64,000 bases of DNA. Origin: Holophagae bacterium (GTDB taxonomy: Bacteria; Acidobacteriota; Thermoanaerobaculia; Thermoanaerobaculales; Sulfomarinibacteraceae). Within the stretch, counting starts at the first letter, position 1. Each line of letters begins with the position of its first letter. Positions 1 to 64,000 of this stretch are shown here, piece by piece. The notes under the pieces were generated by a model, which was not told the origin of the DNA, searched no databases, and saw only the letters and a program-made list of their open reading frames with translations. The stretch spans positions 35,253 to 99,252 of the forward strand of contig PQAJ01000245.1 of assembly GCA_003105185.1 (NCBI GenBank). Direction: 5' to 3'. Both the position numbers and the translations under genes were made by a program.

Positions 1-153
1 ATCGCCGGGGTCATCCGCGGCGGCGTGGGCACCGCCAGCCTGGTCGCCGGGCGAGATCTGCTGGCCGAAGTCGCGGCCGGCGCGGTCTTCGGCGACCCCT
101 CGAAGCTGACCGCCGGCGGCCCCGGCTGGGACCCGTGGGAAGCCAGCCGCTAG
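1..153 (+). CDS. 3' end of an unidentified CDS entering from upstream of the window
   Basis: Frame 1 is open from base 1 to TAG at 151-153 (..GDPSKLTAGGPGWDPWEASR*). Too short to assign a family. Confidence 0.35.
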   Translation: MAGVIRGGVGTASLVAGRDLLAEVAAGAVFGDPSKLTAGGPGWDPWEASR

Positions 154-157
154 CGAC

Positions 158-1687
158 TCAGTTGCAGGGCACGCCCCCCACCGAGACCGCGTGCGAGGCG
201 GTCTGCGATGTTTCGTCCTTGAACAGCACCGTGAGCGAGACCGTGTAGCACCCCGGCGAGGGGAAGCTCACGGAAACGCCCGCGACCCACGACTCCGTGC
301 GGGATGGCGTGGTCCAGGTCTGCTTCAGCACGTCCCCCACCGGCGCCGAAGCGTCGTAGAAGACCGCCGTCTCGCCCACCTCGGCCGTGGCTGGGCCGCT
401 AATGGCCGCGTAGGGGCCGGTGGGTGTGGCGGTGGGCTCGGGCGTTGGCTCCTCCGTCGGCGTGGCCGTGGGCGCTGGCGTCGGCGCTGGCGTCGGCGTG
501 TTCGCCGGTGCAGCCTGGGTGGCCGGCCGTGTGGTCGGGGTAGCGGTCGCGGGCGGCGTTGTCGCCGTGGCCGTCGGGCTCGCGGCAGGTGAGGCGGCAG
601 CGGTTGGCGAGGCGCTCGCGCCGCCTGCGTTGAGCGGCCCGGCGGTCCGCGTACCGGCGGTGGCTTCCTCCGGCGTGGGTGTCGCCGCAACGGGCGTGTC
701 CTCGGCGGGAGCGGGCGCCGCCAACAGGGGCGAATCGCCGCCACCGTCGCCCCCATTCAGGAAGATGGCGGCAGCCAGCAGGCCGATCCCCGCCACCACG
801 AGCGCGCCCCCGAGGGTGGTCATCAGGCGGGTGCCGCCAATCCCGGTCTTCCGCGCGGTGGCCGCCGGCAGGTAGCCGATGAGCCGCGCGAACCCGGTGA
901 CCGCGGCCTCGAACTCGCGGGGCTGTTCGATGTTGGCGGCGTGGCCGGCCTCGGGCAGGTGCGCTACCCGCACCAGGCCAGCGGGGAAACGCGCGGCGAA
1001 GGCGGCCGCGTTCGGCGCGAAGTCCGCATCGCGGTCGCCCACCACCAGCAGCATCGGCACGCCGAGCTCGCCGTGGCGCTCGTAGGCGTTCACCTCGACC
1101 ACCAGCGACTCCGCCGTCCCCGCCAGGCCCGCTGGCTGGATGCGGTCGAAGTCGCGCGTCAGGAGGTCCTTCGTAATCGGGTCGAGCCGGCGGGAATGGG
1201 CCGGGTAGAGGCGGGTGTTCTTGAGGAAGCCCGTGCCCTCGGATCGCACCCGCGCGGCCATCGCGAGCATCCCCGCGCGTGCAGTCTCGCGCCATTCGGG
1301 CGACCCCGCGGCCGAGCTGGAGTTGATGACCACGAGCCCGGCAAGCCGCTCCGGAACGTCGAGCGCGAACCGCAGCGCCAGCGCGCCCCCGAGCGAGTGC
1401 CCGCAAAGCATGACCTGGTCATAGCCGAGGTGATCGAAGAGGTTGACGAGCCGCCGGACGGCCTGCTCCGGCGCATAAGCCGCCGACGCGATGGGCGCAT
1501 CAGAGGCGCCGTGGCCCAACAGCTCGACCGTGACTACGGTGAAGTGCTCGCGCAGACCGTCCAGGTTCGCTTCGAACGATGCGGAACTTGCCGTGAACCC
1601 GTGGAGGAGGACAAGGGGGGGTGCATCCTGGGGATGCGGGTAGACCTCGTAGCCAATGCGCTGACCAGGTGCGCCGAAAAGCGGCAT
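158..1687 (-). CDS. alpha/beta-fold hydrolase with one TM helix, a Pro/Thr/Ala-rich linker and a C-terminal PKD/Ig-like beta domain
   Basis: 509-aa ORF. It has N-terminal LLHGF and the nucleophile elbow GHSLGG. A TM segment follows (LMTTLGGALVVAGIGLLAAAIFL), then about 110 aa of A/P/T low complexity (TPTPAPTPAPTATPTEEPTPEPTATPTG). The C-terminus is beta-rich (YTVSLTVLFKDETSQTASHAVSVGG). Confidence 0.85.
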   Translation of the reverse strand: MPLFGAPGQRIGYEVYPHPQDAPPLVLLHGFTASSASFEANLDGLREHFTVVTVELLGHGASDAPIASAAYAPEQAVRRLVNLFDHLGYDQVMLCGHSLGGALALRFALDVPERLAGLVVINSSSAAGSPEWRETARAGMLAMAARVRSEGTGFLKNTRLYPAHSRRLDPITKDLLTRDFDRIQPAGLAGTAESLVVEVNAYERHGELGVPMLLVVGDRDADFAPNAAAFAARFPAGLVRVAHLPEAGHAANIEQPREFEAAVTGFARLIGYLPAATARKTGIGGTRLMTTLGGALVVAGIGLLAAAIFLNGGDGGGDSPLLAAPAPAEDTPVAATPTPEEATAGTRTAGPLNAGGASASPTAAASPAASPTATATTPPATATPTTRPATQAAPANTPTPAPTPAPTATPTEEPTPEPTATPTGPYAAISGPATAEVGETAVFYDASAPVGDVLKQTWTTPSRTESWVAGVSVSFPSPGCYTVSLTVLFKDETSQTASHAVSVGGVPCN

Positions 1688-1785
1688 AGGCCGACTGTAG
1701 GTGCGGGACGGGAGAGGCGCAAGACGATCGGGCCTTGTTACACGGCACTGACGCGCATTCCGGCGCGGGTTACGATGGCCAGACT

Positions 1786-2202
1786 ATGGAAATCGACTAC
1801 GCAATCCTGGCCGACCACGCAGAGGTGGTGGGAAACAAGCTCTACCTGATGGGCGGTGGTTGGGACACGATGAACGCAGCCGATGTCCCTGCCCCGGTGC
1901 GCCTGGCGATCGCGAACGGCGTGCGGGTGGAATGGGAAGAGACGAACGTCCCCATCCCGCTGCTCATCACCATCGAAGACGACGACGCCCAGGAGATCGT
2001 CCGGATGGAAGCGCAGCTCAATGTCGGGCGGCCACCTAACCTGCCCGCGGGTGCGACCCAGCTCTCGCAGATGGCCGCGACGGTCCAGGTCTCGCTCCCG
2101 CGCTTTGGTGGCTACCGCGTGCTGGTGGTGGCTGGGACGGGCGAACAGGCAGTCCGGCGCTCGTTGCCGTTCCGGCTCGTACGGCGCCAGCGGCCGGGTT
2201 AA
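1786..2202 (+). CDS. hypothetical protein (138 aa)
   Basis: The ATG at 1786 (MEIDYAILADHAEVVGNKLYLMGGGW..) is preferred over the ORF-track start at 1735. Composition looks coding, but I do not recognise the family. Confidence 0.6.
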   Translation: MEIDYAILADHAEVVGNKLYLMGGGWDTMNAADVPAPVRLAIANGVRVEWEETNVPIPLLITIEDDDAQEIVRMEAQLNVGRPPNLPAGATQLSQMAATVQVSLPRFGGYRVLVVAGTGEQAVRRSLPFRLVRRQRPG

Positions 2203-4328
2203 TCGCCCACGCCGTTCAGTGTATCCACGACCCGGAAGACATCGCCGACTTCGTAGAAATTGACCGCAATGAGGTTCTGGAAGTGGCCCCGTTCGGCTTC
2301 GCACTGGCGCGCCCGTCGCAGGAGGAAGTCGTAGGCGTTGAGCACTTCGGCATCACTCGGGAGCGGCGTCAGCCGGGAAATCCAGTGGTTCAACTGGAAG
2401 AGGGGGCTCCCGGGCAAGCCCCGGTTCGGCCGGCAGCTGAGGTCTGCGACTGTGCGGAACCCATGGGGCGTCTCCTGCGTGAGCTTGAACCCATCGTGGT
2501 ACCAGGGCGGGGCGGGCTCGTTGCCGATGTTCTCCGAGAGGATGAGCAACCGCCGGTCGACCTCGATCATTTGCCGAAGGGTGGGGAGAGGCTTGCCCTC
2601 CTCGAGCGTGTAGACGTAGTCGATCACATGGGTCCGGACGAAGGCCGCCTCCACGTCAAACGGCTCAACGTAATCCTGCAGGAAGATGATCACCACTTCG
2701 TTTGGGTTGCCATCGAGGAACTTTCCCAAACTGGTGAGCGTGCGGTCGAACGACGTGGCTCCCAGCTCGCAGAATGCATGGCACAGGTAGAGCGATTTCC
2801 GGGCGCCGGGCGGGATCGGCCCGATCGCACTGATGAGGTTCTCCGCCGCCTGCGCGGCTTCGGCCCCCAGGCTCGACTCGACCCGCCCGGGGATGCCCAC
2901 GACCTCCGGGTCGGTGCGTACGCCCCGGTTGGTCGCGTAGCCGTAGTACACGTCGATCAGCAGGCCGCGCACGCCGTCATCCAACTGGTCGCCGATGCCC
3001 CGCGTGTGTGAAGCGAAATACCAGCCCGGCTCTTCCGCGGCCGACATCGAGTTGTGCGTTGCGACAAAGGCAACCTCGTCGAGGCGCCGATCGCAGAGTT
3101 CGGCATGGCCGTTACACCGGTCGATCGGCGGCCGGGCGCTGGCCGAATCGGCCCGGAGCGCGTCCCGGTTCACCCAGAAGACGAGCACCATGCCCACGAG
3201 TCCTGCCATCAGCCCGGCGCCGGCGAAGACGCGTGGCAATGCGCGGAAGAATACCGGTGTGGCCGGCCCGGGCGCCTCCTCCCGGGCGCGCGCGATCCCG
3301 AGCGCCCGGAAGACCTCGCTGCCGCCCAGCGAGAGCATCGCCAGTCCCAGAGCCTGGGCGGCAACCCGGAGCGACGGTCCGGGAGCAACCAGGAACAGCA
3401 GCCCGGCCGTGGCCACGCCGGAGGCGAGAACCACCCGCGTAGCACGGCGCTTCCAGGCCGAATCGAGCATGCGGGCGGCCCGCTCCACCCGTTCCCGCGC
3501 TGTAACTCCCTCACGCGTGCTCGCCGCCACGGTGATGATGGCGACCCCGGCCAGCGCCTGGATCCACATCCACCAGACGAGGCCCTCGGCGTAGATCTCC
3601 CAGGTTGCGGCCGAGGCATCGCCGACCACCGGGTTGCCGCCGATGCCCCGCCGGATCATGTCGGCGACCACACCGACCGAAAGCCAGACCGCAACGGACC
3701 CGCCAACGAGGGTGAGCCCGGCCGCCATCGCTGCGCGGCGGCGCGATCGTGCGACCGCGAACGACCCGGCCAGCGACACTGCCGCCCCCGCGATGAAGAC
3801 CCAGCGGACCCCGTCCAGCTGCCGGTCGATCTCAACCACCCGGGTAGCCGCGCCGCGCCTCCCGAGGTCGATGGAACCGACCGAAGAGCCACCCGGCACG
3901 CGGTCGGCAAGTTCTGCATCGTAGGCGCGCAGGGCAGCGACCGCGATGGTCATGACGTCGGAGATGTTGAGGACGATGCTGCGCCGGTCGGTTTCGAAAA
4001 TGGCGTGGTGCAGCTCCCGCGCACCCTGCACGATGATCGCCTCGACCGCCTTGCTGGTCAGCGCCGTATTGACGACGGTCTCCAGCAGAGGCCTCGCGGT
4101 GACCAGGTCCGGCTGCTGGGCGATGGCCTGATCGACGATGACCCGCCGGACCTCCCCGCGGACATCGTCGCGTTCGAGCACACGGACGGCGGTCCCGGCG
4201 AACCGGTCGGCATCGAAGATCGCGTCGGATGCCCACGTCTGGACGACGGCAAGCGTGACCAGCACTCCGGCGACGACGGCCAGGCTAAGAGACAGCACAT
4301 CACCCGAAACCCGCGCCAGCCAGTGCAC
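2199..4328 (-). CDS. polytopic membrane protein with a C-terminal PLC-like phosphodiesterase (PI-PLC X-domain-like) domain
   Basis: 709-aa ORF with several N-terminal hydrophobic helices. The C-terminal half contains THNSMSAAEEPGW..GVRGLLIDVYYG..LCHAFCELG, typical of PLC-like TIM-barrel phosphodiesterases. Confidence 0.8.
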   Translation of the reverse strand: MHWLARVSGDVLSLSLAVVAGVLVTLAVVQTWASDAIFDADRFAGTAVRVLERDDVRGEVRRVIVDQAIAQQPDLVTARPLLETVVNTALTSKAVEAIIVQGARELHHAIFETDRRSIVLNISDVMTIAVAALRAYDAELADRVPGGSSVGSIDLGRRGAATRVVEIDRQLDGVRWVFIAGAAVSLAGSFAVARSRRRAAMAAGLTLVGGSVAVWLSVGVVADMIRRGIGGNPVVGDASAATWEIYAEGLVWWMWIQALAGVAIITVAASTREGVTARERVERAARMLDSAWKRRATRVVLASGVATAGLLFLVAPGPSLRVAAQALGLAMLSLGGSEVFRALGIARAREEAPGPATPVFFRALPRVFAGAGLMAGLVGMVLVFWVNRDALRADSASARPPIDRCNGHAELCDRRLDEVAFVATHNSMSAAEEPGWYFASHTRGIGDQLDDGVRGLLIDVYYGYATNRGVRTDPEVVGIPGRVESSLGAEAAQAAENLISAIGPIPPGARKSLYLCHAFCELGATSFDRTLTSLGKFLDGNPNEVVIIFLQDYVEPFDVEAAFVRTHVIDYVYTLEEGKPLPTLRQMIEVDRRLLILSENIGNEPAPPWYHDGFKLTQETPHGFRTVADLSCRPNRGLPGSPLFQLNHWISRLTPLPSDAEVLNAYDFLLRRARQCEAERGHFQNLIAVNFYEVGDVFRVVDTLNGVGD

Positions 4329-4415
4329 CGCTGCCTCCGGACCGGGTGGAACACCCGCGGCCCAATCCTAGCCCGAACCGCCTCTCGCGGAAATGCGGTC
4401 CGTGGGGGCTGTCAT

Positions 4416-6791
4416 TCAGCCCGGGATCGCGGCCGCTTCCGCCACGGGACTTCGTCCCCGCGTCAGGTACTCATCATCCAGCGAGAGGAACAGCTCCTCT
4501 TCCTGGGCGACATTCAGCCGCAGGACAGCGTGGAGCGCGTAGAGCACCCGCCGCACGTCCGCCAGGTCTTCCCGGTCGGGCCCGGTCGAGGGCATGTCCT
4601 CGTGCAGGGATTGGAACTGGCGGGCCAGGTGGAAGATCTCCTGGTGGGTGCGGCTCATCGCTGCCAGCGGCTCGTCCCCTTTCAGGAGCGCGGCCAGCCG
4701 AGGATAGAGCACCTGCTCGTCTTCCATCTCGTGGGGGATGACGTCATCGACGAGGAACGCGTTCACCGAGCTCATTGCGGCCGATGCCTCGGCCGCGCTC
4801 ATATCCTCGATCCGGTCAGCCAGCGAGCGCAGCTGTTCGAGGGCGGGGATGAAGCGCAGGTGCTCGCGCCGCAGATCTTCCGCCAGTTCGGCGGGCATGC
4901 GCGCCTGGACGCGGCCGTCCCGCCCTCCCCCGAGCGCGCGCAGGGCGCTCAAGATCGCGACCACGTCGATGCCCTCCTGCACGATCGCGCCCGCCACCGG
5001 CGGCAGGTAGCCAAACGCGGCGAAGCCCATCGCCACGACCGAGAGGCTCATCCCCACAACCATGCTCTCGACCGCGATGCGGCGCGTGCGCTGGGCGATC
5101 GTCAGCGCCTCGGAGAGCCGGTCGAGCCGGTCGACCATCAGCACCACATCGGCCGCCTCCGATGCCGACGTCGCCCCCCGCGCTCCCATGGCCACGCCCA
5201 CGTCCGCGGCAGCCAGGGCGGGCGCATCGTTGATGCCGTCGCCGACCATCACGGTCACGCGCGTATCCTTCGAGCGCCGGACCGCGTCGACCTTCTCTTC
5301 GGGCGTCAGTCCCGCCAGCACGTGGTCCATGCCGAGCGCCGCACCAACCGCGTCGGCGATCGTCAGGTGATCGCCCGTGACCATCACCACTTCGTCGACA
5401 CCGGCGCGCTTCAATGCGCGGATGGCCCGGGCAGCCTCCGGACGGATCGGGTCGTGGAGCACCATCGCGCCCGCCATCTCGCCATCCACCTCGACGAAGA
5501 CCGTGGAGCCCCCTTCGCGCAGGATCCCTCGCCGGAACCGCCGGACCGCATCGGAGATGTCGCCCTCGGCCTTGAGCCATGCGAACTTGCCCAGGCGTAC
5601 CCGGTGGCCATCGACGATGCCCTCGATTCCAGCGCCAGGCCGTTCGGTGACGGCGGTCGGGATGGTCAGCGCCAGTCCCTGGTCCCGCGCGGCCCGCACG
5701 AGCGAGACCGCCATCACGTGCGACGAAAGCTGGTCGAGTGAGGCCGCGATTCGCATCAACTCGGGTTCGGACATGTCGCCGAACACGGCCACCCGTTCCA
5801 CCGCTGGCGCCCCCGCGGTCAGCGTGCCCGTCTTATCCATGTACACCGCGCGGGCGCGGGCGAGGACCTCGATGGCGCCGCCACCCTTCACCACGATGCC
5901 CCGGCGGGCGGAGCGCGAGACTCCCGAGACGATGGCGATCGGCGCCGCGAGCAGGAGCGGGCAGGGCGTCGCCACCACCACCACCGCCAGCGCGCGCTCC
6001 GGGGTCCCGGCAAACAGCCAGGCCAGCCCGGCCACCACCAGCGTGAGCGGCAGGAAGAACATCGCATACCGATCGGCCAGCCGGACCAGCGGCGCCTTCG
6101 ACTCCTGGGCGGCGCGCACCAGCCGGATGATGCCCGCGTAGGTGCTCGCCTCGGCGGTCGCGGTCGCCCGGATGCGGAAGGGCGAACCGGCGTTCACCAC
6201 ACCGCTCGCCACGTGCTCGCCCAGGCCCCGCTCCACCAGGCGGCTCTCGCCGGTCAGCGCCGATTCATCCAGCACCGCCACGCCCTCGGCCACGATGCCA
6301 TCGACCGGGACCACGTCAGAATCGCGCACGAACAGCGCGTCGCCGGGCTGGACCTCCTCGATCGGGACGGTCGTAAGGGTGTCGCCGTCAATCCGGACCG
6401 CCGTGCGCGGCGCCCGCCGCAACAATGACGAAAGTTCGCGGCTGGCGCGAGCTTCCGCGTACTCCTCCAGCGCGATCCCGGTCGCGACCATGAGCGCGAT
6501 GACCGCGCCGGTGAGGTACTCGCCCAGGGCCAGCGCCCCGCCCATCGCCAGGAGCGCGATCACATCAACGCCCGCCCGCCGCTGGATGAGCTGGCGGGCA
6601 ATGTCGATGGTCACGGGCACGAGCGTGAGGACTGTCGTGGCCGCCCAGGCGCCATCGGCAACGGTGTCATTCCCCGCTGCCCACGCGACCAGGCCGGTGC
6701 CAAGGCCTATCACCGAAAGAACGAGAAGCCAGTAGCGCTTGGTGAACTCGCCCACGATATGCATCTTCACCTGCGGGACGCGGGTTGTCAC
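4416..6791 (-). CDS. P1B-type heavy-metal P-type ATPase (P1B-5-like, TPCP motif) fused to a C-terminal hemerythrin-like domain
   Basis: Contains DKTGTLT, GDGINDAPAL and TM4 ATPCPLLLAAP, and has no N-terminal HMA domain. The C-terminal roughly 150 aa carry H/E-rich hemerythrin-type motifs (REHLRFIP.., HEMEDEQVLYPRL, HQEIFHLARQF). The start could be 6791 (GTG) or the ATG at 6764. Confidence 0.93.
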   Translation of the reverse strand: MTTRVPQVKMHIVGEFTKRYWLLVLSVIGLGTGLVAWAAGNDTVADGAWAATTVLTLVPVTIDIARQLIQRRAGVDVIALLAMGGALALGEYLTGAVIALMVATGIALEEYAEARASRELSSLLRRAPRTAVRIDGDTLTTVPIEEVQPGDALFVRDSDVVPVDGIVAEGVAVLDESALTGESRLVERGLGEHVASGVVNAGSPFRIRATATAEASTYAGIIRLVRAAQESKAPLVRLADRYAMFFLPLTLVVAGLAWLFAGTPERALAVVVVATPCPLLLAAPIAIVSGVSRSARRGIVVKGGGAIEVLARARAVYMDKTGTLTAGAPAVERVAVFGDMSEPELMRIAASLDQLSSHVMAVSLVRAARDQGLALTIPTAVTERPGAGIEGIVDGHRVRLGKFAWLKAEGDISDAVRRFRRGILREGGSTVFVEVDGEMAGAMVLHDPIRPEAARAIRALKRAGVDEVVMVTGDHLTIADAVGAALGMDHVLAGLTPEEKVDAVRRSKDTRVTVMVGDGINDAPALAAADVGVAMGARGATSASEAADVVLMVDRLDRLSEALTIAQRTRRIAVESMVVGMSLSVVAMGFAAFGYLPPVAGAIVQEGIDVVAILSALRALGGGRDGRVQARMPAELAEDLRREHLRFIPALEQLRSLADRIEDMSAAEASAAMSSVNAFLVDDVIPHEMEDEQVLYPRLAALLKGDEPLAAMSRTHQEIFHLARQFQSLHEDMPSTGPDREDLADVRRVLYALHAVLRLNVAQEEELFLSLDDEYLTRGRSPVAEAAAIPG

Positions 6792-6838
6792 GGTGGCGAT
6801 CCGGCCCGTGAATCCGCCCGGGTGGCCGGGGAACTAAC

Positions 6839-7354
6839 TCAGGGTGTGACTTCGAACGCCCAGCCAACCACCTGCTTCGACTCGGCCAGGGGGTTGTTCG
6901 GGTCTTGCACCGCGATCGCAGCCGTGTGCTTCCCGACCGCCAGCCCGGCTTCGGGCACGAAACAGACCTTGCCCGTTGTGGGGGCTTCACGGGTCGGGAC
7001 GATCCAGAGCAGCTCCTCGGTCACCTCGACCCCGTCGACGGCCATCCGGAACCACTGGGCGTATTGCGGCAGGCCATCGAAGGTGACTTCCGCGCAGATG
7101 CCCTTCGGGTCGCCAAGGTTCGCCGTGCGGGTCGAAGCCTGCGCCACCTTCGCCGCGTGCTCGGGCGAGATGGAGGTGATGTTGCCGCCGAGGACGGGCG
7201 CCGGCCCGAAGTCCGCGGGGATGCCCGCGGTGCCGGTCACACCCGGTGCGCCCGGCGTTGAAGTGGTCGCGGGCGTATCCGGGCCATCGCCACAGGCGGC
7301 GAACAGCAGGGCGGCGCCGGCGAAGGCAACAGGCAGGAGTATCCGCAACTTCAT
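6839..7354 (-). CDS. lipoprotein of unknown function, immediately upstream of the P1B ATPase
   Basis: Signal peptide plus lipobox (MKLRILLPVAFAGAALLFAAC|GDG) followed by a beta-rich mature part. It lies on the same strand 48 nt upstream of the ATPase start. Confidence 0.7.
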   Translation of the reverse strand: MKLRILLPVAFAGAALLFAACGDGPDTPATTSTPGAPGVTGTAGIPADFGPAPVLGGNITSISPEHAAKVAQASTRTANLGDPKGICAEVTFDGLPQYAQWFRMAVDGVEVTEELLWIVPTREAPTTGKVCFVPEAGLAVGKHTAAIAVQDPNNPLAESKQVVGWAFEVTP

Positions 7355-7469
7355 GGTACGCAGCCGAGGCTAGCACCGGCCCGGCGCTGGAGCCAGCATG
7401 TCATCTGCACCTTGGCTTTACGGTCGCCCGGGGCTCAGCCTCTCCCTGAACACCACAGGGGGGACCTCC

Positions 7470-7835
7470 ATGGACGACAACGAAACCGGCGCCGGCGAAC
7501 TGACTGTCGAGGCGCTGCAAGAGCAACTCGCCGCGCGCGAGGCCGAACTGGCCGCCAGCCACGAAGCCGGCCGGGCCGCGGTCGAGCGGCTGAAGGCAGC
7601 GCTCATCGCCACGAATCCCGCCATCGACCCCGCGCTCCTGACCGGCGAGACCGCCGGCGAGGTGGAGGCGAGCTTCGCGGCCGCCACAGCGCTCGTCGAA
7701 CGCGTCCGCGAACAACTCCGCCGCGAAAGCGCCGCCGCGATCCCCGCCGGGGCGCCCGCCCGCGGGCACGCAACCCCGCGGACCGCTATCGAGAAGATCC
7801 GCGAGGGGCTCGCGCGCCAGGCCCCACGCGCTTAG
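7470..7835 (+). CDS. hypothetical coiled-coil protein (121 aa)
   Basis: ATG at 7470 is preceded by GGGGGGA. The sequence MDDNETGAGELTVEALQEQLAAREAELAA.. is helical and Ala/Glu-rich. The 5' part of the ORF-track call (7398) lacks an RBS. Confidence 0.5.
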   Translation: MDDNETGAGELTVEALQEQLAAREAELAASHEAGRAAVERLKAALIATNPAIDPALLTGETAGEVEASFAAATALVERVREQLRRESAAAIPAGAPARGHATPRTAIEKIREGLARQAPRA

Positions 7836-7869
7836 TCCCCAGCGGCGCCACCGGTTCCGGCCGCCCCGA

Positions 7870-8124
7870 TCAGGCGCTCAAGCGGATCGGGCCTGTAGCC
7901 GGTTCCGGGATCGGGTCGCCGTGAACAAGTGCCGACTCGACCCAGACCGCCATGGCCTCGGAGAGGTTTCGGATCGCCTCCTCCGGCGTCTCGCCTGCGG
8001 TAAAGCACCCTGGCAGCTCCGGGATCTCTCCCAGGTACCCCTCGCCCGGTTCGCCGGTGATGACCTGGTGGTAGGGACGGCGGATGATGGCCTGCACCTG
8101 CGCTTCCAGTTCTTCAGCCGTCAT
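7870..8124 (-). CDS. hicB: HicB-family antitoxin (orphan, no adjacent HicA)
   Basis: 84 aa with the motif YHQVITGEPGEGYLGEIPELPGCFTAGETPEEA. It is a close paralog of the HicB at 17538-17792. Confidence 0.8.
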   Translation of the reverse strand: MTAEELEAQVQAIIRRPYHQVITGEPGEGYLGEIPELPGCFTAGETPEEAIRNLSEAMAVWVESALVHGDPIPEPATGPIRLSA

Positions 8125-8186
8125 TCTTCATCCTCCCTCGTGTGCTCCAGGACCATGCTGCCGAGCACTGAGCTGGATCCGCGCGC

Positions 8187-9089
8187 TTAGTCCCGCGTCA
8201 GGTCCGCGATCAGCGTGTGCGGCTTCGGGAAGGCGGCATCGACCCAGACCGCGACGAGCTCCGCGTCTTCCGGCACCTCGAACGTGATGAACCCCCGCTG
8301 GCGCTGGCCCGGCGCCAGCTCGCGGCTGGAGAACTCCGGCTCCTTCTCGCCGAAGCCGAAGTCGTAGATGAAGCCGTCACTGTCCTGGATGGTGAAGTCG
8401 AAGGGGCTGCCCGAGACCTGCCTGTCGAGCGCCTCCTGGGTCACCTCGATGACGACCCAGCGCTTGCCCGGGTCCGGCCCGAAATACTCGCCGGCCTTCG
8501 CCGGGTCCTCGATGCTGTGGACCGTGTAGCGGCTCCCGCCGGCCTCCACCGCCGTCCCTATCGCCGGCCCGGCGCCGGGCGTGGGCACGGGTTGCGGCTC
8601 ATCGTCGCTCGGGGCGGCGTCGTCGCCGCCACCGAGGACGCCGCCGGGGCCCAGGTCGCCGCAGTCGGTCTGGACCCACTTGCCGTCCTCCCACACCCAT
8701 TCGCTCCACTCTTCTTCCTGGCCCTCGTCGAAGCCCTCAATATCCCTGGCCTCGACCACAAGCTTCACCTCGCCGCGATCACCCGAGAAGTTGCGGACCT
8801 CAACGTCCTTCACCTTGATGTCCTTGAGCTTGGCGCCGGTAAAGGCTTCCATGAACGCCTCCGCGAGCGTCATGCCGGCGGCGAACTCCGTGTACGGCGT
8901 CTGCTCGCGGCATTCCTTCGAGTACGCGTCGTAGGCGTCGTGGAGGTCGCCCCCGAAGATGCCCTCGGCGGCGCGACGGACCGCCTTCTCGAGGCCCGCT
9001 TCGGACTTCGCATCGCCGCCGTCACCGCCACCACAGGCAGCAACGAACACGAACGCCAGGGCGGCAAGGATACCGGCGAGCACACGCAT
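8187..9089 (-). CDS. lipoprotein with a C-terminal DUF4352-like domain
   Basis: Lipobox FVFVAAC|GGG. The C-terminal RYTVHSIEDP..KRWVVIEVT..FTIQDSDGFIYD..RGFITFEVPEDA pattern is typical of DUF4352. Confidence 0.8.
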   Translation of the reverse strand: MRVLAGILAALAFVFVAACGGGDGGDAKSEAGLEKAVRRAAEGIFGGDLHDAYDAYSKECREQTPYTEFAAGMTLAEAFMEAFTGAKLKDIKVKDVEVRNFSGDRGEVKLVVEARDIEGFDEGQEEEWSEWVWEDGKWVQTDCGDLGPGGVLGGGDDAAPSDDEPQPVPTPGAGPAIGTAVEAGGSRYTVHSIEDPAKAGEYFGPDPGKRWVVIEVTQEALDRQVSGSPFDFTIQDSDGFIYDFGFGEKEPEFSSRELAPGQRQRGFITFEVPEDAELVAVWVDAAFPKPHTLIADLTRD

Positions 9090-9157
9090 CGGACTTCACC
9101 TCGTTGGAGATGGAGTCTGGGAGAAGGGGCGGTATGGGCGCAAGCTGGGGAAAAGCC

Positions 9158-9697
9158 TCAGAATTCCTGCAGGCTCCATGAGGCCGTGTTGAGCATCACG
9201 CCCATCACCATGATCGCCAGCGTCAGCACCAGCCCCGAGATGCTCAGGAACATCGACTGCTTGCGGATGCTCCGCAGCTCCTCTTCCGTCACGTGCTCAC
9301 CACGGGCCTGCGCTTCGAGCTTGTCGAGCTGCCGCGGCCCGAACCAGAACATGTGCAGCGTGATTACGGCCAGCATCACCATCAGCACTGTCATCTTGAT
9401 GACGAACACCACACCGTAGCGGAGCGACAGGAAGTCCGCGTCGCCCGGCACCGCGTAGTGGTCGCGCCAGTCGATGATGAGATAGGTCCCCGCGACCATG
9501 GTCAGGATCAGCCCGAAGCCACCCAGGTAGCCGAAGCGCCGGGTAATGACCCGCATCGCGGCGATCCGGGTCGGCATGTCGGTAATCTGGCGCGAAGCCG
9601 GTACCCAGGCCACCGCCAGGAAAAACTGCGGCCCCACCCAGAGCGTGATACCCAGGATGTGCAGCCAGATGAACGTGATGTGCAGCGTATCTTCCAC
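9158..9697 (-). CDS. four-TM membrane protein (CopD-like topology, family uncertain)
   Basis: A GTG at 9697 is preceded by GGGGGGA. The hydrophobic product begins VEDTLHITFIWLHILGITLWVGPQFF... The upstream 104 codons of the ORF-track call are Gly/Pro/Arg-rich and overlap the divergent promoter region. Confidence 0.65.
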   Translation of the reverse strand: MEDTLHITFIWLHILGITLWVGPQFFLAVAWVPASRQITDMPTRIAAMRVITRRFGYLGGFGLILTMVAGTYLIIDWRDHYAVPGDADFLSLRYGVVFVIKMTVLMVMLAVITLHMFWFGPRQLDKLEAQARGEHVTEEELRSIRKQSMFLSISGLVLTLAIMVMGVMLNTASWSLQEF

Positions 9698-9994
9698 GGT
9701 CCCCCCGGTTCGGCCGGTGCGGCCCACCCGGATCGATTGAACCGTACCCGGGCCCACCGGTGAAGCGGGCGGCCTCGATAGGGGCGATTGATGTGCAGGG
9801 CAACCAGTGCCTGGCTGGGACCGTCTCGTCGCGGTCGCCTTGGGCCTACCGTGGCCTGCCCCACCAGGAGGGTCCACCGGGGCACCCCCTGGCTCTGGCT
9901 GGTGCTCGTGGTGGCCGCCCTGGCCCATCGTCGCCTGCGCGTGGGGCGTGGCAAGCGCCACTCGTCTACCCCACCGGCCGCCGCGCGCGCTCCC

Positions 9995-10000
9995 TATAAT
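9995..10000 (+). promoter_or_regulatory. TATAAT -10 element 7 nt upstream of an ATG (candidate leaderless promoter)
   Basis: tcccTATAATcccgttcATG. The ATG at 10008 has no Shine-Dalgarno sequence. Confidence 0.3.
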
Positions 10001-10007
10001 CCCGTTC

Positions 10008-10904
10008 ATGACTACCTACGAACACCTCCTGATTGACCGCGTCGGCACGGATGGCCGCGTCGCCCGCCTCACCCTCAACCGCCCGGAGAAGATGAACGCG
10101 CTCTCCCAGGAGCTGCTCTTCGAATTCAACGACGCCCTCCACGAACTCGAAGCCGACGACTCGGCCCGCACGATCATCGTGCGCGGCGCCGGGCGCACCT
10201 TCAGCGCGGGATACGACCTGGCTCCCGCCCGGGGTGGCGCCGATGCCGTCGTGCGCCGCTACCGCGCGGTCGACGACCAGCGCCGGCGGCTGCTCATGGG
10301 CATCCGCACCGGCATGCAGCAGATCACCGACATCCACATGTACTTCTGGAACATGGCGAAGGTGACCGTCGCCCAGGTCCACGGCTACGCCTTCGCGGGC
10401 GGCGCCGAACTCGCGATGATGGCCGACCTCGTGGTCGCTGCCGAGGACGCCCAGATAGGCCACCCCGGCCTGCGCGGGCTCGGCACGAGCCGCACCGGCG
10501 TCATCTGGCCGCTCGTCATCGGCATGCGCAAGGCCAAGGAGCTCTACTACACCGGCGACGCTATCTCCGGCGCCGAGGCCGAACGCATCGGTATGATCAA
10601 CTACGCCTGGCCGAAGGACGACCTCGAAGCCAACACGATCGGCCTGGCCGACCGCCTCGCCATCATGCCCGCCGACCACCTCGCCGTCCTCAAGCTCAAC
10701 ATGAACCGCTTCTACGAAAACATGGGCATCTACTCGTCGGTCCGCAGCTCGACCGACCTGGACGCGGCCGGCCAGTTCACCAGTTTCAGCTACGGCTGGC
10801 AGGACAAGATGCGCGAAGGCGCCGAAAACGGCACAGGCCTGAAGGGCGCGCTGGACTGGCGCGAGGGCCCCTACCGCAAGGAGACGCCGGGCCTGAAGCG
10901 CTGA
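10008..10904 (+). CDS. enoyl-CoA hydratase/isomerase (crotonase) family protein
   Basis: MTTYEHLLIDRVGTDGRVARLTLNRPEKMNAL.. with FSAGYDL and GYAFAGGAELAMMADL crotonase motifs. The start is moved from 9807 to the ATG at 10008. Confidence 0.9.
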   Translation: MTTYEHLLIDRVGTDGRVARLTLNRPEKMNALSQELLFEFNDALHELEADDSARTIIVRGAGRTFSAGYDLAPARGGADAVVRRYRAVDDQRRRLLMGIRTGMQQITDIHMYFWNMAKVTVAQVHGYAFAGGAELAMMADLVVAAEDAQIGHPGLRGLGTSRTGVIWPLVIGMRKAKELYYTGDAISGAEAERIGMINYAWPKDDLEANTIGLADRLAIMPADHLAVLKLNMNRFYENMGIYSSVRSSTDLDAAGQFTSFSYGWQDKMREGAENGTGLKGALDWREGPYRKETPGLKR

Positions 10905-10930
10905 GCGATGCCCGAATTGATGCATGATAT

Positions 10931-10948
10931 GATGCCTGTGGAGGCATC
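10931..10948. promoter_or_regulatory. inverted repeat GATGCC-N6-GGCATC overlapping the RBS of the mazE-like gene
   Basis: gatgccTGTGGAggcatc encloses GGAGG 8 nt before the ATG at 10952. It could be an operator or an RBS-sequestering hairpin. Confidence 0.3.
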
Positions 10949-10951
10949 CAC

Positions 10952-11257
10952 ATGGTCATCAAGGAAACGCGGCCTTCCGTCGTCCGGACTACCGTTTCCC
11001 TCCCGGCGGACCTCCTGGCGAGGGTTGACGCATTGGTTGCGGTCGGCGGAGCTTCGTCGCGTACTGCGTTCATCATCGAGGCGCTGAGCGCGGACCTGGC
11101 ACGGCGAAAGGAGGAGGAGATCGACCGGACGTTCTACGAACTCGCCAACGATCCTGACCTTGCCGCCGAAGAGCGGGAACTCCATGCAGCCTTTACCGGT
11201 GCCGACCGGGAGAGCTGGTCGGCGATCAACGAAACTGACGGCGGCTGGGACGGGTGA
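10952..11257 (+). CDS. mazE: ribbon-helix-helix (CopG/MazE-like) antitoxin
   Basis: 101 aa. The N-terminal RTTVSLPADLLARVDALV..SRTAFIIEAL is an RHH signature. The stop overlaps the toxin start (GTGA). Confidence 0.8.
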   Translation: MVIKETRPSVVRTTVSLPADLLARVDALVAVGGASSRTAFIIEALSADLARRKEEEIDRTFYELANDPDLAAEERELHAAFTGADRESWSAINETDGGWDG

Positions 11258-11589
11258 ACCGGGGGGATGTGTACCTCGCCCGGCTCGACCCGGTAGAAGG
11301 CTCAGAACAGGCAGGCACGCGGCCCGTTGTCATCGTGTCCCGCGACAGCCTGAACAACACCCGGACACACGTAATTGCCGTGCCCCTCACGCGTACCCGG
11401 GGCTCGCGGCTCCTCCCGAGCCAGGTCGTGATCCCGGAGGGCGACGGTGGATTGCCGTCTGAATCGGTCGCGCGCACAGAACATGTCCGCGTGCTATCGA
11501 AAAAGCGCCTGCTACGCAGGTGGGGCGTCCTGTCGGCCGCTTCGCTGCGCTCCGTGGAAGCGGCCCTGAGAATCACGCTCCAGCTGTAG
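11254..11589 (+). CDS. mazF: MazF/PemK-family type II toxin endoribonuclease
   Basis: 111 aa: RGDVYLARLDPVEGSEQAGTRPVVIVS..AVPLT.. is the canonical MazF/PemK N-terminus. The GTG start overlaps the antitoxin stop. Confidence 0.9.
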   Translation: MNRGDVYLARLDPVEGSEQAGTRPVVIVSRDSLNNTRTHVIAVPLTRTRGSRLLPSQVVIPEGDGGLPSESVARTEHVRVLSKKRLLRRWGVLSAASLRSVEAALRITLQL

Positions 11590-11652
11590 GCCCAGTCGCT
11601 CCGGATTATCCCTCCGGGGGGCTGGCGAGGATATTGCCGCCGGCTTAGGATA

Positions 11653-11664
11653 GAACAGAAGTTC
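11653..11664. promoter_or_regulatory. perfect GAAC-N4-GTTC palindrome (Cheo/SOS-box-like, candidate LexA site)
   Basis: tAGAACAGAAGTTCTt lies 14 nt upstream of the DUF488 ATG (11678), between a possible -10 (TAGGAT) and the RBS (GAGG). Confidence 0.4.
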
Positions 11665-11677
11665 TTGAGGTTCGCGC

Positions 11678-12238
11678 ATGGCGTATCCCCTCTACACCGT
11701 GGGCCACTCTAACCACACCGCAGACGACCTCCTGGACCTGCTGCGGCGCAACGGCATTAGCGTGGTAGTGGATGTGCGTTCGTCGCCGTTCTCCCGCTAT
11801 TGTCCTCAGTTCAACCGTGAGCAGCTGGCCCGGCATTGCGCAGGCAAGCTGCGGTACGTGTGGATGGGGGATTCTCTCGGGGGGCGGCCGGCGGACCCCG
11901 CTTTTTACGACGAGGCTGGCCATGTGCTCTACGCGCCCCTCTCGCGCACAGAGTCGTTTCTCTCGGGGATAGGCGCATTGGAGCGAAATGCGGAGCGCTA
12001 TTCCATTGCGATACTGTGCTCCGAGGCCGACCCGATTGCCTGCCACCGGTCCCTTCTCATCACCCGGGTTCTGCGAGACCGAGGTATGCCGGATGACCGC
12101 ATACGGCATATTCTGGCAAACGGGACGGTTCGCAACGATTCGGAACTACCCGTTCAGGTTCCCATGCTGGAGGATGCGTGGAGATCGCCACTATCGGTTT
12201 TACACGAACCAGCGCTGAATCCTTCTTCGGGCGCATAG
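11678..12238 (+). CDS. DUF488 family protein (copy 1)
   Basis: YTVGHSNHT..VVDVRSSPFSR..ILCSEADPIACHRSLL are DUF488 hallmarks. Confidence 0.85.
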   Translation: MAYPLYTVGHSNHTADDLLDLLRRNGISVVVDVRSSPFSRYCPQFNREQLARHCAGKLRYVWMGDSLGGRPADPAFYDEAGHVLYAPLSRTESFLSGIGALERNAERYSIAILCSEADPIACHRSLLITRVLRDRGMPDDRIRHILANGTVRNDSELPVQVPMLEDAWRSPLSVLHEPALNPSSGA

Positions 12239-12615
12239 CCGAGTCCGGTGTCGCCGAAGTGTGGGATGTCCGGCTGAAAAAGTCATCGCAGCTTGCCGGA
12301 TTTGCGAAGCAGGGGGACCTGAAGTATTTCCTGGAAAGCCTTTGCGGGGTGAGCTATGTCGAGGTGCCCGAACTCGCGCCAGAGGCGGGCCTGCTTAAGG
12401 CGTACCGGGCCAAAAGCATCTGCTGGGATGACTACCAGGACGCCTATCTCAACTTGATCCGGACACGCCGCGTGGAACAGGTCCTGAATGCGCCGCTGAA
12501 CGGGAGCGGCATCGCCCTGCTTTGTAGCGAAGACACGCCGGGGCAGTGCCACCGGAGACTCGCGGCGGAGTACCTCCAACAACACTGGAAAGGCGTCGTG
12601 GTTCGCCACCTTTGA
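12178..12615 (+). CDS. DUF488 family protein (copy 2, divergent paralog)
   Basis: The GTG at 12178 is preceded by GGAGGA. MEIATIGFTRTSAESFF..VWDVRL..LLCSEDTPGQCHRRL. It overlaps the copy 1 tail by 61 nt in another frame. Confidence 0.85.
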   Translation: MEIATIGFTRTSAESFFGRIAESGVAEVWDVRLKKSSQLAGFAKQGDLKYFLESLCGVSYVEVPELAPEAGLLKAYRAKSICWDDYQDAYLNLIRTRRVEQVLNAPLNGSGIALLCSEDTPGQCHRRLAAEYLQQHWKGVVVRHL

Positions 12616-12630
12616 GCGGAGGATACCTCA

Positions 12631-13347
12631 GTGCAGATCCTGGTGACCCACGTGACGCGGATGGCTCACGGGTTTTGCTGCGTAGCCGGCCTGTCCGAGC
12701 GGGAGCACCGCCATGTCCGCCCGGTGGCGGGCCAGCGCTTACATACCGGCCTGCTCGCGCCACCCGGGCCGTTTGATATGGGAGCGGTAGTCGAACTCGG
12801 CCGGACTCACCCGGCAGGTGCGCGGCCGCCCGAGGTGGAGGATGCTCTGTTCGCTCCGGAGAGGGCACGACGGGCCGGCTATGTCTCACCATCCAGGCTG
12901 TGGAGCATCCTGGAGGAAACTGCGGCTGAGTCGCTTTACGACATCTTCGGGCCCAGCCTTGAACACCACCAGAACCGCCGGGCATCGGTTCCACTCCTGG
13001 CGGGCGAGGCATCACTCGGCACCTATCTTCCGATAGCGTCCTGTGCGCTGGCGGTCCGGACCACCGGCGATTCCGCAAGCCTGCGTGTTGTCCTCGCAAG
13101 CGAGGGCCTGGACCTTAGCCTGACCGATGCGCGCTACTACGAAGACGAGTTCCGGGCTCCGGCCATGGATCGCGTCCGCCTTGCCACGAAAGCCATTGAT
13201 GATGGCACCCCCGTCATCCTGGGCGTCGGGCTCACCCGGCCCTTCGCCCCGGCCGATGGGCAGAGCGAGCGGCACTGGTTACAGGTGAACGCCCTGCATC
13301 TCGCTTCGAACCCGGGCCTCCGTCTGCGGGCCGACGACCTCGCCTGA
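12631..13347 (+). CDS. hypothetical protein (238 aa), third gene of the DUF488 cassette
   Basis: The GTG at 12631 has GGAGGA 7 nt upstream and lies 16 nt after the DUF488 copy 2 stop. The N-terminus is MQILVTHVTRMAHGFCCVAG. I do not recognise the family. The antisense 216-aa ORF is Arg/Pro-rich and rejected. Confidence 0.65.
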   Translation: MQILVTHVTRMAHGFCCVAGLSEREHRHVRPVAGQRLHTGLLAPPGPFDMGAVVELGRTHPAGARPPEVEDALFAPERARRAGYVSPSRLWSILEETAAESLYDIFGPSLEHHQNRRASVPLLAGEASLGTYLPIASCALAVRTTGDSASLRVVLASEGLDLSLTDARYYEDEFRAPAMDRVRLATKAIDDGTPVILGVGLTRPFAPADGQSERHWLQVNALHLASNPGLRLRADDLA

Positions 13348-13353
13348 CCTACC

Positions 13354-13560
13354 TCACTCCTCCCCCGCGAGCTTTCCCGCCGCGATCCCCACGAACACCC
13401 CCAATACCGTCTCGATGATGTGCGTCAACGTGGTACTCACGCCCGCATCGCCGCCCACGGCGCCCAGCACCACGAGCCCACCCAGCGAAAGCAGCAGCGC
13501 GGCGCCCAGGACCGCCACGATCGCCGAGACCAGCCGTCCAACTGGCACCTCCTCGCTCAT
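13354..13560 (-). CDS. small two-TM membrane protein (68 aa)
   Basis: The ATG at 13560 gives MSEEVPVGRLVSAIVAVLGAALLLSLGGLVVLGAV.., which is strongly hydrophobic. Confidence 0.5.
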   Translation of the reverse strand: MSEEVPVGRLVSAIVAVLGAALLLSLGGLVVLGAVGGDAGVSTTLTHIIETVLGVFVGIAAGKLAGEE

Positions 13561-13810
13561 CGGAGTCTCACCCTGCCGGTGGCCCGGGAGATGGCCAGCG
13601 GCCGCCCGGGGTGGCGCAGGGCGCACGACACCAGTCCGCCGGTCGCACGCGCAAGCACGGCAACCGCCGCCAGCCAGCGGCTGTGGACCGTGCCCGCATC
13701 AAGGATCGTGAGTGCCATTGCCTGACCTCCCGGGAGTGGTAGTCAGGCAACCGTCGCGTCTTCGCGCGCACAACTCCAAGCACGGCCCGGCACAGCGTCA
13801 GCGGCTGGCA

Positions 13811-13850
13811 CACAGAAAAACGGGCGGCCCCGGTGGGAGGGGCCGCCCGT
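13811..13850 (-). terminator. intrinsic terminator downstream of the 13873-14229 gene
   Basis: On the minus strand: ACGGGCGGCCCC-TCCCACC-GGGGCCGCCCGT (perfect 12-bp stem) followed by TTTTTCTGTG. It begins 23 nt after the stop codon. Confidence 0.75.
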
Positions 13851-13872
13851 TGAGGCCGGAGCGGGGTGCGGG

Positions 13873-14229
13873 CTACTGCAGGCCAGTCCGCATCCGCTCC
13901 TTCTGCATTTCGAGCTCACGTTCCATCCGCTCCCGTTGCTCCGCTACCTCGGTAGAAGAGAACAGGCGGCCAGCAGTCTCATCCACCGGGTCGAGGCCGG
14001 GCTGCTCCAGCCGGTGATCGTCGATCTCGTGCTTCCCCAGGCGAAGGATGGCACGCGGCCCGTCCAGTTCAGCGATGTGGACGCAACTCAGCCAGTAGTC
14101 CGGAGACCAGGGGACGTCGACCTTGAAGTAGTCGCCTCTCACCTCTTTCACGTAGCCGAACTGGTTGCCATCGTTCGTCCAGACCGATGCGCCGACGGCG
14201 GGCCGCCGGATGTCCGATGTCGTACTCAT
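13873..14229 (-). CDS. small conserved protein (DUF2171/PRC-barrel-like by recollection)
   Basis: The ATG at 14229 has AAGGAGGT 7 nt upstream. MSTTSDIRRPAVGASVWTNDGNQFGYVKEVRGDYFKVDVPW... Confidence 0.75.
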   Translation of the reverse strand: MSTTSDIRRPAVGASVWTNDGNQFGYVKEVRGDYFKVDVPWSPDYWLSCVHIAELDGPRAILRLGKHEIDDHRLEQPGLDPVDETAGRLFSSTEVAEQRERMERELEMQKERMRTGLQ

Positions 14230-14378
14230 GGCGATACCTCCTTTGGGGCGCGTAGCGGCCATGGTGGACTTCGCGGCATCTCGGAGGTGCTGCACGAAGG
14301 GGCGAAGGCATTTCATCCGCATAACAGCGCGAAATCTTCACGCTATCCCCGGTGGGCTCACGTCCGGGCCGGCTCGAG

Positions 14379-15713
14379 CTACACTGCCGCCGCGGCGAAT
14401 CGCTCGTTGATTTGTGCCAGCCAGCGCTGGTCCCGCCCGTTCGGGCGCCGCTCGAGCCGGCCTGCCAGCAGGCGCTTTGCCCGCTCCGCGCGCCCCGCCC
14501 GGAGGTTCGCTTCGATCAGCGTCTCTTCGAAGATGTCGCGCTGGGCGTGGCTGCCGCCGAGCCGGATGAACTCCGGCGCAGCCGTTTCGAACAGGTTCGC
14601 CGCCAGGTCCCACTCCCCCGCGGCGAACGCTGAGTACCCCTCGGCCAGCGTCAGCAGCATCGGCCCCGCGTACACCTTCCCCCCGGCCGAGCGGTCGCGC
14701 AGCTGGCCGATGAGCGTGGTCAGACGCGCCTGGTCGTTGGTTGCGCACCACGCGATCATGCAATGCGCATCAGCCCAGACCATGCCTGAACGCGGGAACG
14801 CCCGGGCGGCGAAGTCCGCCACCTCAGCCCACGGCAGGGCGTCCGCTGACCGCTCGGTGAGCGTGCAGCGCCAGAGCAGCGATGCCGCGTCGGCGATCGT
14901 CCCGAGGGCAGCAGAGGTCGACACGCTGGGCTTAATGACCGCGTCGTACAGCTTCAGTACGCGATCCGTGTTGCCGGCCGCCAGTTCGAACAGCGCCAGG
15001 TGCCAGTGGTTGTGGCCATAGAGCTGGTGCGCGGGGTCGTAACCCACCAGCCAGTTCCGCATGAAATCCGCCCCGCCGGACGCATCACCGGTCTCGTAGG
15101 CGATGTGCGCGACCGTGTGCGACGCGTGGCCGTTCCGCTCGTACCCGGCCAACGAGCGCTCCACTGCGTTGCGCGCCTCCTCGTGGCGGAAGAGCTCGTT
15201 GTAGGCGAACCCGATCTGCGAGAGGAACCACCAGTCGTCACCGTAACGTGTGGCCATCGGCTCGAGCAGGGCGAGCTGCTCTTCGTTGCGTTCGAGCCGG
15301 CCGCTGAAACCGATGAGTCCGTAGACCCCGCAGGCCTGGGACAGCACGAATGCGTCCAGCGGGAACTCGGCAACCTGCTCGCGCAGCTTCGCCAGGGCGC
15401 CCACGGGGTCGCCGCCGATGGCGGTGGCGATGCAATCAATGTGCTGCTGTTCGCGGCGGGTGGCCGCCGGCGCGAGCTCCCGCGCCCGGGCGGCGGCCTG
15501 GTTCGCCTCGGCGGGCCTGGCGCGGAACTGGAGCATCCTCGCCTCGGCGACGTACGCGAGGGCGAAACCCGGGTCCTCTTCGCGCGCGGCGGCAAAGCAC
15601 CGTTCCGCCTGTGCCTCGGCCGCCAGCGAGTGGTCGAGCCCGCGCGAGTACAACTCGGCCGCTTTCGCGGAGGAGGTGGTGAGGGCAAGGCCGTAACGGT
15701 CGGTGAAAGCCAT
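14379..15713 (-). CDS. tetratricopeptide-repeat protein (TTC38-like family)
   Basis: The ATG at 15713 gives MAFTDRYGLALTTSSAKAAELYSRGLD.. followed by helical TPR-like repeats to the stop at 14379. The remaining 519 N-terminal codons of the 964-aa ORF-track call are antisense to the glycosyltransferase and are rejected. Confidence 0.85.
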   Translation of the reverse strand: MAFTDRYGLALTTSSAKAAELYSRGLDHSLAAEAQAERCFAAAREEDPGFALAYVAEARMLQFRARPAEANQAAARARELAPAATRREQQHIDCIATAIGGDPVGALAKLREQVAEFPLDAFVLSQACGVYGLIGFSGRLERNEEQLALLEPMATRYGDDWWFLSQIGFAYNELFRHEEARNAVERSLAGYERNGHASHTVAHIAYETGDASGGADFMRNWLVGYDPAHQLYGHNHWHLALFELAAGNTDRVLKLYDAVIKPSVSTSAALGTIADAASLLWRCTLTERSADALPWAEVADFAARAFPRSGMVWADAHCMIAWCATNDQARLTTLIGQLRDRSAGGKVYAGPMLLTLAEGYSAFAAGEWDLAANLFETAAPEFIRLGGSHAQRDIFEETLIEANLRAGRAERAKRLLAGRLERRPNGRDQRWLAQINERFAAAAV

Positions 15714-15902
15714 GGGGGTGCTCCCGGGCAGGGCGATTCTTCGCGCGCAGTCTACGGGAAAGCCAGCCGTTCTGATCCTCAGGGAGCGCGGGAGGTTTCG
15801 CGCTTGACCCTGCTGGAACTCCATGTCCGATTCGCGCCGGCGCAAGCCGCTCCAGCCCCTGTCACTTCTCCCTTCCTCCATCTCCCGGTACGCTTCGGCG
15901 CG

Positions 15903-17318
15903 ATGGGTCCCCGCATCCTCATCCTCGCCCGCGGACACCTTGGCAGTCACATGTCCGCCCCGGGTATTCGCGCCACTGCCCAGGCGCGCGTGCTGGCAGA
16001 GCATGTGCCCGGCGCGCGGGTCACGCTCGCCGGCCCCAACGCCGAATTCGAAGAGCCCGCCGACCGCGCCTACCGCGTCCTTCGCTGGAGCAACCGCAAC
16101 CTCCTCCAGCTCGTCGCTGCCCACGACATCATCATCTCCTCGGGCCTGCCGCCCCATGTGGCCGCCTTCTTCCCCTGGAAGCGCTTCGTGGTCGACCTCT
16201 TTTCGCAGTACGCCATGGAGTGGATGGAGGTTGGCCGCCAGCACCACCACGGCTACAAACGCCACGCCTGGGTGCAGCGGACGCGCACCATCCTCGGTAT
16301 GCAGCTCACCCTGGCCGACTTTGTCCTCACGTGTAACGAGCGCCAGCGCGATAGCTATGTCGGCATGATGGTTTCGCTCGGGCTGATTTCCCCCATCGCC
16401 TACGACAACGACCCGACCCTCCGGCGCTACATCGATTCGGCGCCCCACGGGATCCGCTCTGAGCTGCCCGAACCGGGCCGGAACGTCTTCCGCGGCATTC
16501 ACCCCGGCTTCAGTGAGACCGACAGGGTGATCATCTGGAACGGCGGCATCATCCAGTGGTACGACCCGGCAACCCTCCTCGAAGCCCTCCACATCCTCGG
16601 CCGCAACGATATCAAGCTGCTCTTCCTCGGGGCCGCCTACCCGGGCATCAAGGACCTCGGGACCGGCGTCCGCTTCCAGGATGCGAAGGCCATCGCCGCC
16701 CGCAACGGCCAGCTCGACCGCACCGTCTTCTTCGAAGAGGGCTGGGTCTCCCACGAAACCGCGAAGCGCTACGTCCAGGAAGCCGACATCTCGGTCTGCT
16801 CGTACTTCGATAACCTCGAAACGCGCTACAGCCACCGCACGCGCTTCGTCGACCTCATCTGGGCCGAGCTCCCGTTCATCTGTACCCACGGCGACGTGCT
16901 TGCCGAGGAAGTGGCGAAGAACACCTGGGGGATCGTAGTCCCGGAAGAGGACCCGGAAGCGCTCGCCCGCGCGATCGAAAAGCTGATCGACGACCGGGAG
17001 TTCCATGCACGCTGCAAGGCGAACCTCGCCGCCGCCCGCGCCTCGCTCCAATGGGACGTCACGATGGCGCCGCTCATCCGTTTCTGCGCCGACGAACGGC
17101 CGCCGGTCGCGCCGAAGTGGGAGCGCTTCCCCGGGCTCGTGCAGCGCGTCTTCACCTATGTTCTGCGGCGGGCCGTCTTCCAGGTGCTCGACAACCGCGA
17201 CAAACGAAAGGACCGCGAGCGAGATCGCAGAGAGAAGGCCGCCGAACGGGCGAGAGCCGCGCGACAAGCGCAAACGGCGGAAGGAGGTGAGGCCGGCATG
17301 CCGGCCGCTCGTGGATAG
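15903..17318 (+). CDS. glycosyltransferase (GT-B fold, GT4/GT1-like), paralog 1, with a basic C-terminal tail
   Basis: The ATG at 15903 gives MGPRILILARGHLGSHMSAPGIRA.. It is collinear and clearly homologous to the 17789-19102 product (..MEWMEV.., ..LTLADF.., ..IIWNGGI.., ..E.RY..EADISVC..ETRYSHRTR..D..WA.LP..T.GD). The tail is DKRKDRERDRREKAAERARAARQ. Confidence 0.85.
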   Translation: MGPRILILARGHLGSHMSAPGIRATAQARVLAEHVPGARVTLAGPNAEFEEPADRAYRVLRWSNRNLLQLVAAHDIIISSGLPPHVAAFFPWKRFVVDLFSQYAMEWMEVGRQHHHGYKRHAWVQRTRTILGMQLTLADFVLTCNERQRDSYVGMMVSLGLISPIAYDNDPTLRRYIDSAPHGIRSELPEPGRNVFRGIHPGFSETDRVIIWNGGIIQWYDPATLLEALHILGRNDIKLLFLGAAYPGIKDLGTGVRFQDAKAIAARNGQLDRTVFFEEGWVSHETAKRYVQEADISVCSYFDNLETRYSHRTRFVDLIWAELPFICTHGDVLAEEVAKNTWGIVVPEEDPEALARAIEKLIDDREFHARCKANLAAARASLQWDVTMAPLIRFCADERPPVAPKWERFPGLVQRVFTYVLRRAVFQVLDNRDKRKDRERDRREKAAERARAARQAQTAEGGEAGMPAARG

Positions 17319-17541
17319 GAAGGAGTTCCGGCGCCGGCTCGCAGCCAGGCCCGCCGACGTCCGTTTCGAGGAGCTGGATCGATTGCTACGCCTCTATGAC
17401 TGGGAACTTGATACCATTCGCGGAAGCCACCACGTGTACCAACGGCCTGGCGAACGGCTCCTGGTGATCCCGTTTCGCCGGCCGCGCGTCCTCGCGGTGT
17501 ACGTCCGGAAGGCCCTCGATGCAACCCGAGATGATGAATGA
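17311..17541 (+). CDS. hicA: HicA-family toxin (mRNA interferase)
   Basis: ..FEELDRLLRLYDWELDTIRGSHHVYQRPGERLLVIPFRRP.. carries the GSHH signature. The proposed GTG start at 17311 overlaps the glycosyltransferase stop (17316-17318). The stop overlaps the hicB ATG (ATGA). Confidence 0.7.
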   Translation: MDRKEFRRRLAARPADVRFEELDRLLRLYDWELDTIRGSHHVYQRPGERLLVIPFRRPRVLAVYVRKALDATRDDE

Positions 17542-17792
17542 CGCCTGACGAAATCGAGACCGAAGTCCAGCGCCGGCTAAGAATGCCCTACCACCGTGTC
17601 ATCACAGGCGAGCCCGTCGAGGGCTACCTCGGCGAGGTGCCCGAGTTGCCCGGCTGCCTGACTGCTGGTGAGACGCCGGCCGAAGCGCTGGCCAACCTCG
17701 ACGAGGCGATCGCCGCCTGGCTCGAAGCAGCCCTCAAGAACTCAATACCCATCCCCGATCCCGCGGCGGGCCCGGTCCGGCTGACAGCATGA
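17538..17792 (+). CDS. hicB: HicB-family antitoxin
   Basis: 84 aa with YHRVITGEPVEGYLGEVPELPGCLTAGETPAEA. The stop overlaps the next gene's ATG (ATGA at 17789-17792). Confidence 0.85.
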   Translation: MTPDEIETEVQRRLRMPYHRVITGEPVEGYLGEVPELPGCLTAGETPAEALANLDEAIAAWLEAALKNSIPIPDPAAGPVRLTA

Positions 17793-19102
17793 CCAAGATC
17801 CTCATGCTTTCACGCGCGGCCGTGGGACCGAAGATGGCCTCCCCCGGCATCCGCGCCTACCAGCTCGCCGGCGCCCTCGGGCGCGCACTCCCCGAAGCCG
17901 AAATCACCCTCGGCATCCCCGGCGACCGCGGGACCATCGCCCCACCCGCCCCCAACGTCCGCCTCCAGCACTGGACCTCCAACGCCGAGGCCACCTTCCT
18001 CGCCGGCGCCCATGATGTGACGGTCTCGCGGAATTTCCCCCCCCAGTTCGCGCGCCTCATGGGCAAGACCTTGCTCGCGCTCGATGCTTTCACGCCGCTC
18101 TACGTGGAGTGGATGGAGCTTTCGCGGCGCGACTTTCCGCCCAGGCTCCGCCGCACCTGGATGGCGAGCAATCGCTGGTACCTCAACATGCAGCTCACCC
18201 TCGCCGACTTCATGTTCTGCGCCGATGAGCGCCAGCGGGACATGTGGATCGGGATGCTGATGGCCCTCGCACTCGTCCCGCCCGATATGTACGAGCGCGA
18301 CCCGTCGCTCCGCAAGTTCATCGATATCGTCCCCTACGGCGTCTCCCAGCGCCCCCTCGATGCCCACGGGCCGGTGCTACGTGGCGTGGTGCCCGGGATC
18401 GAGCATGGCGACCGCGTGCTCCTCTGGAACGGCGGCATCACCGAGTGGAACGATGCCGTCACGCTCCTCCGCGCGATGGACCGGCTGGCCGGGGAGCGCC
18501 CGGAGGTGAAGCTCGTCTTCATGGGTGTGAACCACCCCGACTACGCCTTCGGGCCCGACGCGGGCGTGACGAAACAGGCGATCGACCTTGCCCGCGAGCT
18601 CGGCCTCGAGGGCCGCAACGTCTTCTTCCTCTCGGGCTGGGTGCCCTACGAGCGTATAGACGACTACCTGGCCGAGGCCGATGCCAGCGTCTGCCTCGGC
18701 TACGAAAACCTCGAAAGCCGCTTCGCCTTCCGCACGCGCTACGTCGACCTCTTCCGGGCGCGCGTGCCGCTGCTCTGCACGCGCGGTGACGTGCTCGCCG
18801 AGCGCGTCGAGAGCGACCCGCTCGGCATCACCGTGTCCGAGCGCGATGTCGATGGCGTGGTCGCGGGGATCGAGCGCCTGCTCGACGACGCGGCGTTCAC
18901 TGACCGGTGCCGCGAAAGCCTGGGACGCATCGCCGGCGAGCTCGCCTGGGATGTGGCCGCGCAGCCGCTGGTCGATTTCTGCCGGGCGGGCGAAAGCTGG
19001 GCAATGCCGCCGCGACGTCGCCACTTCGATGCCTACACCCGCAGCGCCTGGTACCTCGGCCTCAAGACCATTACCCGGGGCCGGGGGTTCCGCGCCCCCT
19101 GA
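17789..19102 (+). CDS. glycosyltransferase (GT-B fold), paralog 2
   Basis: 437 aa, collinear with paralog 1 (MTKILMLSRAAVGPKMASPGIRA.. / ..VEWMEL.. / ..LLWNGGI.. / ..ESRFAFRTRYVDLF..). Confidence 0.85.
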   Translation: MTKILMLSRAAVGPKMASPGIRAYQLAGALGRALPEAEITLGIPGDRGTIAPPAPNVRLQHWTSNAEATFLAGAHDVTVSRNFPPQFARLMGKTLLALDAFTPLYVEWMELSRRDFPPRLRRTWMASNRWYLNMQLTLADFMFCADERQRDMWIGMLMALALVPPDMYERDPSLRKFIDIVPYGVSQRPLDAHGPVLRGVVPGIEHGDRVLLWNGGITEWNDAVTLLRAMDRLAGERPEVKLVFMGVNHPDYAFGPDAGVTKQAIDLARELGLEGRNVFFLSGWVPYERIDDYLAEADASVCLGYENLESRFAFRTRYVDLFRARVPLLCTRGDVLAERVESDPLGITVSERDVDGVVAGIERLLDDAAFTDRCRESLGRIAGELAWDVAAQPLVDFCRAGESWAMPPRRRHFDAYTRSAWYLGLKTITRGRGFRAP

Positions 19103-19236
19103 CCGCTAACCTGTGTGCCGGTTTCGACGGCCGCTGGCAGCGAGACCACCCGCCACCGGAACGACAGGCGCGGACGCAGCTGGGTGATCTCCCCGGGGGC
19201 TGCCGAGGCGTGAACTGCCAACCGTCACTTGTGTGT

Positions 19237-19259
19237 GATTGTGCGATTGTGGTATTGTG
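19237..19259 (+). repeat. three 8-bp-phased direct repeats (GATTGTG c GATTGTG g TATTGTG), candidate VapB operator/promoter
   Basis: The repeats end 22 nt upstream of the vapB ATG (19281), which is preceded by TAGGAGGTG. Confidence 0.4.
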
Positions 19260-19280
19260 CGCAACATAGGAGGTGCAGCC

Positions 19281-19628
19281 ATGAGCGCGAGACTGACCGT
19301 CGTGCTCGACGACGAAGACCTGTACCGGCGGCTGAAAGTGAAGGCCGCCCTCGATGGCGTCCCGATGAAGGAACTCATCGAGCGGGGGCTGCGGCTGGTG
19401 GTGGATACCGGGGCCGCGCCGGCGGCCGAGGCGAAATCGTTCGACTGGGACGAATACGAAGCCATGCTGAAGCGGCTGGAGGACCAGGACGAGGCGCTCG
19501 GACTGGATTCGGCGGCGCTTCCGGAGGACCTCTCGGATATCAAGCGCTACCTGTACGGCGTTCCGGAGGCCGGGCGCCTCTGGCCGAAGCGGGCTGCGGA
19601 AGAGCCCGCCGAGTATGACGCCCCGTGA
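19281..19628 (+). CDS. vapB: RHH-type antitoxin (VapB-like)
   Basis: MSARLTVVLDDEDLYRRLKVKAALDGVPMKELIERGL is an RHH signature. The stop overlaps the PIN gene start (GTGA). Confidence 0.75.
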   Translation: MSARLTVVLDDEDLYRRLKVKAALDGVPMKELIERGLRLVVDTGAAPAAEAKSFDWDEYEAMLKRLEDQDEALGLDSAALPEDLSDIKRYLYGVPEAGRLWPKRAAEEPAEYDAP

Positions 19629-20041
19629 AGGTCTTCTTCGATGCGAGTGCCCTGGTGCCACTGGTCTACACCCGGGACCAGTGGCACTTCACCGTCCGGC
19701 GGCACCTGGCGCTCCTTGGCCAGGGCCGCCCCTTCACGATGGTCACCAGCAATTGGACGCTTTACGAGGCGCTGACCATCGTGAAGCGGGCCGGCCATCA
19801 TCGCGTGGTCGAGTTGCACCGGTACGCGGCAAAGGCCATGGACATCGTGGCTGTGAACCCGGCAGCCGAATCCGAGGCGCTGCGGCGCTTCGTTGGGTGG
19901 AGCGATAAGACGGCCTCGGTGGTCGACCACGCGAATCTGCTGGCCGCGCTTGCCAGCGGCTGCGACGCCATCCTCACCTTTGACGCGGACTTTCTGCCGA
20001 TCGCCCAGGGCACCGGAATCCGGGTGCTGGGGGCGCGGTGA
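19625..20041 (+). CDS. vapC: PIN-domain toxin (VapC family)
   Basis: MKVFFDASALVPL.. (first acidic residue) .. SVVDHANL.. ILTFDADF.., showing PIN acidic-residue spacing. Confidence 0.85.
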   Translation: MKVFFDASALVPLVYTRDQWHFTVRRHLALLGQGRPFTMVTSNWTLYEALTIVKRAGHHRVVELHRYAAKAMDIVAVNPAAESEALRRFVGWSDKTASVVDHANLLAALASGCDAILTFDADFLPIAQGTGIRVLGAR

Positions 20042-20211
20042 CGCAGTGGTGCCGGCCCGGCCGCTTTCGGGCGACAGACATCCCAGCGCGCCATCCCTGG
20101 CGCGCCTCCTATGGATCCTCTACGCCTCCGCGCCTCTCTGTTCATCCGTCGCCATTCGCGTGAGAGCGGCATGCAGGCGCTCGCTCACGCGCTCGCCTCG
20201 GCTGGATCCTG

Positions 20212-20601
20212 TTAGTCGTCGATGACGGCGTCGACTTCGATTTCAATGAGCATTTCCGGGCTGATGAGCGCGCAGACCTGGACCATCGTTGCGGCCGGGC
20301 GGAGGTCGCGGAAGCATTCGCCGTGCGCGCGCCCGAACTCCTCCCAGAGGGAGATGTCGGTGACGAACATGCGTGTGCGGACCACGTGGCGCATCGCCGC
20401 GCCAGCCTCGGCGAGGGCCGCTTCGATGATTTCGAAACAGCGTTTCGCCTGGAGGTAGCCTTCGCCGGGGCCGAAGACCGAGCCATCCGGGGCGGCGGCG
20501 GTGGTGCCCGCCACGAAGACGTGATTGCCGGTGCGCACGGCCCGCGAGTAGCCGACGACGGCTTCCCAGGGGCCGCCGGAGGAGATGACCCGGCGGTTCA
20601 C
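20212..20601 (-). CDS. RidA/YjgF/Rid-family protein
   Basis: The GTG at 20601 overlaps the ruvB stop (GTGA). ..[34 protein letters not shown] are typical Rid-family motifs. Confidence 0.85.
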
Positions 20602-21650
20602 GGTGGCGCCTCGCCGTCCTCGGCGCTCCAGAGGGTCGGCTGGACCTCGGACTTGCGCGGGGGCTCCATCCCCAGGTGGCGATAGGCGGCGGCAGTGGCG
20701 ACCCGCCCCCGCGGCGTGCGGTTGAGGAAGCCGCACTGCAGGAGGAACGGCTCGTAGACATCCATGATGGTGTCGGACTCCTCGGAGATGGCGGCGGCGA
20801 TCGTCTCAAGGCCGACGGGCCCGCCGTCGAACTTCTCGATGATGCACCGGAGGACGGAGCGGTCGGCGTCATCCAGGCCCAGGTCGTCGACATCGAGCAT
20901 GGCGAGGGCCGCGCGGGCGGCCTCGAGGGTGACGCTCCCGCTGTTGCGCACCTCCGCATAGTCGCGGACGCGGCGGAGCAGGCGGTTGGCGATCCGGGGC
21001 GTGCCTCGCGAGCGCCGGGCGATCTCGAAGGCGGCGTCATCGGGCACACTGACACCCATGAGGCTGGCCGAACGGCGCACGATCACCGTGAGCGTCTCGG
21101 GGTCGTAGAAGTCGAGGCGGAAGACGGACCCGAAGCGGTCCCGCAGGGGCGCGCTGACCATCGCGTAGCGCGTGGTGGCGCCGATGAGGGTGAAGCTGGG
21201 CATCGCAAGGCGCACCGAACGGGCGCCCGGACCCTTGCCGATGACGAGGTCTAGGGCGAAATCCTCCATCGCCGGGTAGAGGATCTCTTCGACCGTGCGC
21301 GAAAGCCGGTGGATCTCGTCGATGAAGAGAAGGTCGTGTTCCTTGAGGTTCGTGAGGATCGCCGCGAGGTCGCCCGGGCGTTCGATGGCGGGGCCGGAGG
21401 TGGTGCGTATGGAGACGCCCATCTCGTTCGCGACGATGTTGGCCAGGGTGGTCTTGCCCAGTCCAGGCGGGCCATAGAGCAGCAGGTGGTCGAGCGCTTC
21501 TCCGCGCTGTTTCGCGGCCTCGACGGCGATGGCGAGGTTGGCCTTGGTGCGGTCCTGGCCGGGGAACTCCCCGAGCGTCTTCGGGCGAAGCGACCGCTCG
21601 GCCTCGTCGTCGACGATGAGGGTGGCAGCCACGAGGCGCTCTTCGGTCAC
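20598..21650 (-). CDS. ruvB: Holliday junction branch-migration helicase RuvB
   Basis: [12 protein letters not shown].., Walker [10 protein letters not shown], and DEIHRL. The preferred start is the GTG at 21650, because the ORF-track start (21668) lies inside the apparent -10/LexA-like region. Confidence 0.95.
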
Positions 21651-21676
21651 AGGCCGAGTATAGCGCACAGATGTTC
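21651..21676 (-). promoter_or_regulatory. ruvB promoter: GAACATCTGTGC (one mismatch to GAAC-N4-GTTC), then TATACT -10, then 6 nt to GTG (leaderless candidate)
   Basis: Minus strand reads cTAGAACATCTGTGCGCTATACTCGGCCT-GTG. Confidence 0.35.
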
Positions 21677-21692
21677 TAGCGCGATGGCAAGA

Positions 21693-21878
21693 TCATTTCC
21701 GCCAGGGCAGAGTCGCCTGGATCGCCGGCCGGGGGCCGGGCAGTTCGTACGGTTTCTGGATGAACCCGGCGAGACCGAGGCCGGCGAACGGCTCAGTGCT
21801 GTCCTGCCCGGTGAAGCCGCTCATGCGGAACAGGTGGCGGCCGCGCGGCCGTTCCAGGTGGGTGGGCGCGGGCACCAT
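21693..21878 (-). pseudogene. remnant of a response-regulator receiver domain (C-terminal third only)
   Basis: ..HLFRMSGFTGQDSTEPFAGLGLAGFIQKPYEL.. matches the SG(Y/F)..A...GA.GF(I/L)QKP(F/Y) end of REC domains. The frame stays open upstream into the permease tail but has no start codon and only a degenerate ITHMVPAP (compare TDvvMPgm). Confidence 0.3.
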
Positions 21879-21901
21879 GTGTGTGATCCCGGCCTCGGGC
21901 G

Positions 21902-24013
21902 TCAGCGCCTCCTGATACGCCGCTCCAGCGGGTCGCGGCGCGAAAACGGCCTCCGCCAGCGGCGGCTGCTGCGGCCCCGTCCGCCAACGCCGAACGGCAC
22001 CGCGGTCACTTCGACGTGGCGGCGCTGGCGGAGCATGTGCGTCAGCCGCTTCAGGCTCTGGTTGACGAGCGGCCGCTGGTACCAGCGGTGGCCTTCGAGC
22101 AGCGGCACCATCACGGTCACTTCGTGCGGGGCGAGCTTCAGCCGGTCATCGATGTAGCGCGAGATGGGATCGCTGACGTTCCGGTAGGGCGAATCGATGA
22201 CCACCAGCGGGATGGCCGGGAACTGCCGGTTCCAGCGGTCTTCGACGGTCGACGGCGTGTCCGGGTCCACCACCACATGCACGGCGGTGACATCGCGCGA
22301 TCGTTCGCAGGCGGCGCCGAGCGTCATCACGGTGGCGAGGTTCACATCCTCGACGGGCACGATCACGGGGACGCGGGATTCGCCGCGGGGTTGGATATCG
22401 AGCTGCGCATCCACGGGGACGAAGAGCGTGCGCTGGAGGCTGCGGTAGAACCCTCCGATGCGCCAGACCACAACACTTGCCAGCGGGATAGCCACCACAA
22501 CGAGCCAGCCGCCCTGGGAGAACTTGGTGACCACGATGATGAGGGTCACAACGCCGGTGACGACCGCCCCAAAGCCGTTGATTATCGCGGAACGTTGCCA
22601 GCCGGGCGGCTTGAGCCGGAACCAGCGCCGGACCAGCCCGGCCTGGGCCAGGGTGAAGCAGAGGAAGACGCCGAAGGCGTACAGCGGGATGAGCCTGGTG
22701 GTGGTCGCGTTGAACGCGACGAGCAACAGCATGGCACCCGCGGCCAGGGCGGCGATGCCGTAGCTGTAGACAAGGCGGTTGCCGCGCTGGTGAAAGATCC
22801 GGGGCAGGTAGCCATCGCGCGCGAGGAGGGCCGCGAGGAGCGGATAGCCGTTGAAGGCAGTGTTCGCCGCCAGGAAGAGGATGCCCGCCGTGAAGCCCTG
22901 GAGCATGTAGTAGAACAGGTTCCGGCCAAAGACCTCCGCGCCAACCTGGGACATGACCGTCTCACGGTCGCCTTCCTGGTAGACAATGCCAAGGTGGCGG
23001 GCCAGCAGCGTGGTACCAAGAAAGAGGAAGCCGAGGAGCAGGCCCATAATCACCATCGTGATGATGGCGTTCCGCCACTCGGGCGGTTTGAAAGCCGACA
23101 CCCCATTTGAGATCGCCTCGACACCGGTCAGCGCGGCACAACCCGCGGAAAACGCCCGCAGCACCAGGAACCACATGAGCACGTTCCCGGTCTGTTCTAT
23201 CTGGCGTTGCGGATCGCCGGTTTCGAGGATGTTGGGGGCATCGCTCAGGAAGACCTTGACCATCCCTCCGAGGATGGTCGCCCCGAGGATGAAGACGAAG
23301 CCGTAGGTGGGGATGGCGAACATCGTGCCGGATTCGCGGACGCCCCGAAGATTGCCAAGGGCGATGAGGCCAACCAGCCCGATTGCGAGGGGCACAGCGA
23401 AATCGTGAGCGCCCGGCGCGGCCGAGACGATCGCTTCGACCGAGGCGGAAATCGAGACCGAGACGGTCAGCGTGTAATCGATGAGGAGCGCCGCGCCAGC
23501 CACGATCCCGGCCATGCGCCCGAGATTCTCCATCGCCACGATGTAGGCCCCGCCGCCGGCAGGGTAGGCGCGGATGAGCTGGCTATAGGAGATGATGACG
23601 ATCGCCAGCAGGGCGGTGATGGCGAGCGCGATCGGGAGGCTGAGGCTGATGCTGGCCGTGCCCGCGATCACCAGGATGAGGATGATCTCCTGGGTGGCAT
23701 AGGCGGTGGAGGAGAGCGCATCCGAGGAGAAGACGGCCAGCGCCACCTTCTTGCTCAGGCGCTGTTCGCCGAGGCGAGCGCTGGAGACCGTGGAACCGAT
23801 GATGCGGTCCTTGAGGTTGAGGAAGCGGCCGCCCCAACCGCTCCGCCGCTCGGCGTACTCGGTTGCCTCGAAGCGGCCTGTCCCGGTCTCGACGATGCCG
23901 GCCCGCGGCAGCTCCACCCGGTAGCGGGAGACGCGGCCCTGTTTATCGGTTGCTGGGGTGTATTGAGGACCGCCGCCAGAAGCTGGCATAAAGGGTAGAC
24001 TACCCCCGGGCAC
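21902..24013 (-). CDS. APC-superfamily permease with a cytoplasmic C-terminal domain (KimA-like architecture)
   Basis: 703 aa with about 12 TM helices after RLGEQRLSKKVALAVFSSDALSSTAYATQE. The soluble C-terminal domain is ..VPVIVPVEDVNLATVMTL... The last roughly 35 residues are Arg-rich and may be read-through into the REC remnant locus. Confidence 0.85.
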   Translation of the reverse strand: MPGGSLPFMPASGGGPQYTPATDKQGRVSRYRVELPRAGIVETGTGRFEATEYAERRSGWGGRFLNLKDRIIGSTVSSARLGEQRLSKKVALAVFSSDALSSTAYATQEIILILVIAGTASISLSLPIALAITALLAIVIISYSQLIRAYPAGGGAYIVAMENLGRMAGIVAGAALLIDYTLTVSVSISASVEAIVSAAPGAHDFAVPLAIGLVGLIALGNLRGVRESGTMFAIPTYGFVFILGATILGGMVKVFLSDAPNILETGDPQRQIEQTGNVLMWFLVLRAFSAGCAALTGVEAISNGVSAFKPPEWRNAIITMVIMGLLLGFLFLGTTLLARHLGIVYQEGDRETVMSQVGAEVFGRNLFYYMLQGFTAGILFLAANTAFNGYPLLAALLARDGYLPRIFHQRGNRLVYSYGIAALAAGAMLLLVAFNATTTRLIPLYAFGVFLCFTLAQAGLVRRWFRLKPPGWQRSAIINGFGAVVTGVVTLIIVVTKFSQGGWLVVVAIPLASVVVWRIGGFYRSLQRTLFVPVDAQLDIQPRGESRVPVIVPVEDVNLATVMTLGAACERSRDVTAVHVVVDPDTPSTVEDRWNRQFPAIPLVVIDSPYRNVSDPISRYIDDRLKLAPHEVTVMVPLLEGHRWYQRPLVNQSLKRLTHMLRQRRHVEVTAVPFGVGGRGRSSRRWRRPFSRRDPLERRIRRR

Positions 24014-24167
24014 GGCGTACCGTCACGTCCCCGGCCGACGCACAATGGAACTGCCAGGCACGGCGAACGACGGCATTCTCGCCTGTGCCCGCCGGAACCG
24101 AAACGTCCACCCGGTACCCTCGTCCAGGCCCAGGCGGGGCTGCGAGCCGGGCCAAAATGGCTCTAGG

Positions 24168-24995
24168 ATGGTCGCGATGCTGATCCTTTGCACAACCGAC
24201 GGCTCCCACCAATCGCTCCACGTGCTCCCACATGCGGCCACGTTTGCCCGCGCGACGGGCATGGAGATCGCGCTCGTTCGTATCTACGAGGACGACGGGC
24301 GGACGGAAGAAAACCCCGACCGCACGCAGTGGCTCCACACCGCCCTTGCTGAACACGGCATCGGCGGGCGGGTCATCGTTGCCGAACGCGGTTCGAACGA
24401 AGACACGGCGACGGCCATCGCGCGGGTTGCCTCCGAGGCGGGCGCGGCGATGATCGCCATGGATTCGCGCGGCGTTGGGGCGATGCGCCACGCGATCTTC
24501 GGCAGCACCGCCATCAGCGTACTCCGCAAGAGCCCCTGCCCGGTCCTCGTTACCGGGCCCGCGGCCGGCCCGCCTTCGACGGCCGACCCGTACCGGCTCG
24601 CGATCACCACCGACGGGAGTGCCGCATCGCGTTCGGCATTCGTCAAGCTCGGCCCGTTGCTCGAATCGTCCTGCATCCCGGTGGAAGTCATCGGCGTCTA
24701 CGTGCCCGCCCTGGCCGATGCTCCGCTGACCATCGAGCTCGAACGGCGCAAGGCCACCTGCCGCGCGGCTGCGGCCATGCTTCCGCAGTGCATCCAGTCC
24801 ACGGTCGGCGTCACGCGGGCCGAGGAGTTCGAGCGTACCGAACACGCGATCGTCCGGGCCGCGCACGAAGCAGGCGCGAGCATCATCGCGATGGGCACGC
24901 ACGGCCGGGGGCGCAGCCTGCACCTCTTCCTTGGGAGTGTTGCGCTCGGCACAGTGGAGCGCTCCGACCTGCCGGTCATTCTCTGCGGGCAATGA
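24168..24995 (+). CDS. tandem universal stress protein (2x UspA domains)
   Basis: Two repeats end in ..IAMDSRGVGAMRHAIFGSTAISVLRKSPCPVLV and ..IAMGTHGRGRSLHLFLGSVALGTVERSDLPVIL. The start is the ATG at 24168 or 24177. Confidence 0.85.
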   Translation: MVAMLILCTTDGSHQSLHVLPHAATFARATGMEIALVRIYEDDGRTEENPDRTQWLHTALAEHGIGGRVIVAERGSNEDTATAIARVASEAGAAMIAMDSRGVGAMRHAIFGSTAISVLRKSPCPVLVTGPAAGPPSTADPYRLAITTDGSAASRSAFVKLGPLLESSCIPVEVIGVYVPALADAPLTIELERRKATCRAAAAMLPQCIQSTVGVTRAEEFERTEHAIVRAAHEAGASIIAMGTHGRGRSLHLFLGSVALGTVERSDLPVILCGQ

Positions 24996-27697
24996 GCCGG
25001 GACCCCGGCAACGGAGGCCAGAGCGCCTTCTCTGCCGCGCGGTGGCATGCACTGACCGAGCAGGACATCCTCGCCGGCCTGGAATCACCGGACACCGGGC
25101 TGGATGCGCGGGAGGCAGCCCGCCGCCTTGAGCGTTACGGCCCAAACGCGCTCCCCGAGGCGGATCCCCCGGGGCTGCCCGAAATATTCGCGCGGCAGTT
25201 CCTGAGCCCGCTCATTTACATCCTCGTGGCCGCCGGCGCCGTCACGGCAGCCCTCCAGGAGTGGATCGACACGGGCATCATCCTGGCCGTGGTCATCCTG
25301 AACGCGATCATCGGGACGATCCAGGAGTCAGGCGCGGAACGGGCGATGCGGGCGCTCTCGGCACTGTTGAGTCACAAAGCGGCCGTCCTCCGGGGCGGGC
25401 AGCCGCTGCACATCGAGAGCCGCCTGCTGGTACCCGGCGACCGGGTGCTCCTGGAGTCGGGCGTGCGGGTCCCCGCGGATATCCGGCTCCTGAGCGCCAA
25501 CAACCTCTTGATTGATGAAGCCCTCCTCACTGGCGAGTCGACAGCCGCATCCAAGCGCACCGGCATCGCCAGCGCCGATGCCCCACTCGCGGAGCAGTTC
25601 AATATGGCTCGGGCCGGCACGATCGTCCGCAGCGGCAGGGCGATGGGAGTCGTCGTCGCAACCGGTTCCGACACGGCCGTCGGCCAGATCGCCGAATCCA
25701 TGCGCCTGGAGCAGACTCCGCAAACGCCGCTCCAGCAGCGGCTGGGACGGCTCGCGCAGATGATCGGCATCGCGGTCGGGCTGACCGCGCTCCTCTCCTT
25801 CGCGATTGGCACCGCCGGGGGGAAGTCCGGCGCCGAGATGCTCAAGGTCGCGGTCGCCCTCGCCGTCTCCGCCACCCCGGAAGGGCTGCCAGTCGCCTTC
25901 ACCATCACCCTCGCCGTCGGCGTCCGAAGGATGGCCAACCGCAAGGCGATCATCCGCCACCTCCCGGCGGTCGAGACCCTCGGCAGCACGACCGTGATCG
26001 GCTCGGACAAGACCGGGACGCTGACCCAGAACGAGATGACGGTCATGGAGGTCTGGACCGTGGCCGGGACCCATCTGCCCGGGAAGGAACCTGTGCCCCC
26101 GGGGAGCCCCCTCGAACGAACGCTCATCGCGGGAATCGTCGCGAACGAAGCCTCCCTCGGCCGCGAAGGCGACGAGTGGGTCCCTGAGGGCGACCCGACA
26201 GAAACGGCCCTGCTCGTGGCGGCCGAGGCGTTCGGGGTGGACCACGAGCGGGTGCGCGCAATCTACCCGCCGGTGTTCGATGTGCCATTCGAACCGGATC
26301 TGCGCTATTCCGGCGCCGTTCGCGAAAGTGCCGGGACCCACCTGTTCTTTGTAAAAGGCGCTCCCGAGCGTGTCCTCGAAATGTGCACGGCCGTCGAGCA
26401 CGGGTCCCACCGCGAGCCGATCGACCGCGCGGCCATCCAGCAGGTAACCGATGCCGCTGCCGCGCGGGGGTTCCGGATCCTGGCGATGGCCCACGGCGAA
26501 ATCGCCCCCGGGGCAGAGCCGCCGCGCGACCCCACTGGCCTCACTTACCTGGGCTTCGAAGCGATGATGGACCCCCCGCGCGATGGGGTGATTGCGGCTG
26601 TGCGGGGATGCCAGCAAGCTGGCATCCGGGTCGTCATGATCACTGGCGACCATGCCTCGACCGCGCTCGCCATATCGCGCCAGGTGGGCATCGCAGCGGG
26701 CGAGGGCGCGCTCGTCGTGGGCCGCGAGATCGAGTCGATGACCGATGAGGAGCTCCAGGAACGGATGCGGTCGGCGACTGTCTGCGCCCGGATGTCCCCC
26801 GACCACAAGCTGCGGGTTGTGCAGGCACTCCAGCGAGAGGGCCATGTCGTCGCGGTGACGGGTGACGGCGTGAACGACGCCCCGGCGTTGCGCGTCGCCG
26901 ACCTGGGCATCGCCATGGGGGGCTCCGGGACTGACGTTGCCCGCGAAGCAGCAGATATGGTCCTCGCCGACGACAACTTCGTCAGCATCTACGCAGCGGT
27001 CAGCGAGGGTCGCATCACATTCGACAACATCCGCAACGTCACGTTTTTCCTGGTCTCGACCGGCGCCGCGGAGATTGCGCTCATCATCACCGCGCTCACG
27101 CTGGACTGGGAGATCCCGCTGCTCGCCGCGCAGCTGCTCTGGTTGAACCTGGTCACCAATGGGCTACAGGACGTAGCCCTGGCGTTCGAGCCGGGAGACC
27201 GGGCCGTGCTGCGCCGGCGGCCGCGCGCGCGGTCCGAGGGCATTCTCTCGCGGCTCCTGTGGGAGCGCGTGCTGCTCACGGCCGCCGTCATGGGAGCGGG
27301 GACGCTGGTGCTGTTCCGCTGGGAGCTGGAGTCGGGCCAGTCCGTCGAATACGCACGGTCGGTGGCTCTGACCGCACTCGTGGTGTTCGAGGTCTTCCAC
27401 GTTGGCAACTCGCGGTCGGAATACGTGTCGGCCTTCCGGAAGAGCGTGTTCTCGAACCGCTTCCTCCTGGTCGCGACGTTCGCCGCGGTCTCGGTGCACC
27501 TGGTCGCGCTCTACCTCCCGGCCACGCAGTACATCCTGCGGGTCGAGCCGATTGGGCTGGACTCGTGGCTGCGGATCGTGCTCGTCGCCTCGTCGATCCT
27601 GGTGGCCGTCGAACTCCACAAACTCGTGAGGCGGGGCGGCCCCCGTTCCCGGGAGGCACACCCCGCCTCAGCGGGTGGACTGGCTTCGGGGCGTTAG
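24992..27697 (+). CDS. P-type ATPase, type II cation transporter (Ca2+/Mg2+-ATPase-like)
   Basis: The ATG at 24992 overlaps the usp stop (ATGA). Contains the N-terminal cation-ATPase motif (LDAREAARRLERYGPNAL), PEGLP, SDKTGTLTQNEM and TGDGVNDAPAL, and 10-TM-type C-terminal helices. Confidence 0.93.
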   Translation: MSRDPGNGGQSAFSAARWHALTEQDILAGLESPDTGLDAREAARRLERYGPNALPEADPPGLPEIFARQFLSPLIYILVAAGAVTAALQEWIDTGIILAVVILNAIIGTIQESGAERAMRALSALLSHKAAVLRGGQPLHIESRLLVPGDRVLLESGVRVPADIRLLSANNLLIDEALLTGESTAASKRTGIASADAPLAEQFNMARAGTIVRSGRAMGVVVATGSDTAVGQIAESMRLEQTPQTPLQQRLGRLAQMIGIAVGLTALLSFAIGTAGGKSGAEMLKVAVALAVSATPEGLPVAFTITLAVGVRRMANRKAIIRHLPAVETLGSTTVIGSDKTGTLTQNEMTVMEVWTVAGTHLPGKEPVPPGSPLERTLIAGIVANEASLGREGDEWVPEGDPTETALLVAAEAFGVDHERVRAIYPPVFDVPFEPDLRYSGAVRESAGTHLFFVKGAPERVLEMCTAVEHGSHREPIDRAAIQQVTDAAAARGFRILAMAHGEIAPGAEPPRDPTGLTYLGFEAMMDPPRDGVIAAVRGCQQAGIRVVMITGDHASTALAISRQVGIAAGEGALVVGREIESMTDEELQERMRSATVCARMSPDHKLRVVQALQREGHVVAVTGDGVNDAPALRVADLGIAMGGSGTDVAREAADMVLADDNFVSIYAAVSEGRITFDNIRNVTFFLVSTGAAEIALIITALTLDWEIPLLAAQLLWLNLVTNGLQDVALAFEPGDRAVLRRRPRARSEGILSRLLWERVLLTAAVMGAGTLVLFRWELESGQSVEYARSVALTALVVFEVFHVGNSRSEYVSAFRKSVFSNRFLLVATFAAVSVHLVALYLPATQYILRVEPIGLDSWLRIVLVASSILVAVELHKLVRRGGPRSREAHPASAGGLASGR

Positions 27698-27882
27698 CGG
27701 CCCTGGATGCCCGGCCGGAGCACGGTACCGCGGTCATCAACGGCACGCGTTCGGCGCCACGGCCAGGGCGCCTGGCGCCGCGGCCTGGGTTCGTAGGCGG
27801 TACCGTTGAGCTGGGCCTTCCGGAGGCCGGCTTCGCGCCGGTACATCTCGTTCCTGGCGTATTGGTAGGTGAGGTTCATCAT
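27694..27882 (-). CDS. small hypothetical protein (62 aa), possible paralog of 27912-28106
   Basis: MMNLTYQYARNEMYRREAGLRKAQLNG.. has weak similarity to the neighbouring small ORF. The RBS is poor and the 3' end overlaps the ATPase stop. Confidence 0.3.
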   Translation of the reverse strand: MMNLTYQYARNEMYRREAGLRKAQLNGTAYEPRPRRQAPWPWRRTRAVDDRGTVLRPGIQGR

Positions 27883-27911
27883 CTCCGTGGACCCTTTCTG
27901 CGGGCTGAGCC

Positions 27912-28106
27912 CTAGCTCGCCTCGCGTGGTATCGCCGGCGAACCGGCGGTGGTTGCGGTGGAGCGGAAGGCTCCAAAGCGGGCCAACCCGCGACGCCTGG
28001 CCCGGGCGGGCCCGGTGGTGAGACCGAGCAGCTGGGCGCGGCGGAAGGCAAGGAGCGCTTCGTTTTGGCGGGCCCGCGCCCACTCCTCCAGGTTGTACAG
28101 TTCCAT
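27912..28106 (-). CDS. small hypothetical protein (64 aa)
   Basis: The ATG at 28106 has GAGGAG 7 nt upstream. MELYNLEEWARARQNEALLAFRRAQLLG... The AT-rich 11-mer shared with the fic promoter lies 34 nt upstream. Confidence 0.45.
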   Translation of the reverse strand: MELYNLEEWARARQNEALLAFRRAQLLGLTTGPARARRRGLARFGAFRSTATTAGSPAIPREAS

Positions 28107-28274
28107 GTCCTTGCTCCTCGTGGCCGCCGGGCCGGGTTGGTTATTCAAGGATGGACTGCCGCCCGGCGTGCTACGTTAAGCGCGTTCACACAGGCCGAAC
28201 TCCATTCGAGATGCGCATCACACAGTGGCTCGAATCGGGGTCTGGTGGTACAAGATCCGCCCAGAGGAGTTCAC

Positions 28275-28967
28275 GTGGCTACGACTGAAACGGCTCCGAA
28301 CGATGTCTACATCCGCGACCTGCCGCTGCTGGCGCGCCTGCCCGATGACGATCTCAAGGCGCTTGCCGCCCGCGGACGCGTGCGGCGCTTCGCCGCCGGG
28401 ACCACCATCTACCACGAGGGCGACCCCGGCGACGCGCTCCACGTCGTGGTCGAAGGCCGGGTGCGGATCAGCCGCATCTCGGGCGCCGGCAACGAGGCAA
28501 CCCTCGCCCTGATGGGGCCCGGCGACTGCCACGGCGAGCTCGCGCTCTTCGACGGCCGGCCGCGGTCGGCCACGGCCACTGCCACCACCCTCACGCGGAC
28601 CTTCGTCGTCTCGCGCGATGACTTCGTGAACTGGGTGCGCGAGCGCCCCGCGGCCTCGCTCGCCCTCCTCGAAACGCTGTCTCTGCGCCTGCGGCGAACG
28701 GACGAGACGGTCACAGACCTGGTCTTCCTGGACCTGCCCCACCGCCTCGCAAAGCACCTGCTCACGCTTGCAGCTTCGCTGTCCGAGGGCGACTCGCGAA
28801 AGAAGCAGCGCATCCAGGTGACCCAGGGCGAGCTGGCTTCGATGCTCGGCGTGAGCCGCGAAAGCGTGAACAAGCAGCTGAACCTGTTCGCGCGGGACGG
28901 CTGGATCACGCTCAGCCGCGGCGCCGTCACGATCGATGACCCGCAGGCGCTCAGGACGTTCGTCTAG
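28275..28967 (+). CDS. Crp/Fnr-family transcriptional regulator
   Basis: The GTG at 28275 has GAGGAG 5 nt upstream. It has a cNMP-binding domain (..GDPGDALHVVVEGRVRI..GELALFDG.PRSATA) and a C-terminal HTH (TQGELASMLGVSRESVNKQL). Confidence 0.9.
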   Translation: MATTETAPNDVYIRDLPLLARLPDDDLKALAARGRVRRFAAGTTIYHEGDPGDALHVVVEGRVRISRISGAGNEATLALMGPGDCHGELALFDGRPRSATATATTLTRTFVVSRDDFVNWVRERPAASLALLETLSLRLRRTDETVTDLVFLDLPHRLAKHLLTLAASLSEGDSRKKQRIQVTQGELASMLGVSRESVNKQLNLFARDGWITLSRGAVTIDDPQALRTFV

Positions 28968-29014
28968 CACTCCCGGCCGGTTCGCCTGCCCGCCTCGCTG
29001 CAGCCGCCCCCCGC

Positions 29015-29020
29015 TACAAT
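29015..29020 (+). promoter_or_regulatory. CGCTACAAT extended -10-like element
   Basis: ccgCTACAATgcc lies 27 nt upstream of the ATG at 29047. The same CGCTACAAT 9-mer recurs at 31483-31491. Confidence 0.3.
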
Positions 29021-29046
29021 GCCCGCACACACACACGGGGTGACCT

Positions 29047-29946
29047 ATGCGATTCGGTTTCTGGCCCGGCCCGAACAACTCCTGGAACGACACCCTTGCC
29101 CTGGCGAAACACGCCGAAGCCGGCGGCTGGCACGGCGTCTGGTACGCCGACCACTTCATGCCCAACGCCGAGGACACCAGCGGCCCCACCTCCGAGTGCT
29201 GGACCACGCTGGCCGCGCTCGCGGCAAGCGTGCCCCGCATCCGCCTCGGCGCGCTGGTCACCGGGAACACTTACCGGCACCCGGCCGTGCTCGCCAAAAT
29301 GGCGGCCAACGTCGACAACATCAGCGGCGGGCGCTGCGTCCTCGGCCTCGGCGCCGGGTGGCAGGAAAACGAACACCGCGCCTACGGCATCAACTTCTCC
29401 ACGCTCGGCGGGCGAATGAACCGGTTCGAGGAAGCCTGCCAGGTGGTCACCGGCCTGTTTTCGAACGAACAGACGACCTTCGCCGGGAAGCACTACCAGC
29501 TGACCGATGCGCCCCTTGCACCCAAGCCCGTGCAGAAGCCGCTGCCGCTGCTCATCGGCGGCGGCGGGGAGCAGCGCACCCTCCGCATCGCGGCGAAGTA
29601 CGCCAACGAGTGGAACGTCTGGGGCACACCGGAGGTGCTGAAGCACAAGGGCGGCATCCTGGACCAGTATTGCCGCGAAATCGGCCGCGACCCGAAGGCC
29701 ATCGCCCATTCAGCCCAGGGCATGCTGATGCTGACCGACGATGCCGCAATGGTTGAGCGCATGAAGGCCGCGGGCCGCCCGGTCATCGGGGGGAACGGAC
29801 CCCAGGTGCGCGCGCTCGTCGAGCAGTACGCCGAGGCCGGCGTGGACGAGCTCATCATCCCGGACTTCAACCTGGGGCGGACCGTCGCCGACAAGACGGC
29901 CGTGATGGACCGGTTCGCCAACGAGGTGATGGCCCACTTCCGGTAG
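29047..29946 (+). CDS. luciferase-like monooxygenase family, F420-dependent oxidoreductase type
   Basis: MRFGFWPGP..W..ADHF..LGLGAGW...E...YG.. is the typical LLM/F420 architecture, 299 aa. Confidence 0.9.
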   Translation: MRFGFWPGPNNSWNDTLALAKHAEAGGWHGVWYADHFMPNAEDTSGPTSECWTTLAALAASVPRIRLGALVTGNTYRHPAVLAKMAANVDNISGGRCVLGLGAGWQENEHRAYGINFSTLGGRMNRFEEACQVVTGLFSNEQTTFAGKHYQLTDAPLAPKPVQKPLPLLIGGGGEQRTLRIAAKYANEWNVWGTPEVLKHKGGILDQYCREIGRDPKAIAHSAQGMLMLTDDAAMVERMKAAGRPVIGGNGPQVRALVEQYAEAGVDELIIPDFNLGRTVADKTAVMDRFANEVMAHFR

Positions 29947-29973
29947 CTCGCCGGGATCGCCTGAAGCGGCGAA

Positions 29974-29993
29974 GCGGCGGGACATCCCGCCGC
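29974..29993. terminator. GC hairpin between convergent genes (possible bidirectional terminator)
   Basis: GCGGCGGG-ACAT-CCCGCCGC, an 8-bp stem with no clear U-tract. Confidence 0.3.
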
Positions 29994-29997
29994 CCGG

Positions 29998-30603
29998 CTA
30001 TCGCGCTTGTTCCTGGACTCCCAGCCCGGTCCCTGCTCCCCGGGGCGGGGTGAGCCCCCGGCGCTCGCAGGTGTGCTCCGACTCGATCCTGAACGTGGTG
30101 TTGAAGCGTGCCCGGTAGTTCTCCATCGCGATCGTGCCGACCAGCTCCACTGTCTCAGCCTCTGAGTAGTGGCGCCGCACCTCCGCGAATATCTCATCGG
30201 TCACGTCCGGAGGAGTCACCGTCATCGCCTCCGCCAGTTCGAGCGCCGCTTTCTCGGCATCGGAGAAGAGGTCACTCGTACGGAACGCATCCAGTTGGGC
30301 GAGTTTCTCATCCGAAGCGCCGGCAATACTGCTCCCGGCAGTATTGGTATCCATTCAGAAGGGGCAGCCGATCATCTCCGCCGCTCTGAGGCAAACAAGG
30401 GAGCGCACCAGCGGGGGGAGGAGCCCGCTCTTCGCTGGCGCTGCACCGAGCGCGCGGCTGGCATGGAGGATGGGCGGGGCATAGGCCTGGATGCCTGCCC
30501 CCGCCGCGGGCTTGCCGAGCCACTTCTCGCCTTGCTCGAGGATCTCCCGCAGTTCGCCTTCGACATCGTCCTTCGTCAGTGGCTGCATCCGCACCAAGGT
30601 CAC
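29998..30603 (-). CDS. AhpD-like / carboxymuconolactone decarboxylase family protein with in-frame UGA (CPF-U): candidate selenoprotein
   Basis: ORFs 30355-30603 and 29998-30354 are contiguous and in the same frame, separated only by TGA at 30355-30357. The combined read is ..LRAAEMIGCPF[U]MDTNTAGS.., which puts the TGA at the second Cys of the family's CxxC. A 9-bp hairpin starts 8 nt downstream. Confidence 0.7.
30324..30346 (-). other. bacterial SECIS-like hairpin
   Basis: mRNA reads UGA AUGGAUAC-CAAUACUGC-CGGGA-GCAGUAUUG. It has a perfect 9-bp stem and a 5-nt G-rich loop that begins 17 nt after the UGA. Confidence 0.55.
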
Positions 30604-30686
30604 GCCTCCCGGGTCGAAAATCCGTACCAGCCGATCATATCACTCCGGCCCGGCCCCACGGACTGGCCGGTGGTTCCCAGCGTCGA

Positions 30687-31295
30687 TCAGGGGATGCGCG
30701 CGACTGCCTTGTTCGCCATGGCCACGAGGGTCCCGGTTTCGACACCCTGCTTCCCCAGGCTGACCGATACCGTCATCCCCTCGTAAAGGACGTTCAGGAC
30801 GTTTCCCACGCGGTAGGCCGACTCACCGATGCCTGCGACGTCCTGGACGCCGGTGCGCAGGGCCTTCTCGTCGTCGAAGAGCTTCTTCGCCGTGTACTTC
30901 TGGGACTTCAGCTGGGCGGTGAAGTCCTGTTCGCGGACCACCGAAACCTGGGCGATCGTGAGCGACGTGTCGCTGGTGGCTCCCCACGTGCAGAGCGTGA
31001 TACCCAAGGGGCCCTGCGCGACGGCCGGGTCGCCGCCGTCCATCTTCTCCCCGGCGAGTTCTTCCAGTTCCGCGGCAGTCAGCAGCTGGCACGGGTCGAA
31101 CTTCGCGCCGCCCTCGCCCGAGGGGGTGTCTTTCGCATCGCCGGCCGTGGTGGCGGTGGCGCCCCCGCCGTCGCTGTCATCCGGCGAAGCGTCGTCGTCC
31201 CCGCCGCCACAGGCCACGGAGAACAGGAGAGCAGCGCTGAGCGCGCCAGGGATGATGATGTGGTGGACAAGAGTTCGGTACGACACGGTGTGCAC
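30687..31295 (-). CDS. lipoprotein (DUF3558-like)
   Basis: Lipobox LLFSVAC|GGGDDD, an acidic linker, then FDPCQLLTAAELEEL.. as in actinobacterial DUF3558 lipoproteins. Confidence 0.75.
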   Translation of the reverse strand: MHTVSYRTLVHHIIIPGALSAALLFSVACGGGDDDASPDDSDGGGATATTAGDAKDTPSGEGGAKFDPCQLLTAAELEELAGEKMDGGDPAVAQGPLGITLCTWGATSDTSLTIAQVSVVREQDFTAQLKSQKYTAKKLFDDEKALRTGVQDVAGIGESAYRVGNVLNVLYEGMTVSVSLGKQGVETGTLVAMANKAVARIP

Positions 31296-31553
31296 TCCAC
31301 GCTGAGGTTCTGGGGATTGGACAGCCGGTGGCGCGAATTCTTACGCCGCGGGCTTCCTGGCGCCAGCGATCCGATCGTGGGGCACGACCGTGTCAGTGTA
31401 GCTCCGCGGCGTGAGGCGCGTGGCACAGCGGGTGTGGGGAGGATCCCCCATGGGCGGGTTGCCGCGCGCTCCCGGGCGTTCCCGCTACAATCACCAGGGG
31501 CGGAGCCAGGAGAACCGTATGGCACCAGCACGACCCCCGGCGGTGAACCGGTG

Positions 31554-31730
31554 ATGCGGCGCGGCCGCGCGCCGATCTGGCTCGAAGTACTGCAGTTCGG
31601 CCTCGGCATCGCGCTCCTTGGCGTCAGCCTCCAGAACGGACGCTGGCTCTTTGTCGTCCTGGCGGCGTTCTACCTGGTGTTGATCAGCTTCCGCGCGGTG
31701 AACAGCCGCCGGAAGCCGCCCGGGGGCTAA
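31554..31730 (+). CDS. small two-TM protein (58 aa), coupled to an 11-codon upstream ORF
   Basis: MRRGRAPIWLEVLQFGLGIALLGVSL..FVVLAAFYLVLISF. A mini-ORF (31519-31554, RBS AGGAGA) ends in a TGA that overlaps this ATG by 1 nt. CGCTACAAT lies upstream at 31483-31491. Confidence 0.35.
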   Translation: MRRGRAPIWLEVLQFGLGIALLGVSLQNGRWLFVVLAAFYLVLISFRAVNSRRKPPGG

Positions 31731-31851
31731 CCGGTAACTATCCCCTGACAGTCTGCCTTAGCCTCGATCTCAGGGTCGCGTAAGTTCCCGTCCTCATAGC
31801 TGGGGCGGGGCTTGTATTGCCTTGAGGTGTTCCACCCACGCATCGGGAGTA

Positions 31852-32253
31852 TCACGACTGGGAGTGGTCTTTCCTCCAGCGGCCGATCGACCCGAGGCAA
31901 CATGTCCCGGACGGATTTAGTACGTCGCATGCACACTCGCCCATCCGAACGCGCTCCCGGACGTAGGGCGTGGGATCTTCCTCCCCGACCGCATCGTCCC
32001 CGGTTACGTCGAAGCAGAAGCAGAGCAGGTCGCTCCTGCCATTGGTCTTGTAGGCCGGGGGGCGACGCAAATCACCTGCCTCAAAGACTCGTGTATCGGA
32101 TGCAAAGTACACGGCCGGGCAGGCGGGAGTTTCGCAAAAGCTGAACTCGCGGCCCTCCAGATCTTTCGCCCACGGCTTTCGCAGATGATGCCGCACAAGC
32201 GCCAGTGGCACCGGCTGGCCGCCCTCGTTGCATTTCGAGCATTCTTCTGGCAT
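31852..32253 (-). CDS. Cys-rich metal/[2Fe-2S]-binding protein (CopZ-type zinc-finger N-terminus plus C.C..NPSG.CCLG C-terminus)
   Basis: The N-terminus CSKC..FSFCETPACPAVYF and the C-terminus ECACDVLNPSGTCCLGSI match my recollection of the putative Fe-S metallochaperone family, which also has selenoprotein members. This copy is all-Cys. Confidence 0.7.
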   Translation of the reverse strand: MPEECSKCNEGGQPVPLALVRHHLRKPWAKDLEGREFSFCETPACPAVYFASDTRVFEAGDLRRPPAYKTNGRSDLLCFCFDVTGDDAVGEEDPTPYVRERVRMGECACDVLNPSGTCCLGSIGRWRKDHSQS

Positions 32254-32309
32254 TCACCCATGGTAGCGTACGGTCGGTGAGGGAATAGTTACCGGCTAAC
32301 CCGCCCGCC

Positions 32310-34112
32310 CTACACGAGCCCCACCGCGTCAGCTTCGATCCCGAGCGCGCGGACCGTCTCGCGGGTGGGGGCGCCGGTCTCGGGATCCCAGCCCTGCTCG
32401 ACGTAGTAATCCGTCACGATTTCGCCGAGCTCCTCGCCGGTCAGCCCCTTGTGCTTCGGGAGGTCCTCCGAGAAGCGCTTCGGGAGGCGGTCGTCGGCCC
32501 GGGTCATCCCTTCGCGCATGTTGAAGAGGCGGGCGAGGGTGAGCCCCCGGTGGGCCGTGGCCACCATCTCGGCCGCGTCGATGCCCCAGCCCGTGACCGC
32601 GTTCAGGATCTGCGCCGTCTGGTCGTCGTCATAGGCGAGGAAGTGGCACATGCCCACCTGGTTGCGGAGGCCGTTCTTGTCGCCGGTCTGGCGCATGTGG
32701 TCGCCGCCGGTTGGCGCCAGCAGGTAGCTGGCGCGCATTGCCGCCATGTGGCGCGGGTCGTGCATGGCCATCTCCATGCCCTTCACGGTCGTCAGGTAGT
32801 CTTCCGAGCCCTGGCCGATCTTCGCCGCGGCACGCTGAGAGCCTTCCGCCAGGAGGTCGCCGATACCCTCGCGCCTGGCGATCATCTGCAGCATCCGGAC
32901 GACCGCGTCGCCATCGCGGAACTCGAGCTTCACGCCGTCCGTGTCCTCGGGCGTGAGGACGCCCTTTTCGTACGCCTCCATCGCCCAGGCGATCGTCGAG
33001 CCCGCGGAGATCGTGTCCATACCCATCATGTTGCAGAGCTCGTTCGACTTGCAGACGGCCACGATGTCGTCGACGCCGAGGTTCGTCCCGAGCGAGGCGA
33101 GCGATTCGTACTCGGGTCCGCCGTACTTCGGGTCGACACGGTAGCGATGCTGTGGGTCAACCGCGATCTTGACGCCCTTGCGCGTCACTCCCGCGTCCTC
33201 CTCGCGCATCTCGATCTGGACCACCTTCTTGCAGCGGACGGAGCAGGCGAAGCACGCGCCCATGTCGATGCGCACCTCTTCCTTGATGGCGATGGCGTCG
33301 ATCTTGTCGGTGCCTTCGAAGGTGCCGAGACGGTAGTTGAGGGTGGGGATGCCGCCGTCCAGGCTCTTGCCCTGCATGGCGCCGCCGGTGCCGTATTCGT
33401 GGAAGCCCCGGTGGACCTGGTCGACCGTGTTGCTGACCCACTTCGAGATGGCGAGCAGCGCCGGCTGGTCGGCGACCCGCACCGGCGTCTTGCCGCGCAC
33501 GGCGATCGCCTTGAGCTTCTTCGAGCCCATTACCGCGCCCAGGCCGCTCCGGCCAGCGAACTCGTTCAGGTCGTTCGCGACGTTGGCGAAGCGGACCAGG
33601 TTCTCGCCCGCGGGCCCGATCTGGGCGACGCGGATGCGGGGGTCGCCAAGCTCGGCGTGGATGGCCTCCTCCACGTCGCCCGTGACCTTGCCCCAGAGGT
33701 GGCTCGCGTCGCGGATCTCGGCCTTGTCCTCGTTGATCCAGAGGTAGACCGGGCGGGCCGACGCGCCATGGACGACGATCGCGTCCCAGCCCGCGCGCTT
33801 GAGTTCGCTGCCCCAGAAGCCCCCGGCCTCGGCCTCGCCAAACCCGCCGGAAAGCGGCGACTTCGCGCCGACACTGTGGCGGCCAGCGCCGGGGACAGGC
33901 GCGCCCGTCAACACCCCGGGGGCGAACACGAGCACGTTGTTCGGCCCGAGCGGGTCGGCCCCGGCCGGCACGAGCTTCAGCAGGTAGTGGCCGATGAACC
34001 CGCGGCCGCCGCCGTACTTCCGGTAGAACGCGTCGCCCGGCTCTTCGACGCTGGTGGTCCCGGTGGCCAGGTCAACGTGGAGGATCTTGTTCCAGTAGCC
34101 GAAGCGTTCCAT
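32310..34112 (-). CDS. aor: aldehyde:ferredoxin oxidoreductase (tungsten/molybdopterin AOR family)
   Basis: 600 aa: MERFGYWNKILHVDLATGT..YGGGRGF.., with the internal C..C...C Fe-S ligand region (GACFACSVRCKK). This is the canonical AOR N-terminus and length. Confidence 0.95.
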   Translation of the reverse strand: MERFGYWNKILHVDLATGTTSVEEPGDAFYRKYGGGRGFIGHYLLKLVPAGADPLGPNNVLVFAPGVLTGAPVPGAGRHSVGAKSPLSGGFGEAEAGGFWGSELKRAGWDAIVVHGASARPVYLWINEDKAEIRDASHLWGKVTGDVEEAIHAELGDPRIRVAQIGPAGENLVRFANVANDLNEFAGRSGLGAVMGSKKLKAIAVRGKTPVRVADQPALLAISKWVSNTVDQVHRGFHEYGTGGAMQGKSLDGGIPTLNYRLGTFEGTDKIDAIAIKEEVRIDMGACFACSVRCKKVVQIEMREEDAGVTRKGVKIAVDPQHRYRVDPKYGGPEYESLASLGTNLGVDDIVAVCKSNELCNMMGMDTISAGSTIAWAMEAYEKGVLTPEDTDGVKLEFRDGDAVVRMLQMIARREGIGDLLAEGSQRAAAKIGQGSEDYLTTVKGMEMAMHDPRHMAAMRASYLLAPTGGDHMRQTGDKNGLRNQVGMCHFLAYDDDQTAQILNAVTGWGIDAAEMVATAHRGLTLARLFNMREGMTRADDRLPKRFSEDLPKHKGLTGEELGEIVTDYYVEQGWDPETGAPTRETVRALGIEADAVGLV

Positions 34113-34148
34113 GAGCTGCCTTTCCCGAGCGATGGTGGGCGAACCGTG

Positions 34149-34412
34149 CTACCCGCCCTCCATGGGGCTGAAGAACACGACATCATCGCCATCGGCGAGC
34201 ACTGAATCGCGCGCGCCCTGGTCGCCGTTGATGCCAATCGTAACGTCTTCCTCCGGCGGCACGCTGGCCGCGGCCATGAGGTCGGCGACGGTCGAGCCGG
34301 GCGGCAGGGTGATGGTTAACGGGCCATCGTGGCCGTTGGGGAGGAGGCGCCGGAGGTCGGCGAACAGCGTGAGACGGACGGCGACGGAGGAGGTCGCCCG
34401 GGTGTGGGGCAT
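34149..34412 (-). CDS. MoaD/ThiS-family sulfur-carrier protein
   Basis: 87 aa ending ..DGDDVVFFSPMEGG* (C-terminal Gly-Gly). It lies 36 nt upstream of aor. Confidence 0.8.
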   Translation of the reverse strand: MPHTRATSSVAVRLTLFADLRRLLPNGHDGPLTITLPPGSTVADLMAAASVPPEEDVTIGINGDQGARDSVLADGDDVVFFSPMEGG

Positions 34413-34451
34413 GGCTCACCGGTAAGAGGAGTGGTGCTTCGAGTATAGCCA

Positions 34452-34457
34452 GCACCG
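34452..34457 (-). promoter_or_regulatory. TATACT -10-like element upstream of moaD-aor
   Basis: Minus strand reads ggcTATACTcgaagc.., 39 nt before the ATG at 34412. The same hexamer is used at ruvB. Confidence 0.3.
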
Positions 34458-34477
34458 GACTACCGGGCAGCCGGTGT

Positions 34478-35698
34478 TCACCGCGTGGTGAGCGCGCGTT
34501 CCAGGGCGCTGAACGCGTCGATGACCTCAGTCGCCTCGAACGCCCGGTTGCGCCGCCCGACGCGGACAGGCCGAAGGATGCCTGCCGCGGTCAGCCGCGC
34601 CACCGCCTGGTTCGCCGCCTGGTAGGTCCGGCCTGTCAGCCCGGCGGCCCCTGCCGCTGTCACGATCGGCGCTCCTGGCAGCATGGCCAGCAGGAGGTCC
34701 GCCGTCGATCCCCGCCGGACCGCTCCAAGCCGGGAACGCCACTCGGCCTCCAGCTCGCGTGCCCGCTCTTCGTAGTCGAGCCCATCCCTCACTGCCCGCG
34801 TGCAGGCTCTCGCGAACACCGCGATCCACTGGTTCAAACCCTGGTGGGCCGCCTGGGACGAGGGGTCGCCGTCGTACCGGGTCGCCATCAGTCCGGCCAC
34901 ATACTGCTCCGCCTGTGCCGCGAGGACGAGAGAGATAGGTGGCAGCACCCGTGACGCCAGGCCGCGCCTGCGCAGGACGACCTGGATGAGCGCCCGGCCG
35001 ATGCGGCCGTTGCCATCGGCGAACGGGTGGATCGTCTCGAACTGGGCGTGCGCGAGGGCCGCCTGCACCACAGGAGAAAGCGCGTCTCCGCTGCAGAACC
35101 GGCAGAGGTCCTCCAGCAACGACTCCACCACATCTGGCGGCGGCGGGACAAACGCAGCGGAGCACGGGTTGTAGCCGCTGCCGCCGATCCAGTTCTGCTC
35201 ATCCCGAATGCGGCCCGCTGTCTCCGAAAGGCGCGTCCCCGAAAGCAACAGGCGGTGCATTTCGAGCAAGTGAGCGGTCGTTATCTCCGGAGCCCCGGAA
35301 ACCGACTGGATCGCCCACTGGACTGCGCTGATGTTCCCGAGGACCTCCTCGGCAGTGACATCGCGGGCCTCGTCGCCGAGTGTGTGCGCTGCCTCGGCCC
35401 GGAGCAGGCGGCGAGCGCCAACTTCCAGCCCCTCAATTCGCGACGATGCGACCGCTTCGGCCCGAAGCAGGAGCCGCGCAAGTGCCTCAGAGTCCACCAG
35501 CGCAGAGGCCGAGCGGTCCAGGTGGCCGATGGCGGCTTCCGCATCGGCGACATCGGCGGCCACATCGCCATCGAGCCTGATCCCGCGCCCCACGAGCGCG
35601 TCGGGCAGATACGCCCGGTACTCGCAGGCGTGGCGATCGCGCCGGGAGGATCCGGCTCCCGGGCTCGCGGGCCATGTCAGGCGCAGGTACTTCGCCAT
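34478..35698 (-). CDS. fic: Fic/DOC-family protein (AMPylase-type) with an N-terminal inhibitory motif and a C-terminal wHTH
   Basis: Fic motif HPFADGNGRIGRAL, N-terminal SSRIEG ((S/T)xxxE(G/N) inhibitory helix), and a C-terminal winged-helix-like ..YQAANQAVARLTAAGIL... Confidence 0.9.
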   Translation of the reverse strand: MAKYLRLTWPASPGAGSSRRDRHACEYRAYLPDALVGRGIRLDGDVAADVADAEAAIGHLDRSASALVDSEALARLLLRAEAVASSRIEGLEVGARRLLRAEAAHTLGDEARDVTAEEVLGNISAVQWAIQSVSGAPEITTAHLLEMHRLLLSGTRLSETAGRIRDEQNWIGGSGYNPCSAAFVPPPPDVVESLLEDLCRFCSGDALSPVVQAALAHAQFETIHPFADGNGRIGRALIQVVLRRRGLASRVLPPISLVLAAQAEQYVAGLMATRYDGDPSSQAAHQGLNQWIAVFARACTRAVRDGLDYEERARELEAEWRSRLGAVRRGSTADLLLAMLPGAPIVTAAGAAGLTGRTYQAANQAVARLTAAGILRPVRVGRRNRAFEATEVIDAFSALERALTTR

Positions 35699-35701
35699 AG
35701 T

Positions 35702-35770
35702 TATTCAAGGTTACCACGTAACCTTGAATATGGTTGCTCTTTATTCAAGGTTATGGGACAACCTTGAATA
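35702..35770. promoter_or_regulatory. two AT-rich palindromic operators upstream of fic
   Basis: TATTCAAGGTTA-ccacg-TAACCTTGAATA (35702-35730) and TATTCAAGGTT-atgggac-AACCTTGAATA (35742-35770). The proximal arm ends 3 nt from the fic ATG. Confidence 0.5.
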
Positions 35771-35805
35771 CACCGGGGCCGCGTTCAAGCTTTCCGCCCC
35801 GCCCC

Positions 35806-36660
35806 CTACCCCGAGTACCCGCGGTTCCAGCGAAAAAACACCCGCGCGAGGACGAAGCTCACGGCGAGCCAGATGCCCAGCACCAGCAGGACCCGTTCGA
35901 CCTGCCACTCGCCCCCGTAGTCATCCACCGCCACCCAATCCGGCAGGAAGACGTAGCGCAGGCCCTGGACCATCCACTTCAGCGGAAAGATGGCCGCAAC
36001 GACCTTCAGGAACGGCGGCACCTGGGAGTACTGGAGAAAGACACCCGAAATGAACTGCAACACCAGGTAGGGCGGCTGCACGATTGCCGCCGCCGATGAC
36101 GAGCTGCGGATCAGCCGCGTGTAGGCGATGCCGAGCAACGAGCAGGCCGACACCCCGAGGAAGAACACGGCCGCAAACACTCCCCACTTCTTTGGGTCGG
36201 TCGGCAGCGAGACCCCGTAGAACACCACGCCGATCGCGAGGATGAGCACCACGATCACGAACGCCGTGAACAGCGCGAGCCCGACCTTGCCGGCGAAGTA
36301 GGCACTCCGTGGCAGGGGCGTGCCCGACAGCCGCCGCAGCAGCCCGTCGTGTTGTTCGACCGCTATGGTCATCGCAAGGCTGGCAAACGTGGCGCTGACG
36401 ATCCCCGAGGCGATCATGCCCGGCACGAAGTACTGCGAGAACTCCACCTTCTTTGCGCCCGGCGGGCCCTCGATCTCCCCGCTGAAAATCGTCGAGAAGA
36501 TGACCACGAACAGGACCGGCAGGAGGAAGGTGAAAAACACCTGGTCCGGCGCCCGGAAGAACGTCTTGATCTCGATCCGTGTGCGTTCGAACGAAAGGCG
36601 GATGAGGCGCCCCGGCGCGTTCGGGCGGAACTCCGCAGGGCTGGCGGGGAGCGCGGTCAT
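35806..36660 (-). CDS. ABC-2-type exporter permease
   Basis: The ATG at 36660 overlaps the ATPase stop (ATGA). Six hydrophobic helices fit an ABC-2 layout. Confidence 0.85.
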   Translation of the reverse strand: MTALPASPAEFRPNAPGRLIRLSFERTRIEIKTFFRAPDQVFFTFLLPVLFVVIFSTIFSGEIEGPPGAKKVEFSQYFVPGMIASGIVSATFASLAMTIAVEQHDGLLRRLSGTPLPRSAYFAGKVGLALFTAFVIVVLILAIGVVFYGVSLPTDPKKWGVFAAVFFLGVSACSLLGIAYTRLIRSSSSAAAIVQPPYLVLQFISGVFLQYSQVPPFLKVVAAIFPLKWMVQGLRYVFLPDWVAVDDYGGEWQVERVLLVLGIWLAVSFVLARVFFRWNRGYSG

Positions 36661-37595
36661 GCGTCGCTTCCTTTGTGGTCGGCCTGACCGTCGGCAGCCT
36701 CGACCATCGCGAGGTAGATGTCCTCCAGGCTCGGGCGGCTCACGGCGAGGGCCGGCAGCTCCGGCTCGCCGTTGGCCTCGGCCCACCGGGCCAGCGCGGT
36801 CACGACCGCCGTGGGCGTCGCAGTGGTGATGGTGACGCGGCCATTCTTGCTAACGGTCTCCGCGCCAGTCTCGGGCAGGGGCCGGCCGGCCAGGTTGCCG
36901 GTCAGCGCGAAGGTCACGCGGGCGAGAGCGCGCTCCCGGCCGCCTATCTCACGGGGCGTGCCGACCTCAACGAGTTGGCCGTTGATGATGACCCCGACGC
37001 GGTCGGCAAGCTGTTCGGCCTCGTCCAGGTAATGGGTGGTGAGCACGATGGTCTTCCCGAGCCGGGCGAACTCGCGGACCACGTCCCACAACTGGCGGCG
37101 GCCCTGCGGGTCGAGCCCGGTCGTCGGCTCATCCAGGAAGACCAGCTCCGGGTCACCGACGATGCCCATCGCGAGGTCTACCCGCCGCTTCTGACCGCCG
37201 GAAAGGTCCTTGCAGCGGCTGGAGCGTTTGTCTGCCAGCCCCACCATGTCCACCACCCGGCGGGGATCGAGGGGGTTCGGGTAGAAGGTGGCGAAGTGGG
37301 AGACGACTTCATCCGGGGTGAGTTGTTCGAAGAAGCCGGCCGATTGGAGGACGATGCCCAGCCGTGAACGCCAGACCAGGTCGCCGCGCTCAGGGTCCAC
37401 GCCCAGGACAGTGGCCTCGCCGCCAGAGCGTGCCCGGAACCCCTCGAGAATCTCGACAAAGGTGGTCTTGCCGGCGCCGTTCGGGCCGAGCAACGCGAAC
37501 ACCTCGCCAGGCTCAATCTCCAGGTCGACACCACGCAGCGCTTCGAAGTCGCCATAGCGCTTGCGGACACCGCGGGCGGAGACGGCAGCGGTCAC
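36657..37595 (-). CDS. ABC transporter ATP-binding protein (DrrA-like)
   Basis: Walker A GPNGAGKTT, signature LSGGQKRR, and Walker B LVFLDEPTTGLD. Confidence 0.93.
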   Translation of the reverse strand: MTAAVSARGVRKRYGDFEALRGVDLEIEPGEVFALLGPNGAGKTTFVEILEGFRARSGGEATVLGVDPERGDLVWRSRLGIVLQSAGFFEQLTPDEVVSHFATFYPNPLDPRRVVDMVGLADKRSSRCKDLSGGQKRRVDLAMGIVGDPELVFLDEPTTGLDPQGRRQLWDVVREFARLGKTIVLTTHYLDEAEQLADRVGVIINGQLVEVGTPREIGGRERALARVTFALTGNLAGRPLPETGAETVSKNGRVTITTATPTAVVTALARWAEANGEPELPALAVSRPSLEDIYLAMVEAADGQADHKGSDA

Positions 37596-37671
37596 GGCTG
37601 CAGGATAGCCGGTCTCGGGGCCACCGTATGTCCATACGGGCCTGGTCCATGGCCTGCGCGCTCCGCCGGGC

Positions 37672-38193
37672 TCAATCGACCAGCGCCTCGATCACCGCAT
37701 CAACGATCGCGTCGGCTTTTGCCCGCATCTCATCGTCGGTCGCGTCCTGGATGGGGTGCGGGACGAAGATGCGCCGCACCTCTGGCAGCCCGAGCGCCTT
37801 CGCCTGCACCTCGGCCGCGTCGCGGAACTCGGTTGAGGCGATGAAGACGGCGGGCTTGCCGTTGATTTCGAACCAGGCCGTGTCGTGCACACTGCACGTT
37901 GTGCAGGATCCTCAGTCAGCGAGCGCTTCGATGACGAAGGCACACTCCTCGGCGACCTTGCGGCGCAGGTCCTCGGGCGCGGGCTTGGTGAAGGTCGGCT
38001 TGCTGTAGTGCCGGAACTCCACCCGCGGCAGCCGCTCCCGCAGGCGCACTTCAAGCCGCGCGATGAGCACATCTCCCCGCGGCTTGGAGATGTTGAGCAG
38101 CGCGACTGTGCCGGTGACTTCCTCCGGCCGGCTGGTAAGCTGCCTCCGGACGGGCACGCGCTCGTCGGTCGGGTCGAGGATGGTGGTGGACAA
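37672..38193 (-). CDS. UGSC-motif protein with in-frame UGA: candidate selenoprotein (173 aa)
   Basis: ORF 37912-38193 (TTG start, GGAGGT 6 nt upstream) ends at TGA 37912-37914. The same frame continues GSCTTCS-VHDTAWFEINGK.. to the stop at 37672, giving ..VIEALAD[U]GSCTTCS... Alternative hairpins follow the UGA. Confidence 0.7.
37884..37898 (-). other. SECIS-like hairpin candidate downstream of the UGSC UGA
   Basis: mRNA reads UGA-N13-CGUGCA-GUG-UGCACG (6-bp stem, loop starting 19 nt after the UGA). Overlapping alternatives are CUGCAC-AAC-GUGCAG and UGCACA-N8-UGUGCA. Confidence 0.4.
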
Positions 38194-38251
38194 GGGGCAC
38201 CTCCGTGGTTGGGGGCATTATGGGGGATGGGGCGTGCGCCGTGTTGGGCGC

Positions 38252-39202
38252 TCAGCCGGTACGGAGGCGCGGATCCAGCAGGTCCCTGAGCGCGTCGCCG
38301 AGCATGTTGAACCCGAAGATCGCCATGCTCAGCGCCAGCCCCGGGAAGATCGCGATCCACGCGTTCTGGCTCATGAAGGTCCGCGCCTCGCGGTTCAGCA
38401 TGCCGCCCCAGGTGGCCGTATCGGGCGAAACACCCAGCCCCAGGAAGCTCAGCGCCGACTCCGAGAGGATGGCCGTGCCGAGGCCGAGCGTCGCCAGTGT
38501 GATCGTCGGCGCCATCACGTTCGGCAGCACATGGAACAGGATGATCCGCGTGTGGGTCGCGCCCGTCGCGCGCGTCGCCTCGACGTAGGCGGTGCTCTTC
38601 ACGCTCAGTGCGGCGCCCCGGATGATCCGCGAGGACCCCACCCCCAGGAGCACACCGATCGTAATCGCCAGGATCACGTTCTGAGTCTGGAACACGCCGC
38701 TCTTCGGCAGTCCGGAAATCTGCGTGTCGGTGAAGATAGCCCCCACTGCGATGATGAAGACCAGACCCGGGAACGCAATGAAAGCATCGATCAGTCGTTG
38801 AGCCAGGATGTCGAAGAGCCCCCCGAAGTAACCGCTCAGTGCGCCCACCACCAGCGATATCAGCGTCGCGATCAATACCGCCACGAAGCCGATGGTCATC
38901 GACACTCGAGCACCGTAGATCACCCGGCTGAAGATGTCCCGTCCAAGATTGTCGGTCCCCATGAAGTTATCCAGGGTTGGTCCACCCAACCGCGGTCCGG
39001 CGCCCAGCTCATTCGGCCCGTACGGAGCAATCAGGGGCGCCGCAATCGCCGCAATGAAATACATGACCACGAGCACCCCACCAATGAGGCCCAGCGGCTT
39101 CTCTCGCACCAGCCGGCGAAGGACATCCACGTAGAACGGCAGCCGGCTTTCCGGCCGATCGATCGGGACCCCGAACGGGGTCGTGACTTGAGTTCCGGCC
39201 AT
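38252..39202 (-). CDS. ABC peptide/nickel-type importer permease (DppC/OppC-like)
   Basis: 316 aa with the N-terminal ..FYVDVLRRLVREKPLGLIGG.. and the EAA-like region ..YVEATRATGATHTRIILFHVLPN... Confidence 0.9.
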   Translation of the reverse strand: MAGTQVTTPFGVPIDRPESRLPFYVDVLRRLVREKPLGLIGGVLVVMYFIAAIAAPLIAPYGPNELGAGPRLGGPTLDNFMGTDNLGRDIFSRVIYGARVSMTIGFVAVLIATLISLVVGALSGYFGGLFDILAQRLIDAFIAFPGLVFIIAVGAIFTDTQISGLPKSGVFQTQNVILAITIGVLLGVGSSRIIRGAALSVKSTAYVEATRATGATHTRIILFHVLPNVMAPTITLATLGLGTAILSESALSFLGLGVSPDTATWGGMLNREARTFMSQNAWIAIFPGLALSMAIFGFNMLGDALRDLLDPRLRTG

Positions 39203-39216
39203 TCCTCACCCCCTCG

Positions 39217-40164
39217 TCATGAGTAGTGGATGCGTGGGTCGAGCCACGCGTAGGTGATATCGACGAGCAAATTCACGACCACAACCGAGACGCCGAGGAT
39301 GAGCACGACGCCCTGGATGGAGGGGTAGTCCCGCTGGAAGATCGCTCCGACCAGGTAGCGGCCGATGCCGGGCATGTTGAAGATGCTTTCCAGGATGATG
39401 GTGCCGCTCAGGGCCACGCCCACTTGCAGTCCGATGATCGTGATCACCGGGATGAACGCGTTCTTCAGCGCGTGCCGCGAAATCACCGAGCGCTCCCGCA
39501 GTCCCTTCGACCATGCCGTCCGGATGTAGTCCTGGCGGAGAACTTCCAGCATCATCGTCCGGGTCATCCGCATCACCGCCCCAGCGAGGCCGACCCCGAG
39601 GAGGAGTGCCGGGAAGAAGAAATAGTAGAGGTGCTCGATCGGCCCGTCGGACCATCCCTTGTAGGTAAGTGGCGGCGCCCAACCCCACTTCGGCGGAAAC
39701 ACAATGAGCAGCGTGGCCGTAAAGAAGTACGGCACCGAGAGCGCGAGGATCGCAAAGCTGCGCGAAAAGTAGTCGCTCATCGTGTCCTGGCGGACCGCGG
39801 AGAGGATCCCGATCGGCAGCGCAATGACCAGGCCGAGCAGGATCGAGTAGAGTCCCAGCTCGGCCGTCACCGGCATGCGGCTCTTGATCTCGGCGGTCAC
39901 CGGCCGCGCTGTCCAGTAAGAGTTCCCCAGGTCGCCCCGCACCACATCGCCCAGGTAGCGAACGAACTGGATTGGCATCGGTTCGTCCAGCCCGAGGTCC
40001 TTCTCAATCTGCGCCCGCTCCGCTTCGCTCGCGTAGGGCCGCTCGGCCAGGATCAACTCCACGATGTCGCCTGGCACCAGCCTGACGATCATGAACGTCG
40101 CAAAGATGACAAGGACGACGGTGGGGACCGCGAGCAGGACTCTGCGGATGATGTACTCCGTCAC
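39217..40164 (-). CDS. ABC peptide/nickel-type importer permease (DppB/OppB-like)
   Basis: The GTG at 40164 has GAGGAG 7 nt upstream. VTEYIIRRVLLAVPTVVLVIF.. and ..YIRTAWSKGLRERSVISRHALKNA... Confidence 0.9.
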   Translation of the reverse strand: MTEYIIRRVLLAVPTVVLVIFATFMIVRLVPGDIVELILAERPYASEAERAQIEKDLGLDEPMPIQFVRYLGDVVRGDLGNSYWTARPVTAEIKSRMPVTAELGLYSILLGLVIALPIGILSAVRQDTMSDYFSRSFAILALSVPYFFTATLLIVFPPKWGWAPPLTYKGWSDGPIEHLYYFFFPALLLGVGLAGAVMRMTRTMMLEVLRQDYIRTAWSKGLRERSVISRHALKNAFIPVITIIGLQVGVALSGTIILESIFNMPGIGRYLVGAIFQRDYPSIQGVVLILGVSVVVVNLLVDITYAWLDPRIHYS

Positions 40165-40236
40165 CTGGACGCTCCTCTCACCACCGGGGGCAGTGCGCTG
40201 CACTGCCCCCGGGTCAGTATTACGGTTTGGCTGGCC

Positions 40237-41931
40237 TCAGGCGTCCAGCCACGCTTCCGCCTTTCGGCCGTCGTAGAGGTCGGTCGGCCAGAACCAGCCC
40301 TTGACCTTCTTATCGGTGAAGTGGTGCAGGTTGGTGGTGAACATGAATGACATCGGGAAGTCCTTTACGATCATCTGTTGCGCCTCAGTGACCAGTTGTT
40401 TGCGCTTCTCGATGTCCAGTTGTTCCGACTGCTTCTTAATGACCTCGAAGATCGCCGGATTATAGTGCTTGAAGAAAGCTGACTTCTCTCCGAAGTACGA
40501 CGCGAGGTTCTCGTCTGGGTCTGGGTTGTTGAGAGGTTGATGATGTGAGAACGTGTACTTATACGAATACGTCTGGTTGTAGTAGGCCGCCAGTTCCATC
40601 GGCTTCAGTTCAAGGTTGACGTTGATCTTCGCCAGCTGCTGCTTCAACACCTCGCCAATCTGGTCGGCCTCGGCGCCCTGCGCCCAGATGGTCTCGCCGC
40701 TGAACTCGCTCACTCCCGCCGCCGACATGAGCTCCTGGGCCTTCTTCAGGTCGAATTCAGCAAGCTCTTCCTTGAGCGCCCACTGGTCGTAAATCGGCAG
40801 GATTGGTCCATGCGCAACGATGCCGTCGCCGTTGTAGACCAGGTCGAGCACCTGCTTCTTGTCGATGGCACGGACCACCGCCTCGCGGAAGCGCGGGTCG
40901 TCGAACGGCTTCGGATACGGCTGGGTGGCGGTCGTCGGCGGCATGCGGAATTGCCGCCAGAACTGCGTCGGCACCGCCTTGTAGTTCACGTCCTTGCGCG
41001 CGTCGCGCACGCGCTGGTTCTGGTTCGAACCGATGACTCCCCCGTCCACCTGCTTATCGATGAACATCGTCGCCTGCGTGTCGCCATCGGTGGAGATCAG
41101 GTATACGAGCTTGTCGACGTACGGCAGGCCGTTCTGCCAGTATTCCGGGTTCTTGTCGAGCTCGAACTTAACGTCCTTCTGCCAGTTCTTCAGGATGAAC
41201 GGCCCTGTGCCCACGGCATGTTCGGTCAGGTCGCCCCACTTCTCGACGGCCTCGCGCGCGATCATGACTGTCCAGGGGCTCGCCAGGTAGCTCAGCATCG
41301 GCGCATACGGCTTCTTCATGGCGATGCTGACGGTGAGGTCGTCCGGCGTGTCGATCTTGTCGATGGCGCCGAGGAAGAAGTACGCGTGCTGGAACTTTCC
41401 GGCCTGATCCGTCATCTGCCGTTCGAGGCTGTACTTCACATCGGCCGACGTGAATGCGCGCCCGTTCACCGGGTCAACGTTCTGGAACTTGATGCCCGGC
41501 TTGAGCTTGATGGTGAAGGTTAGCGGGTCCGGGCTTTCCGGCAGCGACGCCGTTAATTCCGGCTCGATCGTCTTGAGGTCCGGCGTGAACCGCAGGAGCC
41601 GCTCGTTCGTGTTGTTCGTCACCGCCGTGTTGTAGGGGAAGGTATCGAAGTGCGGATCGAGGCTCCGCGGCGAACCACCCATCAGCAAGGTAAGCGTCCC
41701 GCCCGGCTTGGGCGTTTCGGCCTGGCCCCCGGAGGTGGGTGCCGCCGATGGCGAGCCGCTCGGGGTACCAGTGCCGCCACTGGGCTCATCGTCGTCGTCA
41801 TCGTCTCCGCAGCCGATTGCCGCGGCGGTTGCCAGCCCGACACTGCCGGCGCCCACGCTCCGGATGAGCGCGCGCCGCGAGACTCCTCTGTTCGCGAGCT
41901 TTTGCCAGTAGTTGTATTCGCCTCGTGACAT
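40237..41931 (-). CDS. ABC importer substrate-binding lipoprotein, family 5 (Opp/Dpp/Nik type), Tat signal
   Basis: Twin-arginine motif VSRRALIRS, lipobox AAIGC|GDDDDDD, and a 564-aa family-5 SBP-like body. Confidence 0.93.
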   Translation of the reverse strand: MSRGEYNYWQKLANRGVSRRALIRSVGAGSVGLATAAAIGCGDDDDDDEPSGGTGTPSGSPSAAPTSGGQAETPKPGGTLTLLMGGSPRSLDPHFDTFPYNTAVTNNTNERLLRFTPDLKTIEPELTASLPESPDPLTFTIKLKPGIKFQNVDPVNGRAFTSADVKYSLERQMTDQAGKFQHAYFFLGAIDKIDTPDDLTVSIAMKKPYAPMLSYLASPWTVMIAREAVEKWGDLTEHAVGTGPFILKNWQKDVKFELDKNPEYWQNGLPYVDKLVYLISTDGDTQATMFIDKQVDGGVIGSNQNQRVRDARKDVNYKAVPTQFWRQFRMPPTTATQPYPKPFDDPRFREAVVRAIDKKQVLDLVYNGDGIVAHGPILPIYDQWALKEELAEFDLKKAQELMSAAGVSEFSGETIWAQGAEADQIGEVLKQQLAKINVNLELKPMELAAYYNQTYSYKYTFSHHQPLNNPDPDENLASYFGEKSAFFKHYNPAIFEVIKKQSEQLDIEKRKQLVTEAQQMIVKDFPMSFMFTTNLHHFTDKKVKGWFWPTDLYDGRKAEAWLDA

Positions 41932-42099
41932 GCTTTCCCTCCTCGGAAAGTGGCGCCTGCCCCGACTTGGCGGGCAAATCGCAAGCGCCTGAACCGTAAT
42001 AGCCGTCGTGAATAGTTGTCAACGGCGGCACCTATCCTGAGATACGAATGAAATGCTTCTCCGGCTTTATCCAGGCACGTGAAGACGGGGACGCGACAG

Positions 42100-42119
42100 G
42101 GGCGTATGGCCATACGCCC
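42100..42119. repeat. perfect 20-nt palindrome GGGCGTATGG/CCATACGCCC
   Basis: It lies in the 223-bp gap between the 42155 stop and the SBP start (41931). There is no U-tract, so it is either a hairpin or a dimeric-regulator site. Confidence 0.3.
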
Positions 42120-42154
42120 GTACCACCCACGGCATGCCCATCGGCCATTTACCC

Positions 42155-43720
42155 CTACTCCCCGATCGCCACCGTCGTCATCTGGCTCCCCATCGGGCCG
42201 CTCACCCACCCGCCAAGGTACGCCCCGAACTTGCCCGCCTCGCCACCCGCCACCACGAACGTGATCATCTCCTTCGAGCGGAACTTCGGCACCAGCGTCT
42301 CCAGCCCGATCCGTTCCGCCTGCGCCTTCGTCAGCCCTTCGGCACAGAACTCGTCGCGCACGAGCTCCCGTGCCGGCCTCGCCGTCACCTCCTGGATGCG
42401 CTCCCGAACCTGGTCCTTGCTCCAGCCGTCCTTCGCGAAGGTGTCGACGTGCTCCGGCGGCACCACCACCACAATCTCCCCATGGTTGTGCTGCTTCGGG
42501 TGCCCGGCGGTCGCCAGCGCCAGCCCATAGCTCGTCGCGAGCGACTCCGCCCCGCGCGAAAGCTGGTCGATGATGCCGTTCGGCGCCCCGCCCGCATAGA
42601 CTGTGACGGTGCTCTGGTCCCTGCGGAAGCCGCGCTCGACGTGGAGCGGCTCCCAGTTGCTCCGCTCTTCGAACTCCGCGAAACAGTACGTGTACTTCCC
42701 CGGCTGGCCCAGCGCCGCGCGGTCGACCTCACCCGGCCGCCCACCCCCGACGTTCCGCACGACCAGCTGCACCGCCCGCCCGATGGTCGCGTTGGCGCGG
42801 TTCCCCTGGCCCAGGACGTTCATCCGGTAGTTCATCCCAATCCGGTCGCGGATAGGGCCGTTCACGATGATTACGGGCGTCGGGAAGTGGGTCGTCGCGA
42901 GCACGCCGTGCATGTTGAACTGCTCCGTCGTGATCGCCTCGACCGCCGCGATGACCACCGGCAGGTACTCGGGCCTGCAGCCGGCCATCACCGCGTTGAT
43001 CGCGACCTTCTCCACCGTCACCGGCGCCAGGTTCGGCGGGACGATGCCGATGACCTCCTGCGGGTCACGCTTCGTGCCGCCGAGCATCCGCAGCACGCGC
43101 TCGGGCGACGGCGGGATGACCGGCAACCCGTCGGTGAGCCCCTGGTCGAACATGAACTCGAAGATATCGTCCGACTCTCCAACCTCGATCCGCCGCGCGC
43201 GAAGCGGGCTGCCCTCTATCTCCGCGGCGAGGCGCTCGGCGATGCCCGGTTCCACCGACTTCGAGCCGCACCCGGGGCGCGATTCCGGGTACCCGGACCA
43301 GTCGATCACCGGCGGGGGCGCGAGCGTGACCGTGATCAGCCGGTGGAACAGCTTCTGCCAATCGTCGCGCCCGAACCCCACGAACCGCTCCAGCTCCTCG
43401 CCCCCGGGACCGGCAAGGATGACCGTTGGCACCGTGTCGAGGTCGTACCGGTAGGAAACGTGGAGCTTCGAGTCGTCGAGCATCGGCGCGGTCAGGCCGA
43501 ATCGCTCCACCAGCGCGGCGTTCCCCTCGGCGTCCTGGCCGATGCACCACACGTCCATCGCCTCGCCGAACGTCTCGGCTGCGGCCTGGATCAGCGGCAT
43601 CGAAAGGACGCAGGTGGGGCAGTCCTCCTTCACGAAACAGAGGAGCGCGTGGCGGCCAGTGGGGAAGGCGCGCTCGCCTCCAGCGGCGTCGGTTAGCGAA
43701 AAGGCGGGCAGTGTGGGCAT
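42155..43720 (-). CDS. thioredoxin-fold (TlpA/redoxin-like, CPTC) domain fused to a roughly 390-aa domain of unknown function
   Basis: The N-terminus is ..ALLCFVKEDCPTCVLSMP..VPTVIL... The remainder (..DGLPVIPPSPERVLRML..AINAVMAGCRPEYLPVVIAAVEAI..FNMHGVLATTHF..) is not a family I recognise. Confidence 0.8.
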   Translation of the reverse strand: MPTLPAFSLTDAAGGERAFPTGRHALLCFVKEDCPTCVLSMPLIQAAAETFGEAMDVWCIGQDAEGNAALVERFGLTAPMLDDSKLHVSYRYDLDTVPTVILAGPGGEELERFVGFGRDDWQKLFHRLITVTLAPPPVIDWSGYPESRPGCGSKSVEPGIAERLAAEIEGSPLRARRIEVGESDDIFEFMFDQGLTDGLPVIPPSPERVLRMLGGTKRDPQEVIGIVPPNLAPVTVEKVAINAVMAGCRPEYLPVVIAAVEAITTEQFNMHGVLATTHFPTPVIIVNGPIRDRIGMNYRMNVLGQGNRANATIGRAVQLVVRNVGGGRPGEVDRAALGQPGKYTYCFAEFEERSNWEPLHVERGFRRDQSTVTVYAGGAPNGIIDQLSRGAESLATSYGLALATAGHPKQHNHGEIVVVVPPEHVDTFAKDGWSKDQVRERIQEVTARPARELVRDEFCAEGLTKAQAERIGLETLVPKFRSKEMITFVVAGGEAGKFGAYLGGWVSGPMGSQMTTVAIGE

Positions 43721-43743
43721 GCGCGCAGTCTACGGGAGGAGAA

Positions 43744-43764
43744 AGTGCGAAGTGCGAAGTGCGC
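43744..43764. repeat. tandem heptamer AGTGCGA x3 (last copy AGTGCGC)
   Basis: gaaAGTGCGAAGTGCGAAGTGCGCcggg. Related GAAGTGCG copies occur at 44080-44087 and 44094-44101, on the other side of the small ORF. Confidence 0.4.
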
Positions 43765-43865
43765 CGGGCGGGAAACCGTGGTCGAGAGGCTCGTACATCG
43801 TGCCCCATGCTTCATGCCTCAGCCTCCCCCTCGCCAAACGCATCGCTCCGGTATCTAATACACGC

Positions 43866-44072
43866 ATGGAAGACTTTCTCTGGGGCGTCTGGAACGGGCT
43901 GACCGCCTGGCCGCTGCTCATCGTCCACATCTTCGACTGGTGGGAGCGTTACCCCGTCTACAACCTCGGGCGGGATGGCGGCTGGTACCAGTTCGGGTTC
44001 CTGCTCGGCGCGGGGTCGCCCTTCCTGGGCATGGCCGGCGGAAACCGGAGCCGGGGCCGCGACAGGGTCTGA
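43866..44072 (+). CDS. small hydrophobic protein (68 aa)
   Basis: MEDFLWGVWNGLTAWPLLIVHIFDWW..WYQFGFLLGAGSPFLGMAG. The upstream part of the ORF-track call (43542) is antisense to the Trx-fusion gene. Confidence 0.4.
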   Translation: MEDFLWGVWNGLTAWPLLIVHIFDWWERYPVYNLGRDGGWYQFGFLLGAGSPFLGMAGGNRSRGRDRV

Positions 44073-44131
44073 CCGCGGCGAAGTGCGACGGACGAAGTGC
44101 GCCCGGCCAGCGGCCGACGGCCAACGGCTCC

Positions 44132-45016
44132 TCAGGCCCTCCGCGCCCGCACCGCGAACATCTGCGGCATGTTCGGCATGCCGTCCGCCAGGTAGAAGCG
44201 CCCGCCCTCGCGCTGGACCGACCCATCGAACCGCGGGCAGCCGTTCGAGTACTCGTACTCCCGCAACACTTCCAGCCGAAGGCCGGCGTCCAGCAGCGCC
44301 GTGACCACATCGCCAACACCCCAGGCGAACTCGCCGCTCGGGTGGGGATTGGTGAAATCGGTAACGCCCTCTTCGTAGCCCCGGGGCACGAGGCCGTCTT
44401 TCGCGTAGGCCACGTAATCGCCCACGCCGGCATCGAGGATCGGTTCGGCCGAGAAGTACGGCCAGTCGCGCTCGAGCTTCTCGTTGAACATCAGCCCGAA
44501 CGGGTGGAACTCCACCAGCACGAACGTCCCGCCCGGCTTGAGCACCGAAGCGATGCCCCGGCCCCAGGCGTTGATATCGGACAGCCACATGATCGTGCCG
44601 TAGGAGCAGAACACGCGGTCGTACTGCTCGCCGCGCGCGGCGGCCTCCGCAAACCAATCGAAGATGTCGCTCCGGACGAACTTGGCCGGGATCCCCGAAT
44701 CGGCCGAGAGCTGCGTGGCAAACGCAACTGCTTCGTCGCTGATGTCGATGCCGGTGACGCTGGCGCCGAGTTTCGCAAGCGAAAGCGAGTCCTGGCCGGA
44801 ATTGCACTGGAGGTGCGCGAGTGTCTTGCCGGCCAGCTCGCCGAGCAACTCAACTTCCTCCGGAAATAGCGTGCTGCCGCCCTCGCGGAGGAAACGGGCC
44901 TGGTCGCCCTTGTGGCTGTTGTGGGCCCGGGTTGCCGCGTTCCAGGAAAGGCGGTTCGCTTCATGGATGTCCTTGCGCATCCATCTATCGAACACGGTTG
45001 GCCGCCAAGGCGCCAA
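44132..45016 (-). CDS. class I SAM-dependent methyltransferase
   Basis: Motif I region ..KTLAHLQCNSGQDSLSLAKLGASVTGIDISDEAV... 294 aa. Confidence 0.85.
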   Translation of the reverse strand: MAPWRPTVFDRWMRKDIHEANRLSWNAATRAHNSHKGDQARFLREGGSTLFPEEVELLGELAGKTLAHLQCNSGQDSLSLAKLGASVTGIDISDEAVAFATQLSADSGIPAKFVRSDIFDWFAEAAARGEQYDRVFCSYGTIMWLSDINAWGRGIASVLKPGGTFVLVEFHPFGLMFNEKLERDWPYFSAEPILDAGVGDYVAYAKDGLVPRGYEEGVTDFTNPHPSGEFAWGVGDVVTALLDAGLRLEVLREYEYSNGCPRFDGSVQREGGRFYLADGMPNMPQMFAVRARRA

Positions 45017-45126
45017 GTCCTTCCTGACCGGTCATCCGAGGCGCGCCAGTCATGACGCGCTGCCGCGTTGGCACCCCCACGACCGCCCGCCTCGCCGCCT
45101 GCGGTGACGCCGACCCGCTATTCGCC

Positions 45127-45160
45127 GGTGTTCGGGCGAACGGTGTTCGGGCGAACGGTG
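45127..45160. repeat. 15-bp tandem repeat GGTGTTCGGGCGAAC x2 plus a partial third copy
   Basis: ccGGTGTTCGGGCGAACGGTGTTCGGGCGAACGGTGTcccgg. Each unit contains the palindrome GTTC-GGGC-GAAC. It lies 111 nt upstream of the methyltransferase start (45016). Confidence 0.5.
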
Positions 45161-45219
45161 TCCCGGCGCGCCACTACCGGCGCGCCCTGGATACGAAAGA
45201 GCAGCACGGCCCGGCCGCG

Positions 45220-45966
45220 CTACCGGGCGACGAAGCCCCCATCGACGGGGAGCGCCGCGCCCGTGACAAACGACGACTCATCGCTGGCCAGGAAGAGCGC
45301 GAGGGCGGCGACCTCTTCGGAGGTGCCGAAGCGGTTCACCGGCTGGGAAGCGGCGAACTCCGCGCGCGCCTCTTCCGAAGTGCCCGTGAACCGCTCGACC
45401 ATCGGCGTCCAGATGACTCCCGGGCAGATGGCGTTCACGCGGATACCCTGGTCGGCGTATTCCAGTGCCGTGGTCTTCGACATTTGCACGACCGCACCCT
45501 TGGAAGCGCAGTACGCGATGATATTGGGGAAGCCCACGAGCCCGGCGACCGACGACGTATTGATGATGGACCCACCGCCGCCCTTCAGCATCGCCGGGAT
45601 GGCGTATTTCATCCCGAGGAAGACGCTCTTCAGGTTGATCCCGATGACGCGGTCGAAGTCGGCTTCCTCGTAGTCCGCGGTCACGGCCTGCGGGCCTTCG
45701 ATGCCGGCGTTGTTGAAGAGCACGTCCAGCCGGCCATACATCGTGACCGCGCGTTCGACCATCGCCTGGATGTCAGCCGTTTTCGAAACGTCCGTGTTGA
45801 TGCCGATGGCGGACTTGCCGATATCCTGCGCTGTCACCTGTTCGGCGCCGGAGATGTCCGCGCAAACGACCTTCGCGCCTTCAGCGGCGAACATGAGCGA
45901 GGCCGCCCGGCCGATGCCAGAACCGGCGCCGGTGACGATCGCGACCTTACCTTCGAGCCTTCCCAT
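45220..45966 (-). CDS. short-chain dehydrogenase/reductase (SDR) family oxidoreductase
   Basis: The ATG at 45966 has GGAGGA upstream. TGAGSGIG, NNAG, and the catalytic Y..ASK (YCASK). Confidence 0.93.
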   Translation of the reverse strand: MGRLEGKVAIVTGAGSGIGRAASLMFAAEGAKVVCADISGAEQVTAQDIGKSAIGINTDVSKTADIQAMVERAVTMYGRLDVLFNNAGIEGPQAVTADYEEADFDRVIGINLKSVFLGMKYAIPAMLKGGGGSIINTSSVAGLVGFPNIIAYCASKGAVVQMSKTTALEYADQGIRVNAICPGVIWTPMVERFTGTSEEARAEFAASQPVNRFGTSEEVAALALFLASDESSFVTGAALPVDGGFVAR

Positions 45967-46072
45967 AACGGTATCCTCCAAACGGAAATTTGATTCGAGG
46001 ATACCCGGGGAGCGAAGGCCGGCGTCACGGGCGAAGGGCCGCACCATGACCGCCGAAGGTCCCGAGCCCCGT

Positions 46073-46612
46073 TCAGTCCAGTGCCACTGGCTCGTTGAAT
46101 CGTTCGAAGATCAGGTCCGTCTCCTTGGCTCGCAGGTCGCGGAGCGAGAACAGCATCCGCTCCGCGTCAGCGCGGATCGCGTTGAGACCCTGCAGGTCGC
46201 CTTCGACAACACGCTGGACTTCGTCGGTCAGGTCACGCGCCTCCGCCTGGATGCGGGCAAGCTGCGCCGTCAACTGGCGGACCCGCGGCAGGAGCCAGGG
46301 CGCCTCGAACCGGAGTTCGCCGTACAGCCCATGCTCGCCTTCGACCTCGCGACGGTGGGCCTCGATGGCTTCGACGGCTGCATGGAGGCCGGTCGCTACA
46401 TGGCGTGCCCAGGCGCGCTCGCGGGCAGGTTGGGGCCGGCCAAGCGCGGCATGGAGCGCGTGCTCGGCCAGCTCGAGTGTGTCATGGCTTCTGGTCGCTG
46501 CATCGATCGATGCGCGTTGGCTTGGGGAAGTGGTTTCTGTCGACACCTCAGATCTCCAAATTCGCCGCAAAAGCGGCGGCTGTGGGTCCGTGGCCGGCGA
46601 TTGGGCGCCCAT
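46073..46612 (-). CDS. hypothetical helical protein (about 179 aa)
   Basis: The C-terminal 140 aa look like real helical protein (..LELAEHALHAAL..VEAIEAHRREVEGEHGLYGEL..). The start is uncertain, with candidates at 46612 and 46756. Confidence 0.5.
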   Translation of the reverse strand: MGAQSPATDPQPPLLRRIWRSEVSTETTSPSQRASIDAATRSHDTLELAEHALHAALGRPQPARERAWARHVATGLHAAVEAIEAHRREVEGEHGLYGELRFEAPWLLPRVRQLTAQLARIQAEARDLTDEVQRVVEGDLQGLNAIRADAERMLFSLRDLRAKETDLIFERFNEPVALD

Positions 46613-46736
46613 CAGCTGCCGAGCCCCCGGCGCACGGCAACGAAGTGACGATCGGGCGAAGCGGCAGCCATCGGGGCTCCGTCGCTTCCGATACACGGAC
46701 GATCGTAGCAAGACGCGGTCGCCGTCGCCAAGAGGA

Positions 46737-47615
46737 TCAGTCCGCCCTGCCACCATCCCCGCTCACGAATCCAACCCGGCCGAAGTTGTCGATCAGGAGT
46801 TCGGGGATGGGGGCCCGGCCCGCGCCCTTCGAGTTGATCGCGCGCGACATCGGCACCGTCTCCAGGCGGTACCCGAGCCCCGAATACAGGCCCTGGATGA
46901 CCGGGTGGTCGGAGTTCGAGAGCACCGCAGCAACGCCCCGGCGCGAGAGGTCCTCAAACGTGTCGCGCAGCCGAAGCTGGTCGGCCGGGCCGAAATCGGC
47001 CTGGGTGTAACTGGTGAAGCTGGCGGTCGCGCTCAGCGGCTGGTAGGGGGGGTCGAGGTAGACGAAGTCGCCGGGCCGGGCCTCCTCGCAGATCCCGGCA
47101 AAATCCGCGACCCGGAGTTCGGCCCGCTGAAGCGCCGCGGAGCAGGCGGCAAGCAACCCCGCGTCGTGGATGCGCGGGTTCTTGTAGCGCCCATGGGGGA
47201 CGTTGAACCCCCCCGAGGCGTTCACCCGGAACAGCCCGTTGTAGCAGGTGCGGTTCAAGAAGATGAAGCGGGCGGCCCGTTCGGCCGGCGACTGCGGGGC
47301 GCTGGCGCGGACCCGGTAGTACATCGCGCTGCGCTCCTCCCCGTCGCTGGCGGCGTATTCCGCGGCCAGCGCTGCCAGCGCGCCATCCAGCGCCGCGAGC
47401 TCGTCGCGGAGCACGGTGTACGTCTCGATGAGCCCGGCGTTGGCGTCGGCGAGGAGGGCCGGCGTGCCCGGCCGGGCTTCTTCGACCGCAAAGAACACCG
47501 CCCCGGCCCCGGCAAACGGCTCGATGTAGCGGGCCATCGCAGGGGGTGCCGCGGCGAGGATCGTGGAGGCGAGTTTGCCCTTACCGCCGGCCCACTTCAG
47601 AAACGGCCTCGCCAT
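46737..47615 (-). CDS. Dam-like (D12 class) N6-adenine DNA methyltransferase
   Basis: N-terminal FLKWAGGK, FAGAGAV (SAM binding), and catalytic DPPY (VYLDPPYQP). Confidence 0.88.
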   Translation of the reverse strand: MARPFLKWAGGKGKLASTILAAAPPAMARYIEPFAGAGAVFFAVEEARPGTPALLADANAGLIETYTVLRDELAALDGALAALAAEYAASDGEERSAMYYRVRASAPQSPAERAARFIFLNRTCYNGLFRVNASGGFNVPHGRYKNPRIHDAGLLAACSAALQRAELRVADFAGICEEARPGDFVYLDPPYQPLSATASFTSYTQADFGPADQLRLRDTFEDLSRRGVAAVLSNSDHPVIQGLYSGLGYRLETVPMSRAINSKGAGRAPIPELLIDNFGRVGFVSGDGGRAD

Positions 47616-47701
47616 ATGGGGTGATTGTGGCGCAGCACCCGGCCTTGCGCGAACGGCGAAGGGCGGGAGGGCAAAACCAACAGCCGGCGGCCACAGCTCG
47701 T

Positions 47702-48274
47702 CTACTCTGCGAAGATGCTCGCGACAAGCAGGCTGAAGCCTTCCGCGCTGAACCCCGCATCCTCGCTCGTCAGCACGTCGGCTTCGCGGCGCGTCTCCAC
47801 CTCGCCACCGGCCCGGAAGACGGTCACGCTGCGTGTCGCCGGCCGCACGATCCAGACCCGGGCGGCGCCCGCATCGAGGTACTCGCCGGCCTTTGCCAGC
47901 AGGTCCTTTTCCCGGTCGTCGGGCGACATCACCTCCACGGCCAGGTCCGGCGCGCCTTCGACGAATCCCCGGCGGCCAGCCCCCCTGGGACGGCGATCCG
48001 CAGTCACAAACGATACGTCGGGAGCCCGGACGACATCCGGGTCTTCGGCAAGCTTGAATCCAGTTTCGACGCTCACGCGTCCAAGTCGCTGCGCATCCGC
48101 AAAGGCTTTGAGCGCAAAAGCGATGTCAGTCGCAATTTCACCATGTTCCAGTCCGACGGGGCTCACGCAAACCACCCTCCCGCGGTCGAGCTCCATCTTG
48201 CCGCCTTCGATGGGCTCGGGGAGGTGCAGGAACTCCTCCGCCGTCAGTAACCGGGGTACCGCGGGGCTCGCCAT
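47702..48274 (-). CDS. Uma2-family (DUF820) restriction-endonuclease-fold protein
   Basis: LTAEEFLHLPE..ELDRG....SP....H.. then PDVSFV..APDLAVEVMSP.. is the characteristic Uma2 D..(D/E)xK layout. Confidence 0.85.
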   Translation of the reverse strand: MASPAVPRLLTAEEFLHLPEPIEGGKMELDRGRVVCVSPVGLEHGEIATDIAFALKAFADAQRLGRVSVETGFKLAEDPDVVRAPDVSFVTADRRPRGAGRRGFVEGAPDLAVEVMSPDDREKDLLAKAGEYLDAGAARVWIVRPATRSVTVFRAGGEVETRREADVLTSEDAGFSAEGFSLLVASIFAE

Positions 48275-48309
48275 GCCTACATCCTACCGCAGCGAAGCAA
48301 CGGCGCGCG

Positions 48310-49803
48310 TCAGGGCTGTTGGACCTGGAAGCTTCCGAGCCCGGCCGCCTCGAACAGCGGCTGGGCCGCGCGTTCGGTCAGCTCGAACGCCGGGCCGGGA
48401 TACACCCCGATGAACAACACTCCCACCATCAGCACCGCCGCCAGGCACCAGAGTACCGGGCTCACCTTCCACCGGCTTATATCGCCGACCGGGTCGAACA
48501 GGTACATCTGACGGATGATCATCAAGTAGTAGTAGAGGCTGATGAAGCTGTTCAGCACCGCCAGGCCCACCAGCCAGAGCAGTTCGTCGGTCGTCGCGCC
48601 CTGAAACATGAAGAGCTTGGTCGCGAAGCCCGCAAACGGCGGCAGCCCCGCGAACGAGAACAGCGCGATCGTTATCACCAGCGCCAGGAACGGCTGGGTC
48701 TCGGCGAGCCCGCGCAGGCCGGGGATGTCCTCGCGCCCCGTTCGGTTGTAGGCGGCGGTCAGCGCCGCGAACAGCGCCAGCGTTGCCAAGACGTACCCGG
48801 CGATATGGAGGAGGAGCGCCGAAGAGGCATCCTGGCCCACCTTCGCATCGCCGTAGCCGATCGCCGCGATGGTGATGAGCATGTAGCCCACCTGGCCGAT
48901 GGACGAATACGCGACGAGGCGTTTCAGGTTCGATTGCTGGATGGCGACCAGGTTGCCCAGCGTCATCGTGACCGCCGCCAGCACCGCCACCGCCCAGCGC
49001 CATTCGGCCGCGTCGACGATCAACGCCCCCGTGAACAGGCGGAGGATGAGGGCGAAGCCGGCCGCCTTCGAAGCCGTCGAGAGGAACGCCGTGATCGGCA
49101 GGGGCGCGCCCTCGTAGGCGTCTGGCGCCCACATGTGGAACGGAGCCGCCGATACCTTGAAGCCGACGCCGGCGAGGATGAGCATCATGCCGACGATCAC
49201 CGCCGGGTCGGTGCCCGAACCGCGGGCCGTAAGCCCTTCCGCGATGCCCTCGTAATACGTGGTCCCCGTGACGCCGTAGATCAGGCTCATGCCGTAGAGG
49301 AACATCGCGCTCGAAAAGGCGCCGAGGAGGATGTACTTCAGGCTCGCTTCGCTGCTCAGGTTGTCGCGCTTCAGGTACCCGACCAGGATGTAGAGCGAAA
49401 AGCTGAGCAGTTCGAGGGCGATGTAGGCGGTCAGCAACTCGGTCGCGGCGGCCATGTAGACCATGCCGCAGCCGGCCACCAGCAACAGCCCGTAGTACTC
49501 CGCGACCGTCTTCGTCCGCGTGCGCATGTGGGTGGCCGACATCAACGCGACCACGATGACGATGCTCGCGGCGAGCAGCCGGAAGTAGGTGGTGAAGTCG
49601 TCCGAGCGGATGAGGCCCTGGAAGCTGTTCGGGTCCTTGCCGATGAAGAACAGGCCCGAAACGAGCCAGCCGAGCGCGGCGATCGCCGTGATGTAGGCCA
49701 GCCAGTCCTTGCGGAACTTCGGCCAGAAGAGCTCGATGCCGATGATGCCCACGGCCGACCCGGCGGCGATGTATTCGGGGATGAAGATCGTGTAGTCGCG
49801 CAT
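48310..49803 (-). CDS. nuoN: NADH-quinone oxidoreductase subunit N
   Basis: 497-aa polytopic antiporter-like subunit, last in the operon. Its start overlaps the nuoM stop by 1 nt. Confidence 0.93.
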   Translation of the reverse strand: MRDYTIFIPEYIAAGSAVGIIGIELFWPKFRKDWLAYITAIAALGWLVSGLFFIGKDPNSFQGLIRSDDFTTYFRLLAASIVIVVALMSATHMRTRTKTVAEYYGLLLVAGCGMVYMAAATELLTAYIALELLSFSLYILVGYLKRDNLSSEASLKYILLGAFSSAMFLYGMSLIYGVTGTTYYEGIAEGLTARGSGTDPAVIVGMMLILAGVGFKVSAAPFHMWAPDAYEGAPLPITAFLSTASKAAGFALILRLFTGALIVDAAEWRWAVAVLAAVTMTLGNLVAIQQSNLKRLVAYSSIGQVGYMLITIAAIGYGDAKVGQDASSALLLHIAGYVLATLALFAALTAAYNRTGREDIPGLRGLAETQPFLALVITIALFSFAGLPPFAGFATKLFMFQGATTDELLWLVGLAVLNSFISLYYYLMIIRQMYLFDPVGDISRWKVSPVLWCLAAVLMVGVLFIGVYPGPAFELTERAAQPLFEAAGLGSFQVQQP

Positions 49804-51308
49804 CAGCCCGTAACTCCCGGCAGCAGGGTAACGGTCTGCCCGACCCGGTCAGTAAACGGCGCCCACCAGACGCCCATGATGACGATGGAGGCGATGAGCA
49901 TGCCGCCGGAAAGCCGTTCGAGCGGTGTCAGGTCCTTCAGGTCAGACCACCTCACGTCGAATGGTCCGAAAAACACGATGGCGAACAACCGCAGCATGTA
50001 GGCCGCCGCCAGTGCCGCCGCGAAAATGGCCAGCGCGCCGAACACCGGGTACGACCGGAACGTGCCCACGAAGATGTGGAATTCCGCCGTGAACCCGGAG
50101 AAGCCCGGCAACCCGACGTTCGCAAGACCCGCAATGCTGTAGAAGATCACCCAGAGCGGCATCACCTTCGTAATCCCGCCGAAGTCCTTCAGGTCGCGCG
50201 TGTGCGCCTGGTCGTAGAGCGCCCCAATCATGAGGAAGACGAGGGCCGTCATCACTCCGTGGCTGAACATCTGGAGCACCGCTCCAGTCACGCCAATCTG
50301 GTTCATGGTTGCCAGTCCCATGAGCACGTAGCCCATGTGGCTCACTGAGCTGTAGCCGGAAATGAGCTTGAAGTCGCGCTGCGTGAGCGCCGCCGTAGCG
50401 CCGTACACCGCGCCGATGACGCCAAGCACCATGAGGGTCGGCATCCAGAACTCGGCCCCCGCTGGCATCATCTGGATGCCGAGCCGGATGATGCCGAACG
50501 CGCCGAGCTTCATCAGCACGCCCGCGTGCACCATCGAGACCGCTGTCGGTGCGGCCATGTGGCCGTCAGGCGACCACGTGTGGAACGGCCACAGCGCGGC
50601 CAGCACCCCGCAGCCAACCACCATGAACGGGAAGAACACCTTCTGGAACGTGGGGCTCAGCGTGCCGTCGCGGCCGGCGGCCCACAGCTGCTCCATGTCG
50701 AACGTGCCCAGGTTCGCCTCGTGGAAGACGGCGAAGATGCCGATCCAGATGAGCACCGAGCCGCCGACCAGCATCAGCGTCAGCTTGGCCGCGCCATACT
50801 CCTTGCGAGTGGAACCCCACACCCCGATGAGCAGGTAGAGCGGCATGACCGCGAGTTCGTAGAAGAAGAAGAAAAAGAACAGGTCGTACGAAAAAAAGGT
50901 GCCGTAGACGCCCGCGAGCAGCGTCCAGTAGAGGATGTAGAAATCCTTGTTGCGGAAGTCGAGCTTCCAGCTTGCGAGCGCACCGGCGAAGGCAACGATG
51001 CCCGTCAGCAACGCCATCAGCGCCGAGATGCCATCTACCGCCAGGTTGAGCGTGATCCCATCCTTGCCGAGGAAGGCCGTGTTTTCGACCCAGACCCACT
51101 GCAGGCGCATCTGGGCGTCCGAACCGTCGAGCTGGTAAGCCGCAAAGATGTAGATAGAAAGCCCGGCGACGATCGCGCCGGTGACAGCCGAGATGTAGCG
51201 GACCAGCATCTTCTGCTGGCCCGGCGTGAATACCAGGACAAGCGCCGCCAGCAGCGGCACCGCAATGGTGGCGAGGACGACATAGCCCTGGCCCTCGTCG
51301 AAGGTCAT
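49803..51308 (-). CDS. nuoM: NADH-quinone oxidoreductase subunit M
   Basis: 501-aa antiporter-like subunit in the conserved L-M-N order. Confidence 0.93.
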   Translation of the reverse strand: MTFDEGQGYVVLATIAVPLLAALVLVFTPGQQKMLVRYISAVTGAIVAGLSIYIFAAYQLDGSDAQMRLQWVWVENTAFLGKDGITLNLAVDGISALMALLTGIVAFAGALASWKLDFRNKDFYILYWTLLAGVYGTFFSYDLFFFFFFYELAVMPLYLLIGVWGSTRKEYGAAKLTLMLVGGSVLIWIGIFAVFHEANLGTFDMEQLWAAGRDGTLSPTFQKVFFPFMVVGCGVLAALWPFHTWSPDGHMAAPTAVSMVHAGVLMKLGAFGIIRLGIQMMPAGAEFWMPTLMVLGVIGAVYGATAALTQRDFKLISGYSSVSHMGYVLMGLATMNQIGVTGAVLQMFSHGVMTALVFLMIGALYDQAHTRDLKDFGGITKVMPLWVIFYSIAGLANVGLPGFSGFTAEFHIFVGTFRSYPVFGALAIFAAALAAAYMLRLFAIVFFGPFDVRWSDLKDLTPLERLSGGMLIASIVIMGVWWAPFTDRVGQTVTLLPGVTG

Positions 51309-51312
51309 GCGA

Positions 51313-53217
51313 TTAGCCCCTCACCACCAGGCCGATGACCGCAAGCGCGACCACGCCGACGGCAACCGCCATGGCGTAGTTCGGCAAACGGCCGGTCTGG
51401 AGATATTTCAATACACCACCGGAGAACCCGGTTACCTGTGCCGAACCATCGACGCCGGTGTCGTTCACCACGTAGCGGTCGAACCACGAGACCACATAGC
51501 TGAACCCGAGCATCCCCCGGTCGATGCCGGCCTGGTACAGCTCATCGAAGTAGAACTTGTTCCGGATCAGGTCGTAGAGGCCCGGCTGAGCCTCGGCGAG
51601 CTGGGTAGAGCGCTTGATGCTGTTGCCCCAGTACATCCAGCCGGCCAGCAGCAGGCCAGTGGCCCCCATCACAACCGAGGCCGTCGCCCAGGCAAGGTCG
51701 AAGTGGTACCTGTGCGGGCCGTGGTGCGGCAGGAAGATGAACTCCGTGATCCCGCCCGGGAAGCCGAGCGCCTTCCCCACGCCGTGGAAGACCACGAACC
51801 CGGAGACGGCCGCGAGGACCGCCAGGAACATCAGCGGCCCCGTCATCACCAGCGCCGACTCCTGGGTGTGCTCGTGGACGTCCTTGTCCCGGGGTGTGCC
51901 CATGAAGGTCCGGATGAAGAGGCGCGTCGTGTAGAAGGCCGTCATCACCGCCGCAAACGCAAGAATGGCGACCGCCCAGACGCCCCACTTGTCGTTGAGC
52001 ACCACGAAGATCTCATCTTTGCTCCAGAAGCCCGCCAGCGGCGGCAGGCCGGCCAGCGCCAGCGACCCGATGAAGAACGTGGTGCCGGTGATCGGCATCT
52101 TCTTCCAGAGGCCCCCGAGCTTGTCCATCTCCTGGTTGTGGTGCGTCGCGTGGATGACCGAGCCGCTCCCAAGGAAGAGGAGCGCCTTGAAAAACGCGTG
52201 CGTCATCAGGTGGAACATCGCCACCGCGGGGTGCCCCGCGCCGAGCGCGACGAACATGAACCCGAGCTGTCCCACGGTCGAATAGGCGAGCACCTTCTTG
52301 ATGTCCGTCTGGGCGAGCGCCATGAACCCGGTGAGCAGGGCCGTCGTGAGACCCACGATGGTGACCATCAACAGCGCCCCATCGGCCACCTCGAAGAGCG
52401 GCAGCAGGCGGGCGGTGAGGTACACGCCCGCGACGACCATCGTCGCCGCGTGGATGAGGGCGGACACCGGGGTGGGGCCTTCCATCGCGTCCGGCAACCA
52501 CACGTGGAACGGGACCTGGGCGCTCTTGCCCATGCACCCGAGGAAGACGAAGGCCACCGCCGCAAACAGGTAATTCTGGCCGACAGCACCTTCTTCGACG
52601 TGGTGGATGATCTCCTGGATGTTGAAGGTGCCGGTGGCCTTCCAGAGCATGATGATGCCGATGAGCAAGCCGACATCGCCGATGCGCGTCGTGATGAAGG
52701 CCTTCTTCGCAGCCTCCGTCGCGCTCCGCTTCTCCCAGTAGAAGCCGATGAGCAGGAACGAACAGACGCCCACGAGCTCCCACGAGATGTAGACGAGCAG
52801 CAGGTTGTCGGCCATCACCAGCAGCAGCATCGAGGCCACGAAAAGCTGGAGGACGGCGAAGAACCAGTAATAGCGCGGCTCACCCTTCATGTAGCCGATG
52901 GAAAAGATGTTCACCATCAGGGCAACCGTGGTGACGACCGCAAACATGACGATGGTGATCGGGTCGACGTAGATGCCCATCCGCAGGTCGAAGCTCTCGC
53001 CGATGCTGGACCACTCAATGTCGTTGACCACCGGCCCGAGCTTCCCCGGCGTATCGAGGAAGTCGACCAGGACGATAAGGAACAGGAGGAACGACGAGAG
53101 GATCGCGGCGACGCCGAGATAGTCGCCGCCGCGCGGCAGGGCGCGCCCGAACAGCGCGAGTACGAGGAACACACCCGCGGGAATAGCAGCGAGCAGCCAG
53201 GCCTCTTCAGCACCCAT
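51313..53217 (-). CDS. nuoL: NADH-quinone oxidoreductase subunit L
   Basis: 634 aa, antiporter-like with a long C-terminal extension typical of NuoL. Confidence 0.93.
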   Translation of the reverse strand: MGAEEAWLLAAIPAGVFLVLALFGRALPRGGDYLGVAAILSSFLLFLIVLVDFLDTPGKLGPVVNDIEWSSIGESFDLRMGIYVDPITIVMFAVVTTVALMVNIFSIGYMKGEPRYYWFFAVLQLFVASMLLLVMADNLLLVYISWELVGVCSFLLIGFYWEKRSATEAAKKAFITTRIGDVGLLIGIIMLWKATGTFNIQEIIHHVEEGAVGQNYLFAAVAFVFLGCMGKSAQVPFHVWLPDAMEGPTPVSALIHAATMVVAGVYLTARLLPLFEVADGALLMVTIVGLTTALLTGFMALAQTDIKKVLAYSTVGQLGFMFVALGAGHPAVAMFHLMTHAFFKALLFLGSGSVIHATHHNQEMDKLGGLWKKMPITGTTFFIGSLALAGLPPLAGFWSKDEIFVVLNDKWGVWAVAILAFAAVMTAFYTTRLFIRTFMGTPRDKDVHEHTQESALVMTGPLMFLAVLAAVSGFVVFHGVGKALGFPGGITEFIFLPHHGPHRYHFDLAWATASVVMGATGLLLAGWMYWGNSIKRSTQLAEAQPGLYDLIRNKFYFDELYQAGIDRGMLGFSYVVSWFDRYVVNDTGVDGSAQVTGFSGGVLKYLQTGRLPNYAMAVAVGVVALAVIGLVVRG

Positions 53218-53235
53218 GAGTCTTTTCGGCCCCTT

Positions 53236-53544
53236 CTACCACTTCATACTTGCCGCTTCGTCCACGTTGCTCGTGGCGCGGTTGCGGAACAGGCGAATGA
53301 CAATTGCCAGCGCCAATCCAACTTCCGCTGCGGCTACGGTGATGATGAACACGGCGAAAATTGCGCCGAGCACTTTATCCGGATCGAGATAGGCTGCAAA
53401 CGCCACAAAGTTGATGCTCACGGCGTTCAGCATCAATTCGACGCTCATCAGGATGAGCACCGCGTTCCGGCGGGCAAGTACCCCATACACGCCAAGTGAG
53501 AACATGACGGCGCTGAGGACGAGGTAGTTTTCGAGTGGAACCAT
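53236..53544 (-). CDS. nuoK: NADH-quinone oxidoreductase subunit K
   Basis: 102 aa, three TM helices, ..LMSVELMLNAV... Confidence 0.93.
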   Translation of the reverse strand: MVPLENYLVLSAVMFSLGVYGVLARRNAVLILMSVELMLNAVSINFVAFAAYLDPDKVLGAIFAVFIITVAAAEVGLALAIVIRLFRNRATSNVDEAASMKW

Positions 53545-53546
53545 CG

Positions 53547-54047
53547 CTACTCGCCCTCCTCTTGCCGGGCAAGGATGATCGCCCCGATAAGGGCTACCAG
53601 CAAGAGCACGGACGACAGCACAAACGGGACGCCAAAGCCCGTGAACATCCGCTCGCTGATGGTTTCGATGGCGATGTTCGCCGGGCCCTCACCGCTATCA
53701 CCCCAGGCCGTGTCCAGCGCGACCGCCACGAGGATCGTGACCAGCGAGATGCCCAGCAGCAGCGCGAACGGCAGCTGCGGGCCGTTCACCGGCTCCGGCC
53801 GCCCCGCCGCGTCTCTGCGCGTCAGCATCAGCGCGAGCAGAATGAGCACGGTGACCGCCCCGCCGTAAATGAGGAACTGCACCAGCGCCAGGAACTCGAC
53901 CGTCAGGAAGACGTACATCGCGCCGACCCCGGCCATGCTACCGATGAGGAAGATTGCCGCGTGGAGCACCGATCGCGAGAACACCACGCCCGCGGAGGCG
54001 CCGACAATCGCGGCCGCGAAGATCCACCAGAGGACTTCAGTTGCCAT
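53547..54047 (-). CDS. nuoJ: NADH-quinone oxidoreductase subunit J
   Basis: 166-aa hydrophobic protein positioned between I and K. Confidence 0.9.
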   Translation of the reverse strand: MATEVLWWIFAAAIVGASAGVVFSRSVLHAAIFLIGSMAGVGAMYVFLTVEFLALVQFLIYGGAVTVLILLALMLTRRDAAGRPEPVNGPQLPFALLLGISLVTILVAVALDTAWGDSGEGPANIAIETISERMFTGFGVPFVLSSVLLLVALIGAIILARQEEGE

Positions 54048-55649
54048 CTAGCCTGCTCCCTCCGGCACATTGCCGCCCAGTTCCTTGATCGTGGCGAGCA
54101 CATCCTCGGGGATGGCTTCGCCCTTCTCGATCGCTTCCTTCGCCTTGCGCTCGGCGCGCATCCGGCGGGCGCGCACCTTCTCGTACGAGTTCGGGTCGCC
54201 CTTCGGGCCGATGCCGATGCCCGGCGGCGGCACCCAGCCATCCGCGTCCGGGGCAATGCCACCCTCCGCGGGCGCCGCGGCTCCACCACCACCGCCGCCC
54301 AGCGTCGCCCAGATGCTGCCCCCTGGCGCGAGGTCGCTGCCAAGGTCATAGAGCGTCTTCGCGATGTCGTCCGGGATCGCCTCCCCCGCGGCCGTGAGCT
54401 CGTTGAACTTGCGCTCCGCGCGCATCCGCCGGGCCCGCACCTTCTCCGCCGAGTTCGGGTCGCCCTTCGGGCCGTCGCCGACTCCCGGCGGGAAGCGCAT
54501 GCTGCCATCGGGGTTCGTCCCCGTCAGCGGGGCCGCCGGCGCGCCGCCACCTCCCGGGCCCGCGAGCTTCGCCCAGATCGTCCCGCCCGGTGCAAGGTCG
54601 CTCCCGAGGTCGTAGAGGGTCTGCGCCACATCCTCGGGGATCGGCTCTCCGGCAGCGGTGAGTTCGTTGAACTTGCGCTCGGCGCGCATCCGCCGGGCTC
54701 GCACCTTCTCCGGCGAATTCGGGTCGCCCTTGGGGCCGTCGCCAACCCCGGGCGGGAAGCGCATGCTGCCATCGGGGTTCGTCCCCGTGAGCACCACGCC
54801 GGTGCCGCCGGCAGCGGCGCCGCCGCCTGCGGCCGCGGCCTCGCCCGGCTTCATGTTCCGGTACTTCTCAATGGCATCCAGGATCTCCTGAGGGACGGCC
54901 TCGCCGCGGTCCTGGAATTCCTTCGCCTGGCGTTCGGCGCGCATGCGCTTCGCCCGGATCTTCGATTCGGAGAGGATTTCGACCTCTTCGCCCCCGGCGG
55001 CCGCGGCTGGGCCCGCTTTCGCGGCAACCTGCTTCACCTCGGGTTCGCGCTCCTGGATCGCCGCGGGGAGCCCCTGCGCGATGCGGTCGATCTGAGCCTG
55101 CCGGTTTTCCGGGAAGGCGCCAACGAAGGTCGGCTCGGGCGGTTCTTCGCCTTTTACCTGCCGCTCGAGTATCTCGATGTTGTCCTGCGGGCGGAACGGG
55201 TGGATCAGTTCCCCGGTGCGCGAAACCTTTAGCAGCTCGTCGATGTTCATGTGCAGGTCGCGCCGGTCGTACACCGAGTGCTCGTGACCCGTCCAGTTGT
55301 TGTCCATCACGATCGCTTCGAAGGGGCAGACCTCGACGCAGATATTGCAGCGCATGCAGCGCGCGTAGTCGATCCAGAACTTCTCGACGATCTTCCGCCG
55401 GTTGCTCGTGCCCTCGGCGTACTTCGGGTTGTCGATCATGGTCGCGGTCATGCAATCGACCGGGCAGTTGCGGACGCAAACGTTGCAGCCGGTGCAGAAC
55501 GGCTCGTCGTGGTCGAAGTCCCACGTCAGCACCGGGAAGCTGCGCTGGCGCACCGGCAGAACGTGCTTCACGTCCGGGTATTTCACCGTCACCGGCTTGC
55601 GGGTGAAGGTCGAAAAGGTGACGCCGAGACCTTTCAGGATGCCTTTCAT
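54048..55649 (-). CDS. nuoI: NADH-quinone oxidoreductase subunit I (2x[4Fe-4S]) with a roughly 370-aa repeat-containing C-terminal extension
   Basis: The ATG at 55649 overlaps the nuoH stop (ATGA). Residues 1-165 form a canonical NuoI (CTGCNVCVRNCP and CMRCNICVEVCP). Residues 166-533 are an extension with four K(V/I)RA(R/K)RMRAER motifs. The upstream 129 codons of the 662-aa ORF-track call overlap nuoH and are rejected. Confidence 0.9.
   Translation of the reverse strand: MKGILKGLGVTFSTFTRKPVTVKYPDVKHVLPVRQRSFPVLTWDFDHDEPFCTGCNVCVRNCPVDCMTATMIDNPKYAEGTSNRRKIVEKFWIDYARCMRCNICVEVCPFEAIVMDNNWTGHEHSVYDRRDLHMNIDELLKVSRTGELIHPFRPQDNIEILERQVKGEEPPEPTFVGAFPENRQAQIDRIAQGLPAAIQEREPEVKQVAAKAGPAAAAGGEEVEILSESKIRAKRMRAERQAKEFQDRGEAVPQEILDAIEKYRNMKPGEAAAAGGGAAAGGTGVVLTGTNPDGSMRFPPGVGDGPKGDPNSPEKVRARRMRAERKFNELTAAGEPIPEDVAQTLYDLGSDLAPGGTIWAKLAGPGGGGAPAAPLTGTNPDGSMRFPPGVGDGPKGDPNSAEKVRARRMRAERKFNELTAAGEAIPDDIAKTLYDLGSDLAPGGSIWATLGGGGGGAAAPAEGGIAPDADGWVPPPGIGIGPKGDPNSYEKVRARRMRAERKAKEAIEKGEAIPEDVLATIKELGGNVPEGAG
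54051..54974 (-). repeat. in-frame tandem coding repeats inside nuoI
   Basis: Unit A is 54525-54791 (residues 287-375) and unit B is 54258-54524 (residues 376-464). Each is 89 aa, and they are about 90% identical over the first 75 residues by hand alignment. There is a degenerate unit C at 54051-54257 and a partial unit at 54855-54974. Confidence 0.85.
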
Positions 55650-56803
55650 TGGGGAGTCGACCCCAGGGTGCGGTACGTGCCCACCAGGCCCTTGCTGGCC
55701 TTGGCGGTCGAGTGCCGGATGATGAGCGCGATAAGGACCACCGCGCCGATCCCGCTCGTGAGCGCCAGCAGCTCCTGCGGCCAGCCGTACAGCAGGATGA
55801 AGCCGTTCACGATGAGCTGCACAAACGAAAGTTCGAGCAGCACCTTCCAGCTGAAGTTCATGAGCTGGTCGATGCGGAGCCGGGGCACTGTGACGCGCAT
55901 CCACATGATGGCGATGATGAACGCCAGGCTCTTCACGAGCGTAGTCCCGAGCTGGACCGTCCAGTGCGCGTCGACGCCGAACGGCCAGGCCCACCCGCCC
56001 AGGAACACCACCGACCCGAAGACGCTGAAGCCCCACATCGAGGCGTATTCAGTGAGCTGGAACATGCTCCACCGGATGCCCGAGTACTCCACGAAGTAGC
56101 CGCCCACAATTTCCGACTCCGCGACCGGGATGTCGAACGGCGCGCGGTGGAGCTCCGACAGCATCGCCGTGAAGAAGATGAGGAACGCAAGCGGCTGTAG
56201 GACGATGTACGGCCGGTCCTCCTGCAGCGCAGCGATCACGTTCAGGTTGAGCGTGCCGACCCCACCGCCCATGTCGGCCCCCGTGATCATGACCACGCAG
56301 AGCAGGCTGATGACCAGCGGGATCTCGTAACTGATCATCTGGGCCGCGGCGCGCACGCCGCCAAGAAGCGCGTACTTATTCCCCGACCCGAGCCCCGCCA
56401 TCATGATGCCCACGATGTTCAGGCCAAGGATGGCGAACACGTAGAACAACCCGAGCGCCAGGTTCCGGACGCCCCAGTCCTTCGCGAACGGCAGCACCAT
56501 GAGCGTCATCAGCACCGGGATGAACGTCGCGTAGGGCGCCAGTTCGAACACCCAGCGGTCCGCGTTCGTCGGCCGGATGTCTTCCTTGGTCACCAGCTTC
56601 AGCGCGTCGGCGAAGCCCTGGAGGATGCCGCCCGGGCCGGTCTTGCGGGGGCCAAGGCGTTGCTGAAAGCGCGCGACCACCCAGCGCTCACCAACGGTGA
56701 GGTACACCACCACGATGGTCATCACCATGACCACGATGACCACCCGGATGATCGCGTCGACCCAGGACGGGAGGCCGAACAGCGGGTCGGCAAACAACAT
56801 CAC
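55646..56803 (-). CDS. nuoH: NADH-quinone oxidoreductase subunit H
   Basis: 385-aa polytopic protein with ..ERWVVARFQQRLGPRKTGPGGILQGFADALKL... Its start overlaps the nuoD stop. Confidence 0.93.
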   Translation of the reverse strand: MMLFADPLFGLPSWVDAIIRVVIVVMVMTIVVVYLTVGERWVVARFQQRLGPRKTGPGGILQGFADALKLVTKEDIRPTNADRWVFELAPYATFIPVLMTLMVLPFAKDWGVRNLALGLFYVFAILGLNIVGIMMAGLGSGNKYALLGGVRAAAQMISYEIPLVISLLCVVMITGADMGGGVGTLNLNVIAALQEDRPYIVLQPLAFLIFFTAMLSELHRAPFDIPVAESEIVGGYFVEYSGIRWSMFQLTEYASMWGFSVFGSVVFLGGWAWPFGVDAHWTVQLGTTLVKSLAFIIAIMWMRVTVPRLRIDQLMNFSWKVLLELSFVQLIVNGFILLYGWPQELLALTSGIGAVVLIALIIRHSTAKASKGLVGTYRTLGSTPQ

Positions 56804-57942
56804 TTATCCACCTCGCCCAGCACGATATCGAGCGACCCCAGGATGATGATCGCGTCGGCAACGTAGTGCCCCACGACCATCTGCTTCAGCGCCGACAGGT
56901 TACAGAAGGAAGGCGACCGCAGCTTCATGCGGTACGGCTTGTTGCCGCCCTTCGCCATCGCGTACACGCCGTATTCGCCCTTCGTCCCTTCGGTCCGGAC
57001 GTAGCATTCGCCGCTCTCGATGCGGAGCGTCTTCGGCAGGTCGGGGTTGAGCACGAGGCCCTTCGGCATCTGGTCCAGGCACTGCTCGATGATCTTCGTG
57101 CTCTGCCACGCCTCGGCCATCCGCACGATGAAGCGGTCGAAAATGTCGCCCGTCTTCCCCACCGGGATGTCGAACTTCAGGCGGTCGTAGATGCTGTAGG
57201 GCTCGACCTTGCGGATGTCATACGGCAGGCCGGTCGACCGCAAGCAGGCGCCGGAAAGGCCCCAGTCGATCGCCTGCTCCTGGGTCACCGGCGAGAGGCC
57301 GCGGCAACGCTCCACGAAAATCTCGTTGCCCGTCAGCAGCCCATCGAAGTCCTCCAGGCCCTGGCGGATCGAGCCGAGCAGCCACCGCACCCGGTCCTCG
57401 TAGTTCTCCGGCAGGTCCATCTGCAGGCCGCCGGGGCGGAAATACGTCGGGAACATGCGGTCACCCGAGACTTCCTCGAAGAAGTCGTAGATGCGTTCGC
57501 GTTCGCGCCACGCGTAGATGAAGCTCGTGCCAAACGAACCGACATCCGCCCCGAACGCCCCGAAGAACATCAGGTGCGAAAGGATGCGCGAGAGCTCCAC
57601 CATCATCACGCGGATGTACTCCGCCCGCTCCGGTACCTCGAACTGGCCGAGCTTCTCGACCGCCATGCAGTAGGCCATCTCGCAGGCCATCCCCGCCAGG
57701 TAGTCGGTCCGGTCCCACCAGCCCATCGACTGGCGGTAGTCGTGGTTCTCGGTGAGCTTCTCGAGCCCGCGGTGCAGGTAACCGATGTACGGCTCGCAAT
57801 CGACGACCATCTCGCCGTCGACCGTGAGCACCATCCGGAACACCCCGTGGGTGGCCGGGTGCTGCGGCCCCACGTTGATGGTCATATCGACCGTGTTGAA
57901 GTCGTCGGCCGTTACCAGCCGTTCCTCGGGCCAAACAGTCAC
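56800..57942 (-). CDS. nuoD: NADH-quinone oxidoreductase subunit D
   Basis: The GTG at 57942 has GGAGGT 6 nt upstream. ..MTINVGPQHPATHGVFRMVL..YIGYLHRGLEKL... Confidence 0.93.
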   Translation of the reverse strand: MTVWPEERLVTADDFNTVDMTINVGPQHPATHGVFRMVLTVDGEMVVDCEPYIGYLHRGLEKLTENHDYRQSMGWWDRTDYLAGMACEMAYCMAVEKLGQFEVPERAEYIRVMMVELSRILSHLMFFGAFGADVGSFGTSFIYAWRERERIYDFFEEVSGDRMFPTYFRPGGLQMDLPENYEDRVRWLLGSIRQGLEDFDGLLTGNEIFVERCRGLSPVTQEQAIDWGLSGACLRSTGLPYDIRKVEPYSIYDRLKFDIPVGKTGDIFDRFIVRMAEAWQSTKIIEQCLDQMPKGLVLNPDLPKTLRIESGECYVRTEGTKGEYGVYAMAKGGNKPYRMKLRSPSFCNLSALKQMVVGHYVADAIIILGSLDIVLGEVDK

Positions 57943-58003
57943 GCGGCACCTCCGCGGAGAAGCGCACCGGCGCGCGCTGTGGTGGACGGGGGCATGATGC
58001 GCA

Positions 58004-58519
58004 TTAGAACTTGAACCCCGGATCGCGGTCTTCGATACCCTGCGCAATCTCCATCTTCTGGAGCGGGTGCGCCTTGAGCAGCGGGTGGATGCGGACATCC
58101 TCATCCAGCAGCAGGTTCTTCAAATTCGGGTGGCCATCGAACACGAGCCCCAACATCTCCGCCGCCTCGCGCTCATGCCAGTCGGCCGCCGCATACAGCC
58201 CGGTGATCGACGGGATGTGGGGGTTGCCCGGGGGCGTGTGCACGGTCACCTGGATCGAGTGGCGGTGCTTCATCGAATGGAGCTGGTACTTGCAGACCAG
58301 CCCTTCCTCCTGCATGTCGATGCCGACCATGTTGCGGAGGTAGTCGAACGCCAGCTCCCGCCGCTCCTTCAGTCCCTGCATCAGTTCGAGGAGGTGGGCT
58401 GGCTCGACGGTGATGTTCGCGTCCGTGAGCGTCTTGTCCGCGGTGAACGGCACCTTCGGCAGGTGCTTGTGCACCAGCGCCGAGACTCCGGGGTAGGCGG
58501 GGGCGGTTTCGTTCGTCAT
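58004..58519 (-). CDS. nuoC: NADH-quinone oxidoreductase subunit C
   Basis: The ATG at 58519 overlaps the nuoB stop. ..[21 protein letters not shown]... Confidence 0.9.
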
Positions 58520-59076
58520 CCGACCATCCGCTTTTCTTCCATAATCTTCTCCTGCAGGCGCAGGAACCCTTCGAGCAGCGACTCGGGGCGCGGCGGGCAC
58601 CCCGGCACGTACACGTCGACCGGGATGATCTTGTCGACGCCCTGCAGGACCCGGTCGTACTCGGTATAGGGGCCGCCGTTGGTGGCGCAGGCGCCCATGG
58701 AGATGACGTACTTCGGGTTCGGCATCTGCTCGTACAGCAGCTTGATCGCCGGCGCCATCTTCTTGGTCACCGTCCCCGAAACGATCATCACGTCGCTCTG
58801 GCGCGGGCTCGGCCACGGCACGATGCCGAAACGGTCCAGGTCGTGGTTCGCCATGAACGTGCCAATCATCTCGATGGCGCAGCAGGCGAGGCCGAACGTC
58901 ATCGGCCAGAGCGAACTCTTGCGGCTCATCGCGATCACCTGGTCCGCGCCCGTCTGGATGACGCCCGGGAGGACGATCCGGTAGGCAGCGCGAGTCTGCG
59001 GGATCTCGACCGGCTTGAGGCGTTCGGCCTCGGCGCCGAAGTCCGGCACATACGGCGTAATCACGGTATCGCTCAT
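58516..59076 (-). CDS. nuoB: NADH-quinone oxidoreductase subunit B
   Basis: The ATG at 59076 overlaps the nuoA stop. ..[34 protein letters not shown]... Confidence 0.93.
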
Positions 59077-59438
59077 GGCTTCCACTCCAGCACGCCGCGC
59101 TTCCAGGCGTAGACCAGCCCGAGGCTGAGGATCAGGATGAAGGCGATCATGTGATAGAAGACGAAATCGGGCAGCGCCAGGTAGGTCATCGCCCAGGGAA
59201 AGATAAAGACAGTCTCCACGTCGAAAATCAAAAAGAGGATCGCGATCAGGTAGTAGCGGATGTGGACCTGCGACCAGTTGCGCCCGATCGGGAGCATGCC
59301 GCACTCGTAGCTGACGCCTTTGCCCCGCTCCCGCGCGAAGGGAGCCAGCAGGCGGGCGCCGATGAGCGCCGTGAATACCAGGACGAACCCGGCGATCGCG
59401 GCGATCATGACGGCGGACCAGGAGTCGTAGAAGCTCAT
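59073..59438 (-). CDS. nuoA: NADH-quinone oxidoreductase subunit A
   Basis: The ATG at 59438 gives a 121-aa, 3-TM protein with ..[21 protein letters not shown]... Confidence 0.9.
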
Positions 59439-59605
59439 TGCTGGGGCCTCCGGGCGGTGCGGGCAACGAAGAAGCGGAGCCCCGGCACGCGGGGTGACGA
59501 GAAGGCTCTGCAAGTCATTTTCGGGTGCACTCCCGGGAGATGACAGGCGCCTTCTGGGGGCGTCCTGTGGGTTGTGATGAAGCACACAAACGATAACTGC
59601 GAGAT

Positions 59606-59639
59606 GGGGGGAGGGCAAGGGCAGGGAAAGGGGGGCGGG
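59606..59639 (+). other. G-run cluster (G6-A-G3-CAA-G3-CA-G3-AAA-G6-C-G3), a potential G-quadruplex/i-motif in the nuoA-tcmP divergent region
   Basis: gagatGGGGGGaGGGcaaGGGcaGGGaaaGGGGGGcGGGa. Confidence 0.4.
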
Positions 59640-59671
59640 AGCGGCCAGAGGGATTGACACATTTGTTCTGA

Positions 59672-60592
59672 ATGAGCCATATTCGTGCCGCTGCACAACA
59701 AGGAGAGCGGCCATGGCAAAGACGGGGCACAGACTACACCGGGTTAAACCGCCAATTAGCGTGGGCGGATGACGGTCGCCCGGTGCGATCCGTCGGAGGT
59801 TGGACCCGGGACAAGTTGGCGCTCCTGGCGTACTACCTTCCGGCATTCGCGAAGCTCTGCACCGACAAGGTCGGCGGCTGGTACTACCTCGATGGCTTCG
59901 CGGCGAATGGAGTCAACCGCACACAAGAATTCCCTTTAGCGAAGGGGACAGCGCTGATCGGCCTCTCGCAATCACCGCCGCCCACCAAGGCCCTGCTGAT
60001 CGAGCGGAACCACGATGATGTCGAGACGCTCCGCGCTCGAAGCATCCCATTTCTTACAGAGACGCTGGTCTTGGAGGGAGACGCAAACGAACTGATTCCG
60101 AAGCAACTGGCTTTCTTCGACCTCCCCCACCTTCCGGGCTTCTGCGTTCTGGACCCTGAAGGATTGGAACTCGACTGGACGACAATTCAGGCGTGTGCAG
60201 AGCACCGGCGCGGTCGCACGCCGTACGAACTCCTCATCTATTTCTCAACGCCGGGAGCCGCACGCACGGGCGCCGTCCAAGCTGCCGGGTATGTAGAGAA
60301 GACCGAAGCGCGATTGCAGCGGCTCTTTGGTAACGAATCATGGCGTGAGGTGGCGCAGCAGCAAGGCCGCCGGGTACTGGCGCCCGGGGAGGCCAGCAAC
60401 TTGTATCTCTCGATGTATGAATCGCAGCTCAGAAACCTCGGCTACACCACCGTCTTGAGTCGTCCATCGCTTCGTCAGGATGGAGTCCTCGTGTATCACA
60501 TGGTCTTCGCGTCAGCTAACGAGGCGGGCGCAAGCATAATGGCCAGCGCATTCAAGCGTGCGTACGGAAGCCAGGTTCCGCTTCAATTCTAG
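59672..60592 (+). CDS. tcmP: three-Cys-motif partner protein TcmP-like
   Basis: The pattern ..GGWTRDKLALLAYYLPAFAKL..WYYLDGFAANG..LIERN..VLEGDANE..FCVLDPEG.. matches my recollection of the TcmP family, which pairs with DUF5131/Gp37-Gp68 proteins. The start (ATG at 59672) is uncertain. Confidence 0.7.
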   Translation: MSHIRAAAQQGERPWQRRGTDYTGLNRQLAWADDGRPVRSVGGWTRDKLALLAYYLPAFAKLCTDKVGGWYYLDGFAANGVNRTQEFPLAKGTALIGLSQSPPPTKALLIERNHDDVETLRARSIPFLTETLVLEGDANELIPKQLAFFDLPHLPGFCVLDPEGLELDWTTIQACAEHRRGRTPYELLIYFSTPGAARTGAVQAAGYVEKTEARLQRLFGNESWREVAQQQGRRVLAPGEASNLYLSMYESQLRNLGYTTVLSRPSLRQDGVLVYHMVFASANEAGASIMASAFKRAYGSQVPLQF

Positions 60593-61318
60593 CTAAGCCG
60601 GCATGGCGTCCCACGTCCGCCCGTGTAACAACCGCCCCGCCCGGCTCTTGCCAACCCGCCGTCCGTTGCAGTCGTGCGCGCCCCACTGCTTGAAGAAGAA
60701 GGCAACACCTGCATCCTCGCACTGCCGCCGGATCGACTCCGCCCACTCTTCCTTCATCGGTCGCGCCTTTGGACCTGACTCTCCGCCGACGATCACCCAG
60801 CGGATCCCACTCAGATCGAGCCGGAGTGGTCCCAGAAGCGGTTCGCAACTCAGGAACCGCACCGTGGCGGGAGTCTCCCGGAGCGCATCAACGCGGTGCA
60901 CCCAGCGTTGATTCTCGACGGACGTGCCCATCCAGATGTTCTCGGTCCATGTGAGTTCCCGCGTGAGCGCCGCCGCACGCTCGGGGCGCTTGGTGAGCAC
61001 CTGGAAGCTATGCCACCACGCCCGATTCATCGTCTCGAACACGGACGCGATGTACTCGTCGGGTACCTCTTCGTGGAACAGGTCGCTCATCGAGTTCACA
61101 AAGATGAGCCGCCCGCGCTTCCACTGCAGCGGCAGTTCGAGTCGCTCAGGCCGGAGTTGCAGGTCGAAGCCGTTCTCATAGGGGTGGCCCGGCACCCCCC
61201 GGAAGCGTTCCGCGAACGTCTCCGCGTAGCAATGGGCACAACCCGGGCTGACCTTCGTGCAACCCGTGACCGGATTCCAGGTCGCCTGCGTCCACTCGAT
61301 CGCCGAACCGTCGCTCAT
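60593..61318 (-). CDS. phage Gp37/Gp68-family protein (DUF5131) with a three-Cys motif
   Basis: MSDGSAIEWTQATWNPVTGCTKVSPGCAHCYA.. is the canonical DUF5131 N-terminus (C-x6-C-x2-C). RBS GGGAGG. The stop abuts the tcmP stop (TAG|CTA, zero spacer). Confidence 0.88.
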   Translation of the reverse strand: MSDGSAIEWTQATWNPVTGCTKVSPGCAHCYAETFAERFRGVPGHPYENGFDLQLRPERLELPLQWKRGRLIFVNSMSDLFHEEVPDEYIASVFETMNRAWWHSFQVLTKRPERAAALTRELTWTENIWMGTSVENQRWVHRVDALRETPATVRFLSCEPLLGPLRLDLSGIRWVIVGGESGPKARPMKEEWAESIRRQCEDAGVAFFFKQWGAHDCNGRRVGKSRAGRLLHGRTWDAMPA

Positions 61319-61410
61319 GGAGGGCCTCCCATGATGTTCACATTCGCGCCGCCATTATGATCGATCTCTCGACTACCGCTTTCTCTCACACAATGTTCTC
61401 TGGCGGATAA

Positions 61411-61422
61411 GAACATATGTTC
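61411..61422. promoter_or_regulatory. perfect GAAC-N4-GTTC palindrome (SOS-box-like)
   Basis: ataaGAACATATGTTCcacg, 93 nt upstream of the DUF5131 ATG (61318). Confidence 0.4.
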
Positions 61423-61561
61423 CACGCGGGGTCGACACCCCGTGTCGCTTCCCACTGTGCCACCTCCCCCTTGTAGCTCCCACCACCACCCCAAACGCTG
61501 CCCCCATGCGACCAGCCCTCGGCGGCCCGGCAATAGCCGTGCAATCGCCATGTGCACAAGC

Positions 61562-61618
61562 GAACGCACGCCAACGCACGTGCGCCGGCCATGCGTTCCC
61601 GTGCGTTGGAATGCGTCC
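61562..61618. repeat. imperfect long inverted repeat built from five ACGCA/TGCGT units
   Basis: GAACGCACGCCAACGCACG-N19-CGTGCGTTGGAATGCGTCC. The inner 10-nt arms CCAACGCACG/CGTGCGTTGG are perfect. Confidence 0.4.
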
Positions 61619-61744
61619 CCCGTGTGGGCTGGTGCGTCCTGGCGCTGCTCCGAGCCCGCCCTGGTTACGCTCCCTCGCTTAGCCACCCATCACAGTGTGA
61701 CGTCGTTCGCGGTTCCCCTTCGCTGCCACCCCGGACACTGGAAC

Positions 61745-61823
61745 GGCGGCGGCACGGCCCGCGATCCCCGCTTCCCGGATGCTCCTGTCGTCCCGGCTTC
61801 GCGCCGGGAGCCGTGCCGCCGCC
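61745..61823 (+). other. nested stem structure (14-bp outer stem enclosing a 7-bp hairpin) in the putative 5' leader of the hydrolase-cyclase gene
   Basis: GGCGGCGGCACGGC (61745-61758) is perfectly complementary to GCCGTGCCGCCGCC (61810-61823). The inner hairpin is TCCCGGC-ttcgc-GCCGGGA (61791-61809). Confidence 0.35.
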
Positions 61824-61919
61824 CGTCATCGGAACAATTTCCATCCGGCCGTCGTTAGGCCCGCGGAACAGGCCGGTGGCCAGGGTTGTTTACACGGTCC
61901 CGCAAAATTGGGGGCAGCG

Positions 61920-63356
61920 ATGGAGGCGACAATAAGTTACGATTCCGCCGCGAGGTTCTCTCCGCCTCAGCCTTCCACCACGGGCCGTCACATGCTGCCC
62001 CGCATCCAGTACGCCCAGGCGCCCGACCGGGTCTCCATCGCATTTTGGGCGGTCGGCGATGGCGTGCCCTTGCTGGTGATGTACCCACCCGGCTTCAGCA
62101 ACATCCAGTACGAATGGGAGATGCCCGAGTCCTCCCGCGTCTACGAGGCCGCCCGGGGCTGGGCAACCGTGATCCGCTTCGACCACCGCAACAACGGCCT
62201 CTCCGAACGGGGCGTCGCGGATGTCTCCCTCGAGGGGTTCTCGAAGGACCTCGAAGGCGTCCTGAACCGGCTCGACCTGGGCCGCGCCCACATCGTCGCT
62301 GGCACTGATTGCGGGAAGGTCGCCATCCAGTTCGCCGCCCACAACCCCGGGCGCGTTGCCTCGCTCACGCTCTTCCGCACCAACCCTGGCCCCGGCAGTT
62401 CGGCCGCCGCGCCCGAGTGGACCAGCCTGCGGCCCGTGCTCGAAAAGGACTGGCACCTGTTCACCGACCTCCTGGCTACGGCCATCAACGGCCTGGACGA
62501 CGGCGAACAGACCGCCCGGGTCGCCCGCTACATCCGCGAGAGCGTCAATGCCGAGGAATTCGTGGCTGCCAACGATTCGCTCGCCCAGGCCGATGTTCGT
62601 CCCCTGCTGCCTTCCATTCGCTGCCCGGTCCTCGTCCTCCACCGGATGGATTCGCCCTTCTTCGCCATCGAGCGCGCCCGGGGCCTGGTCGGGGCCATCC
62701 CCGATGCGCGCCTCTCGGTGCTGCCGGGGAAGTCGCCGTTCGCCTGGGATGACCCGGTCGTCGAGGCCGTCCGGTCGTTCGTCCTCGAAGTCGCCTCGGC
62801 CGAGAACCGGGCGCGCTTCGGCGTGCGCAGCGGCACCTCGTTCCGGACCATCCTCTTCACCGACATCGAAAAACACAACGAACTCATCCGGCTGCTGGGC
62901 GACCACCTCGGCCGCCAGGTCTTGCGCGAACACGAGCGCATCACCCGTGAGGCCCTGCGCGCACACGGCGGCAGCGAAGTGAAGTCCATGGGCGATGGGT
63001 TCCTCGCGTCGTTCAACTCGACCCAGAAAGCGCTCGAGTGCGCGATCGCGCTGCAACGCTCGCTGGCGGCCGAGAACCTCGGCGCCGGCCTCTCCGGCCC
63101 GCTGAGCGAGGGCCTCCGCGTCCGCGTCGGCATCAACGCCGGCGAACCGATCGCCGAGGACGCCGACCTCTTCGGTACCGCCGTCATCGCCGCCGCCCGG
63201 ATCGCTTCCCTCGCGGCCGGCGGCGAAATCCTCGTCGCCAACGTGGTCCGCGAGCTGGTCGCCGGGAAGGGCTTCCTCTTCAGCGACCGGGGCGAACAGG
63301 CCCTCCGCGGGCTCGAAGACCCGGTCCGCCTCTGGGACCTGCGCTGGCAGGAGTGA
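61920..63356 (+). CDS. alpha/beta-hydrolase domain fused to a class III adenylate/guanylate cyclase domain
   Basis: The N-terminal half is ..VSIAFWAVGDGVPLLVM..HIVAGTDCGKVAIQFAA... The C-terminal half is ..FRTILFTDIEKHNEL..KSMGDGFLASF..VRVGINAGEP..DLFGTAVIAAARI.. (CYC motifs). The start is 61920 or 61992. Confidence 0.85.
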   Translation: MEATISYDSAARFSPPQPSTTGRHMLPRIQYAQAPDRVSIAFWAVGDGVPLLVMYPPGFSNIQYEWEMPESSRVYEAARGWATVIRFDHRNNGLSERGVADVSLEGFSKDLEGVLNRLDLGRAHIVAGTDCGKVAIQFAAHNPGRVASLTLFRTNPGPGSSAAAPEWTSLRPVLEKDWHLFTDLLATAINGLDDGEQTARVARYIRESVNAEEFVAANDSLAQADVRPLLPSIRCPVLVLHRMDSPFFAIERARGLVGAIPDARLSVLPGKSPFAWDDPVVEAVRSFVLEVASAENRARFGVRSGTSFRTILFTDIEKHNELIRLLGDHLGRQVLREHERITREALRAHGGSEVKSMGDGFLASFNSTQKALECAIALQRSLAAENLGAGLSGPLSEGLRVRVGINAGEPIAEDADLFGTAVIAAARIASLAAGGEILVANVVRELVAGKGFLFSDRGEQALRGLEDPVRLWDLRWQE

Positions 63357-63408
63357 CCGGGGGCGCTGACGGCCCCTTACCTGCGTTCTTGGTACCTTCA
63401 TCCCCGAT

Positions 63409-64000
63409 ATGAAACGACTACTCACCGGGCTGGCTGCCGCCAGCCTGTTTGCCGTCCTCTGGCTGGCGCCCACCGCCACCCCGGCCACCGGCGCCCCATG
63501 GGGCATCAACTGGGAGCCCTGCGGCGGGCGGGTCGAATGCGCCACCTTCGATGTGCCCCTCGACTACGCCAACCCCTCCGGGAGCACCATCGAACTGTCC
63601 CTCATCCGCATCCCGGCCAGGGACGCATCGCAGCGCATCGGCGTCCTCATGGCGAACCCGGGCGGACCCGGCGCGTCGGCGATCGAGTTCACCCGCATCT
63701 GGGCGAACCTCCTTTCGAACGACATCCGCAACCGCTTCGACATCGTCGCGTTCGACCCCCGTGGCGTGGGCGAGAGCACGCCCATTGTCTGCCACGACCG
63801 CCTCCAGGAACTGATCGCCTTCGACCCGGACCCCGACAATGACGCGGAGTGGGATGAGGCGAAGCGCATCTCGCGGCTCTTCGCCGAAGACTGCGCGAAG
63901 GAGTACGGCGACATCCTTCCCCACCTGGGCACGAAGAATGTCGCACGCGACATGGACGCGATCCGTGCCGCCCTCGGCGAGGAGAAACTGAACTACGTCG
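63409..64000 (+). CDS. secreted alpha/beta hydrolase (tripeptidyl-aminopeptidase/TAP-like), 5' part, runs off the window
   Basis: Not in the ORF track because it has no stop. The ATG at 63409 gives MKRLLTGLAAASLFAVLWLAPTATPATG (signal peptide), then ..CATFDVPLDYANPSGSTIELSLIRIPA..GVLMANPGGPGASAIEF... Confidence 0.75.
   Translation, partial: MKRLLTGLAAASLFAVLWLAPTATPATGAPWGINWEPCGGRVECATFDVPLDYANPSGSTIELSLIRIPARDASQRIGVLMANPGGPGASAIEFTRIWANLLSNDIRNRFDIVAFDPRGVGESTPIVCHDRLQELIAFDPDPDNDAEWDEAKRISRLFAEDCAKEYGDILPHLGTKNVARDMDAIRAALGEEKLNYV

What the first reader, a model, noticed from the sequence alone, without database searches (positions are those of the whole stretch)
54048..55649. NuoI is three times its normal length, with a C-terminal extension made of tandem 89-aa repeats
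**Seen in the sequence**
- The canonical two-ferredoxin-motif NuoI core ends near residue 165, but the ORF continues to residue 533.
- The extension contains four copies of K(V/I)RA(R/K)RMRAER(K/Q), each followed by an acidic ..G(E)(A/P)IP(E/D)D.. helix.
- Two full 89-aa units are about 90% identical to each other: LTGTNPDGSMRFPPGVGDGPKGDPNS(P/A)EKVRARRMRAERKFNELTAAGE(P/A)IP..TLYDLGSDLAPGG(T/S)IWA.
- The units are separated by Gly/Ala/Pro linkers.
- The repeats are in frame and the stop abuts the nuoJ ATG, so this is not an artefact of ORF extension.

**Established knowledge.** NuoI/Nqo9 is normally about 160-190 aa.

**Inference.** NuoI sits on the peripheral arm where the electron-input module docks. 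In this nuoEFG-less operon the repeat array could act as a tether or docking platform for an alternative donor. The near-identity of units A and B suggests recent duplication or concerted evolution.
Basis: partly seen in the sequence, partly recalled or inferred. Interest (0 to 1): 0.7.

Follow-up and report, generated by a model that had tools for sequence, protein, structure and literature searches.

The report
Long NuoI with repeated tail domains
The iron-sulfur subunit NuoI of this bacterium's respiratory complex I really is three times its normal length: it carries 3-4 copies of a previously undescribed small domain, conserved across the order Tepidiformales, whose cultured members lack the usual NADH-input module, so the tail is a good lead to the unknown electron donor of such "headless" complex I enzymes.

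Summary
nuoI lies on the minus strand (54048-55649, 533 aa), coupled to nuoH (ATGA overlap) and nuoJ (TAG then ATG).

**Anatomy**
- Canonical 2x[4Fe-4S] core, aa 1-141.
- Conserved post-core segment.
- Four modules on Gly/Ala/Pro linkers. Each has an Arg-rich helix (K[VI]RA[RK]RMRAER), a GE-x-IP turn and an acidic helix.

**Not an artefact, not recent**
- M2 and M3 are 88-92% identical in protein but only 85.6% in DNA (24 synonymous vs 6 non-synonymous codon differences).
- dN/dS of the modules (0.01-0.4, mostly ≤0.2) is similar to the Fe-S core.
- 251 species-level genomes carry this NuoI subfamily. All 68 complete genes among the 82 related loci examined keep 3-4 modules. All are Tepidiformales or related Dehalococcoidia.

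**The module is new**
- No Pfam match, no significant PDB sequence or fold match.
- Only 21 cluster representatives among 1.84 billion proteins, all NuoI or fragments.
- AlphaFold folds it confidently (pLDDT 86).

**Context and function**
- The operon is always nuoABCDHIJKLMN.
- Published Tepidiforma genomes lack nuoEFG entirely.
- The most likely role, by inference only, is multivalent capture of a soluble electron donor at the NuoI entry site.
- Within-protein repeat similarity supports concerted evolution.

The parts
54048..55649 (-). nuoI, 533 aa plus stop (long form)
   Evidence: ORF and translation. Coupled to nuoH and nuoJ. Best homologue is 96% identical, 531 aa, annotated NuoI.
55227..55649 (-). 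Canonical NuoI core, aa 1-141: N-terminal amphipathic helix plus two [4Fe-4S] motifs. The inter-cluster loop carries invariant G80, S82, R84, R85, K86.
   Evidence: Pfam Fer4 families at aa 48-115. NCBIfam NuoI models match aa 1-145. PDB NuoI/TYKY/NdhI chains match aa 2-146. Invariant columns.
55035..55226 (-). Conserved post-core segment, aa 142-205 (…PFRPQD…PAAIQEREPE), two predicted helices
   Evidence: Mean pairwise identity 0.62. AlphaFold helices 154-165 and 180-191, pLDDT up to 90. Present in all lineages, including distant ones.
54846..54977 (-). Module M1, aa 225-268: degenerate first module (Arg-rich helix, GEAVP turn, helix 2) lacking the PPGxGxGPKGDPNS N-terminal part
   Evidence: Motif at aa 230. 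HMM domain hit of 34.7 bits. Identity 0.77 across the family. Helices 228-248 and 254-265.
54570..54791 (-). Module M2, aa 287-360 (full unit)
   Evidence: AlphaFold of this unit alone: pLDDT 86.4, pTM 0.74.
54306..54527 (-). Module M3, aa 375-448 (full unit, 92% aa and 85.6% nt identical to M2)
54051..54257 (-). Module M4, aa 465-533 (terminal unit; ends …ELGGNVPEGAG)
   Evidence: The GGAGG Shine-Dalgarno-like sequence for nuoJ lies in its last codons.
54978..55034 (-). Linker 0, aa 206-224 (Ala/Gly/Pro-rich, pLDDT <50)
54792..54845 (-). Linker 1, aa 269-286 (78% Gly/Ala/Pro)
54528..54569 (-). Linker 2, aa 361-374 (86% Gly/Ala/Pro)
54258..54305 (-). Linker 3, aa 449-464 (Gly/Ala/Pro-rich; least conserved part)
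48310..59438 (-). 11-gene operon nuoABCDHIJKLMN without nuoEFG. Coordinates: nuoA 59073-59438, nuoB 58516-59076, nuoC 58004-58519, nuoD 56800-57942, nuoH 55646-56803, nuoI 54048-55649, nuoJ 53547-54047, nuoK 53236-53544, nuoL 51313-53217, nuoM 49803-51308, nuoN 48310-49803.
   Evidence: ORFs. Same order in 82 related loci. No NuoE/F/G signature motif in the window or flanks.

Best explanation
**What it is (shown).** This is a genuine, selectively maintained long form of NuoI, characteristic of the order Tepidiformales (Dehalococcoidia, Chloroflexota). The canonical two-cluster core (aa 1-141) is followed by a conserved 65-aa segment. Then come 3-4 copies of a previously undescribed 45-75-aa mini-domain. 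Each copy has a DPNS helix cap, an Arg-rich helix (universal core SPxKxRARRM[RK]AER), a GE-x-[IV]P turn and a short acidic helix. The copies are strung on poorly conserved Gly/Ala/Pro linkers.

**How it most likely works (inferred).**
- NuoI holds the first Fe-S cluster at the electron-entry face of the Q-module.
- The cultured members of the order have only 11-subunit complexes and no NuoEFG.
- The array is therefore best read as a set of flexible, multivalent capture arms. They would bind a soluble electron donor and hold it at high local concentration next to the NuoI entry cluster.
- Candidate donors are reduced ferredoxin, or a ferredoxin-, flavin- or F420-dependent donor protein.
- Copy number (3 vs 4) changes by unequal recombination between repeats, and gene conversion keeps the copies within one gene alike.
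For: **The gene is real and under constraint**
- It is translationally coupled to its neighbours.
- Module dN/dS is 0.01-0.4, against 0.07-0.13 for the core.
- M2 and M3 differ by 24 synonymous and 6 non-synonymous codon changes.

**Conservation**
- 174 protein clusters match the extension.
- 251 species genomes carry this NuoI subfamily.
- Among complete genes, 38 have 4 modules, 28 have 3 and 2 matched only 2 under the motif regex.
- Modules are 0.72-0.82 identical, against 0.85 for the core and 0.40-0.59 for the linkers.

**Folded beads on a flexible string**
- In the full-length model, modules reach pLDDT 80-90 and linkers fall below 50.
- A module predicted alone gives pLDDT 86.4 and pTM 0.74.

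**The functional surface is the basic helix**
- K29, R33, R34, R36 and R39 are invariant in the module alignment.
- The motif SPxKxRARRMxAER is the only part kept in distant relatives P0128, P0135, L062 and L065-L082.

**Confined to NuoI**
- An exhaustive profile search found 21 representatives, all NuoI or fragments.

**The input module is missing**
- nuoD abuts nuoH in all loci and no NuoE/F/G motifs are nearby.
- Tepidiforma isolates have two 11-subunit operons and no NuoEFG. They are strict aerobes, and aldehyde:ferredoxin oxidoreductases are conserved in the order (PMC10284905 and its supplement).
- An AOR gene lies in this window at 32310-34112.

**Precedent**
- In cyanobacterial NDH-1L, ferredoxin docks on a basic patch formed by the NdhI hairpin loop and NdhH (PMC6992706).
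- The donor of bacterial 11-subunit enzymes is an acknowledged open question, and a 'docking platform' idea has been proposed (PMC11238625; PMC3144371).

**Recombination**
- P0012 and P0025 are identical except for a clean deletion of one 90-aa unit.
Against: - No binding partner was identified, and nothing here tests binding.
- No ferredoxin-type gene is linked to the operon in the window or in 82 loci.
- Each module is nearly neutral overall (net -2 to +3). It pairs a +7/-3 helix with a 0/-5 second helix. Simple electrostatic 'fishing' for an acidic ferredoxin is therefore not obviously favoured.
- The very high sequence conservation argues for a specific partner or an intramolecular role rather than generic attraction.
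- No similarity to any known ferredoxin-binding protein was found.
- I could not determine whether the second Tepidiforma nuo operon has a short NuoI.
Confidence: 0.4

Rival explanations
1. Structural cap or protective shield. The post-core segment and modules fold back onto the surface that NuoG/NuoEF would cover in 14-subunit enzymes. There they stabilise the headless peripheral arm, or shield the exposed entry cluster from O2 in these strict aerobes.
For: - The organisms are strict aerobes without an N-module.
- The post-core segment aa 142-205 is conserved and predicted helical.
- High sequence conservation of the modules suits fixed protein-protein contacts.
Against: - Modules are separated by long, poorly conserved, low-confidence Gly/Ala/Pro linkers.
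- Copy number varies between 3 and 4, even between congeneric isolates: T. bonchosmolovskayae has 3 and T. flava has 4.
- Near-identical repeated units are unlikely to fit different fixed sites on an asymmetric complex.
Confidence: 0.2
2. Organiser or scaffold. The dipolar modules (basic helix plus acidic helix) bind each other head-to-tail, anionic membrane lipids, or other respiratory complexes. This would cluster complex I or tether it in supercomplexes.
For: - Charge is separated within each module: +7/-3 in the first helix against 0/-5 in the second.
- The array is multivalent.
- The Arg residues are invariant.
Against: - AlphaFold packs the two helices of a module against each other within the module. 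That leaves less reason for inter-module pairing.
- There is no amphipathic membrane-binding signature beyond the buried hydrophobic stripe (my own reading of the sequence, not a computed test).
- No linked partner genes were found.
Confidence: 0.12
3. Nucleic-acid or ribosome binding (moonlighting or regulation) through the arginine-rich helices.
For: - The Arg-rich helix resembles arginine-rich RNA-binding motifs (from general knowledge).
- The weak, non-significant profile matches are to basic regions: a tRNA methyltransferase N-terminus and DNAJC9 (E 0.19-0.36).
Against: - Those matches are not significant.
- No nucleic-acid-binding Pfam family matches.
- The module occurs only on NuoI.
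- Acidic flanks neutralise the charge.
Confidence: 0.04
4. Artefact: assembly expansion of a repeat, a missed frameshift or stop, or a non-functional low-complexity read-through.
For: - One homologue pair (P0012, 539 aa; P0025, 449 aa, from a 2.4-kb short-read contig) differs only by a clean one-unit deletion. That could be an assembly collapse.
Against: - M2 and M3 differ at 14% of nucleotides, so they are resolvable by assemblers.
- The ORF is continuous in 68 of 68 complete genes, including finished isolate genomes and chromosome-level assemblies.
- Purifying selection acts in this reading frame.
Confidence: 0.01

Closest known systems
Canonical NuoI / Nqo9 / TYKY (NDUFS8) subunit of complex I
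   Same: - Two [4Fe-4S] motifs.
- N-terminal amphipathic helix.
- Position between nuoH and nuoJ.
- Sequence similarity over aa 1-146 to solved NuoI chains.
   Different: - Solved NuoI chains are 139-239 aa. This one is 533 aa.
- It scores below every NCBIfam NuoI cut-off (94 bits against 163).
- It carries a 390-aa tail with a new repeated domain.
Ferredoxin-docking apparatus of cyanobacterial/chloroplast NDH-1 (NdhI hairpin loop, NdhH C-terminus, accessory NdhS/NdhV/NdhO)
   Same: - An 11-core-subunit complex lacking NuoEFG.
- Extra protein elements around NdhI/NuoI create or support a basic donor-binding site (PMC6992706).
- The NuoI loop here also carries invariant R84, R85, K86.
   Different: - There the helpers are separate small subunits with other folds. 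Here the extra mass is fused to NuoI and repeated 3-4 times.
- No sequence or fold similarity was found.
N-terminal extension of NuoC in Bacillaceae 11-subunit complex I (Moparthi & Hägerhäll 2011)
   Same: A lineage-specific appendage on a Q-module subunit of an N-module-less complex I, suggested to contact an unknown partner protein (PMC3144371).
   Different: - Different subunit and a different, non-repetitive sequence.
- That paper reports nothing unusual in NuoI.
Swinging-arm / tandem-domain tethers (lipoyl and peripheral-subunit-binding domains of 2-oxoacid dehydrogenase E2; FNR-binding repeats of Tic62/TROL) - from general knowledge
   Same: - Small folded units repeated in variable number.
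- Ala/Pro/Gly-rich flexible linkers.
- Near-identical copies within one gene.
- A role in bringing redox partners together.
   Different: - No homology (Pfam E3_binding and related families do not match).
- No conserved Cys, His or modifiable Lys common to all lineages, so no cofactor attachment is indicated.
C-terminal Lys-rich extension of FpoI in Methanothrix (Methanosaeta) proposed as a ferredoxin-docking site - recalled from memory; not found in the searchable library
   Same: A basic C-terminal extension on the NuoI homologue of an enzyme lacking its input subunit, proposed to attract ferredoxin.
   Different: - As I recall it, that tail is short and non-repetitive.
- It was not compared here. 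FpoI matches only the core (NF040612, aa 6-120).

Membership tests
NuoI / complex I 23-kDa (TYKY) subunit | Two CxxCxxCxxxCP [4Fe-4S] binding motifs | tested here: met
   C52/55/58/62 and C98/101/104/108 are invariant in 34 sequences. Pfam Fer4 families match.
NuoI / complex I 23-kDa (TYKY) subunit | Encoded between nuoH and nuoJ in a nuo operon | tested here: met
   Window ORFs. Same order in 82 loci.
NuoI / complex I 23-kDa (TYKY) subunit | Scores above the curated family cut-off (NCBIfam/TIGR01971) | tested here: not met
   The best model, NF004537, scores 94.1 bits against a cut-off of 163. TIGR01971 scores 86.6 against 113. The protein is clearly homologous (E 8e-27), but it is a divergent subfamily.
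NuoI / complex I 23-kDa (TYKY) subunit | Size about 140-240 aa | tested here: not met
   533 aa here, 423-555 aa in complete genes of the subfamily. Solved NuoI chains are 139-239 aa.
11-subunit (N-module-less) complex I | nuoABCDHIJKLMN with no nuoEFG in the operon or the genome | tested here: met
   Operon level. Genome level is shown only for Tepidiforma isolates, from the literature (PMC10284905 supplement). It was not tested for the window's own genome.
NDH-1 ferredoxin-docking accessory subunits (NdhS/NdhV/NdhO) | Sequence or fold homology to those subunits | tested here: not met
   Pfam scans gave no such family. The PDB profile search had best E 0.079, unrelated. Foldseek against PDB had best E 2.6.
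Peripheral-subunit-binding domain / E2 swinging-arm domains | Match to Pfam E3_binding or lipoyl families | tested here: not met
   No match at E<=10 for 24 module sequences or at E<=1 for the whole protein.
Donor-docking tether (functional class, not a homology family) | Physical binding of ferredoxin or another donor protein | not testable with these tools
   Needs pull-down, ITC, cryo-EM or multimer modelling. Only single-chain prediction was available.

The most novel reading that the evidence does not exclude
The repeated module is a dedicated recruitment antenna. In these strictly aerobic bacteria without any NuoEFG, it would replace the N-module by capturing a specific soluble donor protein at NuoI. 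The donor could be ferredoxin or an as-yet unrecognised detachable dehydrogenase. If so, the module could serve as bait to identify the long-sought physiological electron donor of bacterial 11-subunit complex I.
Probability: 0.3. Interest if true: 0.8.

Novelty: new variant of a known kind. Interest (0 to 1): 0.62.

Why it matters
The electron donor of bacterial 11-subunit complex I enzymes, which lack NuoEFG, is an acknowledged open question (PMC11238625, PMC3144371).

- **An unusual case.** An order that includes cultivable strict aerobes (Tepidiforma flava, T. bonchosmolovskayae) has no N-module genes. It has also fused a conserved, folded, repeated domain of unknown function to the subunit that holds the electron-entry cluster.
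- **A concrete handle.** A 74-aa module can be expressed and used as bait, and the native enzyme comes from a culturable organism suitable for cryo-EM.
- **A new domain family.** The module has no Pfam or PDB counterpart.
- **An evolutionary example.** It is a clean case of concerted evolution and copy-number change inside an essential respiratory gene.

Tried and rejected
**Searches for a known domain in the tail, all negative**
- Pfam and NCBIfam scans of the whole protein, and of 24 module sequences, found nothing in the tail.
- A PDB profile search with the module gave best E 0.079, which is not significant.
- Foldseek of the module model against PDB gave best E 2.6.

**Libraries that were unavailable**

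**Searches for the module outside NuoI**
- The exhaustive HMM search was meant to find it in other protein contexts. It found only NuoI proteins and fragments.

**Searches for linked genes**
- Regex scans for NuoE/F/G signatures in the window and 82 loci gave only out-of-frame noise.
- Scans for extra ferredoxin motifs found none.

**Literature**
- No paper mentions a long NuoI in Chloroflexota.
- The FpoI lysine-rich tail I recalled could not be found in the library.
- Two searches were poorly framed and returned nothing useful.

**Ideas considered and dropped**
- A cofactor-carrying swinging arm (lipoyl-, ACP- or PCP-like). No Cys or His is present. The 'PKG' lysine and the 'LGSDL' serine context are absent in distant lineages.
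- Recent duplication. Synonymous divergence between M2 and M3 is substantial.

**Caveats and gaps**
- In one search my nuoB query was accidentally taken one base out of frame. Its hits therefore show DNA-level synteny only.
- I could not retrieve the second nuo operon of Tepidiforma to compare its NuoI.
Full report
**Observation**

The coordinates 54048-55649 hold a 533-codon gene on the minus strand. Its ATG overlaps the nuoH stop (…CCCCAATGAAAGGC…). Its TAG is followed immediately by the nuoJ ATG (…GGAGGGAGCAGGCTAGATGGCA…). The gene therefore sits inside a translationally coupled operon:

| Gene | Coordinates |
|---|---|
| nuoA | 59073-59438 |
| nuoB | 58516-59076 |
| nuoC | 58004-58519 |
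| nuoD | 56800-57942 |
| nuoH | 55646-56803 |
| nuoI | 54048-55649 |
| nuoJ | 53547-54047 |
| nuoK | 53236-53544 |
| nuoL | 51313-53217 |
| nuoM | 49803-51308 |
| nuoN | 48310-49803 |

nuoD abuts nuoH, so there is no nuoEFG.

- Pfam sees only 4Fe-4S domains, at aa 48-115.
- NCBIfam NuoI models and 45 solved NuoI/TYKY/NdhI-type chains align only to aa 1-146.
- The motif K[VI]RA[RK]RMRAER occurs at aa 230, 315, 403 and 491.
- Tandem Repeats Finder reports a 264-bp period at 54144-54792.
- Pairwise alignment gives M2 (aa 287-360) against M3 (aa 375-448) as 76/86 identical. M4 is about 65% identical to either, and M1 is a degenerate copy.

Two details need adjusting: the strand is minus, and the core ends nearer aa 141-146 than 165.

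**The tail is real and constrained**

- GC3 is 0.80-0.90 across the whole ORF.
- M2 and M3 are 85.6% identical in DNA. They differ by 24 synonymous and 6 non-synonymous codon changes, and 27 of 32 substitutions fall at third positions. The two copies are old enough to have accumulated many silent changes, and both are under purifying selection. At 14% nucleotide divergence they are not an assembly duplication.
- Against five orthologues, Nei-Gojobori dN/dS is 0.01-0.40 for the modules, mostly ≤0.2. It is 0.07-0.13 for the Fe-S core.
- Among 38 four-module proteins, mean pairwise identity is as follows:

| Region | Mean pairwise identity |
|---|---|
| Core | 0.85 |
| M2, M3 | 0.82 |
| M1 | 0.77 |
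| M4 | 0.72 |
| Post-core segment | 0.62 |
| Gly/Ala/Pro linkers | 0.40-0.59 |

**Distribution**

- A search with the tail alone (aa 166-533) returned 174 protein clusters. The 120 listed are NuoI-type proteins or fragments of them. They come from Dehalococcoidia and Tepidiformaceae, including Tepidiforma bonchosmolovskayae and Candidatus Amarobacter glycogenicus.
- A scan of one genome per GTDB species found 251 genomes with this NuoI subfamily. The 80 best loci include the finished genome of T. flava, chromosome-level MAGs, and the genera SLAK01 and UBA2991.
- Every locus has the order nuoABCDHIJKLMN.
- The nuoI ORF is uninterrupted in all 68 complete genes. By motif count, 38 have four modules, 28 have three, and two matched only two under the regex.
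- The congeneric isolates differ: T. bonchosmolovskayae has 454 aa and 3 modules, T. flava has 537 aa and 4 modules.

**Repeat dynamics**

- Within a protein, M2 and M3 are 0.90 identical on average.
- Between proteins, M2-M2 identity is 0.82, M3-M3 is 0.81 and M2-M3 is 0.81.
- There is therefore no orthology signal between repeat positions. That is the signature of concerted evolution, or of repeated loss and re-duplication.
- In the window, the first ~110 nt of the two units are almost identical while the rest is more diverged. This is compatible with a conversion tract.
- P0012 (539 aa) and P0025 (449 aa) are identical apart from a clean 90-aa deletion that fuses M2 to M3 in register. This is either unequal recombination or a short-read assembly collapse.

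**What the module is**

- A profile of 24 diverse modules (alignment A2) was run with HMMER over 1.84 billion representative proteins. It found 21 proteins.
- Inspection of ten of them showed long NuoI proteins or fragments of them.
- The divergent members P0128, P0135 and loci L062, L065-L082 keep only the core [GD]DP[NM]SPxKxRARRM[RK]AER, followed by a GE-x-x-P turn and a second helix.
- No Pfam family matches any module.
- The PDB profile search gave nothing significant (best E 0.079).
- Foldseek of the model against PDB gave nothing below E 2.6.
- AlphaFold2 predicts the isolated module with pLDDT 86.4 and pTM 0.74. The model has an irregular N-terminal part, a 21-residue helix and a 9-residue helix.
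- In the full-length model the modules reach pLDDT 80-90 and the linkers fall below 50.
- Invariant positions cluster in the cap and on the basic helix: K29, A32, R33, R34, R36, A37, R39.
- Each module is a charge dipole, with a +7/-3 first helix, a 0/-5 second helix, and net charge -2 to +3.
- There are no Cys or His residues, and no Lys or Ser conserved across all lineages. A covalently bound cofactor is therefore unlikely.

**Biological context**

- Neither the 64-kb window nor the ±10-kb flanks of 82 loci contain NuoE/F/G signature motifs.
- None contains any other ferredoxin-type cluster motif.
- The supplementary note of Palmer et al. 2023 states that Tepidiforma strains G233 and YIM 72310 have two 11-subunit nuo operons and lack NuoEFG genes.
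- According to that paper, the strains are strict aerobes and oxidase-positive, and aldehyde:ferredoxin oxidoreductases are conserved in the order.
- An AOR gene with a ThiS-like neighbour lies in this window at 32310-34412.
- That paper does not mention the NuoI tail. Nor does any paper I could find.
- The donor of bacterial 11-subunit complexes is described as an open question, with NuoI named as the acceptor of incoming electrons (PMC11238625; PMC3144371).
- In cyanobacterial NDH-1L, ferredoxin binds a basic patch made by the NdhI hairpin loop and NdhH, supported by accessory subunits (PMC6992706).
- In the present family, the loop between the two cluster motifs carries invariant G80, S82, R84, R85 and K86.

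**Interpretation**

Shown:
- a conserved, folded, repeated, lineage-restricted new domain;
- fused to the electron-entry subunit of an N-module-less complex I;
- with flexible linkers and variable copy number.

Inferred:
- The array acts as multivalent capture arms for a soluble donor protein. I put this at about 0.4.

Rivals:
- a structural or protective cap (0.2);
- a self-, membrane- or supercomplex-organising scaffold (0.12);
- nucleic-acid binding (0.04);
- an artefact (0.01).

The variable number of near-identical units on disordered linkers argues against fixed structural sites. The near-neutral dipolar modules and the very high conservation argue against non-specific electrostatic fishing, and for a specific partner that remains unidentified.

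**Verdict**

- The docking idea is plausible but untested.
- 'Recent duplication' is rejected in favour of long-maintained repeats homogenised by recombination.
- This is a new variant of a known kind: NuoI of 11-subunit complex I carrying a novel domain family. It is unannotated and, as far as I could search, undescribed.

Noticed in passing
window 32310-34412 (-): A tungsten-type aldehyde:ferredoxin oxidoreductase (AFOR_N + AFOR_C, 600 aa) sits next to a ThiS/MoaD-like 87-aa gene. A ferredoxin-reducing enzyme in what is probably a strict aerobe is relevant to the question of the complex I donor.
   Followed up: partly
window 4416-6791 (-): A P-type ATPase (E1-E2_ATPase + HAD) carries a C-terminal hemerythrin domain (aa 637-769), an uncommon fusion. 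A second, Ca/Mg-type P-type ATPase lies at 24788-27697 (+).
   Followed up: no
window 7870-8124 (-) and 17538-17792 (+): Two paralogous 84-aa HicB-like antitoxin genes with similar sequences (…PYH.VITGEP.EGYLGE.PELPGC), about 9.4 kb apart on opposite strands. No obvious HicA partner was examined.
   Followed up: no
window 10952-11589 (+); 19239-20041 (+): An RHH (CopG) plus PemK/MazF toxin-antitoxin pair. A second two-gene cassette (129 aa + 138 aa, overlapping stop/start) has no Pfam match but a layout like a PIN/antitoxin pair.
   Followed up: partly
window 46737-48274 (-): A D12-class N6-adenine DNA methyltransferase and a Uma2-family endonuclease lie directly downstream of nuoN. In Tepidiforma bonchosmolovskayae (L001) the same position holds a 146-aa gene and secA, so this looks like a local insertion.
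   Followed up: partly
window 60593-61318 (-) and 59672-60592 (+): A DUF5131 (phage Gp37/Gp68-like) protein lies next to a 306-aa protein with no Pfam match, immediately upstream of the nuo operon.
   Followed up: no
window 61779-63356 (+): A fusion of an alpha/beta-hydrolase domain with an adenylate/guanylate cyclase catalytic domain (525 aa). A Crp-type cNMP-binding regulator lies at 28065-28967.
   Followed up: no
window 2199-4328 (-), 14379-17273 (-), 42155-43720 (-): Three large ORFs (709, 964 and 521 aa) have a strong coding signature (GC3 0.78-0.92) but no Pfam match at E<=1e-5.
   Followed up: no
window 54051-54065 (-), last codons of nuoI: The Shine-Dalgarno-like GGAGG for nuoJ is embedded in the C-terminal codons (…PEGAG) of nuoI. 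Part of the conservation of the extreme C-terminus may therefore reflect translational coupling rather than protein function.
   Followed up: no
P0012 vs P0025 (homologues, not in the window): Two database proteins are 100% identical except for an in-register deletion of exactly one 90-aa repeat unit. The shorter one comes from a 2.4-kb short-read contig. This is either strain-level copy-number polymorphism or repeat collapse during assembly.
   Followed up: partly

Follow-up and report, generated by a model that had tools for sequence, protein, structure and literature searches.

In this study, we followed up a convergent pair of genes, TcmP and DUF5131, in a stretch of 64,000 nucleotides of DNA (the window), and the reading that we favour, at a confidence a little short of even, is that the locus is a two-gene DNA-damage-response module in which a LexA-repressed radical-SAM enzyme and a methyltransferase-fold partner act on damaged DNA. 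The analysis establishes the family membership of both proteins, their conserved pairing, a conserved operator that overlaps the promoter, the fold assignments, and an exchange of the TcmP partner for proteins of the spore photoproduct lyase (SPL) family.

The two genes and their products

59672..60592, + strand: TcmP-like open reading frame, 306 aa as read in this allele, with a predicted RlmJ-like class I methyltransferase fold (TIGR04474, PADLOC PDC-M41A, AF2, Foldseek)
60593..61318, − strand: DUF5131 (Gp37/Gp68) gene, 241 aa, radical-SAM-superfamily-like (PF07505, PDC-M41B, phrog_2045)
60590..60595: 3'-to-3' junction of TcmP and DUF5131, TAG/CTA, in which the two abutting TAG stops form the palindrome TAGCTA

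The convergent layout with stop codons on adjacent nucleotides had been recorded in a preliminary description of this DNA, and it is borne out here. The abutting stop codons leave no space for an intergenic terminator, and tight or overlapping 3' ends of the pair also occur in relatives, plasmids, a phage and archaea. The pair sits between nuoA and a hydrolase-cyclase gene, and an Rfam search of positions 59380-62000 gave no match. It had also been proposed that the block is visibly less G+C-rich than the nuo genes; the values do not bear this out, as the G+C content is 0.600 for TcmP, 0.649 for DUF5131 and 0.639 and 0.654 for the flanking intergenic regions, compared with 0.612-0.647 for nuoA, nuoB, nuoD and nuoH, and the block lies below the window mean (0.669) and the downstream gene (0.689) only. 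It is GC3 alone that is lower, and clearly atypical, at 0.68 in TcmP and 0.81 in DUF5131 against 0.90-0.92 in nuo.

The assignment of both proteins to their families was upheld by HMM searches. TcmP matches TIGR04474 with 107.2 bits (cut-off 53) over 261 of 263 profile positions and PADLOC PDC-M41A with an E-value of 4.7e-17, and it has no Pfam methyltransferase match. Sequence searches of the PDB with both proteins and both profiles returned no significant relatives. The AF2 model of TcmP (pLDDT 89, pTM 0.87) has its top Foldseek matches in RlmJ/DUF519 (E 1.7e-6, TM 0.5); 84 PDB chains match at E ≤ 1e-3, with RlmJ first and nearly all of those listed being methyltransferases, and the closest structures are the RNA methyltransferases RlmJ and Trm1. 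The motif order YLDGFAANG, LIERN, GDANE and VLDPEG, read by eye in the preliminary description as a degenerate Rossmann methyltransferase-like fold, is present and maps to beta1-beta4 of this confident Rossmann-type model as motif I (YLDGFAANG), motif II (LIE111), motif III (GDxN) and motif IV (D161-P-E-G). Over 68 sequences, D74 is conserved in 68, G78 in 64, G80 in 67 and an E or D at position 111 in 68. The model and the matches support a class I methyltransferase fold of the RlmJ type, and the SAM motifs of TcmP are intact. The catalytic motif IV (D/N)PP(Y/F/W) is replaced by D161-P-E-G across the same 68 sequences, in which DPEGLELxW is conserved and DPEG, which has no aromatic residue, is nearly invariant.

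DUF5131 matches PF07505 with 352.9 bits (threshold 28.9) over profile positions 2-243 of 243, PADLOC PDC-M41B with an E-value of 2.2e-109, also PDC-M30B, and phrog_2045 with an E-value of 1.7e-103. The cysteine triad that had been noted, C20-x6-C27-x2-C30 (CX6CX2C), lies within TGCTKVSPGCAHCYAE; its three cysteines are invariant in 71 diverse homologues, their spacing differs between subfamilies, and one member (L094) has the canonical CX3CX2C. At RadicalSAM.org DUF5131 is Megacluster-5-2, and SPL belongs to the same megacluster. The AF2 model (pLDDT 86) has its best TM-score, 0.53, with spore photoproduct lyase, and its Foldseek likeness to radical SAM enzymes is weak (E 0.015). At the profile level, the match of DUF5131 to TIGR04471 (radical SAM mobile pair A) reaches 76 bits, which is below the cut-off, the window protein matches neither the Radical_SAM HMM (PF04055, at E ≤ 0.1) nor the SPL HMM (PF20903), and a profile-profile comparison (hhalign) with the TcmP-linked SPL-like proteins was not significant (probability 1-17%). 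DUF5131 is probably a [4Fe-4S]/SAM radical enzyme that is related to the SPL clade.

The length of 306 aa given for TcmP is an artefact of this allele, and the preliminary description overlooked a frameshift at the native start of the gene. Three features are involved.

59700..59719, + strand: native start region of TcmP, with the Shine-Dalgarno sequence AAGGAG at 59700-59705, the conserved ATG at 59713-59715 and an A-run at 59717-59719
59654..59683, + strand: promoter-like site for TcmP, TTGACA-18-CATATT, 10 of 12 matches in a consensus scan (consensus match only)
59657..59668, just before the ATG at 59672: putative degenerate remnant of a LexA-type box, ACAC-ATTT-GTTC, read from its equivalent placement and sequence resemblance

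In an alignment with loci L001-L007, homologues of TcmP begin M-A-x-R-G-T-D-Y at the ATG that corresponds to 59713 here, behind AAGGAG. One extra A in the run at 59717-59719 (indel mapped at 59718) shifts the frame at codon 3, and translation from the ATG at 59713 yields 19 aa and then a stop. The 306-aa frame therefore exists because a 1-nt insertion moves the conserved start out of frame, and it is kept open solely via an upstream in-frame ATG at 59672; aside from this single insertion the frame is intact. The frameshift is found in the window and in four of six near-identical contigs, and another contig carries two more indels. The promoter-like site is the sole one found for TcmP, and L007 has kept its TTGACA; the ATG at 59672 falls between the -35 and -10 hexamers, and thus upstream of -10. 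In 13 related genomes (Tepidiformaceae-type loci) GGTAC-N4-GTTCG stands just ahead of the TcmP start, and we infer that positions 59657..59668 correspond to this box. As TcmP is frameshifted at its native start here, the module may in this genome run on DUF5131 alone or with little TcmP.

A candidate LexA-type operator upstream of the DUF5131 gene

61411..61422: candidate LexA-type operator (Cheo box), GAACATATGTTC, 93 nt upstream of the DUF5131 ATG (61318); a perfect box and the top PWM site in the window
61407..61412, − strand: putative -10 hexamer TCTTAT, which overlaps the operator by the two terminal bases of its promoter-proximal arm; assigned by analogy with relatives
61319..61406, − strand: putative 5' leader of the DUF5131 mRNA, with two more GAACAT half-site-like repeats and the RBS GGGAGG
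21664..21677, − strand: predicted operator of the same type at the ruvB promoter, GAACATCTGTGC followed by GC-TATACT (PWM score 15.9; RuvB_N 262 bits)
11652..11665, + strand: third strong predicted operator, GAACAGAAGTTC, 12 nt before a tandem DUF488 gene pair (PWM)

The perfect palindrome that had been reported upstream of the DUF5131 start was confirmed in sequence, position and distance. It has been reported that GAAC-N4-GTTC is the LexA motif of Bacillus subtilis and Mycobacterium tuberculosis (PMC3323433). This looser pattern occurs four times in the window against 0.9 expected, with no shuffle reaching four, and by our own estimate, made without a tool, 64 kb of this base composition would hold the exact 12-mer about 4e-4 times. 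The three highest-scoring PWM sites of the window lie upstream of DUF5131, ruvB and the DUF488 gene pair, and the ruvB site serves as an internal control showing that the predicted motif marks DNA-repair genes in this genome.

With at most one mismatch to GAAC-N4-GTTC allowed, 43 of the 69 species-level loci have a GAAC-N4-GT(T/G)C box in the 150 nt ahead of DUF5131, against a background of 5.7% (binomial 5e-36), and perfect boxes were found in 12 of the 69, against a background of 0.43%. Loci with the box are found for either gene arrangement and for either DUF5131 subfamily, and GAACATGTGTTC occurs at the same position in L001-L006. Across the loci the arms are kept and the spacer is variable, with the arm variants GTGC and GTAC being used in these Chloroflexota. 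In relatives the box fills the spacer between -35 and -10 and usually abuts the -10 hexamer, so that the arm is directly followed by TATAAT, TATACT or TACAAT. In the window both hexamers around 61411-61422 are weak; TCTTAT matches at four of six positions and was not called by the promoter scan. These weak hexamers, and the distance of 93 nt between operator and start codon, count against the favoured reading. As judged from its sequence, the box is a Cheo-type LexA operator that overlaps the predicted promoter and has been conserved among Chloroflexota ahead of DUF5131.

The remaining 26 of the 69 loci have no box within the 150 nt tested; in three of these (L017, L018 and L023) a box lies about 500 nt upstream, and the 165-aa ORF between operator and DUF5131 in L017 has no Pfam match. 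The Deinococcota, Nocardioides plasmid and Gordonia phage copies were also searched for operators of the RDRM or Cheo type, with no convincing result. A strong PWM site in L060 (position 2515) was set aside as uninformative, as it precedes a membrane protein and gyrB. Neither recA nor lexA was detected in the window or in 86 loci when probed with the E. coli proteins.

In M. tuberculosis, Rv2734, Rv2735c, recX and recA have been described as one mitomycin-C-induced cluster (PMC5057432), Rv2735c has been reported to be co-transcribed with recA-recX (PMC3062782), and the TcmP domain has been placed in BCG_2748c, which adjoins recX (BCG_2749c) (PMC7387457). The earlier guess that the pair is induced by DNA damage is thus backed by comparison, namely by the conserved promoter-overlapping operator, by its recurrence on ruvB and by the M. 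tuberculosis TcmP-domain gene in the recA operon.

Conserved pairing and competing explanations

Of 72 species-level loci that could be tested, 70 have DUF5131 adjacent to TcmP (39 convergent, 30 with TcmP ahead of DUF5131 and one with the reverse order), in agreement with the earlier statement that the two form a recognised duo to which no function has been assigned: TIGR04474 takes its name from being the partner of a three-Cys protein, and PADLOC lists the pair as candidate PDC-M41 only. Literature on DUF5131, TcmP, PDC-M41, Gp37/Gp68 and 'radical SAM mobile pair' consisted of annotation-level mentions, with no functional paper found. TcmP falls into about 1,700 clusters (50% identity) at E ≤ 1e-10, and DUF5131 occurs in bacteria, archaea and 180 phage records. 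In archaea, Pfam-SPL radical SAM proteins take the place of DUF5131 beside TcmP in at least four distinct contexts (L075, L081, L092/L093 and L096), and these neighbours score 58-64 bits against the SPL HMM. A census of 138 neighbours in 55 other loci returned mostly housekeeping genes, two with restriction-modification methylase domains (N6_Mtase/Eco57I), which rules out a conserved third gene in the module. The preliminary description had the pair wedged next to nuo, with the implication of a recent insertion. This is not borne out; the nuoA-TcmP-DUF5131 arrangement (nuoA-nuoB synteny) is kept in 14 related genomes, and we could therefore rule out a recent horizontal insertion beside nuo.

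The explanation that competes best with a damage-response module, and that we nevertheless consider unlikely, is that of an anti-phage defence module (PADLOC candidate PDC-M41), in which TcmP would be a sensor or self-protecting partner and DUF5131 an effector, set free by the SOS signal when a phage infects or a prophage is induced, whose damage to or modification of nucleic acid would lead to abortive infection. Such a role would fit the matches of both proteins to PDC-M41A/B and of DUF5131 to PDC-M30B, the atypical GC3 of the pair and the convergent layout, which resembles that of many restriction-modification systems. On plasmids, copies of the pair have McrBC, N6 DNA methylases and an integrase as neighbours, and in the Gordonia phage Fairfaxidum the pair stands between integrase and immunity repressor, with the TcmP-like gene directly downstream of the repressor on the same strand; this interval is a typical site of lysogenically expressed defence genes. 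In Sinorhizobium meliloti, the genes co-upregulated in a nolR+ strain include TcmP (SMa2243), which is listed beside the Hna defence gene (SMa2245). However, a defence-island or mobile context was found for some plasmid and phage copies only and not at the window locus, and the retention of the nuoA-nuoB position in 14 genomes, despite divergence of TcmP to 38-52% identity, is unlike the rapid turnover of defence islands. The largely housekeeping neighbourhoods, with two methylase-domain genes among 138, also speak against it, as does the near absence of TcmP from phage genomes. Frameshift alleles of TcmP coexist with an intact DUF5131 both here and in M. tuberculosis isolates, which argues against TcmP as an essential immunity factor. 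In the literature we found no published anti-phage phenotype or test for the pair.

Modification of nucleic acid rather than repair is a further alternative, and in our view a decidedly improbable one. Here a methyltransferase-fold protein and a radical SAM enzyme would jointly introduce or alter a modified base in DNA, rRNA or tRNA, for instance in response to stress or as an epigenetic mark of phage or host. It is common in RNA modification pathways for radical SAM enzymes to work together with methyltransferase-fold enzymes; the RNA methyltransferases nearest to TcmP in structure and its intact SAM motifs would suit this, and in actinophages DUF5131 has DNA methylases and a PAPS-reductase-like gene as neighbours, as is typical of DNA-modification loci. 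Against this, LexA control and membership of the recA operon would be unusual for housekeeping RNA modification, motif IV of TcmP is without the aromatic residue on which amino-methyltransferases rely, natural populations can do without TcmP, and its alternative partners are SPL-family lyases, which are not known modification enzymes. Hardly credible is a decaying mobile-element leftover with no current function in this genome, with the palindrome as a relic or chance match: the frameshifted and further damaged TcmP alleles, the atypical GC3 and the phage association of the DUF5131 family point that way, but DUF5131 is 100% identical in all six near-identical contigs (with synonymous changes only) and keeps 68-80% identity within the syntenic family, a level of conservation equal to that of NuoA, the arms of the operator have been retained around a variable spacer, TcmP is otherwise intact apart from its one insertion, and the exact 12-mer would so rarely arise by chance.

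Proposed mechanism and comparison with known systems

According to the damage-response model, LexA would hold DUF5131 off by binding the operator that overlaps its promoter, and DNA damage, by inactivating LexA, would allow DUF5131 to be transcribed. TcmP would be expressed from its own promoter, which in some lineages may also carry a LexA box. TcmP might then recognise and flip out an abnormal base or lesion, or handle SAM, and the radical-SAM subunit would carry out oxygen-independent radical chemistry, for example the direct reversal or cleavage of a DNA lesion as in spore photoproduct lyase. We infer LexA as the binder, DNA as the substrate, a complex of TcmP and DUF5131, and the repair chemistry. 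A wider proposal, which we regard as doubtful, is that TcmP and a radical SAM enzyme of Megacluster-5, be it DUF5131 or a member of the SPL family, form an unrecognised two-component DNA repair system for the direct reversal or excision of one class of DNA lesion through radical chemistry. Such a system would be independent of oxygen and light, would in bacteria be induced by the SOS response, and would be shared by bacteria, archaea and phages.

The operator, the partner swap with relatives of SPL and the copy in a recA operon turn a widespread conserved hypothetical pair into a specific hypothesis. If it is true, there would be a damage-induced, oxygen-independent radical activity that repairs or processes DNA, and, should the repair reading hold, SPL-type repair would extend well beyond spore formers. 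This would bear on the DNA-damage response of M. tuberculosis, on lesion handling by anaerobes and subsurface Chloroflexota, and on how PADLOC 'candidate defence' calls are to be read.

Among known systems, the locus is a member of the TcmP/three-Cys pair (TIGR04474 and PF07505; PDC-M41), with HMM scores above threshold, adjacent genes, the Cys triad and DPEGLELxW; what is added for this clade is the conserved LexA-type operator, the stable nuoA synteny and the frameshifted TcmP allele. Spore photoproduct lyase (SplB; PF20903, TIGR04070), a radical SAM enzyme that directly reverses a thymine dimer, shares the RadicalSAM.org megacluster of DUF5131 and is its best match by TM-score, SPL-family proteins take the place of DUF5131 beside TcmP in archaea, and either could plausibly act in the DNA-damage response. 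However, the window DUF5131 matches neither the SPL nor the Radical_SAM HMM, has CX6CX2C in place of CX3CX2C and is about 100 residues shorter, and it is therefore not a member of the SPL family. The SPL of Bacillus works without a partner protein.

TcmP shares with RlmJ/DUF519, the 23S rRNA m6A2030 methyltransferase, the predicted Rossmann fold, a motif I like YLDxxAGxG, an acidic beta2 end and a motif IV that starts with DP. It differs in having only 11-13% identity and no HMM match, in always standing with a radical-SAM-type neighbour, and in having DPEG in place of DPPY, and hence no aromatic residue for stacking on the target adenine. With the Gram-positive LexA/SOS regulon (Cheo box GAAC-N4-GTTC) the candidate operator agrees in sequence, in its overlap with the predicted promoter and in being shared with ruvB in the genome; neither TcmP nor DUF5131 is known to have been described in the core of a published LexA regulon. 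A further parallel is Rv2734/Rv2735c of M. tuberculosis beside recX-recA, a convergent pair that includes a TcmP-domain gene, is mitomycin-C-induced and co-transcribed with recA-recX, and has frameshift alleles of the TcmP gene that segregate in natural isolates. It differs from the pair in the window in phylum and genomic position and in that damage control is exerted via read-through of the recA operon instead of an operator on DUF5131, for which Rv2734 is the candidate counterpart.

The gene pair and its chromosomal setting

The two open reading frames lie tail to tail on opposite strands, with lengths and adjacent stop codons as the preliminary description had given them, and their abutting TAG stops form the junction TAGCTA.

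59672-60592, + strand, TcmP ORF, 306 aa
60593-61318, - strand, DUF5131 ORF, 241 aa

In the Pfam search the DUF5131 protein matched PF07505 over its full length (353 bits), and no match was obtained for the TcmP protein. The DUF5131 protein also matched phrog_2045 and, below threshold, TIGR04471, 'radical SAM mobile pair protein A' (76 bits); in PADLOC the two proteins are components A and B of the candidate system PDC-M41. The cysteine triad and the palindrome that had been described were both found, the former in the DUF5131 peptide TGCTKVSPGCAHCYAE (CX6CX2C) and the latter as GAACATATGTTC, which occupies 61411-61422 at a distance of 93 nt from the ATG of DUF5131. The impression that the block is less G+C-rich than the nuo genes did not hold, as G+C is 0.600 in TcmP, 0.649 in DUF5131 and 0.639 and 0.654 in the flanking intergenic regions, compared with 0.612-0.647 in nuoA/B/D/H and a window mean of 0.669. 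The real difference is in GC3, which is 0.68 and 0.81 for the pair versus 0.90-0.92 for nuo.

A scan with a TcmP alignment, one genome per species, gave 80 loci from Chloroflexota (Tepidiformaceae, Dehalococcoidia, Anaerolineae), some Deinococcota, one Zixibacteria genome and archaea; the whole family comprises 4,055 clusters at 50% identity (E <= 1e-3; 1,704 at E <= 1e-10). DUF5131 directly adjoins TcmP in 70 of the 80 loci, and at eight of the remaining ten a contig end lies no more than 160 nt from TcmP. The paired loci are convergent (39), co-directional with TcmP first (30) or co-directional with DUF5131 first (1), and the 3' ends of convergent pairs touch or overlap on a Deinococcus plasmid, a Nocardioides plasmid, Gordonia phage Fairfaxidum and archaeal contigs. 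Since a census of 138 flanking ORFs from 55 loci, covering 159 Pfam families, revealed no recurrent third gene, the unit consists of two genes. Four of these ORFs matched the ABC_tran/AAA_21 families. A 621-aa AbiEii-like ATPase of this type lies directly upstream of TcmP in locus L025 and an 84%-identical copy occupies the same place in L028; such ATPases may be occasional accessory or defence-type neighbours.

The pair had been described as 'wedged' next to the nuo operon. A recent insertion is, however, ruled out, as nuoA-nuoB also lie divergently upstream of TcmP in the next species (L007) and in L012-L024. Sequence identity in the nuo-linked loci is 72-93% for NuoA and falls to 38-52% for TcmP and 64-80% for DUF5131. 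The arrangement is an old one that this family has passed on vertically. Outside this clade the location of the pair varies according to the neighbour census. The NuoI-like ferredoxin subunit of the window (54048-56036, - strand) is extended at its C-terminus by about 400 aa, which include three repeats, each about 75 aa long (TGTNPDGSMRFPPGVGDGPKGDPNS-EKVRARRMRAERK...); such an extension is unusual for NuoI.

Start-site alleles of TcmP

A typical TcmP homologue has about 292 aa and begins M-A-x-R-G-T-D-Y. A perfect AAGGAG stands before the equivalent ATG in the window (59713), yet this ATG is out of frame and reading from it meets a stop after 19 codons; the 306-aa ORF depends solely on an in-frame ATG upstream (59672). 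No Shine-Dalgarno sequence was found at this upstream ATG, which falls between the two hexamers, -35 (TTGACA, 59654) and -10 (CATATT, to 59683), of the sole promoter-like site identified for TcmP, and residues 1-17 are disordered in the structural model. With the native start out of frame and the alternative start lacking a Shine-Dalgarno sequence, TcmP in the source genome may be N-terminally remodelled or, more likely, is poorly expressed or unexpressed.

The start allele ATGGCAAAGACGG is shared by the window and four of its six near-identical contigs (L001, L002, L004 and L005), and ATGGCAAGACGG or ATGGCAACACGAGG occurs in L006, L003 and L007. The population is thus polymorphic for TcmP: L006 has the canonical allele, the window and four contigs are frameshifted at codon 3 by +A (59713-59719), and the allele of L003 has two more indels, an insertion at 60039 and a deletion at 60258. 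The +A allele was seen in four independent sequencing runs and is therefore real. The DUF5131 protein is 100% identical across all six contigs.

Predicted folds and exchange of the partner protein

Foldseek with the TcmP model, a confident one (pLDDT 89, pTM 0.87), retrieved 84 PDB chains at E <= 1e-3, led by E. coli RlmJ and its DUF519 relative (E 1.7e-6, TM 0.5) and followed by Trm1, COMT and CmoA; a PDB sequence search found no solved structure of any sequence-level TcmP relative. The model therefore resembles the fold of RlmJ, the m6A2030 rRNA methyltransferase. Among 68 TcmPs of 23-74% identity, motif I (D74-x-x-A-G78-x-G80) and D/N137-x-N139 are conserved and position 111 is acidic in 100%, which makes SAM binding plausible. 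A further motif, D161-P-E-G-L-E-L-x-W169, is nearly invariant, although the aromatic residue of the methyltransferase motif (D/N)PP(Y/F/W) is missing in TcmP.

The DUF5131 model (pLDDT 86) has low confidence in the cysteine loop, as expected without a cluster. Its PDB matches are weak and include radical SAM enzymes, the best TM-score being that of spore photoproduct lyase (SPL) 4fhg (TM 0.53, probability 0.98, E 0.015), and RadicalSAM.org assigns DUF5131 to Megacluster-5-2, with SPL next to it in 5-3 (PMC9477430). The first and last cysteines of the triad are fixed and the middle one shifts by subfamily, the spacing being CX6CX2C (n=55), CX3CX10C (n=16), the canonical CX3CX2C in L094 and CX3CX3C in L098.

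Two archaeal loci, L075 and L081, have room for a partner gene and no DUF5131. The neighbour of TcmP there is roughly 345 aa long, contains the motif CYF[DN]CAWCYLQGT and scores 58-64 bits with Pfam SPL, whose cut-off is 27. Further homologues of this TcmP clade have the following partners.

Partners of TcmP in further homologues of the L075/L081 clade
L092/L093 (Bathyarchaeia): SPL-family; SPL followed by TcmP, co-directional
L094: DUF5131; convergent
L096: SPL-family; convergent, 4-nt overlap
L098: divergent DUF5131 (weak Radical_SAM match; hhalign 95% to DUF5131); co-directional

All SPL-family partners (L075, L081, L092, L093 and L096) have CX3CX2C. Because either an SPL-family or a DUF5131 protein stands beside TcmP within the same TcmP clade, the partner is interchangeable within one radical-SAM clade, a link that is contextual and structural rather than sequence-proven, since profile-profile comparison of DUF5131 with the TcmP-linked SPL-like proteins was not significant. 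To our knowledge, the sole characterised member of this DUF5131/SPL clade repairs DNA by direct reversal.

The operator and a proposed damage-response model

Of 69 non-redundant loci, 43 carry a box in the 150 nt upstream of DUF5131 that departs from GAAC-N4-GTTC at no more than one position, against 5.7% of random 150-nt windows from the same loci (binomial 5e-36), and perfect boxes precede 12 of the 69 against a background of 0.43%. The p-values for the operator take no account of how the loci are related phylogenetically. The arms are kept while spacers and distances vary; in L001-L006 the box is GAACATGTGTTC, positioned as in the window with the spacer changed and the arms intact. It is found in both DUF5131 subfamilies and in convergent as well as co-directional loci, in the latter within the TcmP-DUF5131 spacer. 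Its right arm is directly followed by TATAAT, TATACT or TACAAT and its left arm is preceded by a -35-like hexamer, as in TTTACA-atgca-GAACATTTGTGC-TATAAT of L059 and likewise in L060, L062, L066, L084 and L085, and a repressor bound between these hexamers would block RNA polymerase. Immediately before the TcmP start codon, 13 Tepidiformaceae-type genomes have a second box, GGTAC-N4-GTTCG, of which the window holds only a degenerate copy (59657-59668). The Deinococcota, plasmid and phage copies of the pair showed no evident operator.

The intergenic region upstream of the window's operator (61423-61919) is unusually long at about 500 nt and had no match in Rfam; it contains 17-nt inverted repeats (61564-61580/61600-61616) that are 88% complementary, and at 61626 the window differs from L001-L005 by a polymorphic indel of 16 nt. 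In three Tepidiformaceae genomes (L017, 7593-8137; L018; L023) an ORF of 165 aa, rich in Cys and His and bearing HNH-like motifs, is inserted between the LexA-type operator/promoter and DUF5131, with which it appears to form one operon; the L017 ORF had no Pfam match.

The 64-kb window provides a control of its own: the three top sites of a weight matrix derived from the boxes upstream of DUF5131 all fall at gene starts.

Top weight-matrix sites in the window
11652-11665: tandem DUF488 pair
21664-21677: ruvB (RuvB_N 262 bits); GAACATCTGTGC-GC-TATACT, GTG six bases on
61410-61423: DUF5131 start region

ruvB is a classic SOS gene. With the operator at its promoter and the GTG only 6 nt after the -10 (21648-21677), it is probably SOS-controlled and leaderless, and the mechanically called start at 21668, which lies within the operator, is probably wrong. 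The tandem DUF488 genes (11678-12238 and 12178-12615; GC3 low, 0.70 and 0.73) follow a strong LexA-type box, GAACAGAAGTTC, by 12 nt and have an RHH/MazF toxin-antitoxin pair as neighbour (10952-11589); in the source genome DUF488 may be a further uncharacterised SOS gene. LexA of Dehalococcoides, a member of the Chloroflexi, reportedly has the motif GAAC-N4-GTTC. The same motif is that of LexA in Bacillus subtilis and Mycobacterium tuberculosis (PMC3323433). As neither lexA nor recA was found in the window or the compared loci, we can only infer that LexA is the protein bound at the DUF5131 operator; in our judgement, DUF5131 is very probably under SOS control in this clade.

The best-supported reading is that LexA would keep a radical-SAM-type enzyme, DUF5131, repressed and that after DNA damage this enzyme and its methyltransferase-fold partner TcmP would act on nucleic acid. 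A fuller model, in which TcmP would present the base or bind SAM beside SPL-like lesion processing, is a serious possibility that we put forward tentatively. The phage and plasmid contexts keep two other readings alive, namely defence, which we consider rather unlikely, and modification, which is less likely still. Plasmid copies of the pair adjoin McrBC and DNA methylases, and in phages Bakery and prophiGD13-2 DUF5131 adjoins DNA methylases, a PAPS-reductase-like gene and an HNH gene. Among 50,697 phage records, DUF5131 occurs in 180, mostly of actinophages, and TcmP in 4, all weak matches. In Fairfaxidum (L089, 32933-35225) the convergent pair lies between integrase and immunity repressor in the lysogeny module; gp42 (DUF5131) overlaps by 11 nt with gp43, a 'methyltransferase' of 398 aa whose C-terminal region is TcmP-like and whose gene lies directly downstream of the repressor gp44. 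A toxin-immunity pair is disfavoured relative to a housekeeping damage-response role by the tolerated TcmP frameshifts beside an intact DUF5131, the long-term synteny with nuo and the mostly housekeeping neighbours elsewhere. Mere decay of the locus is very improbable.

Published work on M. tuberculosis adds support from another phylum: its largest mitomycin-C-induced gene cluster consists of Rv2734, Rv2735c, recX and recA (PMC5057432), recA-recX being co-transcribed with Rv2735c (PMC3062782), and the TcmP domain is found in BCG_2748c, the neighbour of recX (BCG_2749c) (PMC7387457). The TcmP-domain gene Rv2735c has a frameshift, 363_364insGT, in 16 of 27 isolates of a lineage 4 high-prevalence group (PMC9846648), and its segregation parallels the TcmP polymorphism in the window and L001-L006. 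The locus belongs to a known pair already recorded without a characterised function. Judged by the literature searched, three features are new, namely the conserved operator, the pairing of TcmP with SPL and an RlmJ-like fold that has a DPEG pocket, and together they make the function of the pair directly testable.
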